IMG/VR virus record: IMGVR_UViG_3300033172_000005 | Length of the DNA: 41,630 nucleotides | Reading direction: 5' to 3' (one strand) | Source: a virus | Shown: one piece after another, positions 1 to 41,630 of the stretch | Numbering within the stretch: the stretch's first letter is position 1 | How the letters are laid out: the number at the start of each line of letters is the position of its first letter | Program-made: the position numbers and the translations under genes | The notes under the pieces: generated by a model | Told to the model about the DNA's origin: nothing | The model's input: the letters and a program-made list of their open reading frames with translations, nothing else | Databases searched by the model: none

Positions 1-127
1 TCCATAGGTGGGCGTGATGACAATCCAGTCATCGAAAAGCGTAGGCTGCTGAATCATGACATACCTCGTTTGTGCAGAGGGGCGAAGGCCGGCTTTGGGA
101 CCGGCCCCCGCCTCAGGAGGAGGGAAC
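1..127. repeat. Terminal direct repeat copy 1, identical to 41504..41630. Read as the assembly overlap of a circular molecule.
   Basis: The first 127 bases equal the last 127 bases. The repeat cuts through the 5' end of the ORF that starts at 41560. Confidence 0.9.
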
Positions 128-157
128 GACGAACGTCTCCGCCGCTCCGCAGAGCGG

Positions 158-385
158 CTAACGCGTGCTCTCGTGACCTTCGCTGCCAGACCGTTCCCTG
201 GCGTCAGCCGCTCTGCGCAGAGGCGCAGCGTCCAGACCGAGGCGCGCTTCCTCGCCGGCGAGATAGGTTTTCAGCGCGTAGCGGATAATCTGCGGGCGTG
301 TCGCCGGCCCGTGCTGTGACAGCCTCGTCAGCCGGTCGAACAGCTCCGGCTCTACCCGCACCAGCATCCGTTTCATTTTGCTCAT
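158..385 (-). CDS. Ribbon-helix-helix (Arc/CopG-like) DNA-binding protein. Cro-like candidate and first gene of the leftward early unit.
   Basis: MSKMKRMLVRVEPELFDRLTRLSQHG...PQIIRYALKTYL fits the strand-helix-helix pattern. The ATG at 385 is internal to track ORF 158..439. The gene is divergent from the XRE gene. Confidence 0.7.
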   Translation of the reverse strand: MSKMKRMLVRVEPELFDRLTRLSQHGPATRPQIIRYALKTYLAGEEARLGLDAAPLRRAADARERSGSEGHESTR

Positions 386-429
386 GGGCGTCTTTGTCTT
401 TGAAAAATCGAAAACGTAATCTGACCAAC

Positions 430-458
430 ATTCTAGCACGCAGTACGACGGTTGTCAA
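430..458 (-). promoter_or_regulatory. Sigma70-type promoter TTGACA-N17-TAGAAT with TGn extended -10, driving the RHH gene.
   Basis: On the minus strand, TTGACA is at 458..453, the spacer is 17 nt, TGC precedes the -10, and TAGAAT is at 435..430. The ATG lies about 38 nt downstream of the predicted start. Confidence 0.65.
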
Positions 459-460
459 CC
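450..460. promoter_or_regulatory. 11-bp palindrome GGTTGTCAACC overlapping the -35 element. Operator candidate.
   Basis: Perfect 5+1+5 palindrome read directly from the sequence, positioned over the -35 of the leftward promoter. Confidence 0.4.
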
Positions 461-519
461 CCGAATGTAGATCATCTTTCGTTAGGCAGCATTCACCTAC
501 CGCTAATGTTTTTTAGCCC

Positions 520-525
520 TACAAT
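520..525 (+). promoter_or_regulatory. -10-like TACAAT placing the transcription start on the A of the XRE ATG. Suggests a leaderless repressor mRNA.
   Basis: TACAAT is at 520..525 and the ATG at 532. There is no SD and no good -35 (CTACCG). This matches the layout of lambda PRM/cI. Confidence 0.35.
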
Positions 526-531
526 AGCGCC

Positions 532-942
532 ATGAATGCCAGGCAAATGGGGTGGAGAATACGCATGTCACGCGACGACCTGGGGCTTACTCAGGAGGAG
601 CTAGCCGCACGCACCGGCATTAGCCGCCCATATCTCACGACTATAGAGAAAGGGCGCGCCGACAACGTCGGCATACGCATCATCGAATCGCTCGCCGACG
701 CCCTCGGCGTCACCGTCAACTACCTGCTGGGCCTCAGCGACAACCCGCTGCCGGATGACGCGCGCACGCTCGCCGAATCCGCCGTCGTCTACGAGGTGGA
801 CAGCATCTCTCAGCGTCGCCGCGTCCAGCGCATGCTCGACCTATTCACCGCCCTCGACGAACCGGGCCAGGAGATGGCCCTGCGCCTGATGGAAACCGTA
901 CGCGATACCTATCAGCCCCGGATCATAGGTAATGACAGTTGA
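532..942 (+). CDS. XRE-family helix-turn-helix repressor (CI-like).
   Basis: LGLTQEELAARTGISRPYLTTIEKGRADNVGIRIIESLADALGVTVNYLLG is a classic HTH_3/XRE pattern. No S24 peptidase domain is present. Confidence 0.85.
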   Translation: MNARQMGWRIRMSRDDLGLTQEELAARTGISRPYLTTIEKGRADNVGIRIIESLADALGVTVNYLLGLSDNPLPDDARTLAESAVVYEVDSISQRRRVQRMLDLFTALDEPGQEMALRLMETVRDTYQPRIIGNDS

Positions 943-962
943 AGAGCGTCTCGACCTGCTGA

Positions 963-995
963 CAAAAATATGCCGGCGCCTATTGCGGCGCCGGC
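963..995 (-). terminator. Intrinsic terminator between the convergent XRE and zinc-ribbon genes.
   Basis: Perfect 9-bp stem: GCCGGCGCC 972..980 pairs with GGCGCCGGC 987..995. On the minus strand it is followed by AUAUUUUUG (963..971). Confidence 0.55.
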
Positions 996-1039
996 GAGTC
1001 TGGCTCTACTGGACGGTAAGCGGCTGGATTGTGCTGTAA

Positions 1040-1077
1040 CCTAACTCTATGCCTAGAGTTAGGCCTAGCTTCTAGGC
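1040..1077. repeat. Two adjacent hairpins built from GCCTAGA/TCTAGGC motifs just downstream of the zinc-ribbon gene.
   Basis: CCTAACTCTA 1040..1049 pairs with TAGAGTTAGG 1054..1063. GCCTAG 1063..1068 pairs with CTAGGC 1072..1077. The same 7-mer recurs around the tRNA fragment. Confidence 0.5.
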
Positions 1078-1275
1078 CTAATCGAGGAAGCGGCCCGCGC
1101 TGTCGCGCGAATGATAGCGCAGCGGATGGCCGCAGATCGGGCAGCGCCGCTCCGTCGTTCGGCGAAACAGCGTCAGCGGGAAAAACAAGATCTTAAACGG
1201 CAGAATAAACAACGTCGTCAGGCAGCCCTCAGACGTGGACCGCGTGCACTGGCTGCAATCGCGACATTTGCCCAT
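1078..1275 (-). CDS. Small membrane-anchored zinc-ribbon protein (65 aa). Candidate lysogeny-expressed moron.
   Basis: MGKCRDCSQCTRS...LTTLFILPFKILFFPLTLF...RRCPICGHPL has cysteine pairs flanking one hydrophobic helix. A strong SD (GAGAGGAG) lies 6 nt before the ATG at 1275. Confidence 0.75.
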   Translation of the reverse strand: MGKCRDCSQCTRSTSEGCLTTLFILPFKILFFPLTLFRRTTERRCPICGHPLRYHSRDSAGRFLD

Positions 1276-1312
1276 CTCGACTCCTCTCGTTAGGTATGGC
1301 TCGGCATGCATC

Positions 1313-1321
1313 AGTATAGCA
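1313..1321 (-). promoter_or_regulatory. Extended -10 promoter candidate (TGC-TATACT) for the zinc-ribbon gene.
   Basis: Minus strand reads TGCTATACT at 1321..1313. The -35 is weak. Confidence 0.35.
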
Positions 1322-1426
1322 CATCTCACGTCCGGCGCAGCCGCCCGCGGCACACACACCGGACGATAAATCGACCGCACCGGCGATTATCGCCACACCC
1401 GGCAGACGCCGCGGCCCGCGCAAATG

Positions 1427-1459
1427 TCACGTCTCGCGACCCGCCGAACATCACGTCTC
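1427..1459 (+). repeat. Direct repeats TCACGTCTC (1427..1435 and 1451..1459). Candidate recombinase arm sites.
   Basis: Two exact 9-mers 24 bp apart. The CACGTCT core recurs at 1574..1580. Confidence 0.4.
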
Positions 1460-1510
1460 CCGCCTAGACCATAGCCGTGTGCGCTAACCTCGTTCCCGTG
1501 TGGTTCGCGG

Positions 1511-1555
1511 TTCACATCCGTGAGGTCGGGGGTTCAAGTCCCTCCTCGCCCACCA
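1511..1555 (+). other. 3' portion of a tRNA gene (variable-arm-like hairpin, T-arm, acceptor 3' strand, CCA). Candidate attP core.
   Basis: GGGGG-TTCAAGT-CCCTC T-arm at 1528..1544, then CTCGCCC-A-CCA at 1545..1555. No matching 5' acceptor strand (GGGCGAG) lies upstream, so this is not a complete tRNA. The integrase gene follows directly. Confidence 0.55.
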
Positions 1556-1563
1556 ACTGCCCA

Positions 1564-1610
1564 GCGCAGACCGCACGTCTAGGCCCCACGCCTAGCCGTG
1601 CGGTCTGCGC
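1564..1610. repeat. 14-bp perfect inverted repeat with a nested CTAGG/CCTAG hairpin, between the tRNA fragment and int.
   Basis: GCGCAGACCGCACG 1564..1577 pairs with CGTGCGGTCTGCGC 1597..1610. No U-tract follows on either strand. Confidence 0.6.
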
Positions 1611-1663
1611 GTCTAGGGCCCGGAATAATTATCCGCATAGTAGAAGGGATAGGTATCACGTCC

Positions 1664-2560
1664 ATGAAACTCTCTCAGGCGCTCACAGGCTACTGGCTCG
1701 CCCGCCGGCGCACACTCAGACCCAACACCCAGCGCGACTACGCACTCCACTACAACCGGCTGCTCAATTATCTGCACGACCCGCTCATCGACGACATCAC
1801 CGCCGCCGACATCCATCGCTATCTCGACTATGTGCAGACGCGCTATAAGCTCGGCCCGAAGACGCTCAGCAACGTCTGGATCGCCCTCTCCGCCCTGTGG
1901 TCGTGGGCCGAGGTCGAGTTAAACATCCCGCACATCATCCGCGGCCAGGTGCCGCGGCCCCGCTATCGCCGCCCGCCCATCCTGCCCTACACCGAGGCGG
2001 ATCTGCGCGCCCTGCTCCTCGCCGCCGAACGCGACGCCGGCCGCCATATGCGCCATGACGCCCTGCGCGACCGCGCCATCCTCCTCACCCTGATCGACTC
2101 GGGCCTGCGCGCCTCGGAGCTGTGCGATCTCACCCTGCGCGACTACGACGCCGAGACCGGACGCCTCAACGTGCGCCACGGCAAAGGCGACAAACAGCGC
2201 GTCGTCTTCGCCGGCGACGGCGTGCGCCGCGCCCTGTGGAAATACCTGGCGACCCGCCCAGAGGCCGCGCCGGGCGACCCGCTCTTCGCCACGCGCAACA
2301 ACACCGCCATCAACCGCACCAACCTGCTGCAACTCATCGTGCGCACCGCCGCCCGCGCCGGCGTCTCCAACGCCAACGTGCACAAGTTCCGCCACACGTT
2401 CGCCATCACATTCCTGCGCAACGGCGGCAACCTGCTCGAGCTGCAGCGCCTGCTCGGCCACGAGCGCATGGACACGCTGCATATCTACGTCCAACTGGCG
2501 CAACAGGACCTCGCCGCGGCCCAGCGCAGCGCCAGCCCGGTCGATCGCTGGCGGCTCTAG
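1664..2560 (+). CDS. int: Tyrosine integrase (XerC/D-like, 298 aa).
   Basis: C-terminal motifs HKFRHTFAITFLRNGG and LLGHERMDTLHIYV give the R..HxxR..Y catalytic pattern. The N-terminal SAM-like region reads ITAADIHRYLDYV. ATG at 1664 (MKLSQAL). Confidence 0.9.
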   Translation: MKLSQALTGYWLARRRTLRPNTQRDYALHYNRLLNYLHDPLIDDITAADIHRYLDYVQTRYKLGPKTLSNVWIALSALWSWAEVELNIPHIIRGQVPRPRYRRPPILPYTEADLRALLLAAERDAGRHMRHDALRDRAILLTLIDSGLRASELCDLTLRDYDAETGRLNVRHGKGDKQRVVFAGDGVRRALWKYLATRPEAAPGDPLFATRNNTAINRTNLLQLIVRTAARAGVSNANVHKFRHTFAITFLRNGGNLLELQRLLGHERMDTLHIYVQLAQQDLAAAQRSASPVDRWRL

Positions 2561-2775
2561 GCCCCCGTCGACGCCGCCTGCTCGTCCGCCCTTTCCAGCA
2601 TCCGCTGGTAGGCCAGAATCGCGCCCCGGTTCAGGTCAATCGCCTCGCGCAGCGCCTTCGCCTGCGCCTCCGCCTCGCCCAGCTGCGCCCGCGCGCTGCG
2701 CAGCCCCTGCTCCAACTGCTGAATCTGCTGCTCGATATATTGCCTATCCACTGTCTCTCTCCGCCTTAGGTTCAA
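2557..2775 (-). CDS. Small coiled-coil protein, last gene of the tail operon.
   Basis: Q/E/L-rich heptad-like sequence IEQQIQQLEQGLRSARAQLGEAEAQAKALREA. The likely start is the GTG at 2751, behind a GGAGAG SD. Its stop codon overlaps the int stop, in convergent orientation. Confidence 0.55.
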   Translation of the reverse strand: MNLRRRETVDRQYIEQQIQQLEQGLRSARAQLGEAEAQAKALREAIDLNRGAILAYQRMLERADEQAASTGA

Positions 2776-3067
2776 CCTCGCCTAGCCACTCGCCTAGCGC
2801 CGCGCTGCGCTCTGCCGTCTTGTCCGCCAGACGGCTGCGCATTTCGCCCTGCTCTACATCGCGGTCCGCCTCTTGCACCAGGCGGAACCAGTATTGGATC
2901 ACGTCGTCCAACAGCGCCTCCAGCCGTTGTTTCGGCGTCGGGTCAGGCGCGTCCAGATTGTGCCATGTGAGCGCCGACACCTCCTCCAGAAACGGCTGCG
3001 CTTTGCTGTCGGGAACGGAGCGCGTGACCGTGATCGGACCGACCGTAATGCTGATTGTCGCCATCAT
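2744..3067 (-). CDS. Hypothetical protein downstream of the tail fibres.
   Basis: ATG-initiated ORF with non-junk composition, closely spaced with its neighbours. Confidence 0.6.
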   Translation of the reverse strand: MMATISITVGPITVTRSVPDSKAQPFLEEVSALTWHNLDAPDPTPKQRLEALLDDVIQYWFRLVQEADRDVEQGEMRSRLADKTAERSAALGEWLGEVEPKAERDSG

Positions 3068-3077
3068 CTCCCCCGCT

Positions 3078-3629
3078 CTACAACATCGTCAGCGTGATCG
3101 TCGGGTCTTGTGCGAACATCACCGGCACAAACGACATGCGCACCGTCTGCGTCGAACTAGACCCGTTGATCTGCGTCATCGTCAGCGTGATCTCGCGCGT
3201 CGTCTCGTTGGACGACGCCGTGATCGCAATCGAAGTGTGGCCGAATAGCGCCTCGCTCAACTTCGTCATCGTCGCGTTGTTGTATCCAACCGTCAGCACC
3301 CACATTTGCCCGCTGGAATTTGCGCCGCCCGACACTGCCACGCCGACCAAAAACGCGCCCGCAATCACCCCCGCGCCGCTGCTGTGAATTTTACACAGCG
3401 CGGTCGCCGAGTTGTGCGGGAACGATGTTTTTTCACCGGACAGTCCGATGCCGACGGCGAACGCCTGCCGTACCGTGAACGTGTTCGCCGCAGTTAGCAC
3501 GATGTCGCGCACCTGCTGCGGGCTGGCGTATTTGTCGCGCGTGCCTTCCGCCGCGCTCGTGTCCCAGACGCCGATGCGGTCGGTTTCGGCTACGGCATCA
3601 ATTTGCGCCAGGTCGCCTAATGTCGCCAT
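3078..3629 (-). CDS. Short tail fibre or receptor-binding protein (183 aa) sharing a C-terminal domain with the 964-aa fibre.
   Basis: The C-terminal ~50 aa (TMTKLSEALFGHTSIAITASSNETTREITLTMTQINGSSS...) is about 50% identical, by hand alignment, to the C-terminus of ORF 3645..6539. Confidence 0.65.
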   Translation of the reverse strand: MATLGDLAQIDAVAETDRIGVWDTSAAEGTRDKYASPQQVRDIVLTAANTFTVRQAFAVGIGLSGEKTSFPHNSATALCKIHSSGAGVIAGAFLVGVAVSGGANSSGQMWVLTVGYNNATMTKLSEALFGHTSIAITASSNETTREITLTMTQINGSSSTQTVRMSFVPVMFAQDPTITLTML

Positions 3630-3644
3630 GATATGTCCTCTCTT

Positions 3645-6539
3645 CTACAATCCCGTCCAACTGCTGATATACCGCGTCGACGCGCCGAGCGAGAGCGGTT
3701 GAACCGAAATATACACCGTGTCCGCGCCGCTCGAACCGTTTGTCTGTTTGACCGAGAGCGTGACTACTCGCGTAGTCGTGTTTATCGCCGCCGTCAATGC
3801 CAGGCTGGTCGTACCGAACAGCGAGCCGCCCAGCTCCGTCACGGTCACGGTGGTCCACGCCGTCGAAACCAGGTACGCCTTCGTCCCCAACCGCCCGCTT
3901 CCGCTCGTCGTGACGGTCGCCAACATCTGAGAGACCGTGTTTGAGCTGATGGTATACGTCGCGATGTCGGTCGTCACGTTGTGCGCCACGGACGCCTTGC
4001 TGTGATTCCACCCCAGCCCGCCGTCGCTGTATATGATGCCGGTTACGCCCAGACCGCCTGACGTTATTGAGACATCTCCGACGAGTTCTATGGCCGGACT
4101 ACGCAATTTTATTATTGTTGTGCCCAGACCCAGCTCTGATGCCGGGTTGCTCGAACCCGTTCCCGTATAAACTGCCAATGCAATGGCTCCATCGATTCCG
4201 GGTACAAGACCGCCGGATTCGATATAAAGGCCGGCCAGGGTGGAGCCGTCGGATAATTGATAGATTTCCGATTCGACGGTATCGTCACGCGCGAATTTGA
4301 CCGACAAATCGAGCGAATAGACGCCCGTGTAACTATTGATCGTGAGTCCGTCCTCATCCAGCACCACGGACCCCTCGCCCGCCATCAATTTGCCGTCGCT
4401 GGCTCTCGCCCGCCACTGCCAGTCGCCGCCGTTTTTCCCGCCCAGATACGTGCCGTCCCACAGCAGACCCGTCGTGGATGAACCGGCGAAGTAAAACTGC
4501 CCGGAGCTGTTCATGTACGTGCGCCAGGCCGTGCCGTTCCAATAGCCCATGCGCGTGGCATCCATGTACAGCCCCGCCGCCCTGCCCGTCATGGTCAACG
4601 TCGCCCCAGGCAGCACCGCCGTGACCAGCCGGTTACTGCTATCCAGCCCGCTGTACGCCCGCCCCGCGCCGGTTTTCTCATTGGCGTTGACGCGCTTGTA
4701 GGTCGAGCCGTCGCTCACGTTGTCCAGGTTGGCGTCGCTCAGATTGCCGATGCCGCTGCCGCCCGTGATCGTGATGCTGCCGCGTACGGCCAGCGTGCCC
4801 GCCGTCTGATTCCAGGCCAGGCCGGGGCCGGACCCGACATTGCCCAGCACGAGGTCGCCGGCGTTGTTCATGTACGTGCGCCACGCGCCGCCGTCGTAAT
4901 AGCCCATATGCGACGCGCTTAGATACAGCCCCGCACCGCCTGGCGGCGCCAGCGGCGCGGGAATGCCGCTGAGGTCCTGGCTCCAGTCCACCGTCGATTT
5001 CGTCGCCAGCGCCCCGGCGTCAGCAAAATTGCTCAGCCCCGTGCTGCCCTGCGCAATGACCATCTGTCCGCGCAGATACACATTGTCCGCCCACAGCCCG
5101 TAGCCGTCCAGCGTGCCGCCGAAGGCCGCGTCCGTGATGCCCGTCAGCTTGCCCAGGCGCACTTTCACTTTGCCCGGCGTATTCCAATCGGCGTGTGTAC
5201 GCACGCCGTCCACCACGTCGATGTACGGCGCGTTGGAGTCGTCCGCCGTCAGGTAAACCGATCCCTGCCGCGTCGTATCCGTGCTGCCCAGGCGCACCAG
5301 GTCGTCGCCCACCTGCGGCAGGTCGCCGCCCACCCAGGCGGCGGTGTAGGTGAACAGATCGAGCACGCGCCCAACCGTCAGGTTGACCTGGCGCACCACA
5401 TCGTATTCGCTGCCGTCCCAATTTACCTGCTGCGTCCGCAGCGCGTCTCCATCGATAAATCCGTGATAGAGGTCGTGGTCGTCGTCGGTCGGGTCCTCGC
5501 GCGTGTCGATGGTGTAAACGCGGGTGTCGAACTCGGCGTCCGCCGTCGAGCCGCCCGTCTCAAATTCCCGGCGCACCGTCGAGCCGCCCGTCTCAAATTC
5601 CCAGTCATGATCCGGCCCGTCGAGCTTGGCGATTTCGCTCGACGACGTGACGAATACGCTGCCGTTGGTCGCCCGAATCTGCTGGATCAGCAGTTCGTAG
5701 ACGCGCAGCCGCCCGCGCACGGTCAAGTTGTCCAGCTCGCCGCTGGCCTTGCCCGCCTCGGTCACGCCCATGTCGAACCGATACCCGCTGCCCGTGAAGC
5801 CGCTGACGAAAAGGTCATTGCTCGCCAGCACCTTCAGTTGCAGCGTGCCGAACCCGTCATTGGCCGTGGAGAGCAGGGATTGCGACGTGCCCGGATTCGA
5901 CGTGCTGCTAACCTGATGGACGTGCGTGTCCGTCGATACGCCGTTGACCGTCGCGACGGTCAACGTGCCGGGCGTGCCGAGCGTTAATCGGTTCGTGCTG
6001 AACGTCAGGCCGCTGTGCGTGGCCAGTTCGATGCGCAGCTTGCTCGATACGTCGAAACCCAGTCCGGAATTGGCGCTCGCCAGGTCCACAAACACCTGGT
6101 CATCCGACGTGTCAATCCCCGCTCCGCCGCCCACATACAGCCCGCCATTCACGTCGAAACCCAGTCCGGGCTCATTCACGCTCGACAGCTTGACGCCCAC
6201 CTGCTGCCCGCCGCCGCCCAACAGGATGCCGTTGCCCGCCGTCGCCGGGTCATGGTGCGCCGCCGCATTCGCCGCGTGCGCCGAGATGTCCACCCCGTCG
6301 ATCAGCACGCCGGCCTCGACGGGCAGATTGCCCGTCAAGCTGCGGCCGCCGGCGCGCATCAAGAACTGCGGCGCCTGGCTGTCCGCCAGCGTCCCGTCGT
6401 GATACGCCCCGCTCAACGCGTGTTTCGCCATCTCGCCCGTCGCGCCGCCGCCGCCGCCCGCGCCGGCCATCGCCTCGTTGATCCAGCGCACAACGTACGG
6501 TTTCAATTCACGCGCCAGTTTGCCCAGCGTCTGCGCCAT
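3645..6539 (-). CDS. Large tail fibre or host-specificity protein (964 aa).
   Basis: Lies downstream of the tape measure and tail hub genes. Has a Gly-rich N-terminus, G/T/S-rich beta-like repeats, and the internal repeat GLY(L/M)xAxxMGYxxGxAWRTYMN twice. Confidence 0.8.
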   Translation of the reverse strand: MAQTLGKLARELKPYVVRWINEAMAGAGGGGGATGEMAKHALSGAYHDGTLADSQAPQFLMRAGGRSLTGNLPVEAGVLIDGVDISAHAANAAAHHDPATAGNGILLGGGGQQVGVKLSSVNEPGLGFDVNGGLYVGGGAGIDTSDDQVFVDLASANSGLGFDVSSKLRIELATHSGLTFSTNRLTLGTPGTLTVATVNGVSTDTHVHQVSSTSNPGTSQSLLSTANDGFGTLQLKVLASNDLFVSGFTGSGYRFDMGVTEAGKASGELDNLTVRGRLRVYELLIQQIRATNGSVFVTSSSEIAKLDGPDHDWEFETGGSTVRREFETGGSTADAEFDTRVYTIDTREDPTDDDHDLYHGFIDGDALRTQQVNWDGSEYDVVRQVNLTVGRVLDLFTYTAAWVGGDLPQVGDDLVRLGSTDTTRQGSVYLTADDSNAPYIDVVDGVRTHADWNTPGKVKVRLGKLTGITDAAFGGTLDGYGLWADNVYLRGQMVIAQGSTGLSNFADAGALATKSTVDWSQDLSGIPAPLAPPGGAGLYLSASHMGYYDGGAWRTYMNNAGDLVLGNVGSGPGLAWNQTAGTLAVRGSITITGGSGIGNLSDANLDNVSDGSTYKRVNANEKTGAGRAYSGLDSSNRLVTAVLPGATLTMTGRAAGLYMDATRMGYWNGTAWRTYMNSSGQFYFAGSSTTGLLWDGTYLGGKNGGDWQWRARASDGKLMAGEGSVVLDEDGLTINSYTGVYSLDLSVKFARDDTVESEIYQLSDGSTLAGLYIESGGLVPGIDGAIALAVYTGTGSSNPASELGLGTTIIKLRSPAIELVGDVSITSGGLGVTGIIYSDGGLGWNHSKASVAHNVTTDIATYTISSNTVSQMLATVTTSGSGRLGTKAYLVSTAWTTVTVTELGGSLFGTTSLALTAAINTTTRVVTLSVKQTNGSSGADTVYISVQPLSLGASTRYISSWTGL
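5543..5602. repeat. 33-bp tandem duplication inside the tail fibre gene.
   Basis: CCGTCGAGCCGCCCGTCTCAAATTCCC occurs at 5543..5569 and 5576..5602. It encodes EFETGGST twice. Confidence 0.85.
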
Positions 6540-6542
6540 GCT

Positions 6543-8555
6543 CTACCCCTGCCTCACCTCTCCGACCGCCCACGGATCCGGTGCGCCCTCCGGCTCCCAA
6601 CTCAGCGCATCCTCCTGCGCATCGTACTCGGCGCGCTCCACGAAGACCGGCGTCAGCGCCGCGGCCATATCCACCTGCCCCGGCACGTCCGGCAGTTGCA
6701 CCCATCGCCCCGCCGGCAACACGCCCGGCTCCGCCTCCCGGTCCTGCTCACGCGTGATGCGCCCGTCGGCGTGCATCACCCAGTCGTAGCCCGCGCTCGC
6801 CGCCGGCTGCGCGTGGATCAGCACGCGCCGGCTCGCCTGCACCGTCGCCAACAGCCGCCTGTCCGCCGTCGTCCCCGACAGCAACAGATCCTCGATCTCG
6901 TCCAGCGCCGTGTGCTCGCCGCTGCGATACTGCCGCGCCTCGACGCCTACGCTGCCGTCGATAACCGCCCCGTCCAACAGATCGCCCATCGCCTGCACGA
7001 TGTCGTGCACCTGCGTCGCCGTGTCCTCCACGCCCCACGCCACAAACGGCATGTCCGCGTCCGGCGTGCGCGCCGCCCAGCTCGATCCCGTCCACAGTTT
7101 CAGGCTGCCCAGCCCGTAGCCGCTCTGCTCGTCCATGTCCACGACGTAATAGTCGATCAGGCTCGGCGTCCCCGTGCGGCTCAACACCACCCAGTACGTC
7201 GTCCCGTAGTTGATCGTGGTCGCCCCGCTGAATTTAAACGAGACCCAGCCCATGTTGCGGCTCAGGTCCGCCGCGTCGATCTCCGCCCCCTCGATCTCCG
7301 CGTACGGGTTGCCGCCGGAATTCGACCACAACGCGCAGCGCACCTTGTCCGACGGGTCGCCCTCCTTGCGCAGACGCACCGTGATCTCGCCCAGGTCAAA
7401 TGAGGCGTTGTACTCCGGCGTGAACGACTGGGCGACCATCTGCCCGTGCGCCGTAATCGTCAGGCTCGCGCCCGCGTCCTCTTCCGCAATCGTCTCCTTC
7501 ACCACCACGTACGAACGCCGGCTGATCGTCACATTCGCGCCGGCAGCCTCGTAGGTCACGCTCCCGTTTTTCACCTCCATCGCCGAAGCCCCGCCGGCTT
7601 TGACGGCGTAGATGCCGTCGTTGAGACTCGACCCTGCGATCTGGATCACGTCGTCGTTCTCGAAGACGCCCAGCCCGCCGGCGCTGTCGTATATGTCGTC
7701 GTCTTCCGTCTCGCCCGGCTCGGCGAACGTGATCGTGTTCGCCGTGTAGATCTCCATCTCCTGCTCGTTCAGGCTCGCCACGGTGTACGTGCCGTCGTTG
7801 CTCGCCGACCCGCTCACGACAAATTTGCTGCCCGGGTAGAGCGCGCTGCCCGTGTTGAATATGATGCGGCCCAACGCCTGGAAGCCGGTCTCCGTCGCCG
7901 ACGTTGCGCCCGCGCCCAGCGCCTGGTTGGCCCCGCCTGCGATCTCATGCCCCTCGCGGCCGGCCGGGTTGGCGTAATAGCGCCAGCCCAGCGTAGACCA
8001 CCAGCCGCGACAGCGCAGCGTGCCGCGCACGCCCTCGCCCGCGCCGCCGGCAATGGCGACCCCGCGCGGCACGGCGAACTGCGCCAACAGCCGGTCGCGG
8101 ATGGCGTCCGCCTGGATCTCATTCACGTCGCCCTTGCTGTACAGCAGCTCCCGCACGCCGTAGCGCGCGCTGCTCAGCGCGTCCTGCGCCCACTCGGTGG
8201 TCGCATCCTGCGTCGCCCCGGCGCCGTCCTCGTAGGTGTACTGCACCGCCACCCGGTTATACAGGTTCTCCAGGCTCAGGGAGATCGCCAGTTTCTCGCC
8301 CAGCCCCACCGTCACCTCGTCGATATAGCCCCACCAAACCGGCGTGCCCGTCCGGTTGCGGATGCGCACCCCATAGCGCAGCCAGCGCATCGTCTCCCAC
8401 AGCGCCGACAGCGGCCCCTCCGCCTCGATCTCCGCCTGCACCGGCCCGCCCACAGCCGCCGCGCTCCAGCGCCGCGGCCGCAGCGTCAGCGCCGGCGGAA
8501 CCGCAATCGGGTTGTGGTTGAGGTTGAGCGCCTCGACATAGTATCGTTCGGCCAT
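6543..8555 (-). CDS. Tail hub or baseplate protein (Tal-like, by position), 670 aa.
   Basis: Second gene after the tape measure. Large, well-composed ORF starting at the ATG at 8555. Confidence 0.6.
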   Translation of the reverse strand: MAERYYVEALNLNHNPIAVPPALTLRPRRWSAAAVGGPVQAEIEAEGPLSALWETMRWLRYGVRIRNRTGTPVWWGYIDEVTVGLGEKLAISLSLENLYNRVAVQYTYEDGAGATQDATTEWAQDALSSARYGVRELLYSKGDVNEIQADAIRDRLLAQFAVPRGVAIAGGAGEGVRGTLRCRGWWSTLGWRYYANPAGREGHEIAGGANQALGAGATSATETGFQALGRIIFNTGSALYPGSKFVVSGSASNDGTYTVASLNEQEMEIYTANTITFAEPGETEDDDIYDSAGGLGVFENDDVIQIAGSSLNDGIYAVKAGGASAMEVKNGSVTYEAAGANVTISRRSYVVVKETIAEEDAGASLTITAHGQMVAQSFTPEYNASFDLGEITVRLRKEGDPSDKVRCALWSNSGGNPYAEIEGAEIDAADLSRNMGWVSFKFSGATTINYGTTYWVVLSRTGTPSLIDYYVVDMDEQSGYGLGSLKLWTGSSWAARTPDADMPFVAWGVEDTATQVHDIVQAMGDLLDGAVIDGSVGVEARQYRSGEHTALDEIEDLLLSGTTADRRLLATVQASRRVLIHAQPAASAGYDWVMHADGRITREQDREAEPGVLPAGRWVQLPDVPGQVDMAAALTPVFVERAEYDAQEDALSWEPEGAPDPWAVGEVRQG

Positions 8556-8561
8556 GATTGC

Positions 8562-9884
8562 CTACACCGTCAGCCGCCGCGGGCGATGCCAGGCCCGCGC
8601 CGTAAATGTCGACCCCGCCACGAAGCCGGGGTCGAACTCGTCGAAGAGCACGCTCAGCCGCTGCGTTCGGCCCGGCCATACATGCACCGGCGGCCCAAAC
8701 GCCCGGAAATAGGGCTGATGCCCGCCCGCCGTGCCCTGCAGATACAGCAGCTCCTCCGGCCCGTCGTCGACCACCGCCTCGCCCTGCGCCAGGCTGAACG
8801 TCGGCGACTGGTAGATGCGCCGGTATTCGCCCCGCTCCGTCGGCGTGAACTGGACGAAGTCGAGCGTGGCGCTGCCGCCCGTCTCGCAGCGGATGCCCAG
8901 GCCCAACGAGACGGATGTCATGGCCGCGTCATAGCCGCCGGGCGGCAGCGGAACCGCGCCCAGGTCCCAGATGCTCGTGCGGGTCAGCGGCCCCGCGGCC
9001 TCGTCCCCCTCCCACAGCGGCGAGTACGCCGCGCCGCGCTTGCCGAACACCGCAGGCCTGACCGTCACGCCGCTCGCGCTCAACATGCTGAACACCAGCA
9101 ACAGCCGCCAGTATCGCCCGCCCAGGTGGCCCGTGAGCGTGTCGCTCAGGTCCCACATATAGCGCGTCGTGCCCGGGTCGCTGCTCCCGCTCCAGTTCAC
9201 CGTCGCCCCGCCGTTGGCTCCGACGCCGCGCACGAAGCGCGTCATCGTCGGCGTGCCGTGGACGATGTTGGCGATGTAGATGTTTTTCCAGTCGCACGGG
9301 CTGGCCTCCGCCTGCACGATCTCCAATTTCAGCGGAGAGGGCAACACCCCCGCCACCGCCGTGCCGGCAATCGACAGCCAATTCGTCTGCGCCGAGTTGG
9401 CGTCGTCGTTGTTATACGCCGTCGCCGGCGCCGTGCCCGGCGTCCCCCCTGTCCCGCTCGACGCCAGCGGGATCTGCGCCAATTCGCCCTCCCAGTAGAA
9501 GCGCCGCGTCACATGCACGCCCACCCGCGCCGTCGGCGTCGTCTCGCTCAACCGCCGCAGCATCGGGTTCGGGTCCCACTGCACGCGCCCGTCCAGCACC
9601 TCGCTGCGATAGTAGCCGTCGCCGCTGATCGCCTCATATTCCAGCCAGACCCGCGCCCCGACGCCGCGTTCCTGCCGGCGGCGCGCGCTGTCGAGCAATT
9701 TCTCCACGTCGTTGACCGCGCCGCGCACCGCCGAGGCCGTCCCGCGCAATACCGCCTCGACCGTCTCCGTCACCGTCTCCGCGTCCGGGTCCGGCGTCGT
9801 CGGGAAATAGGTGAACCCGCGCCACGTCCCCGAGTTAAACGTCACCGTCGTCGACCCGTCCGTCAGCCTGACCGTCGGCGCCAT
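8562..9884 (-). CDS. Distal tail protein candidate (440 aa).
   Basis: Lies immediately downstream of the tape measure. The N-terminus MAPTVRLTDGSTTVTFNSG resembles siphovirus tail family proteins. Confidence 0.6.
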   Translation of the reverse strand: MAPTVRLTDGSTTVTFNSGTWRGFTYFPTTPDPDAETVTETVEAVLRGTASAVRGAVNDVEKLLDSARRRQERGVGARVWLEYEAISGDGYYRSEVLDGRVQWDPNPMLRRLSETTPTARVGVHVTRRFYWEGELAQIPLASSGTGGTPGTAPATAYNNDDANSAQTNWLSIAGTAVAGVLPSPLKLEIVQAEASPCDWKNIYIANIVHGTPTMTRFVRGVGANGGATVNWSGSSDPGTTRYMWDLSDTLTGHLGGRYWRLLLVFSMLSASGVTVRPAVFGKRGAAYSPLWEGDEAAGPLTRTSIWDLGAVPLPPGGYDAAMTSVSLGLGIRCETGGSATLDFVQFTPTERGEYRRIYQSPTFSLAQGEAVVDDGPEELLYLQGTAGGHQPYFRAFGPPVHVWPGRTQRLSVLFDEFDPGFVAGSTFTARAWHRPRRLTV

Positions 9885-9887
9885 CTG

Positions 9888-12800
9888 CTATGCCCTCCTG
9901 CGAATCATGCCGGCGATGCGGTAGGCCAGCGCCTCTTCATCCAGATCCCCCGCCAGCTTCGCCACGCTCACGTTGACCGTCACCGGCGCCGGCTGCTCCA
10001 GCATGGCCCGCGTCTCGTCTGCGCTGAAGACCGCCGCGCCGCGCGGCAGGTTGACCAGCTCCGGCCCCTCCTCGCCCACCAGACTCAGCCCGCCGCGCCA
10101 GTACGGCGTGCCCGCCGCATTGGCCCCCACCGGCACGGCCGGCCCCGTCGCCCCCATGCCGCCGCGCACCGTCACCACCGGCGACCACGCCAGCAGTTCG
10201 CCCAGCCAGCCCGGCCGCGGCAGCTGCAGATCCCCGATCCAGCTCGGCCGCGGGATGCTCGGCCACACCCAGCGCGGCAGCGACGGCCAGCGCCACGCCG
10301 GATACGCCGGCCACACCCATTCCGGCAGCGACGGCCACGAGAACGAGAACGAGTTCAGCGCCTCCGCCGCCTGGTTGGCCGCATTCATCGCCGGGTCTTC
10401 GCCCGCCGGCGTCATCTTCATCACGCCCTCGACGGGCAGCCGCCCGGAGGCGTCGCCGCCTACCGCCGTCAGGTCCAGGCTCTGGATCTCCAGCGCCCCG
10501 TTCACCGCCGGCAGCCCGCCGTCGAACTGCGTCGGGTCCACCATCACATCCTCGATGCTGAACGGGCAGGAGATCGCCTCGATGTCCGGCGGCACTACGA
10601 TCTCCGTCGCCTCCACCGTCGCCTCGATTTTGTTGCCGCGGCCGAACAGGTTGTTCACGTTCGACCAGATGTCGCCCCACGTCGGCACGCCCAGCCGCTG
10701 CTCCGCCGCGCCCATGACCTTGCCGACCGGCCCCAACGTCAACGTCTCCAGCGGCGTCTGCTGCGCAAACTGGCTCTTAATCGCCAGCAGGATGGCGTCC
10801 TTGATCGCCGTCCCGATGCCGCTCCAGTCCGCCTGCGCCAGGCCGGTCACGACGCCGGTCAGGAAATTCTGCACGAAGGCGTCGACGTTGGCCTGAAACT
10901 GCGTGATGTCCGTGGCGGAAATCTGGTTCATGAAATTGCCCACGAACGCCGCCGCCGCCTCGACGATGGCCGCCGTCGCCGTGCCCACCGCTACGCCCAG
11001 GTCCGTGGCGAACGTCTCGCTGCCCAGCATCTCGCCCAGCTTGGACGAGATCGCCTTGCTCAAATTGCCCGACGCTGTGCCCAGGTCTCCGAAATTGCCC
11101 GGGTCGAACACGGCCGCAATGCCCTCGCTCAGCGCCGTAGCCGAGGCCGCCAGCGCCGTCGTGATGGCCTCCGCATCCCACGCGCTCACCGCGTCGCTCA
11201 ACAGATTCATCAGCGCGGTCAGCCCCTTGGTCAGCGCGCCCGTCGCAGTCAGGATCACGTCGGTCTTCGTGGCGTTGACCACGCCGATTGTCTCTAGGAT
11301 GCTCGCCACCGCGGCGTTGAACCGCGCCGCCGCGGCCATGTCGCCGACCTCGCCCATGCGCGTCTGGATGCGGTTCACCACGCCCGCCACGCGGTCGACG
11401 TTGCGCTGTACGAACTCCGCCGCCGGCCCGCTCTCCGCCAGCACGCTCTGCACCCACTGCCGCGCCGCCGCCGTGGTGCGCTCCACCCAGGCGCGGATGC
11501 CGCTTTCGTCGACGAACGCCTCCGCCTGCGCTATCGCCGCGTTGGCCTGCATGCGCAGCGCCGCCATGCCCATCACCGCCGCCAGCAGCGCCGTCTGCTG
11601 CAGGTCCGCCAGCCCCGCGCCGATGGCCTCGCCCACGCTCGCCGTCTTGCTGCGCGCCAGCTCGGCAATGCCCGCCCAGCTCCCCGTCTCGAAGGCCGCC
11701 TCGAATTCGACCGCCAGGCTCTGCACATGCGCCGTGACCTCCGCCACCTGCGTCGTCGCCTGCGTTTTGATCTCCTCGATCGTCGCCGCATCCAGCCCCT
11801 GGACCATCCCCGCCAGCGCCGTCGCCGCATTCGTCAGCGCCGTCGCCGCGTTCGTCGCCCACGCCGCCACCGTCTCCAGGATGCCCATCTGCTGCAGATA
11901 CGGGTACGCCAGCCACGCCGCCGCGCCGATCGCCGCCACAGCCGCCACGACCAGCCCCGCCGGCGAGACCAGCGCCGACGCCGCCACGGTCAGCGACCCC
12001 AGCGCCATCAGCAGCGGACCCGCCGCCGCAGCCGCCGCCGCCGCCGTCACGATCCAGAACTGCAGCTTGGGGTTGGCGTTGGCGAAGGCGTCCGCCAGCG
12101 CCAACGCCTTCTCCGCAATCGGCTCCAGCGCGTCCAGCGCCGCCAGTTTGGCCGGCCCCAGCCCGTCGTTGATCTTCTGCAGGAACACCTCCCAGCGGAT
12201 GCCGGCCTGCTGCGCGGCGAAGCCGGCGGCGTTTATGCCCTCCGTCTGCGCGCGGAATGCGGCGTCCGTCGCGCCCGCCGCATTCTCCATCGCCCCCAAT
12301 TTTTCCGTATAATCGTCCGCCAGCGGACCCGCCAGCGCCAACGCCAGCGTCTGCCCCTCGATGCTGCCGATGAATTTCTGCAGCGGCGTTCCGCTCGCCT
12401 CCGCCGCCGCCACGATTGCCTGGATGGCCCCGATCAGGCCGTATTGCTGCAGCATGGCCGCGCCGGTCTCGACGTTCATCGCCTTGAACAGATTCGTCAT
12501 GTCCGCCGTAGGGGCCATCAGGCTCTGCAATATGCCGCGCAGCTGCGTGCTGACCTCGCTGGCGCCGCCCGTGACGCCCGTGGCCGTCGCCATGACGGCG
12601 AACAATTCCTCCTGCGCCACTGCCAGCGCCGACGCCAGCGGCACGACGCGCCCGATGCTCGCCGCCAGTTCCGGGAAACTCGTCTGCCCCAACTGCACCG
12701 TCACGAACGCCAGGTCGCTGGCGTGCTGCACCGCCTCCGCCGAGGTGTCCCCGTATCCCTTCGTCACGGCCGAGGTGAGCGCAATCGCATCGTTCACCGT

Positions 12801-13208
12801 CGCCAGCCCGGCGGCCGCCGCCTTGACGTTGGTCTCCAGAATGCGCGCCGTGTCCGCGCTGTCGCCGAAGGCGGAGACGACCTGATACAGGCCCTGCGCC
12901 ACGTCGGTGGTGCTCTTGCCCGCCTCGATCGCCAGGTCCTGCACCGCCGTTTTCAGCTCGCGCGTGCGCTCCGCCGCCAGCCCCAGGCTCTGCACGTTGC
13001 CCATCTCGCGGTCGAGCGCCGTCCCCGCCTTCGTCGCCATGGCGGCGATGCCGATCAACGGCGCGGTAATGCCGGCCGTCATGACCTTGCCCGCGTTCTG
13101 CATGGCCCGGCCCGCTGCCTTCACGCTCTGCTCCGCGCTCGCCAAGCCGCGCTCCAGGGCGGTCGTGTTCGCCTCGATCTTGATTGCCAACGTGCCGATT
13201 GTCGCCAT
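9888..13208 (-). CDS. Tail tape measure protein (1106 aa).
   Basis: N-terminal tape-measure core (AGKSTTDVAQGLYQVVSAFGD...LAFVTVQLGQTSFPELA), long Ala-rich helices and a W/P-rich repeat block (WPSLPEWVWPAYPAWRWPSLPRWVWPSIP). Follows the G/GT chaperones. Confidence 0.9.
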   Translation of the reverse strand: MATIGTLAIKIEANTTALERGLASAEQSVKAAGRAMQNAGKVMTAGITAPLIGIAAMATKAGTALDREMGNVQSLGLAAERTRELKTAVQDLAIEAGKSTTDVAQGLYQVVSAFGDSADTARILETNVKAAAAGLATVNDAIALTSAVTKGYGDTSAEAVQHASDLAFVTVQLGQTSFPELAASIGRVVPLASALAVAQEELFAVMATATGVTGGASEVSTQLRGILQSLMAPTADMTNLFKAMNVETGAAMLQQYGLIGAIQAIVAAAEASGTPLQKFIGSIEGQTLALALAGPLADDYTEKLGAMENAAGATDAAFRAQTEGINAAGFAAQQAGIRWEVFLQKINDGLGPAKLAALDALEPIAEKALALADAFANANPKLQFWIVTAAAAAAAAGPLLMALGSLTVAASALVSPAGLVVAAVAAIGAAAWLAYPYLQQMGILETVAAWATNAATALTNAATALAGMVQGLDAATIEEIKTQATTQVAEVTAHVQSLAVEFEAAFETGSWAGIAELARSKTASVGEAIGAGLADLQQTALLAAVMGMAALRMQANAAIAQAEAFVDESGIRAWVERTTAAARQWVQSVLAESGPAAEFVQRNVDRVAGVVNRIQTRMGEVGDMAAAARFNAAVASILETIGVVNATKTDVILTATGALTKGLTALMNLLSDAVSAWDAEAITTALAASATALSEGIAAVFDPGNFGDLGTASGNLSKAISSKLGEMLGSETFATDLGVAVGTATAAIVEAAAAFVGNFMNQISATDITQFQANVDAFVQNFLTGVVTGLAQADWSGIGTAIKDAILLAIKSQFAQQTPLETLTLGPVGKVMGAAEQRLGVPTWGDIWSNVNNLFGRGNKIEATVEATEIVVPPDIEAISCPFSIEDVMVDPTQFDGGLPAVNGALEIQSLDLTAVGGDASGRLPVEGVMKMTPAGEDPAMNAANQAAEALNSFSFSWPSLPEWVWPAYPAWRWPSLPRWVWPSIPRPSWIGDLQLPRPGWLGELLAWSPVVTVRGGMGATGPAVPVGANAAGTPYWRGGLSLVGEEGPELVNLPRGAAVFSADETRAMLEQPAPVTVNVSVAKLAGDLDEEALAYRIAGMIRRRA

Positions 13209-13522
13209 CAGCGTCCCCTCTTCAGCATCTCAAATATCGCCACCTGCTCGTCTATCGTCTGCGGCGGCGGCGGCTCTCTGCCGAACTCCGGCATGAAGTC
13301 GTCCGGCGTAAACGCTTTGCCCCAGTTCGCGTTGGCGATCACGCTGGCGACCAGCGCCGCCCGGTAGTCTGCCCGCCACTCGCCCCACGGCTCGATCTGC
13401 GCATACGCCTCCCACTCCGCCAGCTCGCGCCCGTCGATGCGCGCCAGCAGCTCGCGCACCGTCAGGCCCAGCGCCAACGCTAGGCGGAAGCGGAATCGCC
13501 GGCGGGGATCCCGTCTAAATTT
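13208..13522 (-). CDS. gpT-like -1 frame extension, expressed as a G-T fusion by programmed frameshift.
   Basis: After the slip the -1 frame reads KFRRDPRRRFRFRLALALGLTVRELLARIDGRELAEWEAYAQIEPWGEW... Its stop (TGA) overlaps the tape measure ATG by 1 nt. Confidence 0.75.
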   Translation of the reverse strand, partial: KFRRDPRRRFRFRLALALGLTVRELLARIDGRELAEWEAYAQIEPWGEWRADYRAALVASVIANANWGKAFTPDDFMPEFGREPPPPQTIDEQVAIFEMLKRGR

Positions 13523-13881
13523 TCCGCCAGCTCCTGCACGTCCTCGTCGCTGATGCCGCTCAATCGCGATGCCGCGTCGAACACCCGGTCGAGCGCCGCC
13601 GCGCTCTTCGCGCCCAGCGCCTCCACGTCCGTCCGGCTGAACAGCAGTTTGCCGTCCTCGCCGACCACCGACGCCGCCACCAGTTTGGCGCGGATGTTGT
13701 ACGTGTTGCGCTCGACCTTCCGTCCGTTGGTCGTCACGATCTCCGCCTCGAAGGCGTCGCGCTGCGCGCCCGTCAACGTGCGCACGCGCACCGCGCCGCC
13801 CCACTCCGGCACCTCTACATCCTCGGTGGGCAGGTCGTTCGCCGCCAGGATCGCCTCGCGGCTCAATAGTTTTTTCGCCAT
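13480..13881 (-). CDS. Tail assembly chaperone (gpG-like).
   Basis: Lies between the major tail and tape measure genes. ATG at 13881 (MAKKLL) behind a GAGCGAGGA SD. Contains the slippery site near its 3' end. Confidence 0.8.
   Translation of the reverse strand: MAKKLLSREAILAANDLPTEDVEVPEWGGAVRVRTLTGAQRDAFEAEIVTTNGRKVERNTYNIRAKLVAASVVGEDGKLLFSRTDVEALGAKSAAALDRVFDAASRLSGISDEDVQELAENLDGIPAGDSASA
13516..13522 (-). promoter_or_regulatory. Canonical -1 slippery heptamer A_AAT_TTA.
   Basis: The zero frame reads GAA AAT TTA, verified against the track translation ...ENLDGIPAGDSASA*. The X_XXY_YYZ pattern is satisfied. Confidence 0.75.
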
Positions 13882-13957
13882 AGTATCCTCGCTCTCGTTT
13901 AGGTGGGGATGCCGTGCGCCGCCCGGCGACTCTGGCGGGCGGCGCACGGCGCACATA

Positions 13958-14359
13958 TTAGGTAATCGGGCCGGTCAGCTTGAGGGTAACGCTTCCCTCC
14001 AACTTGTCGTCGTACTGCCCGCCGCCGCTCATGGAGCGCACGAACGCCGTGAAGTTGTACACGGTGTTGGCCGAGTCGCTCCACTTGATGGCATACTGCG
14101 CCGTCCCGCGCCCTTCCAGCGCGGCCTTCATCGCCGCGTGCGAGGTCGCCCCGGGGTCGAAATTCAGATCCAGGGTCACCTCGCCCGGCTCGATCATCCC
14201 GGCGACGTATTCCCGAAACGCGCTCGCCCCGTCCATCGCGCTCACGTCGATCTGGTCGCTCTGCAGACCAGACCACTGCACGCGCGTCACGTTCGCCAGC
14301 GCCGTCCCGGCCGTGCCGCCGATATACAACGTAGTCCCAAATGCCGCTGCTCCGCTCAT
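13958..14359 (-). CDS. Major tail protein (133 aa).
   Basis: Lies just upstream of the chaperones. Size and sequence (TTLYIGG...VTLDLNFDPG...YNFTAFV) are typical of siphovirus tail tube proteins. Confidence 0.75.
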   Translation of the reverse strand: MSGAAAFGTTLYIGGTAGTALANVTRVQWSGLQSDQIDVSAMDGASAFREYVAGMIEPGEVTLDLNFDPGATSHAAMKAALEGRGTAQYAIKWSDSANTVYNFTAFVRSMSGGGQYDDKLEGSVTLKLTGPIT

Positions 14360-14362
14360 CGC

Positions 14363-14761
14363 CTACTCCTCATACTGCACCATAAAATCCGCTGCAACCG
14401 TGTGGACGCGCGCCTCCTCGTCGAAGCCCACAGCAAACACGCCCTCGCTCAGACAGGCCCAGATGTCCACGGTCGACGCCGTGCCCCGGTATCCGTCGAG
14501 CGCCCCCAGCACTGCCGCCGCAATCGCCCGCGCGTTGGCGTAACTGCCGCTATGGCACAGATAACTCACCCGCGCCCAGGCCAGCCCCTCCGGCCCCGCC
14601 ATGTCGTGGTGGGGCGAGCCGCTGACCAGCTCGTACGTGATGTAATCTGCGCCTGCAACGCTCTGCGCCGCGACCACCGGGTAGATCCGGGTGGATACCA
14701 GGCCGGTCACGCCGCTCGTCGCCACAAGCTTGGCGTACAGCGCCTCCTCTATCGTCGCCAT
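14363..14761 (-). CDS. Tail completion or tail terminator-like protein (DUF3168-like).
   Basis: ATG at 14761 (MATIEEALYAKL...RIYP...) shares 1 nt with the upstream TAA stop. Position is between the gp10-like gene and the major tail gene. Confidence 0.65.
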   Translation of the reverse strand: MATIEEALYAKLVATSGVTGLVSTRIYPVVAAQSVAGADYITYELVSGSPHHDMAGPEGLAWARVSYLCHSGSYANARAIAAAVLGALDGYRGTASTVDIWACLSEGVFAVGFDEEARVHTVAADFMVQYEE

Positions 14762-15207
14762 TAAATCCTCGCGGCCTTCTTCGTCGCCGCCGACATCGCC
14801 GCCTGCGCTTTCTCCCGGCTTGTGTCGACTGCCGGGCGCATAAACGGCCGCGCCCGTGCGCCCGGGTGCCGCGCCCACGCCACCAGCCGCCCGCCGATGA
14901 GCAGCGCGCGCCGGCGTCGCGGCCGGATCATGTGCGGCCGCGTGCCGAACTCAACCAGGTGCGCGATCTTCCTGTGCGCCTTGCCCGGCCGCACCTCGAC
15001 CGTCACATCGGTGCGCCGGCGGCGCGTGGTCTTCTGCTCCAGGTCCTCGGCAATCGAGCCGGGCGCGCGGCGCATCGCCGCCTCGCGCACCACGGTTGCG
15101 CCGGCGTGACAGATCACCTCCAGCCCGTCCGCCACGTCCACGCCGCGCCGGTGCAGCTCGCGCACCACGTCGTCTATACCGTCCACCCGCACGCTGATAT
15201 TCGCCAT
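14761..15207 (-). CDS. HK97 gp10-like head-tail joining or tail component.
   Basis: MANISVRVDGIDDVVRELHRRG...HLVEFGT matches the gp10 family pattern. ATG at 15207. Confidence 0.7.
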   Translation of the reverse strand: MANISVRVDGIDDVVRELHRRGVDVADGLEVICHAGATVVREAAMRRAPGSIAEDLEQKTTRRRRTDVTVEVRPGKAHRKIAHLVEFGTRPHMIRPRRRRALLIGGRLVAWARHPGARARPFMRPAVDTSREKAQAAMSAATKKAARI

Positions 15208-15229
15208 GCACAACCTTTGCACACTGTTT

Positions 15230-15257
15230 TGTGGCGATAATCTACATTATCGCCACA
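15230..15257. repeat. Perfect 12-bp stem hairpin at the junction between the endolysin and the gp10-like gene.
   Basis: TGTGGCGATAAT 15230..15241 pairs with ATTATCGCCACA 15246..15257, loop CTAC. No U-tract on either strand. Confidence 0.7.
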
Positions 15258-15259
15258 GT

Positions 15260-16786
15260 TCAGCCGACCGCCGACCGCCGCCGCCAGGCCGCCTCAAGCC
15301 GCGGCGCATACACGTCCACGCCGCCCGATCCGTTGTATTTCGCCGCAATCGTGCGCCAGTCCCTCGCCCGCACCGCCGCCATCAAATCCGCATCCGTCAG
15401 CATGTAGTTGATGAAGGCCACGATCTGCGCCGCCTCGCCGCTCTGCCGGTCCGCAAACGCCGCAAACATCTGCTCAACCGAGCCGTAACCAACCCGCTCA
15501 TGGTTGAAGCCCATGATCTGCGGCCGCCCCATGCTGATCGACCGCAGCGCCGCCCGCCGGTTCACGTTCTCGGCAAAACGGAACGCAGCCCACTCGCCCG
15601 CCTGCCCGCTGTGGATCACCGTCCACGGCTCGCCGGGCACGGCCCGCCAGTACTGCGGCTGTTCCCATGGCCGGCTGTCCGCAATCCGGAAATGCCGCCC
15701 GAACAGCGCATCGTCGCCCAGCTCCGTCTTGAAAATGTGCGCCTCGAACCGGATCACCAGCCGGCCCCCCTCGCCGAACGCCGCGCCGCTCTCCACATCC
15801 AGAATCGCCATCATCACCGCCGGGTCGAGCGCGCCCCCCTGCGGCTGCATCACCGTCGGAATGTGCACCGTGTGCGTCTCCTCTTCCAGCCGCCGCTGCA
15901 ACGCCGCCAGTTCGCCGGCAATCGGAGCCGTGTCGAAGGTCGACCAGATTTTGTCGCGGAAATCGGTCATGTACAGCCGCACGGCAGCCACGTCGTCGCG
16001 CACGCCCCGCGCATACCGCTCCACCTCCGCCACGTATGCCGCCGGCTCGCGCACGCCGATCCAGCCCTGGTGCCCGGCGCGCCGCCCGTTGACCAGCATC
16101 TCCAGACCGAATTCGCCGATCTTCCAGCGCGGCCCGCGCGGCGCCCATTTGTGCCGGAACACATGCCACGGGTTCACGTCCGGGTCGTCGAGGCCCAGAT
16201 CGTTGTAATACTCGTGCACCACCGCATAGTGGTCGCCGCGCACGATGGCGTCGAGCGCCCCGGCCAACGGCGACCAGTCCGGCTCCCCGCTCGCATTGAG
16301 CAGCGCCGGATGTCCCGTGCCCAGGTTCAGCGCCTCGGCCCGCAGCCCGTGTTTGCGCAGCCCCTCGCACGCCGCCGCGGTGTACTCATTGATCTGCGCC
16401 ATCAGGTCGTTGCTGTCCGGCTCGTTGATCAGATGCACCAGCAGCTGTTCGCGTTCCGGTATGCGCGCCCCGCGCCGCCTGGCCTCCGTTTCCATCGCCT
16501 GCACCCGCGCCGCCATCTCCTCGGCATGGCTCACCCCGCACAAATGCGGGTCGCTGCGCAAAAACGCATACACGCCCTGCGGATCCTGCTTCGTGCGCCC
16601 GTCGTCCAACTCCCACCAACGCAGAGCGACCTCCGCCTCCGGCGCCATGGCGTGCGCGTCGATCACGTCCTGCACGTCCGGCTGCAGGATCAGCACGTCA
16701 TACGGACGCACCTGCCGCAGATAGTCCAGGTCGCCCGGCCGATCCGCCTTGTGCGCCGGACCCCAGTACACGCTCAGCCTGGTCAT
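15260..16786 (-). CDS. Two-domain endolysin: an N-terminal clan GH-A-like TIM-barrel glycosidase plus a C-terminal N-acetylmuramidase-like domain.
   Basis: The N-terminal domain carries INEPD and IGEFGLE, the NEP acid/base and EFG nucleophile signatures of clan GH-A. The C-terminal LDVESGAAFGEGGRLVIRFEAHIF...MGRPQIMGFNHERVGY...AAKYNGSG resembles the DUF3380/PF11860 muramidase family. ATG at 16786 overlaps the holin stop (ATGA). Confidence 0.75.
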   Translation of the reverse strand: MTRLSVYWGPAHKADRPGDLDYLRQVRPYDVLILQPDVQDVIDAHAMAPEAEVALRWWELDDGRTKQDPQGVYAFLRSDPHLCGVSHAEEMAARVQAMETEARRRGARIPEREQLLVHLINEPDSNDLMAQINEYTAAACEGLRKHGLRAEALNLGTGHPALLNASGEPDWSPLAGALDAIVRGDHYAVVHEYYNDLGLDDPDVNPWHVFRHKWAPRGPRWKIGEFGLEMLVNGRRAGHQGWIGVREPAAYVAEVERYARGVRDDVAAVRLYMTDFRDKIWSTFDTAPIAGELAALQRRLEEETHTVHIPTVMQPQGGALDPAVMMAILDVESGAAFGEGGRLVIRFEAHIFKTELGDDALFGRHFRIADSRPWEQPQYWRAVPGEPWTVIHSGQAGEWAAFRFAENVNRRAALRSISMGRPQIMGFNHERVGYGSVEQMFAAFADRQSGEAAQIVAFINYMLTDADLMAAVRARDWRTIAAKYNGSGGVDVYAPRLEAAWRRRSAVG

Positions 16787-17088
16787 TCCCGTTCCTTCTC
16801 CATCTCGGCGCGCGCCTCGCGCATCAGCCGCGCCTGCGCCGCCAACGGCAGCGTATCGCCCGGCCGGCTCAGCGGCTCCCCGTCCACATCGCGCGGATTC
16901 GCCAGCGGCGTCACCTGCGCCCTGGCCCACAGCGCCGCCGCAATCGGCGTCACGGCCACAATCGCCGCCAAGATCGCCGCCTGCTGCTCCGCCGTCAGAT
17001 CGATCACGCCCAGACTCACCAACGCCGCCAACACAGCCCCAACCGCGCCCGCAATCGCAGCGGCGCTCAACACAGGTTCCTCGTTCAC
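16783..17088 (-). CDS. Holin candidate (two transmembrane helices, charged C-terminus).
   Basis: LSAAAIAGAVGAVLAALVSLGVI and AAILAAIVAVTPIAAALWA are hydrophobic helices. GTG start behind a GAGGGGG SD. Translationally coupled to the endolysin. Confidence 0.65.
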   Translation of the reverse strand: MNEEPVLSAAAIAGAVGAVLAALVSLGVIDLTAEQQAAILAAIVAVTPIAAALWARAQVTPLANPRDVDGEPLSRPGDTLPLAAQARLMREARAEMEKERE

Positions 17089-17104
17089 GGCAGCCCCCTC
17101 ATCT

Positions 17105-17341
17105 CTATTCGTCAGACCGGCGGCACAACTTGTCGATTGCCTGCTGCAGCCCGTTCATCGCCCGCGCGTTTTCCTCCAGCACCTGGATCATGCGCATCTT
17201 GTCCTCGCGCGTGTCCTGCGAATACATCTGCTCCCGGCGCATCGCGTCCTGATACGTCCGGTTGAGCGTGTATAATGCCAGCGCCGCAATGCCTGCGATC
17301 CCCGCCTGTCCGATAAGCCACTCGATAAATTGCGTCTCCAT
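17105..17341 (-). CDS. Small membrane protein with a coiled-coil tail (holin, antiholin or lysis-accessory candidate).
   Basis: METQFIEWLIGQAGIAGIAALALYTL forms a transmembrane helix followed by a charged helix. A GGAG SD precedes the ATG at 17341. Confidence 0.6.
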   Translation of the reverse strand: METQFIEWLIGQAGIAGIAALALYTLNRTYQDAMRREQMYSQDTREDKMRMIQVLEENARAMNGLQQAIDKLCRRSDE

Positions 17342-17363
17342 CACGCTCCGCACCCGTCGCTCA

Positions 17364-18323
17364 CTATTCGACCCCCACCCACGGCAGCCACGCCTGCACC
17401 GGCGCGGTCGCCCTCCACGCATTCACCCGTCCATCGCCGCAGCGGTCGTCGCGCCCCGGCTCTCCGCAATCGTCTGCGCTCGCACGCAGCAGCGCCGCCA
17501 CGCCCTCCGCTGTCAACTCAGGCCGCGCCGCCCACACGAGCGCCGCTGCGCCCGCCGCGTGCGCCGCCGCCATCGACGTGCCGCTGCGGATCGCATAGCC
17601 GCCCGGCGCCGCGCTCCAAATCTCCACCGCCGGCGCAGCCACGGCGATGTGCGGCCCGTAGTCGCTGCGCCAGTAGACGCCGTCCACATAATCCGTGCCC
17701 GATACGGCATAGGCGTACGCCGCCGGGTAGAACGGGGCGCCACAGCCGCCGTTGCCCGCCGCCGCCACGACCAGCGCCCCCCGCTCCTGCGCATAGACGA
17801 CCGCCTCGCGCAGCGCCCCGCCGGCGAAGTACGCGCCGGACGCAATCAGAATCACCTGCGCCCCCGCATCCGCGGCGTACACGATGCCGTCGATCAGCGC
17901 GCTGTACGTGCCATAGCACTCATCCGCCATCGCCTTGACCGGCAGGAGCATCGCCCCCGGCGCAACAGCCGCCACGATGCCCGCCAAATGCGTGCCGTGC
18001 CCGCACACGTCGCCCGTGTCGCCGCCGTCCCACACGTTGCGCCCCGGCAATACGCGCCCCGCCAGATCCGGGTGCGCAGCGTCGACGCCCGAATCGACCA
18101 CGGCGACGACAACGCCCGCCCCGTCGGCCATCGCCCACGCCTGCGGGACGCCCACGCGCGCCGCGCCCCACTGCTCAGCGCCGTCCGCGGCGTATACCCG
18201 CGCCGGCTCGACAGCCGGATAGGTCGTCACGTCAATCGCCGGATAGGTCGGCGTGTCGCCGGCGAGGACCCGCACCGGCAGCAGCGCCAACAGCAGCGCA
18301 ATCGCCGCAGCCCTAAACGACAT
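17364..18323 (-). CDS. Secreted subtilisin-like serine protease (peptidase S8).
   Basis: Signal peptide MSFRAAAIALLLALLPVRVLA. The catalytic D (VAVVDSGVD), H (HGTHLAGIV), oxyanion N (AAAGNGG) and S (GTSMAAAHAAG) occur in S8 order. A GAGGTGA SD is present. Confidence 0.85.
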   Translation of the reverse strand: MSFRAAAIALLLALLPVRVLAGDTPTYPAIDVTTYPAVEPARVYAADGAEQWGAARVGVPQAWAMADGAGVVVAVVDSGVDAAHPDLAGRVLPGRNVWDGGDTGDVCGHGTHLAGIVAAVAPGAMLLPVKAMADECYGTYSALIDGIVYAADAGAQVILIASGAYFAGGALREAVVYAQERGALVVAAAGNGGCGAPFYPAAYAYAVSGTDYVDGVYWRSDYGPHIAVAAPAVEIWSAAPGGYAIRSGTSMAAAHAAGAAALVWAARPELTAEGVAALLRASADDCGEPGRDDRCGDGRVNAWRATAPVQAWLPWVGVE

Positions 18324-18326
18324 CGT

Positions 18327-18692
18327 TCACCTCGTCACCAACGGAAGCCATGTCACCTCACGCGGCTCGAACATCCGCTCGTACAGCCGCCTCGCCATCG
18401 GCGGGTACAGCGTCACGTCGCCCATGCTGTACGACGCGCCCCCCGCCCAAATCTCGTCGTGATTCCAGCGCCCCGCCGCCTGCACCCACATGCCCGGCCA
18501 CACGCCGTCGCCGTGGCGGTATACGCGCATCAGCTCGCGAAACGGACGCCAGCGCGGGCGATGCACCAGGTCGCTCTGCGCAATCATCATGTCGATCAGA
18601 TACGCGCTCATGGCGTCCGTCTGAAACAGAAACCACCACACATGCGCCGCCTCGTGCACCGCCGCCTCGTGCTGCGCCGTATACAGCACCAT
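18327..18692 (-). CDS. Small HExxH-motif protein (121 aa). Putative Zn-metallopeptidase-like protein of unknown family.
   Basis: N-terminus reads MVLYTAQHEAAVHEAAHVWWF, with HEAAH forming HExxH. Lies 4 nt upstream of the S8 gene. No clear SD. Confidence 0.5.
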   Translation of the reverse strand: MVLYTAQHEAAVHEAAHVWWFLFQTDAMSAYLIDMMIAQSDLVHRPRWRPFRELMRVYRHGDGVWPGMWVQAAGRWNHDEIWAGGASYSMGDVTLYPPMARRLYERMFEPREVTWLPLVTR

Positions 18693-18764
18693 GCGCCAGC
18701 ACAGCGTCCGCCGCCTCAGGCCGGTAGCGATAGCGCAGCAATACGTCGCGCAACCACGAATGGG

Positions 18765-19142
18765 TCACGGCTCCGGCTCCTCGGCGGGGAACCCGCTCAG
18801 CGTCCCCTCGCCCTGCACCTCCCAGCACAGAACAACCTGCTCGTGTCGCCGCCCGTCCGGGTCCAACACGCTCTCGATCTCCAGCGTGCGCCCCTCCCAC
18901 ACCAGCCGGTGGCTCACCGGACTCAACCCCGAAAAAAAGCGCATGCGCACCTGGTACGGCGCACGCGCCTGCAAAATCTCCGCGCCGGCCGCCATCTTCT
19001 CACGCGCCGTCGCCATCATCGGCCGCACCTCGGCCCACACCGTCTGCGCATCATCCCAGGCCGGCGCTTCCTCGCCGAAACTGTTCGCCGTCCTCGTCGA
19101 CGCCTGGATCGTCACCCGCTCGCGCAGCCGTCCCGCTCGCAT
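18765..19142 (-). CDS. Head-tail adaptor or head closure protein (HK97 gp9/SPP1 gp16-like).
   Basis: MRAGRLRERVTIQ...NSFGE...W..VWAEV...YQVRMRF...RLVWEGRTLEIESV matches the family pattern. Confidence 0.8.
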   Translation of the reverse strand: MRAGRLRERVTIQASTRTANSFGEEAPAWDDAQTVWAEVRPMMATAREKMAAGAEILQARAPYQVRMRFFSGLSPVSHRLVWEGRTLEIESVLDPDGRRHEQVVLCWEVQGEGTLSGFPAEEPEP

Positions 19143-19150
19143 CTATCCCC

Positions 19151-19738
19151 CTAGTACCAGCAGCGATGCATCCACATCAGACTGTGCGCCGCAACCGGCG
19201 TCTGCACAGTCACCACGCCCGGCGCAATCGTCGATTCCTCGCGGTTCTCGTAATAGTGCGCCGCCAAGAAGCGGATCGCGTGCTTCGCCCACTCCGGCAC
19301 AGCCGCCGCCGCCCCGTACCCTGCCACGAAGCGCACCGTAATCGGGTTCGTCGGCGTCAGCGTGTCGCTCGGCCAACTGCACCCGTACGCCAGCCGGATC
19401 CGCCCCGGCTCGCTGTGGATGTCCACGTCGTACTGGTCCGTTGCCAGCGTGTGTTGCACTCCGTCCGAATCCGTATACGTGACGTGCGTCACGCTCTGCA
19501 GCGGAGGTCTCGGCAGACGGATGGCGCTCCCCGCCGGCCACGCCGGCAAATACAGATCCCACGTCTGCGTCACCAGCGCCCGCCGCGTGAACCCCTCCAC
19601 GAACTGCCGCGCCGCCGTCAGGTACGCCCCGATCAGCGTGTCGTCCGTCGTGATGTCGATGCGCGCGTGCGACTTGAACTCCGCCACGCTCAGCGGCTCC
19701 TCAACCGGACCCGTCGCCAGCGTCCACTCGCCGTCCAT
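19151..19738 (-). CDS. Head-tail connector (gp6-like).
   Basis: PLSVAEFKSHARIDITTDDTLIGAYLTAARQFVEGFTRRALVTQTW matches the gp6-like head-tail connector pattern. Confidence 0.8.
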   Translation of the reverse strand: MDGEWTLATGPVEEPLSVAEFKSHARIDITTDDTLIGAYLTAARQFVEGFTRRALVTQTWDLYLPAWPAGSAIRLPRPPLQSVTHVTYTDSDGVQHTLATDQYDVDIHSEPGRIRLAYGCSWPSDTLTPTNPITVRFVAGYGAAAAVPEWAKHAIRFLAAHYYENREESTIAPGVVTVQTPVAAHSLMWMHRCWY

Positions 19739-19741
19739 GTC

Positions 19742-19975
19742 CTACAGCGCCCCCCCGGTCGACCGCCTGCGCGGCTTGCGCTTCGCCTTGGCCGGCTGCT
19801 CAGGTTCCGGCTCAGGTTCCGGCTGGGGCTCCGGCTCCGCCGCATCCTCTACAATCTCGCCCCAGCCGCCCGCAACCAGCCGCTCCGCCAACTCGTCGCT
19901 CACCCGTATGACCATGCCCGCCGGCGTCACCCCCTCCGGCCCCGCGCCCAGCGTCCGCATCCGCACGCGCTTCAT
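19742..19975 (-). CDS. Small protein with a PE-repeat and a basic tail (78 aa).
   Basis: ATG at 19975 (MKRVRM) lies directly after the upstream stop. Contains EPEPQPEPEPEPEQPAKAKRKPRRR. Confidence 0.5.
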   Translation of the reverse strand: MKRVRMRTLGAGPEGVTPAGMVIRVSDELAERLVAGGWGEIVEDAAEPEPQPEPEPEPEQPAKAKRKPRRRSTGGAL

Positions 19976-19977
19976 GT

Positions 19978-20340
19978 CTATTGCCCCTTCACCGCCAGCG
20001 TCAGCGTCCGCGTCGCATCCTGATTCACCGCGCTCGCCGCCGTGCCGCTGCGCACCTTCAGCCAGCGCACGCCCTCGAAGTTGGCGCCGGCGTCGAACAC
20101 GATGTAGCGGCTCGCCGCCGCCGAACCGCCCACCTCGTTGCCGCCGTCGTCGTACAGGTCGGCGTACGTCTCCCCATCCGCGCTCGCCTGGAACGTCAGC
20201 CCCGCCGCCGTCCACGCGCTCGGCATCTGGATCCCGACCAGCCGGCCCCCCATCAGGTCAACCGCTGCGCTCAGACTGGCCGTCCCCAAAATCGTCGCCG
20301 TCACTGTCTGCAGAGCCGGCTGGTACGTGATCCCCATCAT
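19978..20340 (-). CDS. Hypothetical head-associated protein (120 aa).
   Basis: ATG start, tight spacing, lies between the capsid and connector genes. Confidence 0.6.
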   Translation of the reverse strand: MMGITYQPALQTVTATILGTASLSAAVDLMGGRLVGIQMPSAWTAAGLTFQASADGETYADLYDDGGNEVGGSAAASRYIVFDAGANFEGVRWLKVRSGTAASAVNQDATRTLTLAVKGQ

Positions 20341-20347
20341 CCGCTCC

Positions 20348-20962
20348 TTACACCGACGCGCTGAACGGCGTCGCCTCGCTACCCGTCGCCGCGCCCGTCA
20401 CATGCACCCACCATTTGCCGGCCGCCACGTCGATCAGCTCCGCACGAGCGCCCGCCAGGCCGCCCTGCGTCGACCCGTCCCAGTTGATCCGGTCCGAATC
20501 GGCCGCCGTCTCGAAACCGACCACGCTGTCGCCGCCGTCCGCCGCCATCAGCGCCACGCCCTGCATCACGTCCGCCGTGCCGGCCACGCTGATCGTCGTG
20601 CTGCCGCTGCCGATAGGCGCCGTCTGCAACAGCGTGAAGTGCGCGCCGGTCCCCGTCGCCGCCGGCAACGTCACCGCCACGCCCACCGTGCCGCTCAATG
20701 CCACGATGCGCCCGTCGTGCGCATCCGCCGTCAGCGCCAGCGCCGCCGTCCCGCCGTGGTTCACCACCCGGCCCGACATGTCAGCCGCCCGGTTGATCTC
20801 ATCCGCCGTCGCCGTGATCGCAACGCCCGCCAACTTCAGCGCGCCGCCGCTCTCGACGTCCAGTTCGCCGCCGCTCTCGATGTCCAGTTGGCTGCCCGAT
20901 TGCACCACCAGGCGCAGCGAGCCCTGCTCTCGATATACACCCGCGTTGTAGCTCATCCTCAT
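20348..20962 (-). CDS. Hypothetical head-associated protein (decoration or fibre candidate, 204 aa).
   Basis: G/T/A-rich with the tandem octapeptide QLDIESGG/ELDVESGG, encoded by 24-bp tandem copies at 20842..20889. The ATG at 20956 has better SD spacing than the one at 20962. Confidence 0.6.
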   Translation of the reverse strand: MRMSYNAGVYREQGSLRLVVQSGSQLDIESGGELDVESGGALKLAGVAITATADEINRAADMSGRVVNHGGTAALALTADAHDGRIVALSGTVGVAVTLPAATGTGAHFTLLQTAPIGSGSTTISVAGTADVMQGVALMAADGGDSVVGFETAADSDRINWDGSTQGGLAGARAELIDVAAGKWWVHVTGAATGSEATPFSASV

Positions 20963-21025
20963 CTCCTCGCCCGCCGCCGGTCACGGCCCGAGCCGCACCC
21001 GGACCGTAACCGGCGACTCATCTCA

Positions 21026-21475
21026 CTACGCCTCGCTCGGGCTGATCACGAGCTCATCGTCGGCCACGCTCGCCGTCCCCTGCGTCAACGGCAGGCTGCG
21101 CGCGCCGTAGCGGATCGCAATCGTGTCGCCGAACGCAATGTTCGCAACCGCGCTGGTCAACACGCCCTGCACATACCGCTCCAGCGGCTTGTACACGTCC
21201 ACGATCAGCAGCCGGTCGTTCAGGTCGTCGTTCGCCGCCGAGGTCACCACCGCGCTCCCGCCGGCCACCGCCGCCATGCCGCTGTCGCTGTTGATCGTGT
21301 TCTGCTCCACCGTCAGCGCCGCAACGCCCGTCTGCGCCGAGTCCGTGATCGGCGTAATGAATACCACGCCCTCGAACCCGCTCATGTCCAGGATCTCGCT
21401 GTTATCGTCCGTGCTGCTCGCCGCCGCAATCGGCGAGTTCACATGGTCGATTTTCACACTCGTCAAGAAGTTCAT
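21026..21475 (-). CDS. Hypothetical head-associated protein (149 aa).
   Basis: ATG-initiated ORF directly downstream of the major capsid gene. Confidence 0.6.
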   Translation of the reverse strand: MNFLTSVKIDHVNSPIAAASSTDDNSEILDMSGFEGVVFITPITDSAQTGVAALTVEQNTINSDSGMAAVAGGSAVVTSAANDDLNDRLLIVDVYKPLERYVQGVLTSAVANIAFGDTIAIRYGARSLPLTQGTASVADDELVISPSEA

Positions 21476-21515
21476 CTCTCATCCCCCATCATTCACGCGT
21501 CGCCCCCGGCGCGTT

Positions 21516-22802
21516 CTAGCCCAACTTCACCCGCACGAACGCCTCTTCCAACACAGGCATGCCGTCGCTCTCCAGCCTGCCGATCAGCCCAACCTGGTTG
21601 GTCTCCGCATACAGCTCGACCAGCCGCTGCACCGACATGCTCAGCGCATCCGCAATCCAGTAGTGGCTGAAGTCGCCCAGGATCGCCACGTATTGCCCGG
21701 TCGTGAACGTGTTCGGGGCATGCTCGCTGGCGTAGGCCGGGAACCCGAGCAGCATGTCCGGCTCGCCCGCCATCACGCTCTGCCGCCAGATATATTGCCC
21801 CTCGCCGTCCTTGATCTTGGCGACCTGTTTGTAGAAGTCGCCGTGCGCCAGCCAGCGCGCCTGCAGCTTGTACGCGTCGTTCAGCGCAAAGCGCGCGTTG
21901 ATCAGCCCGTCGAACGTCACCGCCGAGTCCGTGTTGTCCTCGCTCACGTCGCGGCCCGTGGAAATTCCAAGGTCGCTCGCCGTAAATACGCCCAGCGGCT
22001 GATTGCTGCCGCTGCCGGTCAGCGCCGCCTTCTCCCACGTGATGCCGAATTTGTACGCCAGCCGGCTGCGCACCAGCGACTCGCTGTCGGGAACCTGCCT
22101 CAGCAATTTGTTGCTGACCTTGATGCGCTTCGCCACCGGGTGCGGCGTCAGCGCCCGGCGCCCGAAACTCATATTCGTGTCTTCGGTCCCCGTCCCCAGC
22201 TCCGCCGTCCAGTCCGCATCCGCCGGGTCGCTCTCCAGCGTCGGCACGCCCAGGCTCGCCGCGTTCGGCACGGAGAACACCGTCGCCCACTGGCGGATGT
22301 ACACCGCGTTGTCGACCGCCTGGATCAACCGGTCCACGAACTGCATCGGCGTCACCAGATACCCGCCGCCGGCGTCGCTGTCCGCCTGCAACACAGCCCG
22401 CGACGCAATCCCATCGCGCAGATACTCGCCGAATGCCTGGCGATACTCCGGCGTCGCCCTCTGCATCGCCTCGCGCCATGCCGGCGTCGCCCGCTCCGTT
22501 GCGCTCAGCGCCTGCAGCCCGCGGCTCATAAACTCGACCGCCGGCGTCACGGCCCGGCTTACCTGCTCCATCGCATGCGCACGCCGCGGCTCGGGCTCTT
22601 CCAGGTCCTCTTCCAACTCGGCCATGCGCTCCATGCGCTCATACCGAGCGCGCAGCTCCTCCGCCTTCGCCATCAGGCGGTCGTACTGCTCCTGCTCTTC
22701 CGCCGTCATATCTCGGTCGAGCGCCTCTGCCGCCTCGTGCAGCGCCCGCGCCTGTGCGATCAACTGCGCCCGCTCGCCCTTCAACTCCGCAATCGTCTTC
22801 AT
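21516..22802 (-). CDS. Major capsid protein, HK97 family, with an N-terminal delta (scaffold) domain.
   Basis: The coiled N-terminus (AELKGERAQLIAQARALHEAAE...) is followed by GGYLVTPMQFVDRLIQAVDNAVYIRQWATV...GRRALTPHPVAKRIKVSNKLL, which resembles HK97-type capsids. Confidence 0.9.
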   Translation of the reverse strand: MKTIAELKGERAQLIAQARALHEAAEALDRDMTAEEQEQYDRLMAKAEELRARYERMERMAELEEDLEEPEPRRAHAMEQVSRAVTPAVEFMSRGLQALSATERATPAWREAMQRATPEYRQAFGEYLRDGIASRAVLQADSDAGGGYLVTPMQFVDRLIQAVDNAVYIRQWATVFSVPNAASLGVPTLESDPADADWTAELGTGTEDTNMSFGRRALTPHPVAKRIKVSNKLLRQVPDSESLVRSRLAYKFGITWEKAALTGSGSNQPLGVFTASDLGISTGRDVSEDNTDSAVTFDGLINARFALNDAYKLQARWLAHGDFYKQVAKIKDGEGQYIWRQSVMAGEPDMLLGFPAYASEHAPNTFTTGQYVAILGDFSHYWIADALSMSVQRLVELYAETNQVGLIGRLESDGMPVLEEAFVRVKLG

Positions 22803-22826
22803 CTCACCCTCACCTGTTCGTTCCCG

Positions 22827-23687
22827 TTACTCCAACTCAGCCAGTTGCAGGCCCCGCGCCCTGCGCCGCGCCCGCTCCATCTTCAACCGATCCGCCTCTG
22901 CCTCATCCCCATCCGTCTCAGACCACCCCGGCCACGTCCGCATAGCCGCCGGCAGGCTCACCCGATACCGCTCCTCCAAGGCCGCCAGCAGTTTCGGCGT
23001 CAACTGTCCCTCCGCCGCCATCCGCTCCGCCTTCAGAATCGCCGCCCCGGGCGTCGCCCCGTCGTATACCGCCGACACCTCCGCCAGCCGCGCGTCCCGG
23101 ATCTCCACCGTCGCCAGTTGGGTCCGCACTACGCCGTCCTCTTCCCGCTCATACTCCAGCCCCGCAAAATGCGGGCATTCAAAACTCAGATAATTGCGGC
23201 CGCAGATGTCGCACACCCAGCGCCCGCCATAGAACCCCACCGACACGTCGTGCACGATCCCGCTGCGCACGCCGGCGATGAAATCGTTTGTGTTCACGCC
23301 CGCCAGCCGCAGCCCCGCCAGCGTGAAAAAATCGGCCTCGACGACCGTTTCCTCGCCGCTCTCTCGCACCTCGCCCGTCAGCGACCGGCCCAGCGGCATC
23401 TCGTGCCAGCGATGCGAGTTCTGGAACGACACGCCCTCCGCCGCCGCCCGCGCGAAATTCGCCAGCGTGCTCGCCGCCATGTGCGTGTAGTACGCATCCA
23501 GCCGCGACGAGCTGATCTCCGCCCGCCAGAAAAACGGGTCCGACTCGTCGAACACCGCCGGGTCATACGCGCTCTGCTCCCGCGCCATCTGCAACAGCGC
23601 CTCCGCCCGTTCGCCCCGCACGGCCGCCGCCCGCGCCGCATGCGCATGCACCACCCGCTCAGTCTCCATCTGACTATTGCTCCTCAT
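22827..23687 (-). CDS. Prohead maturation protease (HK97/S78-like) with a Cys-rich insertion.
   Basis: FQNSHRWHEMPLG and DVSVGFYGG are His- and Ser-containing motifs. Lies between portal and capsid. An alternative start ATG at 23669 (METERV) sits behind an AGGAG SD. Confidence 0.7.
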   Translation of the reverse strand: MRSNSQMETERVVHAHAARAAAVRGERAEALLQMAREQSAYDPAVFDESDPFFWRAEISSSRLDAYYTHMAASTLANFARAAAEGVSFQNSHRWHEMPLGRSLTGEVRESGEETVVEADFFTLAGLRLAGVNTNDFIAGVRSGIVHDVSVGFYGGRWVCDICGRNYLSFECPHFAGLEYEREEDGVVRTQLATVEIRDARLAEVSAVYDGATPGAAILKAERMAAEGQLTPKLLAALEERYRVSLPAAMRTWPGWSETDGDEAEADRLKMERARRRARGLQLAELE

Positions 23688-24891
23688 TCGCCGGCTCCTC
23701 GCCCGCCGCCGTCATGTTCATCGGCGTCAGGTACTCGTCCCCGCCCTCGATCTCGTCCATGTTCTCCAGCTTCCGGATATCGTTGGCGCTCATCCAGCCC
23801 CACTGCCGCGCCACCGCATACGCCTGATAGCGGCTCATCGTGTCCCCGCGCAGCAGACCCTCGACCAAATGTTCGGCGTAAAATCGTTTCTGCTCATTGG
23901 CCGTCAGCAGGTCCCGCTGGATCGCCTGCTCGAACCGCACCAGCCACGGCCGCACCGTGTCCGTTACGAACTCGATGGCCTGGTGCTCGATGTTGGAAAA
24001 TGTGGCCTTGTCCAGCAGCCCGATTTTGTGCGGCGGCATGCGGTAGATGCGGGCGATCTCCTCCGCCTGAAACTGACGCGTCTGCAGGAACTGCGCCTCT
24101 TCCGGCGGCACGCTCAGCGTCTCCACCGTCATCCCCTCCTCGAGGATGCGGATGCGATGCGCCTGGCTCAGCCCGCCGTGCTCTTCCTGCCACGACCCTT
24201 TCAGCCGGTCGTACGCCTTGTCGCTCAGCGCGCCCGGGTGCTGCAGCACGATCCCCGGCCTGGCCCCGTTGCCGAAAAAACGCGCGCCGTATTCCTCCGT
24301 CGCCAGCGCCAGACCCACCGCCTGCATCGCCGTGCGCACGGGCGAATAGCCCACCAGCCCGTCGCCGCTCAGCGTGCGCACATGGTGCACCTGTTCCCGG
24401 CGAAGCTTCACCGTGCTGCCGTCGCCCGGCGCGTACTCATACTCCACCTGCCCGCGCACCCGCCGCACCGCCATCCGGTCCGGCCGCAGCGGCCACAGCT
24501 CCGCCGTCTGCCCGCTGCCGTTGCGCACGATCTCTGCGTACGCATTGCCCCACAGGCACAGGCTCGCCGTCATCATCTCGCGGAACTCCATCGCCGTCTG
24601 TTCCGGGTTCGGCTGCGTGTGCAGAATGCGGTACAGCGGATGATTCTCCGCCCGCGCCTTCCCCCGCGTCTGGCGCTGATAGACGATCAGCGGCAGGCTG
24701 GCGACCGTCTCGCTCAGCACGCGCACGCACGCGTACACCGCCGGCAGCGCCAGCGCGCCCTCTTCCGTCACCGTCACCCCGGCGTATGTGGAGGCGCTCT
24801 GCAGGCCGAACAGCCGCGCCCAGTCCGCATCCTGGCTCGGATGCGTCCGCCTGCTCACCTCGCCCAACAATCTCGCCGTAAAACCGGTCAT
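23674..24891 (-). CDS. Portal protein, HK97 family.
   Basis: LPAVYACVRVLSETVASLPLIVYQR...NHPLYRILHTQPNPEQTAMEFREMM...WGNAYAEI matches the HK97-type portal pattern. The ATG at 24891 (MTGFTARL) is chosen because the longer TTG start at 25008 would overlap the promoter and terminator. Confidence 0.88.
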   Translation of the reverse strand: MTGFTARLLGEVSRRTHPSQDADWARLFGLQSASTYAGVTVTEEGALALPAVYACVRVLSETVASLPLIVYQRQTRGKARAENHPLYRILHTQPNPEQTAMEFREMMTASLCLWGNAYAEIVRNGSGQTAELWPLRPDRMAVRRVRGQVEYEYAPGDGSTVKLRREQVHHVRTLSGDGLVGYSPVRTAMQAVGLALATEEYGARFFGNGARPGIVLQHPGALSDKAYDRLKGSWQEEHGGLSQAHRIRILEEGMTVETLSVPPEEAQFLQTRQFQAEEIARIYRMPPHKIGLLDKATFSNIEHQAIEFVTDTVRPWLVRFEQAIQRDLLTANEQKRFYAEHLVEGLLRGDTMSRYQAYAVARQWGWMSANDIRKLENMDEIEGGDEYLTPMNMTAAGEEPANEEQ

Positions 24892-24915
24892 CCCGTCGTC
24901 GCTCCGCACAGCGCC

Positions 24916-24956
24916 AAAACAAAAAAGCGCACCCGGTCCTCGCGGACCGTGTGCGC
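24916..24956 (-). terminator. Strong intrinsic terminator in the 5' leader of the portal operon.
   Basis: Minus-strand RNA reads GCGCACACGGUCC-GCGA-GGACCGGGUGCGC, a 13-bp stem with one A.G mismatch, followed by UUUUUUGUUUU (24926..24916). It lies 25 nt upstream of the portal ATG. Confidence 0.75.
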
Positions 24957-25001
24957 TCGTGGCGTCCTCTATAGTTGTCTGCGCATCCCCTGCGCAAACC
25001 T
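24916..25001 (-). ncRNA. Predicted ~85-nt terminated leader RNA (6S-like) from the late promoter.
   Basis: Spans the inferred start about 7 nt after TATAGT to the terminator U-tract. Also contains the hairpin UGCGCA-GGGGA-UGCGCA. Confidence 0.3.
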
Positions 25002-25007
25002 GACTCA

Positions 25008-25036
25008 ACTATACGTCGGTGGCGTTAAACTGTCAA
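25008..25036 (-). promoter_or_regulatory. Near-consensus sigma70 promoter TTGACA-N17-TATAGT directed at the portal/structural operon.
   Basis: On the minus strand, TTGACA is at 25036..25031, the spacer is exactly 17 nt, and TATAGT is at 25013..25008. Confidence 0.7.
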
Positions 25037-25076
25037 CCGATTAGAACAAAACAGAACATAACCTGTCAGTTTGACG

Positions 25077-25116
25077 AATTCCCCAGAATTCCCCAAATTG
25101 CCTATTGCAATTCCCC
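25077..25116 (+). repeat. Three AATTCCCC boxes (25077, 25087, 25109) between and over the divergent promoters. Operator candidates.
   Basis: GAATTCCCCA occurs twice in tandem with a 10-bp period. A third copy overlaps the -35 of the plus-strand promoter. Confidence 0.5.
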
Positions 25117-25133
25117 CGAATTTGTGATTTAAT
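25105..25133 (+). promoter_or_regulatory. Sigma70-type promoter TTGCAA-N17-TTTAAT (TGn extended -10) for the plus-strand cassette.
   Basis: TTGCAA at 25105..25110, a 17-nt spacer ending in TGA, TTTAAT at 25128..25133. The leader to the first ATG is about 175 nt. Confidence 0.55.
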
Positions 25134-25313
25134 GGAGGTAGGAAAAACGATACGGACTCGGACGAACCGAGACAGGGCCTAGCAATAGGCGAACCGGGGA
25201 GGACCCGCCAGACCGCCAGAACAACGGAGGTTGATAGACCAGGAGTCAGCGGCAACCGAGCCGCTCTGATGATTGGCCGAATCCGAGGCCGAAACTCCAG
25301 AAGGGAGAATACG

Positions 25314-25616
25314 ATGAACAAGGCAAGCTATTTCGTCCGCGTGGACACCTATTGGGCTTGGGCGCCCGACTATTTCGTCGGGCCGTTCGCCAGTCGAGAC
25401 GCCGCACAGGCGGCGATCGACGAGGCGCTGAGCGCCAGCGGCGGGCTGGCGCAGATGGCGTACAACCTCTCGCCGGATGTCTGGTCCGGCGTGCGCATCC
25501 ACGGCATTCTGTCACGCACCGCTGCACGGCGCAGCGGCATGCGTGATGACGACCAGATCAGCCGCATTCCTCTGAATGCCGACGATCTGGCCCGCCAGAT
25601 TGAGGAAATTTTCTAA
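25314..25616 (+). CDS. Hypothetical protein (100 aa), first gene of the opposite-strand cassette.
   Basis: ATG at 25314 behind a GAAGGGAGAA SD. Well-composed sequence (MNKASYFVRVDTYWAWAPDYF...). Confidence 0.65.
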   Translation: MNKASYFVRVDTYWAWAPDYFVGPFASRDAAQAAIDEALSASGGLAQMAYNLSPDVWSGVRIHGILSRTAARRSGMRDDDQISRIPLNADDLARQIEEIF

Positions 25617-25668
25617 TCGCACCCCACGCCTGCCGGTGGGCGTAATCACCGGCAGAAAGGGAATTACG

Positions 25669-25938
25669 ATGAAACTCACAACCGCGGAGGTTTTCGCCCT
25701 CGCTCGCCTCGTTAACGAGGCGAGCATAGGGTTGGACGGCACGAAAGTGCACGCTGCTGTCCACATTGCGGATAGTGCCGAAGCGCGGCACTATCCGCAC
25801 GTCGCCGAGGCAAGAGATCGCCTCGGCGATGAATGGGTGCTCATTGTCTGGTCGGAGGGCGAGCCGACGAAGGTAACGCCCTCCGACCAGACAATCGGGG
25901 CGGCCACAATGGCCGCCCTTATGGGGGCCGACCTATGA
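25669..25938 (+). CDS. Hypothetical protein (89 aa).
   Basis: ATG at 25669 behind a GAAAGGGAA SD. Its initiation region is nearly identical to that of the preceding gene. Confidence 0.6.
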   Translation: MKLTTAEVFALARLVNEASIGLDGTKVHAAVHIADSAEARHYPHVAEARDRLGDEWVLIVWSEGEPTKVTPSDQTIGAATMAALMGADL

Positions 25939-26612
25939 CGTACTACGTAGAGGCAGAGATGCTGGGTGACAGCGCCACCAACGCCGCCGCCCGGCGCATG
26001 GTAGAGTTGCTGCAAGAGCGCGGTGTTGACGCCGCGCTCGGAAGCCCGCTGCAATATGACCACGACCCGGACGAATGCCCCGACGCCGTCTGGGAGCAGT
26101 GCCTGGACGTTATCGGTATCGAGGCGACGGTACGCGCGTTCACCGTCGCCTTCATCCAAAGCCGGGGATGGCAGTTAGGCCAGACCATCCCCGGCCTAGA
26201 CGCCGCCATCGTCGAAGCCGCGCCGCCCCCGGCGCTCGCCGGCGACCTGCAGCCGCAAGATTGGCTGCAAATGGCGCTGTACGGCGCGGGCCTCGTGGAC
26301 GCCGACCCCGGCGAGATGCGCGACGTGTGCCAGAGCCTCGCGGAGTGGCTATTCGCCGTGCCCGGTGAATCGGCCTACGCCATCCCGGACGCATGGACTG
26401 CCAGCCCGATGGGTGCGCTGTGGTGGGCGGCGCTGGTGCGCGCCGAGGGCGACGCGCTCGTCACCGTGGCCGAGGCCGCGCGTCTGGCGGGCGTCAGCGT
26501 CAAGACGCTCAGCAAGCGCATCGACCGCGGCGCGCTGCGCGCCTACGTCGATCCGTCCGCCCCCGCGCGTCAGGGGCGGCGCCTAGTGCGGCGCAGCGAC
26601 GTTGCGCCGTAG
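25935..26612 (+). CDS. Protein with a C-terminal excisionase/MerR-type HTH (225 aa). Candidate Xis/RDF or late regulator.
   Basis: The C-terminus LVTVAEAARLAGVSVKTLSKRIDRGALRAY...RRLVRRSDV fits the excisionase-family HTH pattern. ATGA overlap with the previous gene. Confidence 0.65.
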   Translation: MTYYVEAEMLGDSATNAAARRMVELLQERGVDAALGSPLQYDHDPDECPDAVWEQCLDVIGIEATVRAFTVAFIQSRGWQLGQTIPGLDAAIVEAAPPPALAGDLQPQDWLQMALYGAGLVDADPGEMRDVCQSLAEWLFAVPGESAYAIPDAWTASPMGALWWAALVRAEGDALVTVAEAARLAGVSVKTLSKRIDRGALRAYVDPSAPARQGRRLVRRSDVAP

Positions 26613-26630
26613 CCGCCCGCGACTCCTAGC

Positions 26631-26656
26631 GCCCCAGGCATCGCGTCTGGGGCTTT
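26631..26656 (+). terminator. Hairpin plus short T-run at the convergence of the plus-strand cassette and the leftward unit.
   Basis: GCCCCAG 26631..26637 pairs with CTGGGGC 26647..26653, then TTT. The U-tract is weak. Confidence 0.35.
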
Positions 26657-26658
26657 CC

Positions 26659-26772
26659 TCATCTTCGCCTCAACCACGCCCGGACCTGCACCCACGCCGC
26701 CCAGGCCGCCAACCCGACCAGCAGGAAGACGACCCCTCTGTCCGCATCCCACTGCGCCGCCAAATTGTCCAT
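26659..26772 (-). CDS. Micro membrane protein (37 aa), not in the ORF track.
   Basis: MDNLAAQWDADRGVVFLLVGLAAWAAWVQVRAWLRRR: one transmembrane helix with a basic tail. Translated by hand. Confidence 0.4.
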   Translation of the reverse strand: MDNLAAQWDADRGVVFLLVGLAAWAAWVQVRAWLRRR

Positions 26773-26773
26773 A

Positions 26774-26932
26774 TCACTCCCCGTCCGGCCCCAGCAACCG
26801 CACGATGTCCAACTCCACCACATGCCGCCCGCGCCGCAGCTCCAACACCCGCGTCTCCGGGTAAAACCGCCCCATCAACGCCCCCATATGGTCCCGCACA
26901 TCCACCGCCGCCGTCCCGCCGGTCCACGTCAT
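26774..26932 (-). CDS. Small soluble protein (52 aa).
   Basis: MTWTGGTAAVDVRDHMGALMGRFYPETRVLELRRGRHVVELDIVRLLGPDGE. Its ATG overlaps the upstream TGA (TGATG). Confidence 0.4.
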   Translation of the reverse strand: MTWTGGTAAVDVRDHMGALMGRFYPETRVLELRRGRHVVELDIVRLLGPDGE

Positions 26933-27102
26933 CACCGCCTGGCGATTCGTTCCCTCCGCCCCTTCGCCCATGCAGTCCCCATCCCCGCCGTAAACAACAC
27001 GACGCCCGCAAACAGCGCCGTCGCCTCCCAGCCGAACCAGCCGTACAACGCCGCGCTCACCGCCAACAGCCCCACCACGATCAGCCAATCCCCGCCGTCC
27101 AT
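26932..27102 (-). CDS. Micro membrane protein (56 aa, two transmembrane helices), not in the ORF track.
   Basis: MDGGDWLIVVGLLAVSAALYGWFGWEATALFAGVVLFTAGMGTAWAKGRRERIARR. A GGGGGCGAG SD follows the GT2 stop. The overlapping track ORF frame is G/R/V-rich junk. Confidence 0.5.
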   Translation of the reverse strand: MDGGDWLIVVGLLAVSAALYGWFGWEATALFAGVVLFTAGMGTAWAKGRRERIARR

Positions 27103-27111
27103 CTCGCCCCC

Positions 27112-27798
27112 CTACGGCCTATGCTCCACCACAACCAGCGGATCCGCCCAAATCCCGAACCCCCGCGCCCGCGCCATCCGGCACAGACCCCGGTCCACCT
27201 CCGCCGCCGTATACCGGCAGCCCGCCCGCAGCACCTCCGCCCGCATCAACAGCGTTCCGCCCACCGTCTGCATCTTCACCAGGTCCCGCCCATAGCGCCG
27301 CCCCAGGTCGAACCGCCCGAACGCCGGCACGCCGCGCCCGTCTTCCGTGCTGAACGCCCAGATGTCGTAGAACACATTGCCCATAAACACGAACGGCGCA
27401 ACCAGGTCCGCCCCCGGCCGCTCCAGATCATCTGCCAGCCGCTGCAGCATATCCGCCTCATACACGATGTCGCTCGGCAGCATCAGCACATAATCCGACC
27501 AGCCCAGGTCGACCGCATCCATGCCCGCATTATACACCGTCGCCAGCGTCGCAAACCGCTCCGCATTCACCACGCTCCCATAATGCGGCGCGCCCGTATC
27601 GCAGCGCACCACCCGCCAGCGCGGATCCCAACACGCCTGCTCTTCCAGCCGCGCCCGCGTCCCGTCCGCGCTGTCGCCCTCCACCGCAACCACGCGCAGC
27701 GCCTCCCACTCCCACGCCAGCCCGTCCACCCGGTCCGCAAACGCCTCGACCCGCCCCTCGCAATCGCGGAACGGCGCAACAATCGTCACATTCCCCAT
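27112..27798 (-). CDS. Family-2-like (GT-A fold) glycosyltransferase, 228 aa.
   Basis: VTIVAPFRDCE...VVAVEGDSADGTRARL resembles the GT2 N-terminal signature (xDxSxDGT). LPSD acidic motif. No transmembrane segment. Confidence 0.7.
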   Translation of the reverse strand: MGNVTIVAPFRDCEGRVEAFADRVDGLAWEWEALRVVAVEGDSADGTRARLEEQACWDPRWRVVRCDTGAPHYGSVVNAERFATLATVYNAGMDAVDLGWSDYVLMLPSDIVYEADMLQRLADDLERPGADLVAPFVFMGNVFYDIWAFSTEDGRGVPAFGRFDLGRRYGRDLVKMQTVGGTLLMRAEVLRAGCRYTAAEVDRGLCRMARARGFGIWADPLVVVEHRP

Positions 27799-27799
27799 A

Positions 27800-27874
27800 T
27801 CACTCTCCCAAACACGCTAGCCACACGGCCAAAACCATCACGATCATCGCCCACATCGCCTGGTCGAACGTCAT
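27800..27874 (-). CDS. Micro hydrophobic peptide (24 aa), not in the ORF track.
   Basis: MTFDQAMWAMIVMVLAVWLACLGE. Its ATG directly abuts the acyltransferase TAG. Its stop lies 1 nt before the GT2 ATG. Confidence 0.35.
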   Translation of the reverse strand: MTFDQAMWAMIVMVLAVWLACLGE

Positions 27875-28357
27875 CTAGTCCCCCCATCTGATCAGCCCGC
27901 TGGAAGTCACCCTCCCCACGAAACGGGGTTGCGGCGTGAGTTCCCGCGCCGGATTCCCCGCCACGATGGCGAACGCCGGCACATCGCGCGTCACCACCGC
28001 CCCCGCGCCCACCAGCGCCCCGCGCCCGATGCGCACCGGCAGCAGCACCGCCCCGCTGCCGATGCTCGCCCCATCCTCGATCACCGTCCGCAAATGCCCC
28101 GGCGCGCCTTCCGTCGAGGGCCGCTTGTCGTTCGTCGTCATCACCCCATGCCCGATGAACACCCCGTTCCCCACGCGCACCCCCGCGCACAGAAACGTGT
28201 GGCTCTCGATCTTGCAGCCCTCGCCGATCTCCACATCCTCCTGGATCTCCACGAACGGCCCCACGAACGTCCCCGCCCCGATGAAACACCGGTACAGGTT
28301 CACCAGGTCAGGGAAGGGGATCCGCACCCCCTCCCCCAGCACGCAGTTCTCAATCAT
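27875..28357 (-). CDS. Hexapeptide-repeat (left-handed beta-helix) acyl/acetyltransferase, 160 aa.
   Basis: Repeated [LIV]-G-x4 turns: IGEGCKIESHTFLCAGVRVGNGVFIGHGV...IEDGASIGSGAVLLPVRIGRGALVGAGAVVTRDVPAFAIVAGNPAR. ATGA overlap with GT4. Confidence 0.8.
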   Translation of the reverse strand: MIENCVLGEGVRIPFPDLVNLYRCFIGAGTFVGPFVEIQEDVEIGEGCKIESHTFLCAGVRVGNGVFIGHGVMTTNDKRPSTEGAPGHLRTVIEDGASIGSGAVLLPVRIGRGALVGAGAVVTRDVPAFAIVAGNPARELTPQPRFVGRVTSSGLIRWGD

Positions 28358-29556
28358 CCCTGATCCGCCAACTCCGCAATCACCGGCTGCCAGTAATCCT
28401 CCACCACCCTGTCCCAGCCGTACTCCTCGTGCGCCCAGCGGCTCGCCTCCCGCCGCAGCGTCATCGGCCAACGCCCGCCCTGCAGCGCCCAATCCTCATA
28501 CAGCCGCTCCAGCGCCGCCTGCATCCCCCGCCAGTCCGGCCAACTCCACCAACATCCCAGATGCGACCAGCACAGATCCGCCGGCGCAACCCGCTCGCCC
28601 CACATCACCAGCTCGCTCATCGACGCGAAATCCGTCGTCACCACCGGCGTGCCGCACGCCTGCGCCTCCAGGATCGGCAGGCCGAACCCCTCGCTCTTCG
28701 ACCCCGCAATCAGCGCATCCGCGCAGTTATACAGGGCCACCATCACGTTCTCCGGGTAACCCATCCAGTACTGGCGCTGGTCGGCAAACACCACCCGATC
28801 CAAAATGCCCAGCTCCCGCGCCAGCTCCGTCAGGTCATAACCGCCGAACCGCGTCCCCGCCTCCGTGTGCACATACAGCCGCGCCTGCGGCTTGCCCGCA
28901 GCGAAGGCCGCCCACGCCCGCAAATTGCCTTGAAAATGCTTGCGGTCGTCGCTGCCCTTATTCGCCGCCACCATCAGCGTCAAATGCTCCACGCCGGGGA
29001 ACCACTCCTCCCGCCAGTGCGCCCGCTCCGCCTCGTCCAGCACGCGGAACGTTTTCGGCTCCACCCCGTGCGGCACATACAGCGCCCGCTCTACGCCCGC
29101 CTTGTGCAGCTCCTCCAGCCCCCAGCGGCTGTACACCAACGGCCTGTGCGCCGTATCCAGCGCCGCCCGCACCCGCGCCGCCACCGGCGCCCCGTCGACG
29201 GGGAACCACGGCAGCCACTTCGCCGGCGCAACCCGCTCCCCCACCCCGTGTTGCGTCCACACGTCGATCAGCGTAATCACCGCGTCCGCCTCGAAATCCC
29301 GCGCGTACGCCCCGATCATATCCGTCCCGTACGGCTGCGCCCCTGCCGGATAAACCCTGAACCCGTCCACCATCATCGAACCGCCGGCAAGTCCGAACCA
29401 GGCAAACATCGCCACATTCTCACGGCCGCCCACCTCCGGCAGCGCCGCCAGCCGCGGCAGCAAATGTTTGCCCTGCGTTCCGTATCCGGTCGACACCCAA
29501 AAACCATTTGAGGAGTACAGGATCCTCAGCCCCTTCCGCCCTTCTCCGTTCGCCAT
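28354..29556 (-). CDS. GT-B fold, family-4-like glycosyltransferase, 400 aa.
   Basis: E-x7-E motif in SKSEGFGLPILEAQACGTPVVTTD. ATG at 29556 (MANGEGRKGLRILY) behind a GAGGA SD. Confidence 0.8.
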   Translation of the reverse strand: MANGEGRKGLRILYSSNGFWVSTGYGTQGKHLLPRLAALPEVGGRENVAMFAWFGLAGGSMMVDGFRVYPAGAQPYGTDMIGAYARDFEADAVITLIDVWTQHGVGERVAPAKWLPWFPVDGAPVAARVRAALDTAHRPLVYSRWGLEELHKAGVERALYVPHGVEPKTFRVLDEAERAHWREEWFPGVEHLTLMVAANKGSDDRKHFQGNLRAWAAFAAGKPQARLYVHTEAGTRFGGYDLTELARELGILDRVVFADQRQYWMGYPENVMVALYNCADALIAGSKSEGFGLPILEAQACGTPVVTTDFASMSELVMWGERVAPADLCWSHLGCWWSWPDWRGMQAALERLYEDWALQGGRWPMTLRREASRWAHEEYGWDRVVEDYWQPVIAELADQG

Positions 29557-29578
29557 TCGTTGATCCTCGTCGTTGTGC

Positions 29579-30508
29579 CTATCTGCTGAATTGCCAAAGG
29601 GCTGAAACTCGCCCCATATCCCACGCAGCCGCCATCTGCCGGCGCAGCTTCTCCTCAACCTGCTCCGCGCCTGCTTCCGAATACCATTGCAGAGCTGCCC
29701 CGTCCCGATCTGTCAACACATCCAGCAAAATGCCGTAGCGCAGCGCCGCTTCGATGTACGGTTCCGGCGTATACCATTCGTTATTTCCGCTGTTGTGCGT
29801 TACGTGCGGACGCACGTTCCGCTCTGGCGCTTCCGCATATATGTCATCTATTGTTTCGTAATCTTCAGGGTATCCGCCCCACACCTCAGCCTGCTCAGCC
29901 GATGTTGGTTCCGGCCCAGAAGCCCACGCCGGCAGCGGTTGCGGTTCGGGCTGGGACAGCGGTACAACCGTCCGCTTACCGATGTTCTCCGTGTTGATCG
30001 TGTAGGTTGTGCCGTTGCGGGTGGCTTTGATCTTATCTGGGCGTTGCATCTTGCCCACTGAGCAGGATGCAAACTCGGCAAACCAACGGGAAAGAGTCTG
30101 CCGCGGGATCATTGTGTGGCGGGCAATTTCGCTCTGACCCTTGCCAAACCATTCAGGATCAAAATAGATGCGTTGGGCGATCTTCTTCAGATCGGCACTG
30201 TTACGCCGCAGCCCATAATCTCGATTCGCACCCAACGCCCACCACTGAGCATCGCGCTTTGTCCCATGGTGTAGTTCGGCGGGAAAGACCATCAATCCGG
30301 CATAATCTCGCGCCGCTGTAACGCGATGAAAACCATCCGCCAACCAGTAAGTAGAGCCGTCGAAGAACACCACCACGGGCGGAAACTGTGCGCCGTCTTT
30401 CATGGCCGCGGCATACTCGCCAACAACGATCATGTCGAGCTGATAACGCGCTTGTATATCTTCATCAAGCACAATGGATCTGAGTTCTATTTCTTTCATT
30501 TCGTTCAT
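29579..30508 (-). CDS. ParB-like nuclease domain plus HTH protein, with a truncated Dam-type methyltransferase start at the C-terminus.
   Basis: FFDGSTYWLADGFHRVTAA is the ParB/Srx DGxHR motif. GQSEIARHTMIPRQTLSRW is an HTH. NNEWYTPEPYIEAA resembles an MTase N-terminus, but no (D/N)PP(Y/F/W) follows. Lower GC by eye. Confidence 0.7.
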   Translation of the reverse strand: MNEMKEIELRSIVLDEDIQARYQLDMIVVGEYAAAMKDGAQFPPVVVFFDGSTYWLADGFHRVTAARDYAGLMVFPAELHHGTKRDAQWWALGANRDYGLRRNSADLKKIAQRIYFDPEWFGKGQSEIARHTMIPRQTLSRWFAEFASCSVGKMQRPDKIKATRNGTTYTINTENIGKRTVVPLSQPEPQPLPAWASGPEPTSAEQAEVWGGYPEDYETIDDIYAEAPERNVRPHVTHNSGNNEWYTPEPYIEAALRYGILLDVLTDRDGAALQWYSEAGAEQVEEKLRRQMAAAWDMGRVSALWQFSR

Positions 30509-30825
30509 CGCGCTTGCACCGCATAGTTCTCAATTGTTGCAATCTGATTATCGTCATACACATCCGACAGTTGCCGTTTGAACTCGAAATACCTGTCGCC
30601 GCTCTTTTTGTCACGTAGTCGCTTCGCGGCCTCATGCACAATCGCATGGCAGTTGGGGCAGAGATAGACAAGATTCTCAGGCCGGTTCACGCCATCCCGA
30701 CTCACAGGGATTACATGGTGTAGGCGCAAAATGGAGTGAATCCAGAAGCCGCAAATCTCGCATTCGGACCCTTGGGCGAGCGTCGCCTTGCGCCATTTCA
30801 TTGCTTCGTATCGAATGTTATTCAT
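30505..30825 (-). CDS. HNH endonuclease (106 aa).
   Basis: CEICGFW...LHHVIPVSRDGVNRPENLVYLCPNCHAIVH gives the HNH and zinc-finger motifs. ATGA overlap with the ParB-like gene. Lower GC by eye. Confidence 0.85.
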   Translation of the reverse strand: MNNIRYEAMKWRKATLAQGSECEICGFWIHSILRLHHVIPVSRDGVNRPENLVYLCPNCHAIVHEAAKRLRDKKSGDRYFEFKRQLSDVYDDNQIATIENYAVQAR

Positions 30826-30934
30826 CCTGTGCGCCCTCTTTCATCGCCTGCGCATATTCGCTCGTGGCGATCCAGTCCAGTTGCACCCGGCTCTGCGTTC
30901 CGCCGTCCATCCGAATGAGATTGATGTCAAGCAT
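30818..30934 (-). pseudogene. 38-aa N-terminal ParB-like gene fragment ending at the HNH start codon.
   Basis: MLDINLIRMDGGTQSRVQLDWIATSEYAQAMKEGAQDE aligns 17/35 (by hand) with residues 7-41 of the downstream ParB-like protein. AGGAGG SD. Its stop overlaps the HNH ATG region. Confidence 0.55.
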
Positions 30935-30974
30935 TTGTCCTCCTGAAATGCCGTTGGATGTAGTGCCCACAGTC

Positions 30975-31166
30975 CTACTCCTCCCCGTCCTCCTCGAAGC
31001 CGAGCGTCATTCCGCAATTCAGCACCCGCGCCGCCAACCGGATCAACCCCTTCGCCAGCCAAATGCGCAGCTTCAATTCCCGCAACCGCGTCACCCGCAC
31101 CTTGACGACCAACCTGCTCCCCCGCATCAACGCCACGCTATTGACCGTCACCGTCTTCTTCCCCAT
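30975..31166 (-). CDS. Small hypothetical protein (63 aa).
   Basis: Internal ATG (MGKKTVTV...) of track ORF 30975..31250. Composition is plausible. Confidence 0.4.
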   Translation of the reverse strand: MGKKTVTVNSVALMRGSRLVVKVRVTRLRELKLRIWLAKGLIRLAARVLNCGMTLGFEEDGEE

Positions 31167-31578
31167 CCCTCTCCCCCCTCGCCAGCCGCAACACCGCACG
31201 TCGCGCCGCATCCTCATCCTCATACCGCCCGTAAAACTCCCACCCCGCACGCGGCCGCCGCTGCACCAACACCTCCGTGCGCTCCTCCGGGTTCACCCGA
31301 AACCGCGCCAACCCGCTCCCCGGCTGCGCCTCCACCGTCACACCGTCACCCTCCTCAACGCCATGCGCCACAACCGAAACCTGCATATCCGACAGACCCA
31401 CCGCCAACAACTGCGCCGTCGCCGCCGCCAGCGCCTCGCTCGACGACGGCCACACCTCCACCCTCACCCGCAGCACATCGTTGGCAGCGCCCTCGACCGT
31501 GATCCGCTGCACGTTCATCGGGTCCAGACCCAACGCCTCGCACGCCATCAGCCCCCACACACGCCCCGATTCCGCCAC
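31138..31578 (-). CDS. Hypothetical protein (146 aa) downstream of terL.
   Basis: ATG ORF with ordinary composition. No recognisable motif. Confidence 0.55.
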   Translation of the reverse strand: MAESGRVWGLMACEALGLDPMNVQRITVEGAANDVLRVRVEVWPSSSEALAAATAQLLAVGLSDMQVSVVAHGVEEGDGVTVEAQPGSGLARFRVNPEERTEVLVQRRPRAGWEFYGRYEDEDAARRAVLRLARGERDGEEDGDGQ

Positions 31579-31618
31579 TATTCCTCCCTCCGGATCACTC
31601 CGCCATCCTTTCCTCGGC

Positions 31619-33172
31619 TCATAGCTCCCGCAACCCCCGCTCCTCGTACACGCTCGCCGACTCCTCGTTGCGCACCGCCCGGTCCAGCGCCATCACCGCC
31701 GCCACGATCCCATCGATTTTCTCCCGGCTCTTCCCCTTGTTCGGCTTCACGTTCCCCGCCGCGTCGATGTCCACCGTCACATTGTCCGCCATCCAGCGCA
31801 GCACCGGGTGCCCGCCGTGCATCAGCCCGTGCGCCAACACCAGCCGCAGCAATTCCTTCGTCGGATGGCTCATGCTCGCAAACCCCTGGCCCATCTGCAC
31901 CATCTCGAACCCCGCGCCCTCCAACAACTGCCGCACCATCTCCGCGCCCCAACGGTCGAAGGCGATCTGCTCGATCTTGTACCGTTGCCCCAGCGCCTCG
32001 ATATCGCGCAGGATCACCCCGTAGTCGATCACGTTGCCCGGCGTCGCCGTCATATACCCGTCCCGCACCCAGGCGTCGTACGGAACCCGGTCCTTGCGCA
32101 TCCGCTCCGTCAGCGTCTCACGCGGCGTCCAGAAAAACGGCAGCAGATAAAACGGCTCATCCTCCCGCTCCGGCGGAAACGCCAGCACAAACGCCGCAAT
32201 ATCCGTCGTCGACGCCAGGTCCAACCCCCCGAAACACCGCCGCCCCGCCAGCTCCGGCAGCGCCCCGTCGCACGCATCCCATGCCGCCATATCCAGCCAC
32301 CGCTCATCTTGCGAGGTCCACTGATTTAAATGCAGCCTCCGAAACGCATTCTGATACGCCGGCGACGCCTTCGCCCGCGCGCACTGCTCCCGCAGATACT
32401 CTTCAGAAATCGTCACCCCCAGCCCCGGGTTCGCCTTCGCCCACGTCGCCGGGTCCGTCCAGTCGTCCCCCTCATCCGCCGCCGCGATGAAGGCGAAATA
32501 GCTCGGGTCCTCCACGATCCCCGCCAGCACCTGCCGCGCATACTCGTGCTGCTCCCAACACACGCTCGTCCGGTCATACCCCGCCGTCGTAATCATCACC
32601 ATCAACGGCTGCCGCCGTGCGCCCGTCGAGGTCGTCAACACGTCGTACAACTCCCGATTCGGCTGCGCGTGCAACTCGTCGAAAATGATCCCGTGCGCGT
32701 TCAGCCCGTGTTTCGTAAACGCGTCCGCGGACAATACCTTGTACGAAGAGCGTGTCTTCGGCGCCACAATGCTGTTGCGATACGCCAGCGCCCGCCTGCT
32801 CAACTCCGGCGACTCCTCCACCATGGCCCGCGCCTGGTCGAACACGATCCTCGCCTGCTCCCGGTCCGCCGCCGCGCTGTACACCTCCGCCCCGGCCTCC
32901 CCGTCCGCAAACAGCAGATACAGCGCAATCCCGCTGCTGATCGTGCTCTTCCCCTGCTTGCGCGGGATCTCGATATACGCCGTCCGGTAGCGCCGCGACC
33001 CGTCGCGCCGCATCCAACCGAACAGCGGGCGCACGATCTCATCCCGCTGCCACTCCTGCAGTTTGAACGGCTCCCCGGCCCACTCGCCCTTCGTATGCCG
33101 TAGAAACCGCTCGAAAAAGCCGACCGCACGATCAGCCGCCCCTGCGTCGTACCAGTACTCGCTAATTGCCAT
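31619..33172 (-). CDS. terL: Terminase large subunit.
   Basis: Walker A-like IEIPRKQGKSTISSGIAL, then a Terminase_1-type body (FDELHAQPNRELYDVLTTSTGARRQPLMVMITTAG) and a C-terminal nuclease region (IDGIVAAVMAL). Confidence 0.92.
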   Translation of the reverse strand: MAISEYWYDAGAADRAVGFFERFLRHTKGEWAGEPFKLQEWQRDEIVRPLFGWMRRDGSRRYRTAYIEIPRKQGKSTISSGIALYLLFADGEAGAEVYSAAADREQARIVFDQARAMVEESPELSRRALAYRNSIVAPKTRSSYKVLSADAFTKHGLNAHGIIFDELHAQPNRELYDVLTTSTGARRQPLMVMITTAGYDRTSVCWEQHEYARQVLAGIVEDPSYFAFIAAADEGDDWTDPATWAKANPGLGVTISEEYLREQCARAKASPAYQNAFRRLHLNQWTSQDERWLDMAAWDACDGALPELAGRRCFGGLDLASTTDIAAFVLAFPPEREDEPFYLLPFFWTPRETLTERMRKDRVPYDAWVRDGYMTATPGNVIDYGVILRDIEALGQRYKIEQIAFDRWGAEMVRQLLEGAGFEMVQMGQGFASMSHPTKELLRLVLAHGLMHGGHPVLRWMADNVTVDIDAAGNVKPNKGKSREKIDGIVAAVMALDRAVRNEESASVYEERGLREL

Positions 33173-33205
33173 CTCCGCCTAACAACCCTCTCGCCCTGGC
33201 CCTGC

Positions 33206-33736
33206 CTATTCCCCGCCCACATGCCGCGTCGTTTCATCGCACGGATTCCGCGGGACCCACGTAACCCACTCATTTCCGTCATATTCGGCCGGGAAATACA
33301 CATTGCGTTCCGTCCATGCCGTGAACGGCGCCGCCTGTGCATAGCCGTATCCGGCGTCTATCTCCTTATCCAGACTCGCCGTGTCCTTGATAGCGAGATA
33401 GATGATGTCTCCCCACGTCTCCCCCGCTCTGCTCAGCGCCTCCTCGATCATCTCTCGCAGCGTCGTCATAAAATCGTCATCCATTGCATCGTTCTCCTTG
33501 CTCTGCTCAGTAGCCAACCGCCGCTCGTCGTCTAACTCCGCCACCAACCTATCGATCATCTCCACGTCCTTGGGCTGAAGCAGGCTCTCTATCTCATCCC
33601 GCGGGAACCGATCCCAAACCAACGTCGCAACCAGTCCCCGCAGATACATCATCTGCTCATCCAGCCTCTTAAGGCGTTCGTGCAGAGTGAATTGCTCCAC
33701 CGGCTTTTGCGCTCCGGTCCGTTCCTCGCCGCTCAT
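33206..33736 (-). CDS. Hypothetical protein (176 aa).
   Basis: ATG ORF, ATGA-coupled to the upstream gene. Acidic helical N-terminal half. Confidence 0.6.
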   Translation of the reverse strand: MSGEERTGAQKPVEQFTLHERLKRLDEQMMYLRGLVATLVWDRFPRDEIESLLQPKDVEMIDRLVAELDDERRLATEQSKENDAMDDDFMTTLREMIEEALSRAGETWGDIIYLAIKDTASLDKEIDAGYGYAQAAPFTAWTERNVYFPAEYDGNEWVTWVPRNPCDETTRHVGGE

Positions 33737-34152
33737 GGCAGTGTCCTCATGTACTTGCGCACATCCACCCGCTCGCTGTAATAACCGTTCGACCTCCTGC
33801 CCTCACGAATTACCCATCTATCCATCGCGCTCGGTTCCGGCCTCTTCGGCCTCTTCAAATCTACCCCGCTCGCGCTCGGTTCCGGCCTCTTCGGGACGAT
33901 CCTGTCCTCGTCGATCGGCGGCGCGTCAGGGATGCGCGACCATATGCCGTCCGTCGCCGTGACGCTCTCGTGCCCCATCCCCCAGCGAAACCACAGGCCT
34001 CGCCGGTACGGCAGAACCTTCATCGCAGTCGGCTCGTCGAATCGCACAATCGCATCCCCCACATCGCCTACATTGCGCATCACTGCGCTCCCGACAAACC
34101 AGTACCAGCCCGGCTCCGTTGGCATATTCGCACTCCAGTAAGCGCGCGTCAT
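33733..34152 (-). CDS. Hypothetical protein (139 aa) with the duplicated KRPEPSA motif.
   Basis: ATG at 34152 (MTRAYWSANMPTEPGWYWF). ATGA coupling on both sides. Confidence 0.55.
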   Translation of the reverse strand: MTRAYWSANMPTEPGWYWFVGSAVMRNVGDVGDAIVRFDEPTAMKVLPYRRGLWFRWGMGHESVTATDGIWSRIPDAPPIDEDRIVPKRPEPSASGVDLKRPKRPEPSAMDRWVIREGRRSNGYYSERVDVRKYMRTLP

Positions 34153-34331
34153 TCCGTCGCCTCCTCCCATGCCTCTAGCGCCTGCACAGCCGTGAGCGCG
34201 CCGTCCGGCGCGGCGCTGGCGTGCGTCACGACGCGCACGGCGCACCAGTACACGATCTGGCGCGGCATGTGCCACGCCAGCCACATGGCGAGTCGCGTGC
34301 GCCAGTCGGGTACGTAGCGGCGGCGCGTCAC
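34149..34331 (-). CDS. Small membrane protein (about 60 aa).
   Basis: GTG at 34331 behind a GGAGGTGA SD, GTGA-overlapping the upstream stop. Contains RLAMWLAWHMPRQIVYWCAVRVV. Confidence 0.5.
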   Translation of the reverse strand: MTRRRYVPDWRTRLAMWLAWHMPRQIVYWCAVRVVTHASAAPDGALTAVQALEAWEEATE

Positions 34332-35056
34332 GGCGTCACCTCCACGCGGCGCAACGCCGCGGTCTCTAGCCACGCATTCTGCGCGGCCTGGGCGGCCTGG
34401 GCGGCCTGGGCGGCGGCATTCTGCGCGGCCTGGGCGGCCTGGGCGGCCTGGGCGGCGGCATCGGCGGCGGCCCTGGCGGCCCAGGCGTCACTGGCGGCAT
34501 CGGCGGCGGCCCAGGCGGCCCAGGCGGCGGCATCGGCGGCCCAGGCGGCCCAGGCGGCCCAGGCGGCGGCATCGGCGGCCCAGGCGGCCCAGGCGGCGGC
34601 ATCGGCGGCGGCATCGGCGGCCCAGGCGTCACTGGCGGCGGAGCAGGCGGCCCGCAATGACTCATCGCCCGTCTCCAGGTAGTCGCGTACCACCTGCGGC
34701 GCGCACCACAGGCCGATCACCTGCAACGCGCACCAGCGCGCGAACTCGCGCAGCAGCGCATCCGTCTCCGCTGCGGACAACATGGCGACGACCGTGCGCT
34801 CGCTGGCGACGTATTTGTCAGCGTCGCGCATGATTGTGCCGCCGAGCGTGACGCGGCACAGCGCCGAGATGGACGGCGCGTATTTGAGCGCGTCCATGAC
34901 GTGCTCGCAGGCGTGCAGGCCATGGACGCATAGCTCTATGACGCCGTCCACCGTCAACGTCTCGCCGACGCGCACCTCGCGCCCGTCGCCATGTGCCAGG
35001 CGCGGCGTGCCGTCATTGTCCACGGGGCAAAAATGCCAGTAGTAATAGTCGGTCAT
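34328..35056 (-). CDS. Protein with a globular N-domain and a C-terminal Ala/Trp/Gln repeat array (242 aa).
   Basis: MTDYYYWHFCPVDNDG...GLHACEHVMDALKY... is followed by AAWAAWAADAAAWAAWAAWAADAAAW...AAQAAQAAQAAQNAAAQAAQAAQAAQNA. ATGA coupling to the upstream gene. Confidence 0.7.
   Translation of the reverse strand: MTDYYYWHFCPVDNDGTPRLAHGDGREVRVGETLTVDGVIELCVHGLHACEHVMDALKYAPSISALCRVTLGGTIMRDADKYVASERTVVAMLSAAETDALLREFARWCALQVIGLWCAPQVVRDYLETGDESLRAACSAASDAWAADAAADAAAWAAWAADAAAWAAWAAWAADAAAWAAWAAADAASDAWAARAAADAAAQAAQAAQAAQNAAAQAAQAAQAAQNAWLETAALRRVEVTP
34374..34650. repeat. Coding 9-bp-unit repeat array: GCGGCCTGG units, then GCGGCCCAG units.
   Basis: A 42-bp unit occurs twice at 34374..34457. 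Variable GCATCGGCGG(C)-CCCAGGCGG blocks then run to about 34650. Confidence 0.85.
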
Positions 35057-35277
35057 TCCGTCACCTCCTCCAGCAGCTCCGTCAACGCATCCGCCACGGC
35101 CATAATGTTCGCAATCGCCTCCTCCGCGCCGTCCGTGCGCTCGCCGGCAATCTCGCACCACTGCGCCGCCGTGCACAGCCGGAGGCGCAGCTTCTCCGCC
35201 TCCGTCCATGGGGCCCCAGTCCCCGCGAAAAACTCCGCCCACTCCTGCTCTCGTTTTGCCTTCTCCGCATCGTTCAT
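35053..35277 (-). CDS. Small acidic protein (74 aa).
   Basis: ATG at 35277 (MNDAEKAKREQEW) behind an AGGAGGAG SD, directly after the terS stop. Confidence 0.6.
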   Translation of the reverse strand: MNDAEKAKREQEWAEFFAGTGAPWTEAEKLRLRLCTAAQWCEIAGERTDGAEEAIANIMAVADALTELLEEVTE

Positions 35278-35287
35278 CGCGCTCCTC

Positions 35288-35734
35288 CTAGTACCCGAAA
35301 AAATCATCGGCGTCTTCCGGCTCCGCCACGCTCAGCCTGGCCCGCGCCGAGGCCGTCAACCCGAACTGCATCGCATACGATCTGAATGCCGTGCTGTTGT
35401 CCCGCAGCACCTGCAACAATGGATGCTTCCTCGTCAGCCCCCGCTCATCCGTCGTCGTCAGCCCATCCTGTTTCAACTGTTTTGCCGCCCGTTCCGCCAG
35501 CGCATAATGTGTCGCCATCATCGCCAGCGCCGGCCCGTCCACCTCCGTCGCCACACCCAGCGCCACAAGCCGCGGCACATGCTCCCGCCAAAAGCGCCGC
35601 GCCTCCGTCAGCATATTGCGCGGCATCTTCGGCTCCCTGGTCGGCGGCTTCGGCTCCCCGCCGTTCAGCGTCCGCTTGCCCGGGTTCCCCTCCAACACCT
35701 TCAGCGCCGTGGGCTTCGGCGGCCTCCCCACCAT
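35288..35734 (-). CDS. terS: Terminase small subunit (P27 family-like).
   Basis: MVGRPPKPTALKVLEGNPGKR...EARRFWREHVPRLVALGV...DGPALAMMATHYALAERA matches the P27-family pattern. An HNH gene lies upstream. Confidence 0.85.
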   Translation of the reverse strand: MVGRPPKPTALKVLEGNPGKRTLNGGEPKPPTREPKMPRNMLTEARRFWREHVPRLVALGVATEVDGPALAMMATHYALAERAAKQLKQDGLTTTDERGLTRKHPLLQVLRDNSTAFRSYAMQFGLTASARARLSVAEPEDADDFFGY

Positions 35735-35749
35735 GTTGCTCTCCTCGTG

Positions 35750-35770
35750 CTCCGTGGAAACTCCGTGGAA
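35750..35770. repeat. Tandem CTCCGTGGAA twice (11-bp period) just upstream of terS. Candidate cos or terminase-binding element, or a promoter element.
   Basis: Exact 10-mers at 35750..35759 and 35761..35770, followed by the AT-rich TTTCCGAAAATTACG. Confidence 0.35.
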
Positions 35771-35819
35771 TTTCCGAAAATTACGCGGTCGTGTGCGCGG
35801 AGTTTGGGCGGCGGTCTAG

Positions 35820-36182
35820 CTAGGGATTGTCCCCGCGATTCGCCCCGCCCCTCCCCCAGACCTCATCAGCCGTTTTCTCGCCGTGATGTCGTTTGCATAA
35901 TGACTGGAGGTTGGCCCAGGCGTCCGTGCCGCCGCGCACCCTCGGCACGATGTGGTCGACGTCCGTCGCCGGCTCGCCGCAGACCGCGCAGAGTGGATGC
36001 GCACGCAGATACATGAGTCGCAACTTGCGCCACCGGCTGCCGTACCCGCGCGCCGCGCTACTGCCGCGCTGACGGTCGAACGCACGCTCTCGCTCACGCG
36101 CACATCGCTCGCAGTAACCGCCGCGCACCGCCAGCCCTGCGCACCCTGGCGTCCTACATGGTCGTCTCGCCTTCGTCGGCAT
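35820..36182 (-). CDS. HNH endonuclease (packaging-associated type, upstream of terS).
   Basis: CRTPGC...YCERC...HPLCAVCGEPATDVDHIVPRVRGGTDAWANLQSLCKRHH. ATG at 36182 (MPTKARRPC). Confidence 0.85.
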   Translation of the reverse strand: MPTKARRPCRTPGCAGLAVRGGYCERCARERERAFDRQRGSSAARGYGSRWRKLRLMYLRAHPLCAVCGEPATDVDHIVPRVRGGTDAWANLQSLCKRHHGEKTADEVWGRGGANRGDNP

Positions 36183-36255
36183 GCCATCGCCTCCATCCGC
36201 CGTCGAAGAGCGTCGCCAACTCGCCCGCCGGCGACGCCCTTCGCTGGCCCCCAGT

Positions 36256-36456
36256 TCACGCCGCCTGTCGATCGTTCGCAAACAGCGGCAAGTCGCACAC
36301 CTCTCGCGCTCGCGTATCCTGCGGCGCATGCCGGCGCAACCAGGCCCCCTCGCATTCAGCGCACGCCATTAGCGACCGCGGAATGTGGTTGGCCTGAATC
36401 ACGAAGATGCTCTTCAGCCTGTCCGTCACTCTCCCGCACACCTGGCATTTCCCCAT
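36256..36456 (-). CDS. Possible small zinc-ribbon protein (66 aa).
   Basis: MGKCQVCGRV...ACAECEG has two CxxC pairs. It overlaps the 3' end of the replication gene by 100 nt, so it is uncertain. Confidence 0.35.
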   Translation of the reverse strand: MGKCQVCGRVTDRLKSIFVIQANHIPRSLMACAECEGAWLRRHAPQDTRAREVCDLPLFANDRQAA

Positions 36457-37603
36457 GACTAGCCCCCCCTGTTTTGAGATCCGTGAATATCCAACTCACC
36501 TCGTCCAACAGACCCGCGCTCCCCAACGTCCGCTCTATCGCCCGGCTGTATTGCCGCTCAGCCACCTCAGGCGCACGCACGGCGATGCACACCACGTCGC
36601 CGTCCAGCTCCATCGGCGACTCGCGCAGCTGGGCGATCTCCCGCAACAGGCGGATCGCCTGCGGCTCCGGTTCCGGTACGGGTTGCCGCGGCAGCCCGTA
36701 CACGCCCGCCGTGTGCGCCTCTTCCAACATCTCCTCACGCGCCCGGTCACGCGCCCGCTTCTGCAGGATGCCGCGGATGTAGCGCAGCGTGCGCTTGTTC
36801 TCGCTCTCGCTGCTGGCCTCGTCGGCGATGCGCAGCGCCGCAATCACCTCGTCCGCGCCGTGGCGCTCTTCCAGCTCGCGCAGCCCCGCCTCGACGCCCG
36901 GTCGCATCTCCCCAAAACCGGCCCCCCTCCAAAAATCCAGAACAGAATCAAAACCACCACCACCACCACTGTTTTGCGGCTCGTCGCGCGTAGTGGTGGT
37001 GGTAGTGATCTCACTTTGATTAACGAGATCATCTTGCTGTTCAGTAGTTACTCTTATAGTACTTACTAGTTGGCGCGGTTTTCCGTGGCTGGATAATCCG
37101 TGGCCGGATAACCGCGCCATGGTGCAGGTTTCCGACACATCACCATGGTTCGGTTTTCCGGCCATGGTGCAGGTTTTCAACACATCGTCGCGACCGATTT
37201 CGCCGTCGCACGGTTCACCATGGTTCGGTTTCCCGGCCATGGTGCTGGTTTCCGGCAGTTCCGACGCCTGGTCTAGCTCTGCCGCCTCGTCGATGACGCG
37301 CTGATTTTCAGCCGCATGGGGCTCGTCGTACACCACGGATGCCCATTCGAACGTGCCGTTTTTCGACCGCCATCGCTCGCGGCGCAGATAGCCGGTTTTC
37401 TCCAACTCGCGCAGCGCGCTCTGCACCGCATGGCGACCGTCCGGCCCCGCCGAGGCCAACTGGCGGTCGCTCACCGTCCAGTGATCCGGCATCGACAGCA
37501 AATAGGCCAGCACCCCGCGCGCCTTGTAGCTCAGACGCTCGTCGCGCAAGCCCGCATTGCTCATCACCGTGTAGCCGTCTTTTCGTTCAGCCCTGACGAT
37601 CAC
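36356..37603 (-). CDS. Replication initiator/replisome organiser: an N-terminal winged-helix domain plus a DnaD-like C-terminal domain.
   Basis: GYTVMSNAGLRDERLSYKARGVLAYLLSMPDHWTVSDRQLA...ELEKTGYL is followed later by FWRGAGFG...EVIAALRIA...RTLRYIRGILQKR. GTG start behind an AAGGAGG SD, GTGA-coupled. Confidence 0.75.
   Translation of the reverse strand: MIVRAERKDGYTVMSNAGLRDERLSYKARGVLAYLLSMPDHWTVSDRQLASAGPDGRHAVQSALRELEKTGYLRRERWRSKNGTFEWASVVYDEPHAAENQRVIDEAAELDQASELPETSTMAGKPNHGEPCDGEIGRDDVLKTCTMAGKPNHGDVSETCTMARLSGHGLSSHGKPRQLVSTIRVTTEQQDDLVNQSEITTTTTTRDEPQNSGGGGGFDSVLDFWRGAGFGEMRPGVEAGLRELEERHGADEVIAALRIADEASSESENKRTLRYIRGILQKRARDRAREEMLEEAHTAGVYGLPRQPVPEPEPQAIRLLREIAQLRESPMELDGDVVCIAVRAPEVAERQYSRAIERTLGSAGLLDEVSWIFTDLKTGGASHGEMPGVRESDGQAEEHLRDSGQPHSAVANGVR
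36959..37258. repeat. Candidate origin of replication inside the initiator gene: an inverted repeat, an AT-rich stretch and iterons.
   Basis: ACCACCACCACT 36959..36970 pairs with AGTGGTGGTGGT 36982..36993. An AT-rich stretch lies at about 37010..37075. TCCGTGGCYGGATAA occurs twice at 37082..37111. A 36-bp repeat sits at 37141..37176 and 37216..37251 (34/36 identical). CCATGGTKC occurs five times. Confidence 0.6.
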
Positions 37604-37800
37604 CGTCCCGCCTCCTTCATTCGCAGCCGCCGAATCCGCTGCGTCAATTCCCCCACGCGCGCCCGCAACTCGATCCGCTCTTCAACCGCCTGGGCCTCGC
37701 GCAGCGCCGCCTTCGCGCTCGCCAACTCCGCCCGCAACCCCTCCTCCGTCGTCCCCTCGTCCTCGTCCATGACCTGTTCCCCGGGGCCGGCGCCGCTCAC
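37600..37800 (-). CDS. Small coiled-coil protein upstream of the replication gene.
   Basis: AELASAKAALREAQAVEERIELRARVGELTQRIRRLR. The start is uncertain (GTG 37800 or ATG 37770). Confidence 0.5.
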   Translation of the reverse strand: MSGAGPGEQVMDEDEGTTEEGLRAELASAKAALREAQAVEERIELRARVGELTQRIRRLRMKEAGR

Positions 37801-37995
37801 CTACGACGCCGGCCCCGTATCTGGTCACGCCATGCGCCCGTCTCGCCTGTCTGGGCCGGATCTACCAGGCGAAACCCTCGTCAGGAGTCTGGACCCTCAT
37901 CCACGGCCCCCGGTCGCTCTCCGGTCAGCGCACAGCGCGTTATCGTGCTAACGCACGCACTAGCGTGATCGCCCCTACGGGGCGGGCGTTCGCCA

Positions 37996-38466
37996 TCATC
38001 TCAGCTGTACGACCTCCATCACCCCCGCAGCCCGCCAACAATGCCGCCGAACGTCCCAGCGCATCACCGGACGCCGGCGCACTACGCCCGGCATCCCCGA
38101 CCCGTCGTCGTAGCGCGCTTCGTGCCGGTGGGTGCGCGGCGGCATCCGTGTGTCCTCCGCGCCAGGGCTCCCAATGCCCGCAGCCAGCGCCTTGGTCACG
38201 CGCTTGCCCGTCCCGCGCGGCGCCACAGGCCGGCCCGTCATCGCCCGGCACAGCGCAGCCCATCCCTGCCCCGTCGCCGGATACCCATACGCCCGGCACA
38301 ACGCCCGATACGTCACCCAGCCTCTGGGCCGCTCCCGATAGTACATCGTCGTCGTCGGGGCCCACTGGCCCGCCTCGCCGACCAGGCCATACGCCTCATC
38401 CGCAATGCGCACCAGCGTCCGCGCCAGCGCGCCCGGCTCAGGAACCATCGTACCCGTCCCGGTCAA
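37996..38466 (-). CDS. Hypothetical protein.
   Basis: The N-terminal half is well composed (WVTYRALCRAYGYPATGQGWAALCRAM). The C-terminal half is Arg-rich. The start is TTG 38466 or ATG 38448. Confidence 0.45.
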   Translation of the reverse strand: MTGTGTMVPEPGALARTLVRIADEAYGLVGEAGQWAPTTTMYYRERPRGWVTYRALCRAYGYPATGQGWAALCRAMTGRPVAPRGTGKRVTKALAAGIGSPGAEDTRMPPRTHRHEARYDDGSGMPGVVRRRPVMRWDVRRHCWRAAGVMEVVQLR

Positions 38467-38502
38467 TCGCCTCGATCAACAGGCTCATGTCGCTCTCCTC
38501 CC

Positions 38503-38823
38503 TCAATTCAGATGAAACCGCATCGTCGTTTCCGGCTGGGGCTCCTTGCGCTCCAGCGCCTCCTGCAACAGCGCATTCGCGCGTAACAGGGCCTCCTCGC
38601 GCCGCAAGCTGGCGGCCCAGCGCCGGCGCAGATCCTCGCTCCGCTGCGTCTCTACATACCAGCCCGCCGCACACGCCAACGTCGCCATCGTCAAGACCAT
38701 GCACAGCGCCGTCAGCCACGCCGCCGCCGTCAGTTCGGCCCGCACCGCAATCGCCCCGAAGCCCGCCAGGCCCAGCATGACCAGCAGCCCGTCCGCCGCA
38801 ACATCGCCCGCTCGCAAATTCAT
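38503..38823 (-). CDS. Membrane protein (two transmembrane helices plus a coiled-coil tail).
   Basis: GLLVMLGLAGFGAIAV and AAWLTALCMVLTMATLACAAGWYV are hydrophobic helices. ATG start. Confidence 0.6.
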   Translation of the reverse strand: MNLRAGDVAADGLLVMLGLAGFGAIAVRAELTAAAWLTALCMVLTMATLACAAGWYVETQRSEDLRRRWAASLRREEALLRANALLQEALERKEPQPETTMRFHLN

Positions 38824-38906
38824 CGCTCCGCCCCTCCCGCGCAGATCGCCAGGAAAAACAACGCCGCCAACACAGTCACAATCACAGCGCCCGCCAAGCA
38901 GCCCAT
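38820..38906 (-). CDS. Micro membrane peptide (28 aa), not in the ORF track.
   Basis: MGCLAGAVIVTVLAALFFLAICAGGAER. A GAGGAGGAG SD lies 5 nt upstream. ATGA overlap with the next gene. Confidence 0.45.
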   Translation of the reverse strand: MGCLAGAVIVTVLAALFFLAICAGGAER

Positions 38907-38907
38907 C

Positions 38908-39144
38908 TCACTCCTCCTCGCACGCCGACTCGCTGTACTCGCCGTGCCGCGCGTCCTTCGCCAGCCGCTCAATCTCCGCCAGGTCGTCGCGCAGCCGCGC
39001 CAGCAGCAGCATCATCGCCGGGTCTAAATTGCGCTCCGCCCGGCCCATCGCCCTGTCCCATCGCCCGCGCGCCGCGCGCACCCGCGCCGTAATGTCCTCC
39101 AGCGCCCAGATCGTTTTATTCGCCAGCCGAGTCGGTCTGCCCAC
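38908..39144 (-). CDS. Small hypothetical protein (78 aa).
   Basis: GTG start behind a GGGAGG SD. Helical, charged sequence. Confidence 0.5.
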   Translation of the reverse strand: MGRPTRLANKTIWALEDITARVRAARGRWDRAMGRAERNLDPAMMLLLARLRDDLAEIERLAKDARHGEYSESACEEE

Positions 39145-39439
39145 AGCCGGCCTCCCTCGTCTCCGCCATCATCTCGTTGTGATAGAGGTACGCATCGCGC
39201 AAACCGCGGAACACCACGCCCAGCGACGACAACGCGATGACCGCCGCCATGTGCCACCACGCCACGCGGCCCGCCTCGTCGATCAGCAGCAGCAGGATCA
39301 ACAGGTCGCCGCCCACGCCGGCCGCCACGCTCAGCCACGTCATGCGCTCGGCAATCCAGCGGCCCAGCGGCACGAACTCGATGGCGACGGCCACGCAAAC
39401 GCCCCAAACGAGCGCCAAAAGCAGTGCAAATGCCAACAT
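39116..39439 (-). CDS. Membrane protein (three predicted transmembrane helices).
   Basis: MLAFALLLALVWGVCVAVAIEFV..., LSVAAGVGGDLLILLLLI, WWHMAAVIALSSLGVVF. An AGGAGGAG SD is present. Confidence 0.65.
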   Translation of the reverse strand: MLAFALLLALVWGVCVAVAIEFVPLGRWIAERMTWLSVAAGVGGDLLILLLLIDEAGRVAWWHMAAVIALSSLGVVFRGLRDAYLYHNEMMAETREAGCGQTDSAGE

Positions 39440-39466
39440 CCCGATCTCCTCCTGCTATCCTGAAAA

Positions 39467-40423
39467 TCATGAAGAACCCAACGCCGCCCAAACCGCCTCG
39501 CCCTGCTCGCTCGCCGGGTCATCCAACGAGCGCACATAGATGTCCGTCGTCTGCAGGCTGCCGTGATGCAGCATCGCCCGCAGCCCATCCAGGTCGTGCG
39601 TCTGCCGGTAGTAGAGATGCGCAAACGTGTGGCGCAGATCGTGCAGCCGGTACAGCTCCCACCGCTCCACGCCCGCAGCCCGCAGCGACTGGCGAAAAAT
39701 GCGCCGCGCGTTGCTCTCCGAGATATGCGCCCGTCGACGTTTCAGCCCTCCGGGCGCGCCCAGCAGGTTGCCCGTCCCGTGGTCCTGCAATGGCGCAAAT
39801 ACGAAATCGCCGTTCGGCGCCAGCGCCCGATAATGCTCCAGCGCCTCCCATGCCCGCGCCGGCAGCGGAACCCAGCCGCTTTTGCCGCCTTTGCCCTGCC
39901 ACGCCCACATCCACCGCCCCGGCTCGCTGCGATGCGGCCGCAGCGCCGCCCAGCTCATGCGCACCACCTCGGCCGCACGCGCCCCGGTCAGAAAATAGAC
40001 CAGCAGCAGCGCCTGATTGCGCGCCCCGCGCTGCGAACCCGCCCGGCTCGCCAGATAATCGAACAGCAGCCGCAGATCCGCATCGGGCAACACGTTGGCG
40101 TGGCCGTAGGGCTGCACCCGCTGCCGGCGCACCTGCAACAGCGGATTCTCCGCCGGCCCCAGCGCCGCAGACTGCCGCATCGCGAACTCGCACAGCGAAG
40201 ACGCCGCCGCCAGCCGGCAATTCACCGACGCCGCCGCCAGCCCCTTCGCCCGCAGCGCCCGCTGCCAACTGCGCGCCTCCGCGCCCGACGCCTCGCCCGG
40301 CGATACGCCCGCCTGCTCCAGATGCGCCAGCCATTCCGCCGACGCACGCGCATAGGCGCGGCGCGTGTGTTCGCTCGCCGTCGCCTGCAGCCACTGGTCG
40401 CGCAGCCGCAGCCACGCGCTCAT
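39467..40423 (-). CDS. Second tyrosine recombinase (XerC/D-like, 318 aa).
   Basis: LVYFLTGARAAEV (Arg I), LHDLRHTFAHLYY (HxxR) and LHHGSLQTTDIYV (catalytic Tyr). The ATG at 40423 overlaps the stop of the upstream endonuclease gene (ATGA). Confidence 0.85.
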   Translation of the reverse strand: MSAWLRLRDQWLQATASEHTRRAYARASAEWLAHLEQAGVSPGEASGAEARSWQRALRAKGLAAASVNCRLAAASSLCEFAMRQSAALGPAENPLLQVRRQRVQPYGHANVLPDADLRLLFDYLASRAGSQRGARNQALLLVYFLTGARAAEVVRMSWAALRPHRSEPGRWMWAWQGKGGKSGWVPLPARAWEALEHYRALAPNGDFVFAPLQDHGTGNLLGAPGGLKRRRAHISESNARRIFRQSLRAAGVERWELYRLHDLRHTFAHLYYRQTHDLDGLRAMLHHGSLQTTDIYVRSLDDPASEQGEAVWAALGSS

Positions 40424-41223
40424 ACCTCGTGCGTCCGCCACGTCTGCTCCCGCGTCTCGGCTTGAGAATACGACAAAGGCAAATGACGCCATGTCTTACC
40501 ACGAACAATTGCGGAGATTGCGCCCTGCGAGACGTTAAATTGCTGGCCCAATGCGTATGTAGAATGCCCTGCTGAGGCATACAAGCGGCGGATGTCCATC
40601 ACCTGTTCTGCGGTCAGCTTTGCAGAACCGTTCATTTCACCGGCAGTCGTCCCTTTTGGTCGCTCATAATCTCGAGGCAATAAATGCTTCCAGACTCTTC
40701 CTGCAAGAATGGCGTCAATCGTGCAGTAACTCACTCCATACTCGTCTGCAAGGGCTTGCCTGCGTTCGCCTGCCTGTGTCCTCCGATGGATGTCCTCAAC
40801 ATTCTCCCGGCTCAGCACGGCGAAATGATGGGCTTCTCCATGGACGAGCCGTCCCTTGTCTCTGGCATGGTGAGAATTCTCCTCTGCCGTCACCCATTCC
40901 AGATTCTCTGCTCTGTTGTCCGATCTGATGCTGTTCTTATGATTGATCTGATGCTTGGCGGATGGGCGCTTGCCGAGGAATGCCGGTGCAACAATACGAT
41001 GAACGGCCTCCGATTTTCGCTTTCCGATACTGGTCGCATTGAGCGACACATACGCGTAACCGTCGATATATGCCGGCGTCAACACCTTGGCCGGTACGCC
41101 GCGCTCCCGGTTATCGTCGCACCTCACGCGCCGATATACGGAGCGCACCTGTCCACGATTGGACACTTCGTAGAATCCTTCGTAACCGACGACCGGCAGC
41201 CACACTTCCCTAGTTGTTCTCAT
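40420..41223 (-). CDS. NUMOD4/HNH_3-type homing endonuclease with C-terminal HTH repeats.
   Basis: WLPVVGYEGFYEVSNRGQVRS is NUMOD4-like. HRIVAPAFLG...INHKNSIRSDNRAENLEWVT is HNH_3-like. Two similar HTH segments follow (YGVSYCTIDAILAGRVWKHL and FNVSQGAISAIVRGKTWRHL). Lower GC by eye. Confidence 0.8.
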   Translation of the reverse strand: MRTTREVWLPVVGYEGFYEVSNRGQVRSVYRRVRCDDNRERGVPAKVLTPAYIDGYAYVSLNATSIGKRKSEAVHRIVAPAFLGKRPSAKHQINHKNSIRSDNRAENLEWVTAEENSHHARDKGRLVHGEAHHFAVLSRENVEDIHRRTQAGERRQALADEYGVSYCTIDAILAGRVWKHLLPRDYERPKGTTAGEMNGSAKLTAEQVMDIRRLYASAGHSTYALGQQFNVSQGAISAIVRGKTWRHLPLSYSQAETREQTWRTHEV

Positions 41224-41560
41224 AGTGTTGCTCCCGCGTCTCAAAAAAGTTTTCGAGTTCCGGCTCTTGTTGCATTAACAATCGTGAATAAAAAGCTCGA
41301 TACGAATTATCGAGCTTGAAATCGCTAGTGGGATCGCTGGTTTGCATTGCATGCTGCCAGCGTAATGTCTCGAAGAGGCCGTTGATGCTGTAGCGCATTC
41401 TGCCCCGCCGGCGTATGGCGAGCGCCATATCGCGAAGTCGGGCATATACTGCGGGGTTCGATTTATGAAACGCCTCGAAGCGTTCGGCAATCGTCATGTC
41501 ACGTCCATAGGTGGGCGTGATGACAATCCAGTCATCGAAAAGCGTAGGCTGCTGAATCAT
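41210..41560 (-). CDS. Hypothetical conserved-looking phage protein (116 aa). Second gene of the leftward early unit across the circular junction.
   Basis: ATG at 41560 (equivalent to position 57) behind a GAGG SD. MIQQPTLFDDW...NSYRAFYSRLLMQQEPELENFFETRE. Confidence 0.65.
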   Translation of the reverse strand: MIQQPTLFDDWIVITPTYGRDMTIAERFEAFHKSNPAVYARLRDMALAIRRRGRMRYSINGLFETLRWQHAMQTSDPTSDFKLDNSYRAFYSRLLMQQEPELENFFETREQHYENN

Positions 41561-41630
41561 GACATACCTCGTTTGTGCAGAGGGGCGAAGGCCGGCTTTG
41601 GGACCGGCCCCCGCCTCAGGAGGAGGGAAC
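41504..41630. repeat. Terminal direct repeat copy 2 (identical to 1..127).
   Basis: Exact identity to the first 127 bases, read directly from the sequence. Confidence 0.9.

Follow-up and report, generated by a model that had tools for sequence, protein, structure and literature searches.

The window considered here is the whole 41,630-nt stretch of IMG/VR record IMGVR_UViG_3300033172_000005, to which all coordinates refer; it belongs to an uncultured, temperate phage whose genome encodes a repressor of the XRE type (XRE gene at 532-942) along with two tyrosine recombinases and has a tRNA-Val at 1477-1555 with an integrase attachment site next to it; both ends of the window consist of phage genes, with no host genes. 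Inserted between the head-closure and Neck1 genes is a lysis cassette that encodes an S8 subtilase, a 78-aa protein, a holin and an endolysin, and the genes of this region are arranged as follows:

18765..19142, minus strand: head closure protein Hc1 (PF05521, E 1e-24; PHROG 25, E 1e-21), the upstream border of the cassette
18327..18692, minus strand: 121-aa ORF, corresponding to residues 53-173 of a 173-aa zincin (alignment with the intact gene)
17364..18323, minus strand: S8 subtilase of 319 aa (PF00082, PHROG 3677, thermitase alignment, catalytic residues)
17105..17341, minus strand: 78-aa protein with one N-terminal transmembrane segment and a charged, helical C-terminal part (hydropathy), conserved in L003
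16783..17088, minus strand: holin candidate of 101 aa with two transmembrane segments and a charged C-terminus (PHROG 9752 'holin', E 1.5e-5; hydropathy)
15260..16786, minus strand: endolysin of 508 aa with a C-terminal PF11860 muramidase domain (E 1.4e-34)
14761..15222, minus strand: Neck1/HK97 gp10-like protein (PF04883, E 7e-6; PHROG 5, E 4e-19), the downstream border of the cassette

The holin (PHROG 9752) and endolysin (PF11860) genes lie downstream of the S8 gene on the same strand, just where the original prediction had placed them, and the 78-aa protein, for which the Pfam, PHROG and NCBIfam family searches returned no match, is a candidate holin, antiholin or lysis regulator. Promoter or terminator signals on the coding strand do not rise above chance between 14.5 and 20 kb, which is consistent with transcription of S8 and the late genes on one late transcript. 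A near-identity DNA search with the 13-25 kb section of the window against 50,697 phage records gave no match, and no close relative in a cultured phage was found in the searches against phage records.

The S8 ORF has a strong coding signature (GC3 0.87) and is under purifying selection, with a dN/dS of 0.14 against L003. It matches the Pfam Peptidase_S8 profile PF00082 over its full length (1-288 of 288; E 7.8e-37; 127.6 bits, cut-off 21.8) and PHROG 3677 'protease' at E 9.5e-50, and its closest solved structure is thermitase, to which residues 49-306 align at E 2e-44. The Asp, His and Ser stand in the order of the S8 peptidases, together with the oxyanion-hole Asn; all four residues line up with thermitase and are invariant in an alignment of 13 close relatives, so that the complete catalytic set proposed earlier for this ORF is upheld by the profile and by conservation among homologues. 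These residues and the N-terminal segment are located at:

18261..18323, minus strand: signal-peptide-like N-terminus of S8, residues 1-21, ending VLA/GD (hydropathy; equivalents in 13/13 relatives)
18095-18093, minus strand: catalytic D77
17999-17997, minus strand: catalytic H109
17753-17751, minus strand: catalytic N191
17576-17574, minus strand: catalytic S250

The N-terminus, MSFRAAAIALLLALLPVRVLA, is the only strongly hydrophobic N-terminal 19-mer by hydropathy; on a heuristic reading it comprises R4, a 13-residue hydrophobic core and then VLA/GD, and its hydropathy and its conservation suggest that it may act as a Sec signal peptide. Hydropathy reveals no hydrophobic segment at the C-terminus. 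C107 and C136 are invariant across the S8 clade, an invariance compatible with an extracytoplasmic enzyme. Subtilases normally require a pro-region for folding, and the cellular relatives of this protein carry one of about 100 aa, whereas the window S8 does not: Pfam places the beginning of its catalytic domain at residue 68, mature residue 10 of thermitase aligns to its residue 49, and no pro-sized segment separates the signal-like segment from the catalytic domain. In the cellular relatives P0009 and P0012, which lie in metabolic gene contexts, the domain begins at residue 129-132, and in phage P0007 directly after the signal peptide; these differences in domain start (68 versus 129-132) indicate that the phage copies have lost the pro-sized extension. 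An S8 enzyme without a pro-region might be inactive, or might depend on a partner.

The features that bear on the gene immediately upstream are the following:

18358..18768, minus strand: zincin reading frame from the ancestral GTG, with codons 1-26 (THSWLRDVLLRYRYRPEAADAVLAH) native and the remainder out of frame to the stop at 18358 (L003 alignment)
18691..18698, minus strand: deletion junction, with the surviving 8-nt repeat copy TGGCGCAT; 80 nt of L003 are missing in the window
18656-18642, minus strand: HEAAH, codons 13-17 of the 121-aa ORF

A 121-aa HExxH protein had been proposed here, and both the ORF and its HEAAH are present, but the ORF is not a complete gene; it represents the 3' two-thirds of a 173-aa gene, which is intact in L003 and L012 with 96-97% protein identity to the window ORF. 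The intact gene starts at a GTG that overlaps the stop of the head-closure gene; the equivalent GTG in the window, at 18768, likewise overlaps the Hc1 stop and is preceded by a GAGGAG Shine-Dalgarno, and the ATG at 18692 that opens the 121-aa ORF has no Shine-Dalgarno at a useful distance. In the alignment of L003 with the window, columns 105-184 are gapped in the window, the left edge in L003 being CTGGCCCAT and the right edge TGGCGCAT; the deletion of 80 nt is out of frame and lies between the near-identical 8-nt repeats TGGCCCAT and TGGCGCAT. It removes zincin residues 27-52, that is, two strands and the start of a third, so the 121-aa ORF keeps HEAAH and the downstream Glu but lacks both N-terminal helices and the greater part of the three-stranded sheet. 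Judged from its sequence, the zincin gene in the window is inactivated by this frameshifting deletion, and the phage therefore most likely relies on S8 alone.

The family to which the intact gene belongs comprises 132 representatives, nearly all of them with HExxH, and an alignment of 44 sequences shows no variation at H65, E66 and H69 and almost none at E132. Further motifs are S-x-GGG, Q-x-E-A-x-x-HExxH, N-x-x-E-x-x-AG-x-x-S-x-x-MGD and LPP, together with a C-terminal tail. The AF2 model (pLDDT 96, pTM 0.89) has a zincin fold of helices, a three-strand sheet and the HExxH helix, so that the HExxH helix after a beta-sheet and the conserved downstream Glu are both in place. No signal peptide is present, and in relatives the domain forms part of larger extracellular proteins that also contain lectin, fn3, TIG or dockerin domains. 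Profile searches of Pfam, NCBIfam and PHROG gave no family match; the family profile found chance-level matches only among PDB sequences; Foldseek against the PDB with a shallow model (pLDDT 65) and with the good one (pLDDT 96) returned nothing below E 0.7, and against BFVD weak zincin matches only (best E 0.014). A tblastn search of 50,697 phage records had no match, and a genome-collection scan with zincin patterns yielded 184 pattern matches, 0 of them confirmed. The HExxH helix after a three-strand sheet and the downstream conserved Glu are held in common with the small zincins (ImmA/IrrE M78, SprT-like, MPTase-PolyVal and minigluzincins), and the weak Foldseek matches, almost all of them zincins, include a putative peptidase of phage PaBG (probability 0.96), polyvalent-protein zincins, SprT and IrrE; what sets the family apart is that it matches no Pfam, NCBIfam or PHROG profile, has no PDB counterpart at a Foldseek E below 0.9, and has its own motifs and C-terminal tail. 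On sequence and model it would thus be a previously undescribed (HExxH...E) metallopeptidase family.

The tail belongs to a motif, T-V-[HYW]-[LIV]-P-h-h, that is common to the C-terminus of S8, the C-terminus of the zincin and the interdomain linkers of the endolysins (4/4 examined). In the window it is seen, with the motifs of the N-terminal endolysin domain, at these positions:

18356-18330, minus strand: zincin C-terminal motif VTWLPLVTR
17367..17393, minus strand: S8 C-terminal tail AWLPWVGVE, with L313 and P314 invariant in 13/13 relatives
16426-16418, minus strand: NEP of the endolysin N-terminal domain of about 320 aa
16216-16208, minus strand: HEY of the same domain
16117-16106, minus strand: GEFG of the same domain
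15871-15848, minus strand: endolysin linker motif TVHIPTVM

There are 19 occurrences in 66,879 aa of phage ORFs, and 17 of them fall in S8, zincin or endolysin, against about 4 expected (background 0.061 per 1000 aa). A similar C-terminal tail is found in 25 of the 120 best S8 matches, and it is rare outside Chloroflexota in a genome-collection scan with S8 patterns; that scan brought up 80 generic subtilases at no more than 43% identity and no close member of the clade. It is possible, but doubtful, that the motif is a functional short signal tying S8, zincin and endolysin together. It could be a lineage-specific, Chloroflexota-type tag for wall targeting or attachment, borrowed by phages from host exoenzymes, or else the site recognised in a phage protease cascade, with S8 cleaving the endolysin and maturing the zincin. 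A literature search found no description of a C-terminal sorting motif in Chloroflexota.

The endolysins next to S8 also have in common a second, N-terminal domain that is called GH-A-like from its NEP / HxY / ExG / W motif pattern only; a PDB profile search with it gave no match, nor did tblastn against the 50,697 phage records. Such a second domain points to a multilayer envelope that would require several enzyme activities.

Gene neighbourhoods place S8 within two genes of an endolysin in 4/6 lineages examined, on different phage backbones. In the window, L003 and L012, S8 stands beside the holin/endolysin cassette. The order in L005 is S8, a 66-aa protein, zincin, PF11860 endolysin and holin; in the siphovirus L006, inside the connector module, it is a transmembrane protein, a holin-like protein, a phosphoesterase, S8 and a PF11860 endolysin; and in the SU10-like L011 it is a SU10-type capsid, an S74 fibre, S8, a GH108 endolysin and holin. 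The adjacency of S8 and endolysin therefore recurs on three unrelated backbones (L005, L006, L011) and with two peptidoglycan-hydrolase domains (PF11860, GH108), and co-location and co-orientation of S8 with the lysis cassette are found in the window, L003, L005, L006 and L011. The L004 and L005 contigs have a coverage of 1.2-1.6x, and for that reason no interpretation is given to their frameshifts. Two lineages have no endolysin adjoining S8, namely L007-L010 and L108, in which the neighbours are uninformative. Three lineages have conserved zincin and S8 as a gene pair; in one of them, a prophage whose contig was assigned to a Chloroflexota MAG bin, the two reading frames overlap. This conservation supports the earlier suggestion that the HExxH protein is a partner metallopeptidase. 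A related prophage is found, for example, in GCA_030058085.1. The zincin often occurs by itself, either next to genes for head closure or the neck or closing a tail-fibre operon, with no lysis genes near (L017, L103, L001/L019). A homology between the 279-aa gene upstream of the zincin in L001 and the 280-aa gene upstream of S8 in L006 was rejected (BLASTP E 0.098), and with it fell the notion that S8 and zincin are positional equivalents.

These data are best read, with middling confidence, as pointing to S8 as an accessory lysis enzyme that breaks down a protein layer in the envelope of the host, with the zincin as its usual partner; this role is supported most strongly by the recurrence of the S8-endolysin linkage on different phage backbones. 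The proposal that an exported S8 in the lysis module serves envelope proteolysis stands in that a complete subtilase sits in the cassette and its linkage to endolysin recurs in L005, L006 and L011, but the phage itself most likely has no intact zincin partner. The gene structures, catalytic residues, purifying selection, conserved synteny, the deletion and the zincin fold are established by the analysis; for S8 we infer export, timing, substrate, host and effect on lysis in the following terms. The gene would be transcribed together with the late structural and lysis genes, and the protein would be exported via Sec before the holin fires, probably being active on arrival because it has no pro-region; it would then digest an envelope protein layer (S-layer, sheath or wall protein) beyond the reach of the glycosidase endolysin, after which holin triggering and endolysin action would release the virions. 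For the zincin, in which a signal peptide is missing, the predicted path to the wall is the holin lesion, the same as for the endolysin.

S8, with the zincin, might instead be a host-derived moron, a secreted exoprotease that serves the lysogen or infected cell in nutrient supply or surface remodelling and has no part in lysis, its position reflecting a permissive connector hot-spot. This is unlikely, though several observations lean towards it: the nearest relatives of S8 outside phages are secreted subtilases encoded by cells, the phage is temperate, the zincin-S8 pair of L007-L010 lies amid glycosyltransferase morons with no endolysin, and in L017 the same connector slot is occupied by glycosyltransferases and radical SAM genes. 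Against it stand the endolysin adjacency on three unrelated backbones with two peptidoglycan-hydrolase domains and the motif common to S8 and the endolysin linker; a promoter-like site near S8 was not found on the coding strand, the S8 start follows tightly behind the upstream gene within the late operon with a Shine-Dalgarno of its own, and the phage copies have lost the pro-region.

A processing role, in which S8 cuts the endolysin at the shared motif and trims its own tail and that of the zincin, possibly activating them in a small cascade, is distinctly improbable. It draws on the position of the motif at the extreme C-terminus of S8 and zincin and in all four endolysin linkers examined, on the excess of 17 of 19 occurrences in these three proteins, and on a pattern of aromatic or hydrophobic residue, X-Pro and hydrophobic residue that resembles, from general knowledge of S8 enzymes, classical subtilisin substrates such as AAPF. 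Yet a cut 2-6 residues from the C-terminus serves little obvious purpose, the residue after the motif Pro varies (T, A, L, W, M, V, F), and until the holin fires the membrane would separate S8, on the outside, from the endolysin, on the inside. The tail is also found at the end of cellular S8 relatives that have additional, unrelated C-terminal domains, and of a DUF1501 protein with a Tat signal encoded on a Caldilineaceae contig, which fits a general C-terminal signal better, and tail-bearing zincin genes occur on contigs without a visible S8.

Of still lower probability is a receptor-destroying or exclusion enzyme, whose late export would strip a protein receptor from the cell and debris and prevent re-adsorption of progeny or superinfection; the predicted export, the missing pro-region, the late operon and a conserved tail with a possible role in cell-surface targeting are compatible with it, but nothing observed points to it specifically, and it leaves the endolysin linkage and the pairing with a signal-less zincin unexplained. 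The earlier alternative, in which the XRE repressor would be cut by an anti-repressor protease of the ImmA/IrrE type, suggested by HExxH and the weak Foldseek likeness to IrrE/PprI among other zincins, is effectively refuted, since the M78 profile PF06114 finds 1/44 members at E 0.18, the gene is part of the late structural operon, at a distance of 17 kb from the XRE gene, its relatives are domains of extracellular proteins, its tail is shared with the predicted exported S8, and the window copy is truncated.

Among known systems, thermitase and the subtilisins (MEROPS S8, subfamily S8A) have the same fold family and D-H-(N)-S arrangement, but the window enzyme differs from them in having no pro-region, in its conserved C-terminal tail, and in being encoded by a phage within a lysis cassette, a setting for which a literature search found no description of an S8 protease. 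The best-scoring NCBIfam model is the T7SS mycosin TIGR03921, a name borne by many database neighbours; an assignment as mycosin was rejected, the 168.7 bits being below the cut-off of 278.75 and both a C-terminal membrane anchor and a T7SS context being missing. The only S8 matches in the 50,697 phage records are S8 domains of Bacillus and Moorella phages (the 'subtilase family alkaline serine protease' of vB_BtS_BMBtp16; SPO1-like Goe phages), which at 30-36% identity, and with coverage below 80% of the query except in two records, are not close relatives. As an extra lysis factor against a layer outside the peptidoglycan, S8 would resemble mycobacteriophage LysB, spanins and disruptins in function only. 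LysB is a cutinase-like esterase and spanins are not enzymes, their substrates being mycolyl-arabinogalactan and the outer membrane; S8 belongs to another protein family, its presumed substrate is protein, and its predicted route is Sec export rather than release through the holin.

The host is probably a Chloroflexota-type bacterium, tentatively so named from one Chloroflexota MAG bin and from the occurrence of the same C-terminal tail on one Caldilineaceae contig; among TerL relatives with 68% identity both Anaerolineae and Betaproteobacteria names occur, which leaves the host inference ambiguous. To our knowledge, phage lysis is understood almost wholly from Proteobacteria, Firmicutes and mycobacteria, where each envelope layer has its own phage factor, be it holin, endolysin, spanin or LysB, and with a secreted subtilase as a recurring member of lysis cassettes this logic would reach protein layers as well. 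Here S8 is usually paired with a new zincin, beside an endolysin with two glycosidase-like domains, in phages of poorly studied, probably Chloroflexota hosts; the three are candidate enzymes for dissecting or opening the envelopes of filamentous bacteria important for anaerobic digestion and the treatment of wastewater. A concrete lead to a sorting signal or processing site is given by the shared terminal motif: either reading, if true, would introduce a new principle into phage lysis, and the tag reading would also be a new bacterial protein-sorting signal.

The prohead protease is encoded apart from S8, in agreement with the original prediction; its candidate gene at 22827-23687, for which a Pfam search gave no match, lies between the portal and capsid genes, and the relatives that tblastn retrieves for it bear the annotation head maturation protease.

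The best-supported reading of the 319-aa subtilase (S8) is that of a putative accessory lysis enzyme, and the interest of the finding rests mainly on comparative evidence. The genes around S8 all lie on the minus strand, show a strong third-position GC signature and, read 5' to 3' along that strand, run as follows:

Portal protein gene, minus strand, PF04860, first in order
286-aa ORF, minus strand, next after the portal gene, annotated in phage relatives as head maturation protease
Major capsid protein gene, minus strand, PF05065, after the 286-aa ORF
Three small ORFs, then the head-tail adaptor gene, minus strand, after the major capsid gene
19142-18765, minus strand, head closure protein Hc1
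18692-18327, minus strand, 121-aa ORF
18323-17364, minus strand, S8 ORF
17341-17105, minus strand, 78-aa protein with one transmembrane (TM) segment
17088-16783, minus strand, 101-aa protein with two TM segments, matching a PHROG holin family
16786-15260, minus strand, 508-aa endolysin, PF11860 muramidase domain at the C-terminus
Neck1/gp10-like protein, tail terminator and major tail protein genes, minus strand, downstream of the endolysin

This gene order places the lysis cassette, together with the 121-aa and S8 genes, inside the connector module; the cassette (15260-19142) consists of a zincin remnant, S8, the TM protein, the holin and the endolysin, flanked by Hc1 and Neck1. The original prediction had set S8 beside holin and endolysin genes, and the profile matches of the 101-aa and 508-aa proteins confirm this. 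A comparable cassette lies immediately upstream of Hc1 in a siphovirus with an SPP1-type portal (L006), and the same connector slot of a related contig (L017) is occupied by glycosyltransferase, methyltransferase and radical SAM genes, of which one has an intein-like insert; the Hc1/Neck1 slot looks like an insertion hot-spot.

The assignment of the protein to the S8 proteases was likewise upheld: the Pfam subtilase profile is matched over its whole length (E 7.8e-37), and an alignment with the 12 closest relatives (46-95% identity) shows the catalytic residues D77, H109, N191 and S250 unchanged throughout, as C107 and C136 are across the clade. The nearest solved structure is thermitase (E 2e-44), with S8 residues 49-306 corresponding to mature residues 10-277. 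Compared with the 95% identical copy in the related contig L003, dN/dS is 0.14; the gene is therefore under purifying selection. The N-terminal segment, which has a counterpart in every relative, looks like a cleavable signal peptide, and S8 is predicted to be exported. The thermitase-like mature domain starts only about 27 residues after the predicted cleavage site, and in a phage homologue (P0007) the S8 domain begins immediately behind the signal peptide, whereas in two cellular members of the clade (P0009 and P0012), whose genes adjoin methyltransferase and hydrolase genes in non-phage contexts, it begins at residue 129-132; the phage copies have therefore lost an extension of pro-region size. 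The top NCBIfam model is a mycosin equivalog, an identity ruled out by the score (168.7 bits, far under the cut-off of 278.75) and by the lack of a C-terminal anchor in S8.

Six genomic contexts of S8 were distinguished among the window and other contigs:

A (window, L003, L012): S8 in the Hc1-Neck1 lysis cassette with the zincin
B (L004, L005): S8, 66-aa gene, zincin, PF11860 endolysin, holin
C (L007-L010): 185-aa zincin, overlapping S8, structural genes; prophage-like, with a tape measure gene
D (L006): TM protein, two-TM holin-like protein, phosphoesterase, S8, PF11860 endolysin, 165-aa gene, Hc1, Neck1
E (L011): SU10-type capsid, S74 fibre, S8, GH108 endolysin, holin
F (L108): neighbours uninformative

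In four of these six lineages an endolysin gene therefore lies no more than two genes from S8, a linkage that extends over at least three unrelated backbones and two different peptidoglycan-hydrolase domains, and the S8-zincin pairing recurs in three lineages. The first pattern favours the lysis interpretation of the original prediction and the second its idea of a partner metallopeptidase; as a whole, that interpretation is partly supported. In context C no endolysin gene adjoins S8, and the zincin matches the family profile with E 1e-58. Elsewhere the zincin is found with no S8 in view, behind head-closure-type genes (L017, L103-L105) or as the final gene behind tail-fibre-like genes (L001, L019). 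The zincin genes of L004 and L005 (ENA contigs) show apparent frameshifts near the HExxH region at a coverage of just 1.2-1.6x, which are probably sequencing errors.

The HExxH-bearing 121-aa ORF of the original prediction exists and has zincin-family homologues (172-179 aa), but is the remnant of a 173-aa gene. Two related contigs from other metagenomes, L003 (JGI 3300021603) and L012 (IMG/VR 3300020814), share the gene order of the window; in both, the gene is intact and its start codon overlaps with the stop codon of Hc1. In the DNA alignment, 80 nt of L003, bounded by CTGGCCCAT and TGGCGCAT, are missing from the window; the junction (18691-18698) lies between near-identical 8-nt repeats, and the out-of-frame deletion disrupts the gene. 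The ancestral GTG start (18768) and its GAGGAG ribosome-binding site are retained, and the frame from this GTG shifts past codon 26 and continues to 18358. The ATG of the 121-aa ORF stands immediately behind the junction, where relatives carry I, V or M, and has no usable Shine-Dalgarno sequence. The deletion, which may be a real variant or an assembly artefact, takes out residues 27-52 (two strands and the start of a third), so that the 121-aa product, even if translated, would on the structural model lack the sheet from which one wall of a zincin active site is normally built.

A six-sequence profile searched against 1.84 billion proteins recovered 132 cluster representatives of this family, nearly all with HExxH. 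In a 44-sequence alignment G41, H65, E66, H69, S139 and P149 are invariant and Q59, E61 and E132 nearly so. The AlphaFold2 model built from this alignment (pLDDT 96, pTM 0.89) has two helices, beta strands at 27-33, 41-45 and 51-57, the HExxH helix (60-75) and four further helices, a predicted zincin layout for the intact 173-aa protein. Foldseek returned nothing below E 0.9 in the PDB and only weak matches among viral models, almost all of them zincin peptidases. The family matches no Pfam, NCBIfam or PHROG model. The proposed ImmA/IrrE-like role is without support. Some relatives form part of large proteins that also contain lectin, fn3, TIG or dockerin domains, suggesting extracellular action.

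A homologous N-terminal domain, about 320 aa long and located at 15830-16786 in the window, is common to the endolysins of the window, L006 and L011 (25-26% identity; E 5e-12 to 3e-22); the domain that follows it at the C-terminus is either PF11860 or GH108. The N-terminal domain matches no Pfam or PDB sequence. With L005 included, its invariant positions comprise N-E-P, H-x-Y, E-x-G and a late Trp, a pattern usual in clan GH-A glycosidases; this domain is a candidate clan GH-A-like glycosidase and may provide a second, non-peptidoglycan glycosidase activity.

Both protease families end in a similar tail, T-V-[HYW]-[LIV]-P-h-h (AWLPWVGVE, VWLPMEAS and VYLPALLGE in S8; TWLPLVTR, VHLPLVMFS and IYMPMVWG in the zincin), and the motif also occupies the linker joining the two domains in each of the four associated endolysins (THTVHIPTVM, HTVHIPALVV, HKVYVPVITV, YTVHLPFVV). 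In the window it is found at:

17367-17393, minus strand, S8 tail
18330-18356, minus strand, zincin tail
15848-15871, minus strand, endolysin linker

It occurs also in L001, L003, L005, L006, L008, L011, L012, L017, L019 and L103. Coding-like ORFs of 11 phage loci (66,879 residues) contain 19 occurrences, where the background rate of unrelated loci would give about 4; of these 19, 17 fall exactly at an S8 end, a zincin end or an endolysin linker. Cellular S8 relatives end with the motif as well, and a similar tail closes 25 of the best 120 S8 database matches, some with extra C-terminal domains. Within a set of 80 subtilases taken from diverse genomes, the consensus tail QQVYLPLVANP appeared only in one Caldilineaceae contig, on which it is also carried by a DUF1501 protein whose N-terminus is Tat-like (L028, 4664-3279); a looser pattern flagged five more, none resembling the consensus. 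These data are compatible with a lineage-specific wall-targeting tail or with a subtilase recognition site, and there are arguments against each. The 165-aa gene following the L006 endolysin (12374-12871) begins with the motif-like MHEVRLPLVMAD, and the S8 homologue P0055 begins with MSFYTSYLPLAL.

As an accessory lysis enzyme, S8 would be exported before holin triggering and attack a protein layer of the envelope beside an endolysin with two glycosidase-type domains, normally together with a zincin partner that the window phage would have lost. This follows the known concept, exemplified by LysB and the spanins, of an extra factor for an extra envelope layer; new here are the enzyme class, its pairing with a new zincin family, the pro-region loss and the shared motif. 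Literature searches found no paper on such an S8 lysis cassette, and S8, the zincin and the endolysin N-domain have no close relatives in cultured phages. A context C contig was binned to a Chloroflexota MAG, and the host is probably, on weak support, a member of this phylum.

Genes outside this region encode a large terminase, a tape measure protein, two tyrosine recombinases, an XRE-type repressor and sugar-modifying enzymes, and the window also has a tRNA-Val. The genome is that of a temperate siphovirus, and the 50,697 deposited phage genomes include no close relative. The tRNA-Val (anticodon CAC), which together with the recombinase gene directly downstream of it spans 1477-2560, may be an attachment-site marker or a phage-borne tRNA; the second recombinase gene (39467-40492) is near the opposite end, and neither end of the window shows evident host genes. 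A cluster at 27112-29658 encodes a GT2 glycosyltransferase, a hexapeptide-repeat acyltransferase and a GT4 glycosyltransferase, and glycosyltransferases are also present in the related phages L007-L010 and L017, suggesting that the host surface or the virion is modified.

Follow-up and report, generated by a model that had tools for sequence, protein, structure and literature searches.

Late-gene timing is, to our knowledge, mechanistically understood in only a few model phages, and antitermination switches are rarely recognised outside the lambdoid group because their factors lack sequence similarity. Q genes and their sites are adjacent and mobile together. One account of Stx phages (PMC7547250) describes the late promoter PR' as always active but terminated in lysogens, with a short RNA that has its own function. 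BrrG is an example, from outside the lambdoid phages, of a capsid operon under Q-like control (bioRxiv 10.1101/2024.11.20.624540), and phage proteins of ~7 kDa, p7 and gp39, can override intrinsic terminators (PMC6624301, PMC3351154).

The locus analyzed here is located just upstream of the portal gene in the window, by which we mean the whole stretch of 41,630 nt of phage DNA. The original prediction had read it as a lambda PR'-tR' architecture, and the analogy is reasonable for the logic of the gate, which conservation with the portal and recurrence before head genes make stronger, but does not extend to family membership, with neither a Q gene nor an early pause element found. As in the lambdoid Q/PR'/qut/tR' systems, an apparently near-consensus and activator-free promoter stands directly before late genes, a short RNA comparable to 6S RNA, or to StxS in Stx phages, would run to a strong intrinsic terminator with late genes reached only via read-through, and in relatives a small gene of regulator size is positioned directly upstream and co-inherited with the site. 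Unlike in those systems, Pfam and PHROGs scans of ~45 window ORFs detected no Q homologue, as had been anticipated, and the model of the small upstream protein, here called sp65, has no significant match to a solved structure. No -10-like pause element is present in +1..+25, the leader of relatives is a conserved structured RNA sometimes containing a tRNA, and the gate precedes portal or scaffold/capsid genes, in contrast to the lysis genes that it precedes in lambdoid phages.

Other described systems share some of these features. A hairpin with a purine-rich loop (GGGGA) and a linear motif upstream of the terminator recall lambda N/nut (boxA, boxB) and HK022 put. Unlike lambda, the window encodes no arginine-rich N-like protein, the GGGGGA of relatives sits in an internal loop as opposed to a GNRA-like pentaloop, and the motif has no boxA match on the transcribed strand, while put differs in having two stem-loops and acting at early promoters. 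Similarity to Xp10 p7 and P23-45 gp39 is found in the size of sp65 (~7 kDa), in its beta-rich predicted fold and in the probable reliance on host polymerase for late genes, but sp65 has no significant structural match and is tightly linked to one site, whereas p7 and gp39 act generally on polymerase with no linked cis element. BrrG, from a Bartonella gene transfer agent, likewise involves a capsid/packaging operon gated by promoter, leader and termination with the factor encoded elsewhere in the element, although BrrG is recognised by a Q21-like structure and needs a -10-like element, neither of which was found here. Type III toxin-antitoxin ToxIN also combines a promoter, a small structured RNA, a terminator and a downstream gene reached by read-through, but the present locus has no tandem RNA repeat, its downstream genes are portal and capsid genes and not a toxin, and its linked protein gene lies upstream.

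Genome layout and the elements before the portal gene

The window represents a complete, circular metagenomic phage genome of ~41.5 kb with 66% GC, as concluded because a 127-bp direct repeat is present at its two ends and a rotated copy of the same sequence exists as an independent assembly. The minus strand carries nearly all genes. A CI-like HTH gene on the plus strand (532..942) faces a near-consensus promoter at 458..430, from which a long minus-strand unit extends as far as TerL, comprising in order a CopG-like gene, an HNH/NUMOD4 protein, a tyrosine recombinase, a replication initiator, an HNH nuclease, TerS, three unknown genes and TerL. The ~6.7 kb after TerL are absent from most relatives and contain a 146-aa ORF, an HNH gene, a ParB-like protein, a GT1 glycosyltransferase, a hexapeptide acyltransferase, a GT2 glycosyltransferase, a 56-aa membrane protein and the 65-aa sp65. 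The first gene behind the putative gate is the portal gene (23674..24891, minus strand; Pfam Phage_portal, E = 8e-121), and downstream of it on the same strand are protease, capsid, connector, tail and later genes to ~2557, which places roughly 22 kb of head and tail genes behind the terminator. With a CI-like repressor, a Cro-like partner and two tyrosine recombinases, the phage looks temperate. Its best cellular matches are in Anaerolineae MAGs, at 57% portal identity, and a megablast of 3 kb around the site against GenBank returned no near-identical phage.

The late promoter, TTGACA-17-TATAGT on the minus strand (25036..25008, with the -35 hexamer at 25036..25031, a 17-nt spacer and the -10 hexamer at 25013..25008), was found exactly where the original prediction had placed it. 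It matches 11 of 12 positions of the sigma-70 consensus. Only two sites in the 41.6-kb window reach at least 11/12 when both strands are considered; 100 dinucleotide-preserving shuffles contained a mean of 0.03 such promoters and never as many as two. The second is the promoter at 458..430, adjoining the CI-like repressor gene in a CI/Cro-like immunity region. An immunity region is where an early promoter would be expected, and this second 11/12 site lies in it. The similarity of the late promoter to the consensus suggests that it is active and would need no activator, with transcription predicted to start at ~25001.

The intrinsic terminator that follows (24956..24916, minus strand) was also present much as claimed, as a 13-position GC-rich stem with a GCGA loop and a U6GU4 tract, with the qualification that the stem consists of 12 pairs and one A/G mismatch. 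Its 5' arm, GCGCACACGGTCC, occupies 24956..24944, the loop 24943..24940, the 3' arm, GGACCGGGTGCGC, 24939..24927, and the T6GT4 tract 24926..24916, and the 45 nt preceding the T-run fold at about -26.8 kcal/mol. On the late strand this is by far the strongest terminator, other terminator-like matches being at chance level. Elsewhere in the genome, another strong terminator at 995..972 is used as an insulator. The terminator is indeed positioned close before the portal gene, but the distance had been given as 25 nt, and 24 nt are found between the last T and the portal ATG (24891..24889), the coordinate 24892 having been one base off. These 24 nt hold a ribosome-binding site only. A late promoter downstream of the terminator had been named as evidence that would count against the proposal, and no sigma-70-like site of at least 9/12 occurs on the minus strand from the terminator to the end of the late genes. 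Because there is no room for another promoter before the portal gene and none further downstream, it follows from the sequence that all portal, head and tail transcription must pass the terminator.

An RNA initiated at ~25001 would be roughly 82-86 nt long. The 111-nt leader folds at -51.8 kcal/mol (z = -4.9 compared with shuffles) into a 5' hairpin followed by the terminator. The hairpin, GUUUGCGCA-GGGGA-UGCGCAGAC (24999..24977, minus strand), has 9 bp and begins ~3 nt after the predicted start, and it looks like a minimal form of the 5' stem that in relatives bears an invariant CGGGGGA. Between hairpin and terminator a single-stranded motif, ACAACUAUAGAGGACGCC (24978..24961, minus strand), occurs as a single copy in the window and resembles, as judged by eye only, the ACAACUAGAGCGC..GACGCC of relatives. 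A covariance model of the relatives' 3' module did match over its full length at 24918..24984, but with 10.2 bits and an E-value of about 1, and the terminator stem after ACAACUAUAGAGGACGCC differs from the GACGCCAGAUA stem of relatives. Homology of the window RNA to the cassette family is thus not statistically shown; its membership is suggested by position, architecture, short motifs and the weak sp65 match. The exact terminator sequence had no match in IMG/VR, Rfam searched with the minus-strand leader gave no match at the gathering threshold or at E <= 10, and Rfam searched with five relatives gave nothing at E <= 1.

Several other readings of the leader were considered. A leader peptide with attenuation would involve a 5-codon ORF, from an AUG in the hairpin loop to a UAG in the motif, which relatives do not share, and the leader showed no alternative antiterminator pairing strong enough to be useful. 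A boxA-like reading of the motif fits the non-transcribed strand only. The +1..+25 region is occupied by the GC-rich 5' hairpin. The only -10-like hexamer is TATAGA near +31..+36, and the equivalent positions in two relatives (L150 and L151) read CCAGAG, so that a pause element here was rejected as not conserved.

An inverted repeat, CGTCAAACTGACA / TGACAGTTTAACG, spans 25023..25076, with one arm overlapping the -35 hexamer and its partner placed ~41 nt farther upstream. The arms are separated by an AT-rich tract, and GC content drops to 0.47-0.52 compared with 66% for the genome. The repeat is kept in five close relatives (L134-L138) within the block linked to the portal, and is possibly a regulator site or an UP-like region. 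For an operator common to the early promoter, AAACTGACAGG, GGGGAATTC and the leader motif gave only chance-level matches elsewhere in the genome, and the idea of a common repressor site for both promoters was dropped accordingly. In other cassette members ATGTGCTA precedes the -10 hexamer; the window spacer differs from that of relatives at 4 positions.

Conservation with the portal and recurrence in other phages

The portal belongs to a 90% identity cluster present on several contigs, five of which (L134-L138) differ from the window. Structural-gene DNA in these relatives is 95-97% identical to the window, with portal third-codon-position divergence of 5-7%. Alignment of their upstream regions reveals a near-invariant block from ~60 nt upstream of the -35 hexamer through the portal ATG. 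Upstream of this block, L137 and L138 are unrelated to the window, L134 has a different divergent gene set, and several assemblies end right at this place. The replacement of upstream sequence with retention of the block assigns promoter, leader and terminator to the portal's side of a recombination hot spot and, judging from this alignment, not to the inserted cassette. The terminator is identical in all five. Between the predicted start and the ATG, no changes separate L134 from the window and two to four separate the other relatives from it, whereas the synonymous rate would predict six to eight; the sequences compared are few and not independent of one another. Four relatives retain both hexamers and the 17-nt spacing, with a spacer that differs from that of the window at 4 clustered positions (window ACCGACG, relatives TCTGGCA). 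The feature is real, non-random and conserved with the portal.

Among more distant phages and prophages with related portals (35-63% identity), most have TerL directly beside the portal, the gap being 0-250 nt and free of any terminator. Some of the closest ones have a longer gap with a very strong terminator, formed by perfect stems of 13-19 bp with U6-U8 tracts, 14-70 nt before the portal or before a small membrane-protein gene that precedes the portal. What recurs in them is a cassette with a consistent order, comprising sp65, a sigma-70 promoter, a 5' stem with CGGGGGA, sometimes a tRNA, the linear motif ACAACUAGAGCGC with its core AGAGCG, and a strong terminator with lower stem GACGCCAGAUA followed by U5-U8. 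The promoter is usually TTGAnn-17-TAnnnT with a TG-extended -10. The 5' stem is long, begins within a few nucleotides of the predicted start and carries an invariant (U)CGGGGGA in an internal loop, and in its outer part 8 of 16 predicted pairs have compensatory changes across five sequences. Some members additionally contain a CAU-anticodon tRNA (59-64 bits; L141, L150, L151 and L156/157) and two further conserved hairpins. Leader length ranges from ~67 to 350 nt, with the 5' stem and the 3' end constant.

Including the window lineage, the cassette was found in 14 distinct phages with two unrelated head-gene types. Four contexts (L146, L156-158 and L160) are phages that combine Terminase_6 with an SPP1-type portal and Mu_F, in which sp65 and the cassette are positioned between Mu_F and the scaffold/capsid genes. 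This context is independent, suggesting that linkage of sp65 to the cassette is not simply inherited synteny, although co-occurrence could stem partly from shared ancestry. Five other sequences (L049, L048, L055, L054 and L064) have a terminator before the portal and no detectable full sp65. The gate of the window looks like a diverged copy of this cassette that recurs in unrelated uncultured phages.

The sp65 protein and the proposed gate

In the window, sp65 (26971..26774, minus strand, 65 aa) is the last gene of the co-directional upstream block. Its counterparts in relatives have 62-87 residues and are encoded directly upstream of the promoter, to the point that in L156 the sp65 stop codon falls within the promoter spacer. 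A profile built without the window sequence or the near-identical L134 copy matched one of 652 window ORFs, namely sp65 (ORF 26774..27118; E = 7.8e-4, 14.3 bits), and the window protein is divergent and C-terminally short, without the last strand of the family. Across every ORF of 160 sequences, matches to the profile were confined to cassette carriers. The single match from a metagenome scan with it was false, being part of a larger protein unrelated to sp65. In a database search 32 sp65 clusters were recovered, all metagenomic, all small and none named or with a Pfam domain, and each of the five clusters with inspected context had the cassette. Pfam, PHROGs and PDB contain no match to the family (a profile search of PDB sequences returned nothing), and its members are mostly acidic to neutral, with pI 5-6, not basic. 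The confident core of an AlphaFold model has four strands, a short helix and a fifth strand, for which Foldseek against PDB and BFVD found nothing significant (E > 1).

Patterns detected are consistent with gated read-through opened by a phage factor, a reading to which we assign a probability of roughly 0.5. Host RNA polymerase would fire at the strong promoter just upstream of the portal and produce an RNA of ~85 nt ending at the strong intrinsic terminator, which its fold suggests to be efficient, and portal, head and tail genes would be transcribed only by polymerases reading through. The gate would be closed by default and opened during lytic growth, presumably when a factor encoded in the long upstream unit of early and packaging genes turns read-through on. 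The best candidate for that factor is sp65, named because its gene and the site are adjacent and jointly mobile, as is the case for Q genes; that sp65 is in fact the factor is a tentative suggestion that we hold at clearly less than even odds. It might act on the leader RNA, on DNA or on polymerase, and its place among the last genes of the upstream unit would give a built-in delay. In relatives, sp65 abuts the promoter and travels with promoter, leader and terminator as one mobile cassette. It is possible, again with the balance against it, that sp65 and the leader RNA represent an undescribed class of self-contained, horizontally mobile late-gene switch, in which a protein of ~60 residues with a new fold would let host RNA polymerase past one specific terminator before head genes by a mechanism unrelated to Q, N, put, p7 or gp39.

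The strongest competing explanation is that the unit is a stand-alone small-RNA or tRNA gene whose product is the RNA itself, acting either in a ribonucleoprotein with sp65 or as a regulatory sRNA, while late genes are served by ordinary leakage from the strong promoter and from upstream transcription and no dedicated antiterminator exists. The bona fide tRNA(CAU) genes inside the unit in L141, L150, L151 and L156/157 fit this explanation, as do a leader of variable length that keeps its 5' stem and 3' end and a covarying structure with invariant loop motifs of the sort typical of functional RNA, and the short PR' RNA of Stx phages is itself a functional sRNA (PMC7547250). It is nonetheless rather unlikely. 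Unusually strong terminators that lie 14-70 nt ahead of an essential gene and are followed by no promoter would be difficult to reconcile with it, constitutive leak into late genes would be costly to a temperate phage such as this one appears to be from its CI-like repressor and integrases, and the window itself has no tRNA and only ~45 nt of RNA before the terminator. Both readings could be true at once, since PR' of Stx phages is, according to PMC7547250, always active but terminated in lysogens and its RNA functional.

More conventional is the possibility of an ordinary boundary, at which the terminator insulates the structural operon from the inserted cassettes and the upstream unit, and the late promoter has no special role. 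In the actual host the hairpin would then terminate poorly, or would stabilise the mRNA or mark a processing site. Insertions are frequent between TerL and portal in this clade, where glycosyltransferases, HNH genes, small genes and the divergent cassette are found; the insulating terminator at 995..972 provides a precedent within the genome; and the terminator may be less efficient in the actual host. But an insulator would be expected before a promoter, and the promoter is upstream of the terminator in every member, with order and short spacing kept together with sp65 across two unrelated head-gene types, so that this explanation is improbable. Similarly improbable is RNA-autonomous antitermination of the HK022 put type, in which the 5' GGGGA stem and the linear motif would themselves render polymerase resistant and timing would come from repression or activation of the promoter. 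A conserved hairpin and linear motif do occur between promoter and terminator in all members, the inverted repeat at the -35 hexamer, kept in close relatives, could be an operator, and the four clustered spacer changes could reflect operator change. Against this, no Rfam family matched, no operator motif is common with the early promoter, a promoter so near consensus would need a dedicated repressor and none was found, the strictly linked sp65 would have no role, and a terminator that is always overridden would not be expected to stay so strong.

Whether as a phage-opened gate or as an RNA gene, the locus is a compact and testable module of one promoter, an ~85-nt leader, one terminator and one candidate protein of 65 residues, the parts of which have no entry in Pfam, PHROGs, Rfam or PDB. 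If sp65 is the factor, it would represent a kind of terminator-specific antiterminator not described before and supply a portable genetic switch, and if the RNA is the product it would define a new family of phage non-coding RNA that hosts tRNA genes. Either way, annotation of metagenomic phage genomes should not treat gaps between terminase and portal as empty.

The divergent plus-strand cassette

Between sp65 and the promoter the window has 1.7 kb, apparently inserted, containing a divergent plus-strand cassette (25240..26612) that lies outside the gate. A hammerhead type III-like ribozyme (25240..25300) leads the cassette, followed by p100 (25314..25616), p89 (25669..25938) and an HTH_17 protein (25935..26612), a DNA binder of the MerR/excisionase type. 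The original prediction had assigned two roles to this cassette. It had proposed that the convergent cassette stops polymerases reading leftward out of the terminase unit, but the gap at 26600..26790 contains no terminator-like structure (z = -0.46). It had also listed the cassette proteins among candidate antiterminators, a suggestion at odds with their distribution as lineage-specific insertions absent from other phages with the same layout. As a general factor they were rejected, because L134 has other genes in place of p100 and p89 and other members lack the cassette entirely. An ORF upstream of TerS, a conserved frame at 35820..36329, was also considered as a hidden Q and proved by motif to be an HNH endonuclease.

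The content of the cassette varies even among close relatives, differing in L134 and being replaced altogether in L137 and L138. The hammerhead core (CUGANGA, GAAA, the cleavage triplet GUC and stems I, II and III) is complete in the window, L134 and L136, and stem II stays paired although its sequence shifts from GGCC/GGCC to GCCG/CGGC. In the window copy stem II is preceded by a UU insert, which would be expected to slow cleavage. This copy scores 30.7 bits (E = 1.1e-4 in 481 nt), below the Rfam gathering score of 48.5, and the copy in L136 scores 42.3 bits (E = 5e-6 in 45 kb).

Replacement within the divergent cassette, and the hammerhead-like element of its 5′ UTR

The divergent plus-strand cassette is a swap hot spot from about 25080 to 25935 of the window, as judged from contigs L128, L130-L133, L137 and L138 together with L134, one of the close relatives' contigs that share the portal-side block. 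The two small window genes p100 (25314..25616) and p89 (25669..25938) are replaced in L134 by three other small genes and in the relatives L137 and L138 by unrelated low-GC sequence, and the only cassette gene retained in L134 is HTH_17 (window 25935..26612), at 82% DNA identity. Assembly breaks fall at 24939, 25049, 25225 and 25787 among several independent assemblies.

The 5′ UTR of the cassette carries a hammerhead type III-like ribozyme (window 25240..25300, plus strand), with counterparts on the minus strands of L134 (4124..4185) and a further close relative, L136 (477..539). The core nucleotides are complete, and stem II covaries, being GGCC/GGCC in L134 versus GCCG/CGGC in L136. Scores against the Rfam hammerhead type III model were 30.7 bits for the window copy, which has a UU insert ahead of stem II, and 42.3 bits for L136, both below the gathering threshold of 48.5 bits. 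The start codon of p100 lies 13 nt past the 3′ end of the element; hammerheads flanking genes have been described in prophages, one of them 13 nt upstream of a start codon (Perreault et al. 2011, PMC3088659).

Repeats were found at window 25076..25116 and 25205..25220. Three direct copies of GGGGAATT(C/G), confined to the window variant, precede the -35 hexamer of the portal-directed promoter by 40-80 nt, and a plus-strand tandem, CCGCCAGA CCGCCAGA, is situated upstream of the hammerhead and is common to the window, L134 and L136. The divergent 5′ UTR also contains an 11-nt long-range complement, TTGCCTATTGC / GCAATAGGCGAA. Within p89 there is a perfect 11-bp palindromic hairpin (25769..25797; CGGATAGTGCC GCGCTTC GGCACTATCCG), at which contigs L131 and L132 terminate precisely. 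Its stem is similar to the CAGATAG..CTATCTG stem in relatives' terminators, and it was the best match of model R1, with E = 0.26.

Portal leader, tRNA and glycosyltransferase genes

The portal frame is open across the entire leader, back to 25008 (24889..25008, minus strand). A 1-nt insertion in the relatives L136-L138, changing CAACT-ATAG to CAATTAATAG, puts the hairpin-loop AUG into the portal reading frame, probably by chance; if that AUG were translated, the portal protein of these relatives would be extended at its N-terminus.

Several relatives with the sp65 cassette before their head genes have CAU-anticodon tRNA genes between its promoter and terminator: L141 (3251..3322, minus strand; Rfam 58.9 bits, missed by ARAGORN), L150 (2851..2922), L151 and L156 (5133..5204).

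Between TerL and portal the window encodes a GT1 glycosyltransferase, a hexapeptide acyltransferase and a GT2 glycosyltransferase (27112..29658, minus strand). Homologues of GT1 occupy the equivalent position in contigs L047 (3157..4821) and L049 (1..993), and in SPP1-type cassette carriers GT1 genes follow the head-completion genes, at the ends of L158 and L160. The glycosyltransferases may act in glycosylation of the virion or host surface.

Genome form, immunity region and recombinases

A 127-bp terminal direct repeat (1..127 and 41504..41630) and a rotated copy of the window in another assembly show that the window is the complete, circular genome of a phage and not a prophage flanked by host DNA. 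The phage itself encodes the tRNA-Val (1477..1555).

A likely immunity region includes a CI-like HTH gene (532..942, plus strand). Facing this gene is the window's other promoter with an 11/12 match, the TG-extended TTGACA-17-TAGAAT (430..458, minus strand), which is directed into a small CopG-like gene (158..439, minus strand) and then over the circular junction. Minus-strand transcripts would be halted ahead of this region by a 9-bp all-GC terminator (995..972, minus strand). The 41.5-kb genome has two tyrosine recombinase genes, one adjoining tRNA-Val (1598..2560, plus strand) and the other within the early minus-strand unit (39467..40492, minus strand).

Follow-up and report, generated by a model that had tools for sequence, protein, structure and literature searches.

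Mycobacteriophages Che8 and Corndog carry validated cassettes for virion glycosylation, gp108-110 and gp35-38, respectively, according to the work of Freeman et al. (2023) as cited in PMC12363180, PMC11600133, and PMC11256854. In Corndog, the cassette is flanked by portal and protease; in Che8, it is located beside the HNH gene at the right end of a genome whose left end opens with terS and terL. The enzymes of both phages are of GT-A types only (GT2 and GT25-like), accompanied by a TylF-like O-methyltransferase. A second point of comparison is offered by the seroconversion modules of temperate phages, the gtrABC genes and O-antigen acetyltransferases of P22 and Shigella phages. Gtr systems depend on three components, namely, the flippase GtrA, a GT2 for bactoprenol that is membrane bound, and a GtrC of polytopic type, and are encoded next to int/att; seroconversion genes usually adjoin integrase or immunity genes. 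Here, we describe a cassette of a GT4 glycosyltransferase, a left-handed beta-helix (LbH) acetyltransferase, and a GT-A glycosyltransferase in a 41,630-nt stretch of viral DNA (IMG/VR record IMGVR_UViG_3300033172_000005), referred to as the window. Glycosylation of virion proteins is its best, albeit tentative, reading.

Position of the cassette and composition of the terL-portal interval

The cassette is located on the minus strand between terL (31619..33172, minus strand; Pfam TerL_ATPase, 3.5e-32, and TerL_nuclease, 3.8e-49), the first gene considered here, and portal (23674..24891, minus strand; Phage_portal, 1.1e-120), where the head module resumes. The portal ORF extends to position 25008, with an ATG at 24891. 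The two genes are separated by 6,728 nt, in agreement with the approximately 6.7 kb given in a preliminary description of this DNA, all of whose features were found in place. That description held that in HK97-like genomes portal normally comes directly after terL. The arrangement of the window exceeds chance: among 73 terL relatives with portal downstream (52 to 96% identity), the median gap is 36 nt, with 65 gaps of 300 nt or less and just 3 exceeding 1 kb.

GT4 (28354..29556), LbH (27875..28357), and GT-A (27112..27798) are translationally coupled and interleaved with ORFs of 24, 56, 52, and 37 amino acids. Junctions were read directly from the sequence. GT4 and LbH are joined by ATGA, LbH and the 24-aa ORF by TAGATG, and the 24-aa ORF and GT-A by TGAtATG; a 9-nt gap separates GT-A from the 56-aa ORF, which is followed by the 52-aa ORF (TGATG) and the 37-aa ORF (TGAtATG). 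Stop/start overlaps and G-rich leaders tie together all genes from GT4 through the 37-aa ORF, in one leftward unit that includes terL, as had been proposed. Because the GC3 of the cassette (0.84 to 0.90) equals that of terL and portal, it can be considered a long-resident part of the phage.

The remainder of the interval is heterogeneous. Directly after terL follows a 146-aa orphan ORF (31138..31578, minus strand; GC3 0.82) with a Shine-Dalgarno-like GGAGGGAGG leader, for which no match in Pfam, PHROGs, NCBIfam, or PADLOC and no homologue among 173 loci was found. An HNH endonuclease gene (30505..30825, minus strand; Pfam HNH, 8e-11) has a GC3 of 0.60 compared to 0.84 to 0.90 in neighboring genes, and this low-GC patch marks it as a probable recent acquisition. 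The same patch holds a gene for a ParB-N-like protein (29579..30508, minus strand; GC3 0.61), which matches phrog_1033 (ParB-like; 6e-12) over residues 6 to 140 and has no Pfam match in its C-terminal half; its stop is 22 nt before the GT4 start.

All four micro-ORFs exhibit GC3 values of 0.80 to 0.91 and G-rich Shine-Dalgarno-like leaders, as do the real genes around them. The 24-aa hydrophobic ORF (27800..27874, minus strand; GC3 0.80) fills the gap between LbH and GT-A and is not conserved, being missing from this place in the related loci L172, L091, and L005. The 52-aa soluble ORF (26774..26932, minus strand; GC3 0.91) and the 37-aa single-transmembrane ORF (26659..26772, minus strand; GC3 0.84), the last of the leftward unit, are orphans; like the 24-aa ORF, they have no homologue among the 173 loci. 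The 56-aa two-transmembrane mini-protein (26932..27102, minus strand) is conserved at the terL-portal junction. Using an HMM built from 9 copies, for which a reversed-sequence control gave 0 matches, the family was found beside portal in loci that carry GT4 (L004, L104, L110, L111, L113, L128, L148, and L172) but also in terL relatives that lack it (L074, L083, L023, L031, L021, and L024). The 56-aa ORF is thus not part of the cassette. The sizes and positions given earlier for the micro-ORFs hold, whereas their suggested role in a glycosylation system does not.

Between the convergent units lies a GC-rich hairpin (26615..26653) that might act as a weak terminator; its folding energy is -22.6 kcal/mol, but the z-score is just -1.8 and a T-run is lacking. 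Next come three ORFs of 115, 120, and 259 aa on the opposite strand (25269..26612, plus strand), a block that interrupts the late operon; the last of them encodes a MerR/excisionase-like HTH protein (phrog_2474, 7e-8; TIGR01764, 0.0014). A 52%-identical homologue occurs in L004 at the same relative place and orientation. Just upstream of portal, a sigma-70-like promoter match (25008..25036, minus strand; TTGACA-17-TATAGT) agrees with the consensus, and with the consensus only, at 11 of 12 positions. In this lineage, accessory genes generally gather at the junction of terL and portal, which is a hot spot for them: the gap of L004 contains AcrVA2-like and Cas_VVA1548-like genes, and that of the window contains HNH, ParB-like, and reverse-strand genes.

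As the preliminary description had noted, GtrA, Wzx/Wzy, and families for sugar-nucleotide synthesis were not found among approximately 40 scanned ORFs of the window; the ORFs of the gap had no match to flippase, polymerase, or sugar-nucleotide synthesis families in Pfam, PHROGs, and NCBIfam. Nor did the scanned ORFs include a dCMP/dUMP hydroxymethylase, a thymidylate-synthase-like protein, or any further family of base hypermodification.

Families and folds of the three enzymes

The three assignments made from sequence were upheld by Pfam for all enzymes and by AF2 models for GT4 and GT-A, placing the proteins in glycosyltransferase and acetyltransferase families. GT4, the conserved anchor of the module, is a GT-B enzyme of the retaining type whose scores for Glyco_trans_1_4 (1.1e-13) and Glycos_transf_1 (5e-12) exceed the Pfam cut-offs; it also matches phrog_2170 (1.8e-33). 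Both glutamates of its E-x7-E motif EGFGLPILE, E289 and E297, are invariant across 36 homologues. Its model (pLDDT 93) adopts a GT-B fold, with MshA, BshA, and PimB as nearest structures, and Foldseek matches comprised MshA, SPS, BshA, and chlorovirus 3oy2. Fold, E-x7-E, and similar size are common to the window GT4 and known enzymes (MshA, BshA, PimA/PimB, SdgB, and a putative chlorovirus NY-2A transferase; 3c4q, 3mbo, 3oka, 7ec6, and 3oy2), but the latter are only 10 to 20% identical to it. The window GT4 falls in a distinct clade that is restricted to phages and has particular invariant residues in the N-domain, and the acceptors of known GT4 enzymes (inositol-phosphate, malate, phosphatidylinositol, and SD-repeat proteins) are no guide to its acceptor.

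GT-A scored 33.4 bits for Glycos_transf_2 (cut-off, 23.3). Among its 113 homologues, some also match the Pfam models Anp1 (GT62) and CAP59 (GT69), and residues D42, S43, D45, D110, D145, W147, D202, and H226 are invariant. The model (pLDDT 97) shows a GT-A fold, and Foldseek matched COLGALT1 (GT25), Mnn9 (GT62), and PcManGT at TM scores of about 0.72 to 0.75. The eukaryote-type protein/glycan transferases COLGALT1 and Mnn9, together with giant-virus GT-A enzymes, are the top structural neighbors (TM scores of about 0.72 to 0.80), but identity to them is 14 to 17%. Since the similarity stays at the level of the fold, no CAZy family can be assigned; the earlier label of GT2-like is retained for the generic GT-A fold and not for a finer family.

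The LbH protein (160 aa from the ATGA-coupled Met; Pfam Hexapep, 3.9e-19) is a left-handed beta-helix enzyme, as described before. Judging by its best solved-structure matches (4mzu, 4e-21, WxcM-like; 7s43, 5e-20; QdtC 3fs8, 2e-17; 3mqg, 1.5e-16), it most resembles the QdtC/WlbB/FdtD-type N-acetyltransferases of nucleotide-linked 3-amino sugars, with which it shares similar small size, the hexapeptide core, and a TNDK-P-S segment. It did not attain the cut-off of any NCBIfam equivalog. Making of a donor sugar is more likely than O-acetylation of a finished glycan. QdtC/WlbB/FdtD enzymes belong to bacterial pathways for O-antigens or S-layer glycans and are encoded beside an aminotransferase and an isomerase that produce their substrate. 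Unlike these pathways, the window phage has no such partner.

Distribution and gene context of the GT4 clade

The GT4 clade comprises 1,745 representatives (50% identity level; E <= 1e-30). It was found in 232 IMG/VR contigs, whereas 185,579 species genomes yielded only 4 matches, all of them to MAG contigs. The enzyme anchors a large, almost phage-only clade and is no one-off insertion. The clade spans at least three capsid lineages and occurs in phages deposited or described as lytic, and GT4 is conserved over its full length even where the capsid families of the phages are unrelated.

Approximately 70 nonredundant phage loci, as well as cultured phages, have a GT4 homologue within a head, neck, or packaging module. 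A relative follows the major capsid protein (MCP) in Microcystis phage Mae-JY09 and Pontimonas phage phiPsal1, and others are near portal in Synechococcus phage S-CBS4 and near terL in Tetrasphaera phage TJE1. Upstream neighbors are Phage_HCP (26), capsid (12), and TerL (6); downstream are GT2 (20), radical SAM (10), SAM methyltransferases, other GT families, and sugar epimerases or dehydratases, after which come gp10-like and tail-completion genes. In the majority lineage, GT4 is located between head-completion and tail genes together with glycan-tailoring enzymes and without defense-related genes. Its companions vary and comprise GT-A enzymes, methyltransferases of the SAM and radical-SAM types, and sugar-nucleotide enzymes. 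Many relatives have GT4 as their sole transferase, and in some it is fused to methyltransferases.

The insertion is not private to this phage; terL-GT4-portal is a recurrent arrangement within the lineage. The three enzymes recur together at 51 to 66% identity. In L172, the order GT4-LbH-GT-A is followed immediately by a 56-aa-like ORF and portal; L005, L101, and L091, which represent another capsid lineage, have the same order where head and tail are joined. L148 has GT4-GT-A-LbH ahead of portal, and L171 has LbH-91 aa-GT-A-GH25-GT4 after a 72%-identical terL. LbH homologues (56 to 66% identity) adjoin GT4 in L171, L172, L091, and L005. Because the trio recurs in three gene orders, the enzymes form a functional module.

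Candidate acceptors and comparison with known systems

The cassette is a genuine, co-expressed, cytoplasmic glycan-building module of what would be the late (virion) gene set; we infer late transcription, the order of enzyme action, which sugars serve as donors, and, most of all, the acceptor. GT4 most likely would attach the first sugar from a host NDP-sugar to the acceptor. GT-A, metal-dependent in type with conserved Asp residues and a C-terminal His, would add a further sugar. The QdtC/WlbB-like enzyme would use acetyl-CoA to N-acetylate a host-derived nucleotide-linked amino sugar, giving an acetamido-sugar donor. The most likely acceptor would be at least one virion protein, modified during assembly. 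The aminotransferase needed to make the amino sugar is not supplied by the phage, which counts against this reading, as does the hot spot at the terL-portal junction: the position of the cassette could reflect insertion tolerance and not function. Moreover, the full-length conservation of GT4 across unrelated capsid families is no less consistent with a shared acceptor outside the capsid than with a capsid acceptor.

Such an acceptor could be a membrane-associated host glycoconjugate (a lipid-linked O-antigen or teichoic-acid precursor, an S-layer glycan, or a glycolipid), whose decoration would mask the receptor, block superinfection, or keep progeny off debris. This role, commonly proposed for phage glycosyltransferases in published genome notes and suited by GT4 conservation if the shared acceptor is cellular, appears unlikely here. 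Two integrases (1598-2560 and 39467-40492) and a cI-like HTH show the phage to be temperate, but the cassette lies in the packaging/head unit, away from integrase and immunity genes. GT4 enzymes often work at the inner leaflet on lipid-linked acceptors, and PimA/PimB and PglA are among the nearest structures; however, flippase (GtrA, Wzx), polymerase, and membrane-anchored transferase were not found among the scanned ORFs, and the three enzymes have no transmembrane segment. Small membrane ORFs are coupled inside the unit, yet the only conserved one also occurs in transferase-less relatives. The GH25 lysozyme within the L171 trio may point to a connection with the cell wall, in favor of this role and against virion glycosylation. 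A role in lysogenic conversion is disfavored because the clade is phage-restricted, as seen from its near absence from species genomes, and it occurs in phages described as lytic.

More doubtful still is that the genes are accessory (moron) enzymes with another cytoplasmic target, such as anti-defense glycosylation of a host protein or signaling nucleotide or the making of a soluble glycoconjugate, and that they occupy a junction tolerant of insertions. In the window phage, unrelated inserts fill the terL-portal and terS-terL junctions, and L004 carries Acr-like genes in its gap. The surroundings of GT4 in the majority lineage argue against this, as does PADLOC, which gave no match for any of the three enzymes; a faint GT4-conflict Pfam match (18.9 bits) stays below its cut-off of 26. 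Glycosylation of modified bases at packaging is highly improbable: although the cassette adjoins terL, T4 alpha- and beta-glucosyltransferases are phage GT-B enzymes that modify DNA, and genome notes often propose this role, none of the base-modification families sought was found in the scanned ORFs of the window (the preliminary description had remarked on the lack of a hydroxymethylase-type gene), its GT4 is of the ordinary E-x7-E type nearest to MshA/BshA/PimB and not to DNA glucosyltransferases, and an amino-sugar N-acetyltransferase with a second transferase points toward oligosaccharide building.

Virion-protein glycosylation is preferred because of the analogy with Che8 and Corndog. The placement of the clade among virion genes suggests that many environmental phages may have sugar-coated particles. 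Compared to the gtrABC/O-antigen acetyltransferase modules, the window shares a temperate carrier and sugar transferase and acetyltransferase functions, but none of the Gtr requirements holds for its cassette. The earlier ranking of virion proteins first draws comparative support from GT4 in structural modules and from the Corndog portal-protease cassette, but two findings speak against the putative target itself: similarity of the window enzymes to Che8 gp108-110 was not detectable (BLASTP E = 0.12; hhalign probability <1%), and the MCP and tail-tube proteins of Che8 and Corndog all end in G/D-Ser, whereas those of the window end in KLG and PIT, respectively. Its GT-B GT4, different GT-A, and LbH acetyltransferase, with no methyltransferase, also differ from the Che8/Corndog set. 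All three are phage-encoded clusters with two or three tandem transferases of approximately 200 to 400 aa in or next to the packaging/head module, and the frequent fusion or adjacency of GT4 relatives to SAM methyltransferases parallels Che8 gp108 (a GT2-TylF fusion) and the Corndog gp35 O-MTase with three transferases. The proposed scheme would thus match the virion glycosylation of mycobacteriophages in function while being carried out by unrelated enzymes.

Gene order between terL and the portal gene

The phage is a temperate siphophage with a 41.6-kb genome of 67% GC, whose genes run mostly leftward, and no near-identical DNA was present among 50,697 phage records. The left end carries lysogeny genes, namely a cI-like helix-turn-helix (HTH) gene, tRNA-Val, and a tyrosine integrase gene (1598-2560), and a second tyrosine integrase gene (39467-40492) lies near the right end, with a NUMOD4/HNH_3 homing-type endonuclease gene at 40420-41244. 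The tRNA-Val prediction (1477-1555) is unusually long at 79 nt and abuts the first integrase gene. An attR-type repeat of its 3' end was not found in the window; the single 16-nt match, inside the tape-measure gene, is probably due to chance.

The structural genes encode tail fibers, the tape measure, the major tail (tail-tube) protein (13958-14359), neck proteins, an HK97-type capsid protein, a protease, and the portal (23674-24891), and the packaging genes are terL (31619-33172) and terS (35288-35734). From the terL stop (31619) to the portal ATG (24891) the distance is 6,728 nt, which is unusual. In 73 IMG/VR contigs with a terL 52 to 96% identical and a portal gene downstream, the median was 36 nt, the distance was 300 nt or less in 65 contigs, and it was greater than 1 kb in only 3. 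The packaging module is studded with inserts throughout, as terS and terL are also split by 2.1 kb (33206-35242) holding three ORFs, one with a DUF7666 domain.

Leftward from terL follow a 146-aa orphan ORF, an HNH endonuclease gene, a ParB-N-like gene, and then the cassette, which is entirely on the minus strand. Its first gene, referred to as GT4 (28354-29556, 400 aa), has its ATG at 29556 with GAGGA just before the start. The left-handed beta-helix acetyltransferase gene, LbH (27875-28357, 160 aa), takes its start Met from an ATGA overlap and is followed by a 24-aa hydrophobic ORF with TAGATG and TGAtATG junctions. The GT-A glycosyltransferase gene (27112-27798, 228 aa) separates this ORF from a 56-aa ORF with two transmembrane segments, after which a 52-aa soluble ORF (TGATG junction) and a 37-aa ORF with one transmembrane segment (TGAtATG junction) complete the series. 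Between the 37-aa ORF and the portal gene are a GC-rich hairpin, three opposite-strand ORFs (25269-26612), and a promoter match.

The GC3 of the cassette equals that of terL and the portal gene. The HNH and ParB-N-like genes form a low-GC patch (29579-30825) with a GC3 of 0.60, versus 0.84 to 0.90 around it. Since relatives carry just a 42- to 84-aa ORF at this position, the patch appears to be a recent insertion between terL with the 146-aa ORF and GT4. An EWYTPEPY motif had raised the idea of a truncated DNA-methylase start at the end of the ParB-like gene, which was dropped because Pfam support was absent.

The hairpin is a weak candidate for a terminator (z-score of -1.8, T-run absent). 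Directly upstream of the portal gene, a sigma-70-like match (TTGACA-17-TATAGT, 11 of 12 positions, 25036 to 25008) fits a restart of head-gene transcription past the reverse-strand block. The last gene of this block encodes a 259-aa MerR/excisionase-like HTH protein, and a homologue with 52% identity is placed and oriented correspondingly in the comparison locus L004 (11822-13866), where its neighbors match AcrVA2-like and Cas_VVA1548 families. This suggests that the block is an anti-defense or regulatory islet. A separate hot spot, the head-tail joining region between the head-completion and neck/tail-completion genes (15260-18692), contains the lysis genes (N-acetylmuramidase and two transmembrane ORFs), a subtilisin-family S8 peptidase gene with a signal-like N terminus, and a 121-aa ORF; other phage lineages carry the GT4 module at this place.

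The four micro-ORFs have GC3 values of 0.80 to 0.91 and G-rich leaders, like real genes of this genome. When nine copies of the 56-aa ORF were combined into a profile, it matched beside the portal gene in GT4-bearing loci and also at the terL-portal junction of terL relatives that lack GT4 (L074, L083, L023, L031, L021, and L024), with no matches in a reversed-sequence control. The 56-aa ORF is therefore a real gene but, because these relatives carry it too, a junction resident outside the glycosylation system, and the possibility that it tethers GT4 to the membrane was rejected. Homologues of the 24-, 52-, 37-, and 146-aa ORFs were absent from all comparison loci searched, and the 24-aa ORF is missing between LbH and GT-A in L172, L091, and L005.

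Properties of the three enzymes

GT4 exceeded the Pfam cutoffs for Glyco_trans_1_4 (52.1 bits; cutoff, 27) and Glycos_transf_1 (46.1 bits; cutoff, 26.4). Its AF2 model (pLDDT of 93.3) has the two Rossmann domains of a GT-B fold, and the best Foldseek match was MshA (E value of 2e-17), followed by sucrose-phosphate synthase, a putative transferase of chlorovirus NY-2A, BshA, and PimB. Both glutamates (E289 and E297) of the E-x7-E motif EGFGLPILE in the C-terminal domain are invariant in 36 sequences. By fold, profile, and motif, GT4 is thus predicted to be an ordinary retaining GT-B enzyme of CAZy family GT4.

The GT-A enzyme modestly passed the Pfam Glycos_transf_2 cutoff (33.4 bits; cutoff, 23.3). 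Its 113 homologues also match Anp1 (GT62), CAP59, and Glyco_tranf_2_4, so it is assigned at the level of fold rather than to one CAZy family. The AF2 model (pLDDT of 97.2) has a Rossmann-like GT-A fold, for which Foldseek returned COLGALT1, Mnn9, and PcManGT at E values of approximately 1e-12, with LH3 and giant-virus GT-A proteins also near. Invariant positions among homologues are EGD42-S-x-D45, D110, D145, W147, D202, and H226. D110 stands in P-S-D rather than in a canonical DxD, and the nucleotide or metal roles of the Asp residues are putative. As modeled, the enzyme is an ordinary member of the GT-A fold class.

LbH scored 67.9 bits against Pfam Hexapep (cutoff, 27) in two stretches. Its best matches among solved structures were WxcM-like 4mzu (4.4e-21), Helicobacter N-acetyltransferase 7s43 (5e-20), QdtC 3fs8 (1.7e-17), and 3mqg (1.5e-16), whereas GlmU and sugar or xenobiotic O-acetyltransferases gave 1e-12 or worse. 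In the active-site region, the TNDK-P-S segment reads TNDKRPS in LbH and TNDKQPRS in 4mzu. None of the curated NCBIfam equivalogs was reached, the best being the NeuD/PglB/VioB subfamily (71.8 bits versus a cutoff of 160.8). We classify LbH from these matches as an ordinary beta-helix acetyltransferase of the QdtC/WlbB-like type. Because the top structure matches N-acetylate nucleotide-linked 3-amino sugars, production of an acetamido-sugar donor is the more probable role of LbH, ahead of O-acetylation of a completed glycan. The window ORFs scanned yielded no aminotransferase, isomerase, or dehydratase partner for an amino sugar, so LbH would depend on the host for its substrate.

Transmembrane segments were predicted in none of the three enzymes. 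The preliminary description, drawn from sequence alone, had named a GT4-like transferase with an E-x7-E motif, which the profiles and model bear out. Its GT2-like enzyme holds as far as the Pfam GT2 cutoff and the GT-A fold, although homologues match GT62 and CAP59 models too. Its acyltransferase is indeed a hexapeptide enzyme, but an N-acetylated donor is a likelier product than the acetylated finished glycan. The hydrophobic micro-ORFs and junctions it placed within the cassette are there as stated, but the conserved 56-aa one also occurs without GT4.

Recurrence of the trio and distribution of the GT4 clade

The insertion point proposed for the cassette recurs in related phages. A terL-GT4-portal arrangement is present in L004, L007, L104/L105, L110, L111, L113, L124, and L128, and is a lineage trait; the head module most closely related to that of the window is the one in L128 (portal, major capsid protein [MCP], and post-MCP protein 63, 59, and 66% identical, respectively). 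The full trio was found in three gene orders. In L172, terL is followed at some distance by GT4-LbH-GT-A (51, 61, and 57% identity), a 53-aa ORF, and the portal gene. In L171, a terL with 72% identity precedes LbH, a 91-aa ORF, GT-A, a GH25 lysozyme gene, and GT4 (enzymes 66, 51, and 60% identical), and L148 has GT4-GT-A-LbH, a mini-ORF, and the portal gene. GT4-LbH-GT-A also occurs where head and tail genes join in another capsid lineage (L005/L006/L101 and L091). That the three genes stay together despite rearrangement and transfer between phage lineages argues strongly for one functional module. L015, L016, L025 (approximately 230 nt after the MCP gene), and L024, whose terL genes are 67 to 70% identical to that of the window, carry, without GT4, a GT-A relative with 30 to 33% identity shortly after the capsid gene.

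Among the candidates scored, GT4 homologues formed 835 clusters at 90% identity (E value of ≤1e-5), and the clade comprises at least 1,745 representatives at 50% identity (E value of ≤1e-30). An alignment-based scan found relatives in 232 IMG/VR contigs, unlike a scan with the single GT4 protein as the query, which gave no match. When 185,579 species were scanned, with one genome each, the clade was detected in four contigs, all from metagenome-assembled genomes (Caldilineaceae, Anaerolineales, Neisseriaceae, and Saccharibacteria).

Neighbors were tallied from approximately 70 nonredundant GT4 loci. Upstream genes encoded head-completion proteins (26 loci), capsid (12 loci), TerL (6 loci), scaffold, and TerS. 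Downstream, GT2 enzymes (20 loci) and radical SAM enzymes (10 loci, some with B12 or SPASM domains) were accompanied by several SAM-methyltransferase families, GT17, GT34, Anp1, CAP59, and NDP-sugar epimerases or dehydratases, and past these tailoring enzymes came gp10-like, tail-completion, and head-completion genes. Several GT4 homologues carry a fused FkbM-type or class I SAM methyltransferase and one is interrupted by an intein; these cases come from L133 (1486-3684), L135, L139, L140, L142, and P0104. The stretch of L170 with the GT4 match also holds a gene for a B12-binding radical SAM protein.

GT4 relatives in cultured phages are more distant (25 to 36% identity). They directly follow the MCP gene in Microcystis phage Mae-JY09 and Pontimonas phage phiPsal1, the order in the latter being MCP-GT4-methyltransferase-GT2-neck. 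In Synechococcus phage S-CBS4, the relative comes after the portal gene with a methyltransferase gene, and in Tetrasphaera phage TJE1 it lies upstream of terL with nucleotidyltransferase, kinase, epimerase, and methyltransferase genes. The family-level picture of the clade is new and coherent; the enzymology itself is ordinary.

Target of the cassette and comparison with mycobacteriophages

The preliminary description had read a glycosylation cassette between terminase and portal and favored virion proteins as its target. The observation was confirmed, and the interpretation is supported in part. Virion proteins are the leading candidate target, a view that we hold tentatively. In its favor are residence in the structural module across lineages, phage restriction, coupling to late genes, soluble enzymes without a detected flippase or polymerase, and the near analogy to the mycobacteriophage system, the sole one that has been validated. 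Counted against it are the lack of similarity to Che8 gp108-110 (BLASTP E value of 0.12; hhalign probability of 0.4%), the absence of mycobacteriophages among the tblastn matches of GT4 to the 50,697 phage records, the lack of the Che8/Corndog G/D-Ser ending in the window MCP and major tail protein, and whole-length conservation of GT4 across unrelated capsid families. Accessory genes in general, moreover, concentrate at the terL-portal junction, with Acr-like genes there in L004, and the L171 trio encloses the GH25 lysozyme gene. No common C-terminal acceptor motif was seen on the proteins of the capsid and tail tube in GT4-bearing phages.

The gene that follows the one for the capsid protein in the window (21026-21475) encodes a 149-aa protein of no annotated family, one of three post-MCP proteins together with those at 20348-20962 and 19978-20340. 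Homologues occurred only in GT4-bearing relatives (L111, L124, and L128) and not in GT4-less L024, L037, and L083, the three such loci with enough downstream sequence. As this sample is small and phylogenetically confounded, the protein was set aside as a candidate acceptor.

That the cassette modifies the host envelope instead is unlikely. The GH25 gene within the L171 trio would suit such a role, but a GtrA-like flippase, membrane-bound GtrB, and polytopic GtrC gave no Pfam, PHROG, or NCBIfam match, and the enzymes are soluble. The cassette also lies inside the late unit, 24 kb from the integrase gene at 1598-2560 and 11 kb from that at 39467-40492, and the clade's four matches in 185,579 species genomes speak against an envelope function. 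Another cytoplasmic target, to which the Acr-like genes at the same junction of L004 might point, is still less probable, as PADLOC found no defense-system match for the three enzymes; their assignment to defense or anti-defense was rejected on this result. DNA modification, already judged less likely in the preliminary description, is very improbable, since no hydroxymethylase or hypermodified-base genes were found among the approximately 40 window ORFs scanned, a set covering part of the small ORFs. On the ORFs scanned, the cassette is neither a Gtr-type seroconversion module nor a DNA glucosylation system.

Virion proteins thus remain our preferred target. To our knowledge, glycosylated phage particles have been demonstrated experimentally only for a few mycobacteriophages. 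In the literature searched, we found no description of a phage-restricted GT4 anchor with variable tailoring enzymes inside the structural module, a combination that, with over 1,700 sequence clusters, extends to phages of several host phyla. Genome papers that note phage glycosyltransferases usually ascribe them to DNA protection or superinfection exclusion. It is conceivable, if doubtful at present, that GT4 anchors a phage-restricted glycosylation island of the structural module, not described before, which would give the virions of many environmental siphophages short glycans with variable methylation and N-acetylation; such an island would comprise no fewer than 1,745 clusters (50% identity) and at least three capsid lineages, with cultured hosts including Cyanobacteria and non-mycobacterial Actinobacteria. 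If virions are the target, glycan coats would be common on phages of soil, freshwater, and marine systems, with consequences for how phages adsorb and persist, for grazing and immune recognition, and for phage therapy. If it is a host envelope polymer, the clade would represent a new, flippase-independent route of late-infection surface remodeling. The cultured members Mae-JY09, S-CBS4, and TJE1 make the question directly testable.

According to papers citing Freeman et al. 2023 (PMC12363180, PMC11600133, and PMC11256854), transferases encoded by Che8, Corndog, and Myrna add glycans to the subunits of capsid and tail tube in these phages, with Che8 gp110 and Corndog gp38 being essential for virion glycosylation. 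In Corndog, the interval from portal gp34 to the protease holds gp35-38, a TylF-like O-methyltransferase and GT-A-type enzymes. Che8 gp108-110, a GT2-TylF fusion and GT2-like and GT25-like enzymes, lie at the genome end beside an HNH gene (gp112), and terS and terL open the left end of that genome. The window enzymes were compared with Corndog gp36-38 by Pfam family type only. A sugar O-methyltransferase is part of both mycobacteriophage cassettes, whereas none was found among the window ORFs scanned; GT4 relatives elsewhere have one adjacent or fused. The C termini differ as well, with TGS, DGS, VGS, and GDS ending the MCPs and major tail proteins of Che8 and Corndog versus KLG on the window MCP and PIT on its major tail protein. 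The G/D-Ser ending in Che8 (L173/L177) and Corndog (L174) may be an acceptor signature of that system. Membership of the cassette in the Che8/Corndog system was rejected, as homology, methyltransferase partner, and acceptor terminus all failed. What the window shares with both phages is tandem phage transferases in or beside the virion-packaging module, and by this analogy the cassette most probably works like the mycobacteriophage virion-glycosylation cassettes. If GT4 does anchor such an island, virion glycosylation would be widespread rather than a mycobacteriophage peculiarity and would have arisen independently from unrelated enzymes.

Follow-up and report, generated by a model that had tools for sequence, protein, structure and literature searches.

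A probable homing-type HNH endonuclease gene at the start of a phage ParB-like/DNA-methyltransferase gene

The analysed window, a 41,630-nucleotide stretch of the IMG/VR virus record IMGVR_UViG_3300033172_000005, contains three consecutive reading frames on its minus strand: a 38-residue ORF (30934–30818), an HNH endonuclease gene encoding 106 residues (30505–30825), and a ParB-like ORF of 309 residues (30508–29579). The HNH ATG (30825–30823) lies inside the sequence ...CAG GAT GAA TAA that closes the short ORF, giving an overlap of 8 nt. At the opposite end, the HNH TGA overlaps the ATG of the ParB-like gene (ATGA, 30505–30508), and the HNH stop is thereby formed from the start codon of its neighbor. 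Both junctions had been pointed out in an earlier sequence-only reading of this DNA and were found as described. The three frames belong to a compositionally foreign island of ~ 1.4 kb (29579–30975, minus strand), located between the host-like orf63 and a glycosyltransferase gene. Every part of the island has a GC content of 0.46–0.62 and a GC3 of 0.51–0.69, compared to 0.63–0.69 and 0.82–0.92, respectively, for TerL, orf146, orf63 and the glycosyltransferase gene. The lower GC of this segment had also been noticed by the sequence-only reading, and our GC and GC3 profiles confirmed that the composition shift across 29579–30934 is real, GC being 0.46–0.57 throughout this segment. None of the three frames, the short ORF, the HNH gene or the ParB copy, has the composition of the phage. 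No promoter or terminator signals above the shuffled expectation were found in the island.

The short ORF (MLDINLIRMDGGTQSRVQLDWIATSEYAQAMKEGAQDE) is preceded by a strong Shine-Dalgarno sequence, AGGAGG (30939–30944, minus strand), 4 nt 5′ of its ATG. The match to the downstream 309-residue protein, previously counted by hand, was reproduced by BLASTP with 17/35 identities and E = 1e-8. When all six-frame ORFs of 229 loci were searched with a profile of 118 ParB-N termini, the ORF matched profile positions 3–39 with E = 4.1e-9. A chance similarity or a spurious ORF was ruled out by these BLASTP and profile statistics. For 104/119 family members, the ORF was a better match than the N-terminus of the downstream gene itself, and its best allele match was P0007 (28/35). 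Its codons 1–36 (30827–30934) correspond to the start of a consensus-type ParB-N/methyltransferase gene. The breakpoint, GAT GAA TAA (30818–30826), consists of two non-homologous codons and the stop, overlapping the HNH start codon; homologues read on into FPPV after GAQ, exactly where the ORF breaks off. The final 21 nt of the homologous part are identical to the downstream copy at 19/21 positions, and more than 17/21 was reached by 0/81 other alleles. Overall, the two copies are only 49% identical. Judged by these alignments, the 38-residue ORF genuinely derives from the 5′ end of a ParB-N/methyltransferase gene. The sequence-only reading had allowed that it might instead be an independent conserved gene. 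This is not the case, as distant relatives have the equivalent segment as an in-frame leader of the HNH protein.

The HNH protein retains intact CxxC...HH...N...CxxCH..H motifs. It matched Pfam PF01844 with E = 8.3e-11, above the gathering score and over profile positions 1–45 of 47. The ββα-metal core signature is represented by LHHVIP...ENL...CHAIVH, with the catalytic HH, the Asn and the distal His, whereas the structural zinc site is formed by the CEIC and CPNC pairs, which are invariant in the clade alignment. The AF2 model has a pLDDT of 86.8, with 88–97 in the ββα core and C-terminal helices and 66–68 in the first 20 residues. Its best fold matches in the PDB were the Gme HNH nicking endonuclease (4h9d) and McrA; the HNH structure 6ghc was matched as well. 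The dN/dS ratio of 0.08–0.16 against the homologue from locus L007 indicates that the gene is under purifying selection. Other contexts were considered as well. An intron or intein was rejected, as the Rfam search of 29000–31600 gave no group I/II intron match at E ≤ 1, the HNH gene is bounded by a stop and a start codon, and the downstream N-terminus is complete. Membership in a defence system was rejected because the PADLOC matches were to generic HNH domains only. A programmed + 1 frameshift from the remnant into the HNH frame was considered because the leaders of the relatives are in-frame fusions; no slippery or stimulatory signal was evident at this junction, and an ATG is available.

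The genomic position of the HNH gene, ~ 800 bp downstream of TerL, together with a weak PHROG match to a 'terminase small subunit' family, raises the question of whether the enzyme helps the terminase, as HK97 gp74-type proteins do. Phage HNH genes beside terminase genes are common (PMC3592412); the island HNH is likewise small, zinc-bound and of similar size, and its best structural match (Gme HNH, 4h9d) is a prophage nickase of the terminase-associated type. We nevertheless regard this role as highly improbable. The canonical packaging position, directly upstream of TerS, already holds a separate HNH gene (35820–36182), and the island gene differs from the HK97 gp74 type in position and neighbors, being neither beside TerS/cos nor conserved with packaging genes. 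Its relatives lie in early or replication regions, with SSB, primase, Rep_O and repressor genes as neighbors, and the island itself is compositionally foreign.

In the 309-residue protein, residues 1–150 (30059–30508, minus strand) comprise a ParB/Srx N-terminal domain carrying the DGFHR box, followed by an HTH. The protein matched PHROG 1033 with E = 6e-12, and residues 1–150 were modeled by AF2 with pLDDT > 90. Foldseek aligned this part with ParB, Noc, Spo0J and KorB at E = 2e-7 to 1e-4 and with sulfiredoxin at 4e-4, while the family profile matched the PDB ParB entries 7o0n and 7bnk at E ≈ 1e-3. Both the DGFHR (GxxR box) and the GANxxxGxRR motifs are present. The protein had no Pfam match at E ≤ 1, PF02195 included; PF02195 is carried by homologues, and E ≤ 1e-3 was reached in only 7/25 aligned relatives. 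The C-terminal part (29579–29803, minus strand) is a degenerate Dam-type (PF05869) methyltransferase, as seen in the alignment with ten full-length ParB-Dam homologues. It keeps NEWYTPxxYIxAA, whereas the segments with DPAS... and NPPY are gone, as are ~ 95 residues at the C-terminus, and the Pfam search of the protein found no Dam match. The model has pLDDT < 50 at residues 205–246, 259–280 and 305–309, and 64–70 across a predicted helix at 278–297. As neither the catalytic (D/N)PPY nor a complete domain of a Dam-type N6-adenine methyltransferase is present, the alignment indicates that the methylase half is a dead remnant and not a functional member of the family. The sequence-only reading had called this gene complete, which does not hold: the methyltransferase half is degenerate, NPPY is deleted and the 3′ end is missing. 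An abrupt fusion of ParB to foreign sequence at ~ 29707 was also considered and was replaced by in-frame erosion of the Dam domain. In the population variant L006, a 19-bp segment (30034–30052, minus strand) flanked by AAGAT microhomology is missing, as revealed by the DNA alignment of the window, L005 and L006 and by the P0002 sequence; its loss puts the ParB-like gene out of frame. For the phage itself, the island seems to be decaying passenger DNA of little consequence. We also note that the methylase is dead while the HNH gene is intact, a state that would favor homing.

HNH genes of the same clade were found in nine independent lineages (the window itself, WIN, and L007, L011, L310, L311, L312, L313–315, L324, and L326–329), always directly upstream of a phage gene with an N-domain–linker–methylase architecture. 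In 8/9 lineages, the junction between the two genes is an ATGA overlap, so the right junction recurs at the ATG of the target. The clade members are deeply diverged (30–45%), yet always occupy the same place. Deep divergence at one place could also be explained by long-term vertical linkage of HNH and methylase. The partner methylases come from unrelated catalytic families, Dam (PF05869) and N6_N4 (PF01555), and two of them have a non-ParB N-domain. In five clade members (P0122, P0123, P0146, P0224 and P0227), the HNH frame begins with a leader that corresponds to ParB codons 1 to ~ 20 and stops at profile position ~ 20–26 (E = 7e-8 to 4e-4). Compared with this canonical in-frame junction, the left junction in the window is atypical, lying at codon 36 and having a separate ORF and 10 extra nt. 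The ParB-derived leader co-varies with the HNH in the relatives (12/18 aa and, counted by hand, 29/36 nt between the upstream leaders of the window and L007) and precedes even non-ParB genes (L311, L324), suggesting that it may travel with the HNH rather than be left behind by the recipient. Because related HNH genes hold the same spot in at least eight other phage lineages, the locus is probably a further example, and a sub-type, of a known kind of mobile nuclease gene.

The presence of the HNH among homologous target loci is patchy. In contrast to the nine lineages above, 0/80 sampled IMG/VR ParB-methylase loci had an upstream HNH or a remnant. None of ~ 218 generic HNH loci, collected by the CPNCH pattern and too distant to be informative, had an adjacent ParB. 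The HNH and the linked ParB sequences also gave discordant similarities. The window and L007 share 69% identity in the HNH and 47% in the ParB body, whereas the window and L011 share 38% and 70%, respectively; these are pairwise identities of a few sequences, not trees. The same comparison gave no support to a cassette consisting of the HNH and a replacement 5′ exon, in which codons 1–41 of the downstream ParB would travel along, as the downstream 5′ ends of the window and L007 are only 47% identical, compared to 69% for the HNH.

These data bear on two further explanations. One is a stable two-gene module, in which an immobile HNH would be the partner of the methyltransferase, as in a restriction-modification-like or nicking/methylation unit; the leader would stem from one ancient partial 5′ duplication, and the copy in the window would be decaying. 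The HNH adjoins a methylase in 9/9 lineages (eight of them with ATGA overlaps), its deep divergence suggests an old association, the position of the in-frame junction is kept across distant members, and the HNH is under purifying selection. A joint action of phage HNH nickases and ParB-type nickases has, moreover, been raised as an idea (PMC3592412). Such a module is hard to reconcile with partners from unrelated methylase families, two of them with a non-ParB N-domain, with the lack of the HNH at 80/80 sampled ParB-methylase loci, and with the discordant similarities. In addition, a type II restriction-modification pair comprises an active cognate methyltransferase, which the window lacks; the catalytic motif of its methylase is deleted next to an intact HNH, and a methylase-dependent restriction enzyme would not tolerate this loss. 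On balance, we judge the stable module to be rather unlikely. The other explanation assumes decayed tandem paralogues, with the upstream ParB-methylase gene cut to 36 codons and an unrelated HNH landing in between. Two tandem ParB-N genes do occur at one IMG/VR locus (L273), and the 49% identity between the fragment and the downstream copy fits old paralogues as well as different alleles. It would, however, leave unexplained the recurrence of the HNH clade at the same junction, the leaders ending at the same motif, and the ATGA junction common to eight lineages, and we consider it improbable.

The sequence around the end of the remnants provides an indirect hint. GGTQ is present in 150/199 background ParB-N domains and its [IV]Q variant in 11/199, whereas the variant is found in 5/7 HNH-linked ParB copies; four remnants keep GGTQ. 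The Fisher p-value of 2e-5 for the variant motif in the HNH-linked copies overstates independence, because the five variant copies form one clade. In L007, the ParB copy downstream of the HNH keeps the consensus GGTQ. From these counts, HNH-linked ParB copies tend to depart from the consensus of the family, and do so precisely at the motif in which the remnants stop.

The sequence-only reading had also suggested aligning related phages to find the uninterrupted allele. None was found in close relatives, and the IMG/VR relatives are too distant; a pair of close relatives with an empty and an occupied site was not encountered. All 11 contigs of the phage share one arrangement. Searching for the exact ParB protein or for the 63-residue protein upstream returned identical arrangements only, and a search for orf146 in IMG/VR found nothing. 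ParB-methylase searches started from L313, L326 and P0003 yielded only relatives of ~ 70–76% without informative junctions. Among GenBank phages, there were no close relatives of the HNH or the ParB.

Taken together, we consider it probable from the sequence comparisons that the window contains a free-standing HNH gene of the homing type, which occupies the 5′ end of a phage ParB-N/HTH–DNA-methyltransferase gene. The three cistrons would be translated as a coupled chain, in which the remnant would give the Shine-Dalgarno sequence and the ATG, termination at its TAA would lead to re-initiation at the overlapping HNH ATG, and the TGA/ATG overlap would deliver the ribosomes to the ParB copy. The enzyme would nick or cut the conserved 5′ coding segment of ParB-methylase alleles, presumably around DGGTQxRxQ...AMKDGAQ, upon co-infection or recombination with relatives that lack the HNH. 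Recombinational repair would then copy the HNH gene together with adjoining ParB sequence, that is, intronless homing. The ParB 5′ repeat at the HNH flanks could supply both expression signals and homology, and the linked ParB copy, being variant at the motif, is probably a poor substrate. The whole block would later have been carried into the high-GC phage as a passenger, with the methylase decaying since. The homing scar proposed by the sequence-only reading thus stands in part: the genuine ParB remnant, the sporadic HNH (0/80), the fixed position, the discordance and the tendency of the linked ParB copies to vary at the motif agree with it, but the downstream gene is not complete. The same reading had a resident ParB-like gene replaced and its 5′ end left behind. 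The remnant is indeed genuine; however, since it is as foreign as the HNH and the ParB copy, the gene that was hit may never have been resident in this phage. The leader may have come with the HNH.

SegF and SegG of phage T4 are free-standing homing endonucleases that spread by intronless homing. The HNH gene described here resembles the T4 seg/mob genes, such as mobE (PMC2790892), in being a small nuclease ORF that belongs to no intron or intein and lies next to or within a conserved gene, with a sporadic distribution, co-conversion of the flanks and a phylogeny discordant with that of its neighbors, although homing is here a proposal. Most of the T4 enzymes are GIY-YIG or HNH proteins equipped with NUMOD-type DNA-binding modules, and their genes lie between other genes and have their own signals. 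In contrast, the island HNH is a minimal zinc-bound McrA/IscB-like module without its own stop codon, which borrows the start region of the target as an in-frame leader or a coupled mini-ORF and is followed by a full copy of the 5′ end of the target. The piece that accompanies the nuclease also recalls the MobA and gene 60 bypass cassette of T4, reportedly described by Bonocora et al. in 2011, in which the nuclease gene travels with an adjoining piece of the target that both keeps the target functional and removes the cleavage site. The insert in T4 is a 50-nt translational bypass element, whereas the accompanying piece here would be a duplicated or variant 5′ coding end, which is one of two equivalent descriptions.

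A parallel at a methylase gene is ShiLan, a hidden HNH insertion element in actinobacteriophage DNA methylase genes (Arsenault, Gosselin and Gogarten 2025, PMC11855218). Both are HNH elements with a homing-like patchy distribution, both reside at a non-essential phage DNA methylase gene, and the translation of the HNH depends on the host transcript in ShiLan and would do so here. A tblastn search gave a weak match to the same mycobacteriophage methylase genes as ShiLan; the similarity between the two HNH sequences is marginal (E = 7e-4 over 39 residues). ShiLan occupies a different reading frame within the methylase ORF and is read through by the methylase, whereas the HNH presented here is upstream of the whole gene and flanked by a duplicated ParB 5′ end. 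The target family itself corresponds to the phage fusions of a ParB-CTPase fold and a DNA methyltransferase (PMC12704722), with a ParB/Srx N-domain, an HTH, a linker and an N6_N4, Dam or MT-A70 methylase; these are enriched in phages and prophages. The copy in the window differs from them in lacking the methylase catalytic core. A B. cereus prophage ParB-MTase with nicking activity is cited in PMC3592412. No HNH gene at the 5′ end of ParB-methyltransferase genes is described in PMC12704722 or PMC3592412.

As a more specific version of homing, we tentatively put forward that the HNH lineage could be a self-contained homing cassette that carries the first ~ 20–36 codons of its target as a start region and homology arm. 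Ribosome binding and the start would be provided by these codons, in the form of an in-frame leader or, in the window, of a coupled mini-ORF. The end of the HNH would always coincide with the start codon of a phage orphan-methylase gene, and the HNH would therefore invade without inactivating its target, which may be as different as ParB-Dam, ParB-N6_N4, or methylase genes with non-ParB N-domains. The event in the window would then belong to a second generation, recombination with a full ParB allele having lengthened the leader. Fusions of ParB and methyltransferase are common in phages, but what they do is poorly understood. If the homing interpretation is true, the HNH clade on the gene start would add a second, independent example of phage methylases being exploited by selfish nucleases, and one that reuses the translation start of the target while the target stays readable. 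Short ParB-like mini-ORFs and odd N-termini in HNH annotations would find an explanation, and the clade would mark recombination boundaries in phage mosaics. The clade would also provide small nickases with potentially long, conserved recognition sequences.

On the minus strand, the large terminase gene (TerL, 33172..31619) is followed by a pair of small host-like ORFs and, further downstream, by the remnant/HNH/ParB block. The remnant ORF of 38 codons (30934..30818) begins at the ATG at 30934, with AGGAGG read 4 nt before it, and its 3′ end is GCA CAG GAT GAA TAA. The start ATG of the HNH ORF (106 codons, 30825..30505) falls within GGATGAATAA and is supplied by the 10 nt GATGAATAAC of the remnant–HNH junction. 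The ATG of the ParB-like ORF (309 codons, 30508..29579) overlaps the HNH TGA as ATGA. The block is enclosed in a TerL-to-glycosyltransferase transcription unit, and no signal stood out in a promoter and terminator search of it.

The sequence-only reading took the 38-aa ORF for a ParB N-terminus, and the statistics agree. It matched residues 7–41 of the 309-aa protein at 17/35 positions (E 1e-8), and a profile of 118 family N-termini matched it over profile positions 3–39 (E 4e-9). In 104 of 119 comparisons the remnant was nearer the family consensus than the 309-aa protein's own N-terminus; its best matches were the homologues P0007 (28/35) and P0005 (25/35). After ...KEGAQ, homologues continue with FPPV, whereas in the window two unrelated codons lead into a stop. 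The similarity is therefore real and not due to chance. The remnant grows more similar to the downstream copy as the breakpoint nears, with identities of 44% over codons 1–18 and 58% over codons 19–29 (hand count from the alignment). The last seven remnant codons share 19/21 nt with that copy, and 81 other alleles at most 17/21. The rising identity speaks for a tract, formed by recombination or conversion, that would end at the remnant break.

The 309-aa protein had no direct match in a Pfam search, matched PHROG 1033 ‘ParB-like’ (E 6e-12), and has relatives with PF02195 plus PF01555, PF05869 or PF05063. Residues 1–150 were predicted to form a ParB/Srx domain and an HTH (pLDDT >90), with structural matches to ParB, Noc, Spo0J and KorB (E 2e-7), and also sulfiredoxin; the C-terminal region was mostly predicted with low confidence. 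In the alignment, the protein tracks ten full-length ParB-Dam relatives through ...NNEWYTPEPYIEAA, beyond which it has neither the DPAS... segment nor the catalytic NPPY motif and lacks the C-terminal ~95 residues. The gene, previously called complete, is thus an intact ParB-N/HTH module with a dead Dam methylase. We also observed, in the population variant L006 (JGI 3300033169), a 19-bp deletion (30034..30052) between AAGAT direct repeats, the remainder of the 1.5-kb contig being identical. The deletion frameshifts the ParB-like gene after residue ~150, which suggests that constraint on it is relaxed.

The HNH protein is a genuine member of PF01844 (E 8e-11), and its two CxxC pairs and H-N-H residues are all intact. 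Its AF2 model was confident (pLDDT 86.8), and the closest solved structures were the prophage Gme HNH nicking endonuclease (4h9d) and McrA. Next to the decayed methylase, the HNH gene is under purifying selection (dN/dS 0.08–0.16 against locus L007). An intron or intein origin was excluded by an Rfam search and the ORF structure. HNH genes directly upstream of the small terminase occupy the classic packaging-associated position. In the window, another HNH gene (120 aa, 35820..36182, minus strand), unrelated to the one under study, takes this place upstream of TerS (Terminase_4, 35288..35734, minus strand). Because this canonical HNH is present and relatives of the HNH under study sit in early regions, a packaging role for the latter is very improbable.

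A word-based search found a single close HNH homologue (P0122, 69% identity), and an exhaustive search yielded 2295 HNH proteins, only 54 of them below 1e-10. Neighbourhoods were read from the contigs of the nearest relatives. In loci L007, L011, L310, L312, L313–315 and L326–329, the gene immediately following the HNH encodes a ParB-N/methylase (Dam or N6_N4), and every HNH/ParB junction there has an ATGA overlap. Counting the window, there are nine independent HNH lineages, and the junction is ATGA in eight (window, L007, L011, L310, L312, L313, L324 and L326), the HNH having no stop codon of its own. As the HNH TGA is the target ATG plus A, the second codon of each downstream gene starts with A. 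Decayed tandem ParB-methylase paralogues would leave this recurrent position unexplained, and we regard them as an improbable origin of the locus, even though L273 (2498..3775; IMG/VR 3300042261_002285) carries two complete tandem ParB-N genes, the sole second ParB-N among the best 80 loci.

ParB codons 1 to ~20 are repeated in frame at the start of five HNH proteins (P0122, P0123, P0146, P0224 and P0227), for example MSNTDLRVTIIRTDGGTQSRVQ joined to IRQEAAKW... All five leaders stop just past the (D)GGTQxRxQ motif (E 7e-8 to 4e-4); the leader is degenerate in P0127 and P0128, and absent from P0125 (L011). In the distant relatives that have it, the ParB-derived sequence is an in-frame HNH leader instead of an independent conserved small gene. 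The window junction is atypical, and is the sole case with the longer leader (36 codons) as a separate, overlapping ORF. In L311 (2514..3877) and L324 (138..1075), the ParB-leader HNH directly precedes a gene with a different, non-ParB N-domain. The contig ends within each downstream gene, so no methylase domain is recorded for either; the ParB-methylase family's RNGTTYTMNTA linker is visible in that of L324 and not of L311. This suggests N-domain swapping, or movement of leader and HNH as a unit.

Among the best 80 IMG/VR ParB-methylase loci, an upstream HNH or 5′ remnant was found in none. HNH and linked ParB similarities were discordant, with 69% HNH and 47% ParB body identity between the window and L007, and 38% and 70%, respectively, between the window and L011. 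The methylase domains of the HNH clade's partner genes are unrelated, and their N-domains are of two kinds. At the leader end, 150 of 199 background ParB-N domains carry GGTQ and only 11 carry [IV]Q; 5/7 HNH-linked ParB copies have (D/E/N)(D/E)[IV]Q, L007 being an exception, and four remnants retain GGTQ. The nominal p of 2e-5 for this difference is inflated, as all five variant copies belong to a single ParB clade. The motif counts fit a nuclease that would recognise the consensus coding sequence while the linked allele escapes. No close-relative pair with and without HNH was found in our searches.

From these sequence comparisons, the window HNH is probably a free-standing homing-type gene. 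Long-term HNH–methylase linkage is possible given the age of the clade (30–45% identity), and a stable partnership would account for the constant adjacency. We consider it rather unlikely, as it leaves unexplained why the distribution is sporadic, why methylase families are mixed, why HNH and ParB are discordant and why the HNH is intact beside a dead methylase.

It had also been proposed that the HNH and a resistant allele overwrote a resident gene, leaving a homing scar. This interpretation is partly supported, the HNH being sporadic and discordant; overwriting is one reading, which the comparative data would refine. Window and L007 leaders have 12/18 residues in common, and 29/36 nt over IRxDGGTQSRVQ (hand count). 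Leaders are kept ahead of the non-ParB genes in L311 and L324, and downstream ParB 5′ ends do not co-vary with HNH. This suggests that, in this clade, the HNH unit includes the ParB-derived leader. Structurally, leader plus HNH before the ATG and HNH plus a new 5′ end after codon ~20 are circular permutations of each other.

The lower GC noted in this segment was confirmed by a GC/GC3 profile, with GC3 of 0.69 in the remnant, 0.60 in the HNH gene and 0.51–0.65 across segments of the ParB-like ORF, against 0.82–0.92 in TerL, orf146, orf63 and the glycosyltransferase gene. As the remnant with its SD region and the 309-aa ORF's tail all fall in the low-GC block, the entire 1.4-kb unit looks imported. 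The rearrangement may be earlier than its arrival in the phage.

We propose that translation may be coupled along remnant, HNH and ParB copy, with the strong SD of the remnant as its driver. The HNH has neither RBS nor stop of its own, which parallels the in-frame leaders of its relatives. Probable substrates of the putative nuclease are HNH-free ParB-methylase alleles, which it would nick or cleave in their conserved 5′ coding region; the HNH gene would then be copied in through recombinational repair. The duplicated ParB 5′ sequence would give homology and leave the target readable. T4 seg genes undergo intronless homing, and the proposed copying may be likened to that of the seg and mob genes. 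Intronless homing is described for mobE in PMC2790892.

The stretch separating TerL from the portal gene is rich in morons, and the unit would be a passenger within it. TerL (31619..33172) and portal (23674..24891) are ~6.7 kb apart, and the gap holds genes for a GT4 glycosyltransferase (28354..29556), a hexapeptide-repeat transferase (27875..28357) and a GT2 (27112..27798), as well as an opposite-strand HTH block. The region 25000..31600 is an unusual moron-like insert within the packaging module. Gene coordinates differ from the window in same-phage contigs from different samples (L001, L002, L318–L321; 41,630 and 41,644 bp), as expected if a complete ~41.6-kb genome were circularly permuted.

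ParB-fold/methylase fusions are common in phages (PMC12704722), and one has nicking activity, as cited in PMC3592412. The closest described case to the window HNH is ‘ShiLan’, a hidden HNH inside actinophage methylase genes that was inferred to home; the same authors state that a strong association of HNH genes with methylases is not yet known (PMC11855218). ShiLan-bearing methylase genes were weakly matched by tblastn here. An embedded HNH coding segment in DNA methylase genes of Mycobacterium phage Lamina13 (gp61/gp62) and HanShotFirst (gp60) corresponds to the published element (PMC11855218). A limited literature search turned up no account of HNH genes that form a clade at ParB-methylase 5′ ends and carry leaders derived from the target, and the recurrent architecture is apparently undescribed. 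The local feature looks like decaying passenger DNA; nevertheless, it exposed a recurrent HNH/methylase-gene architecture that is directly testable.
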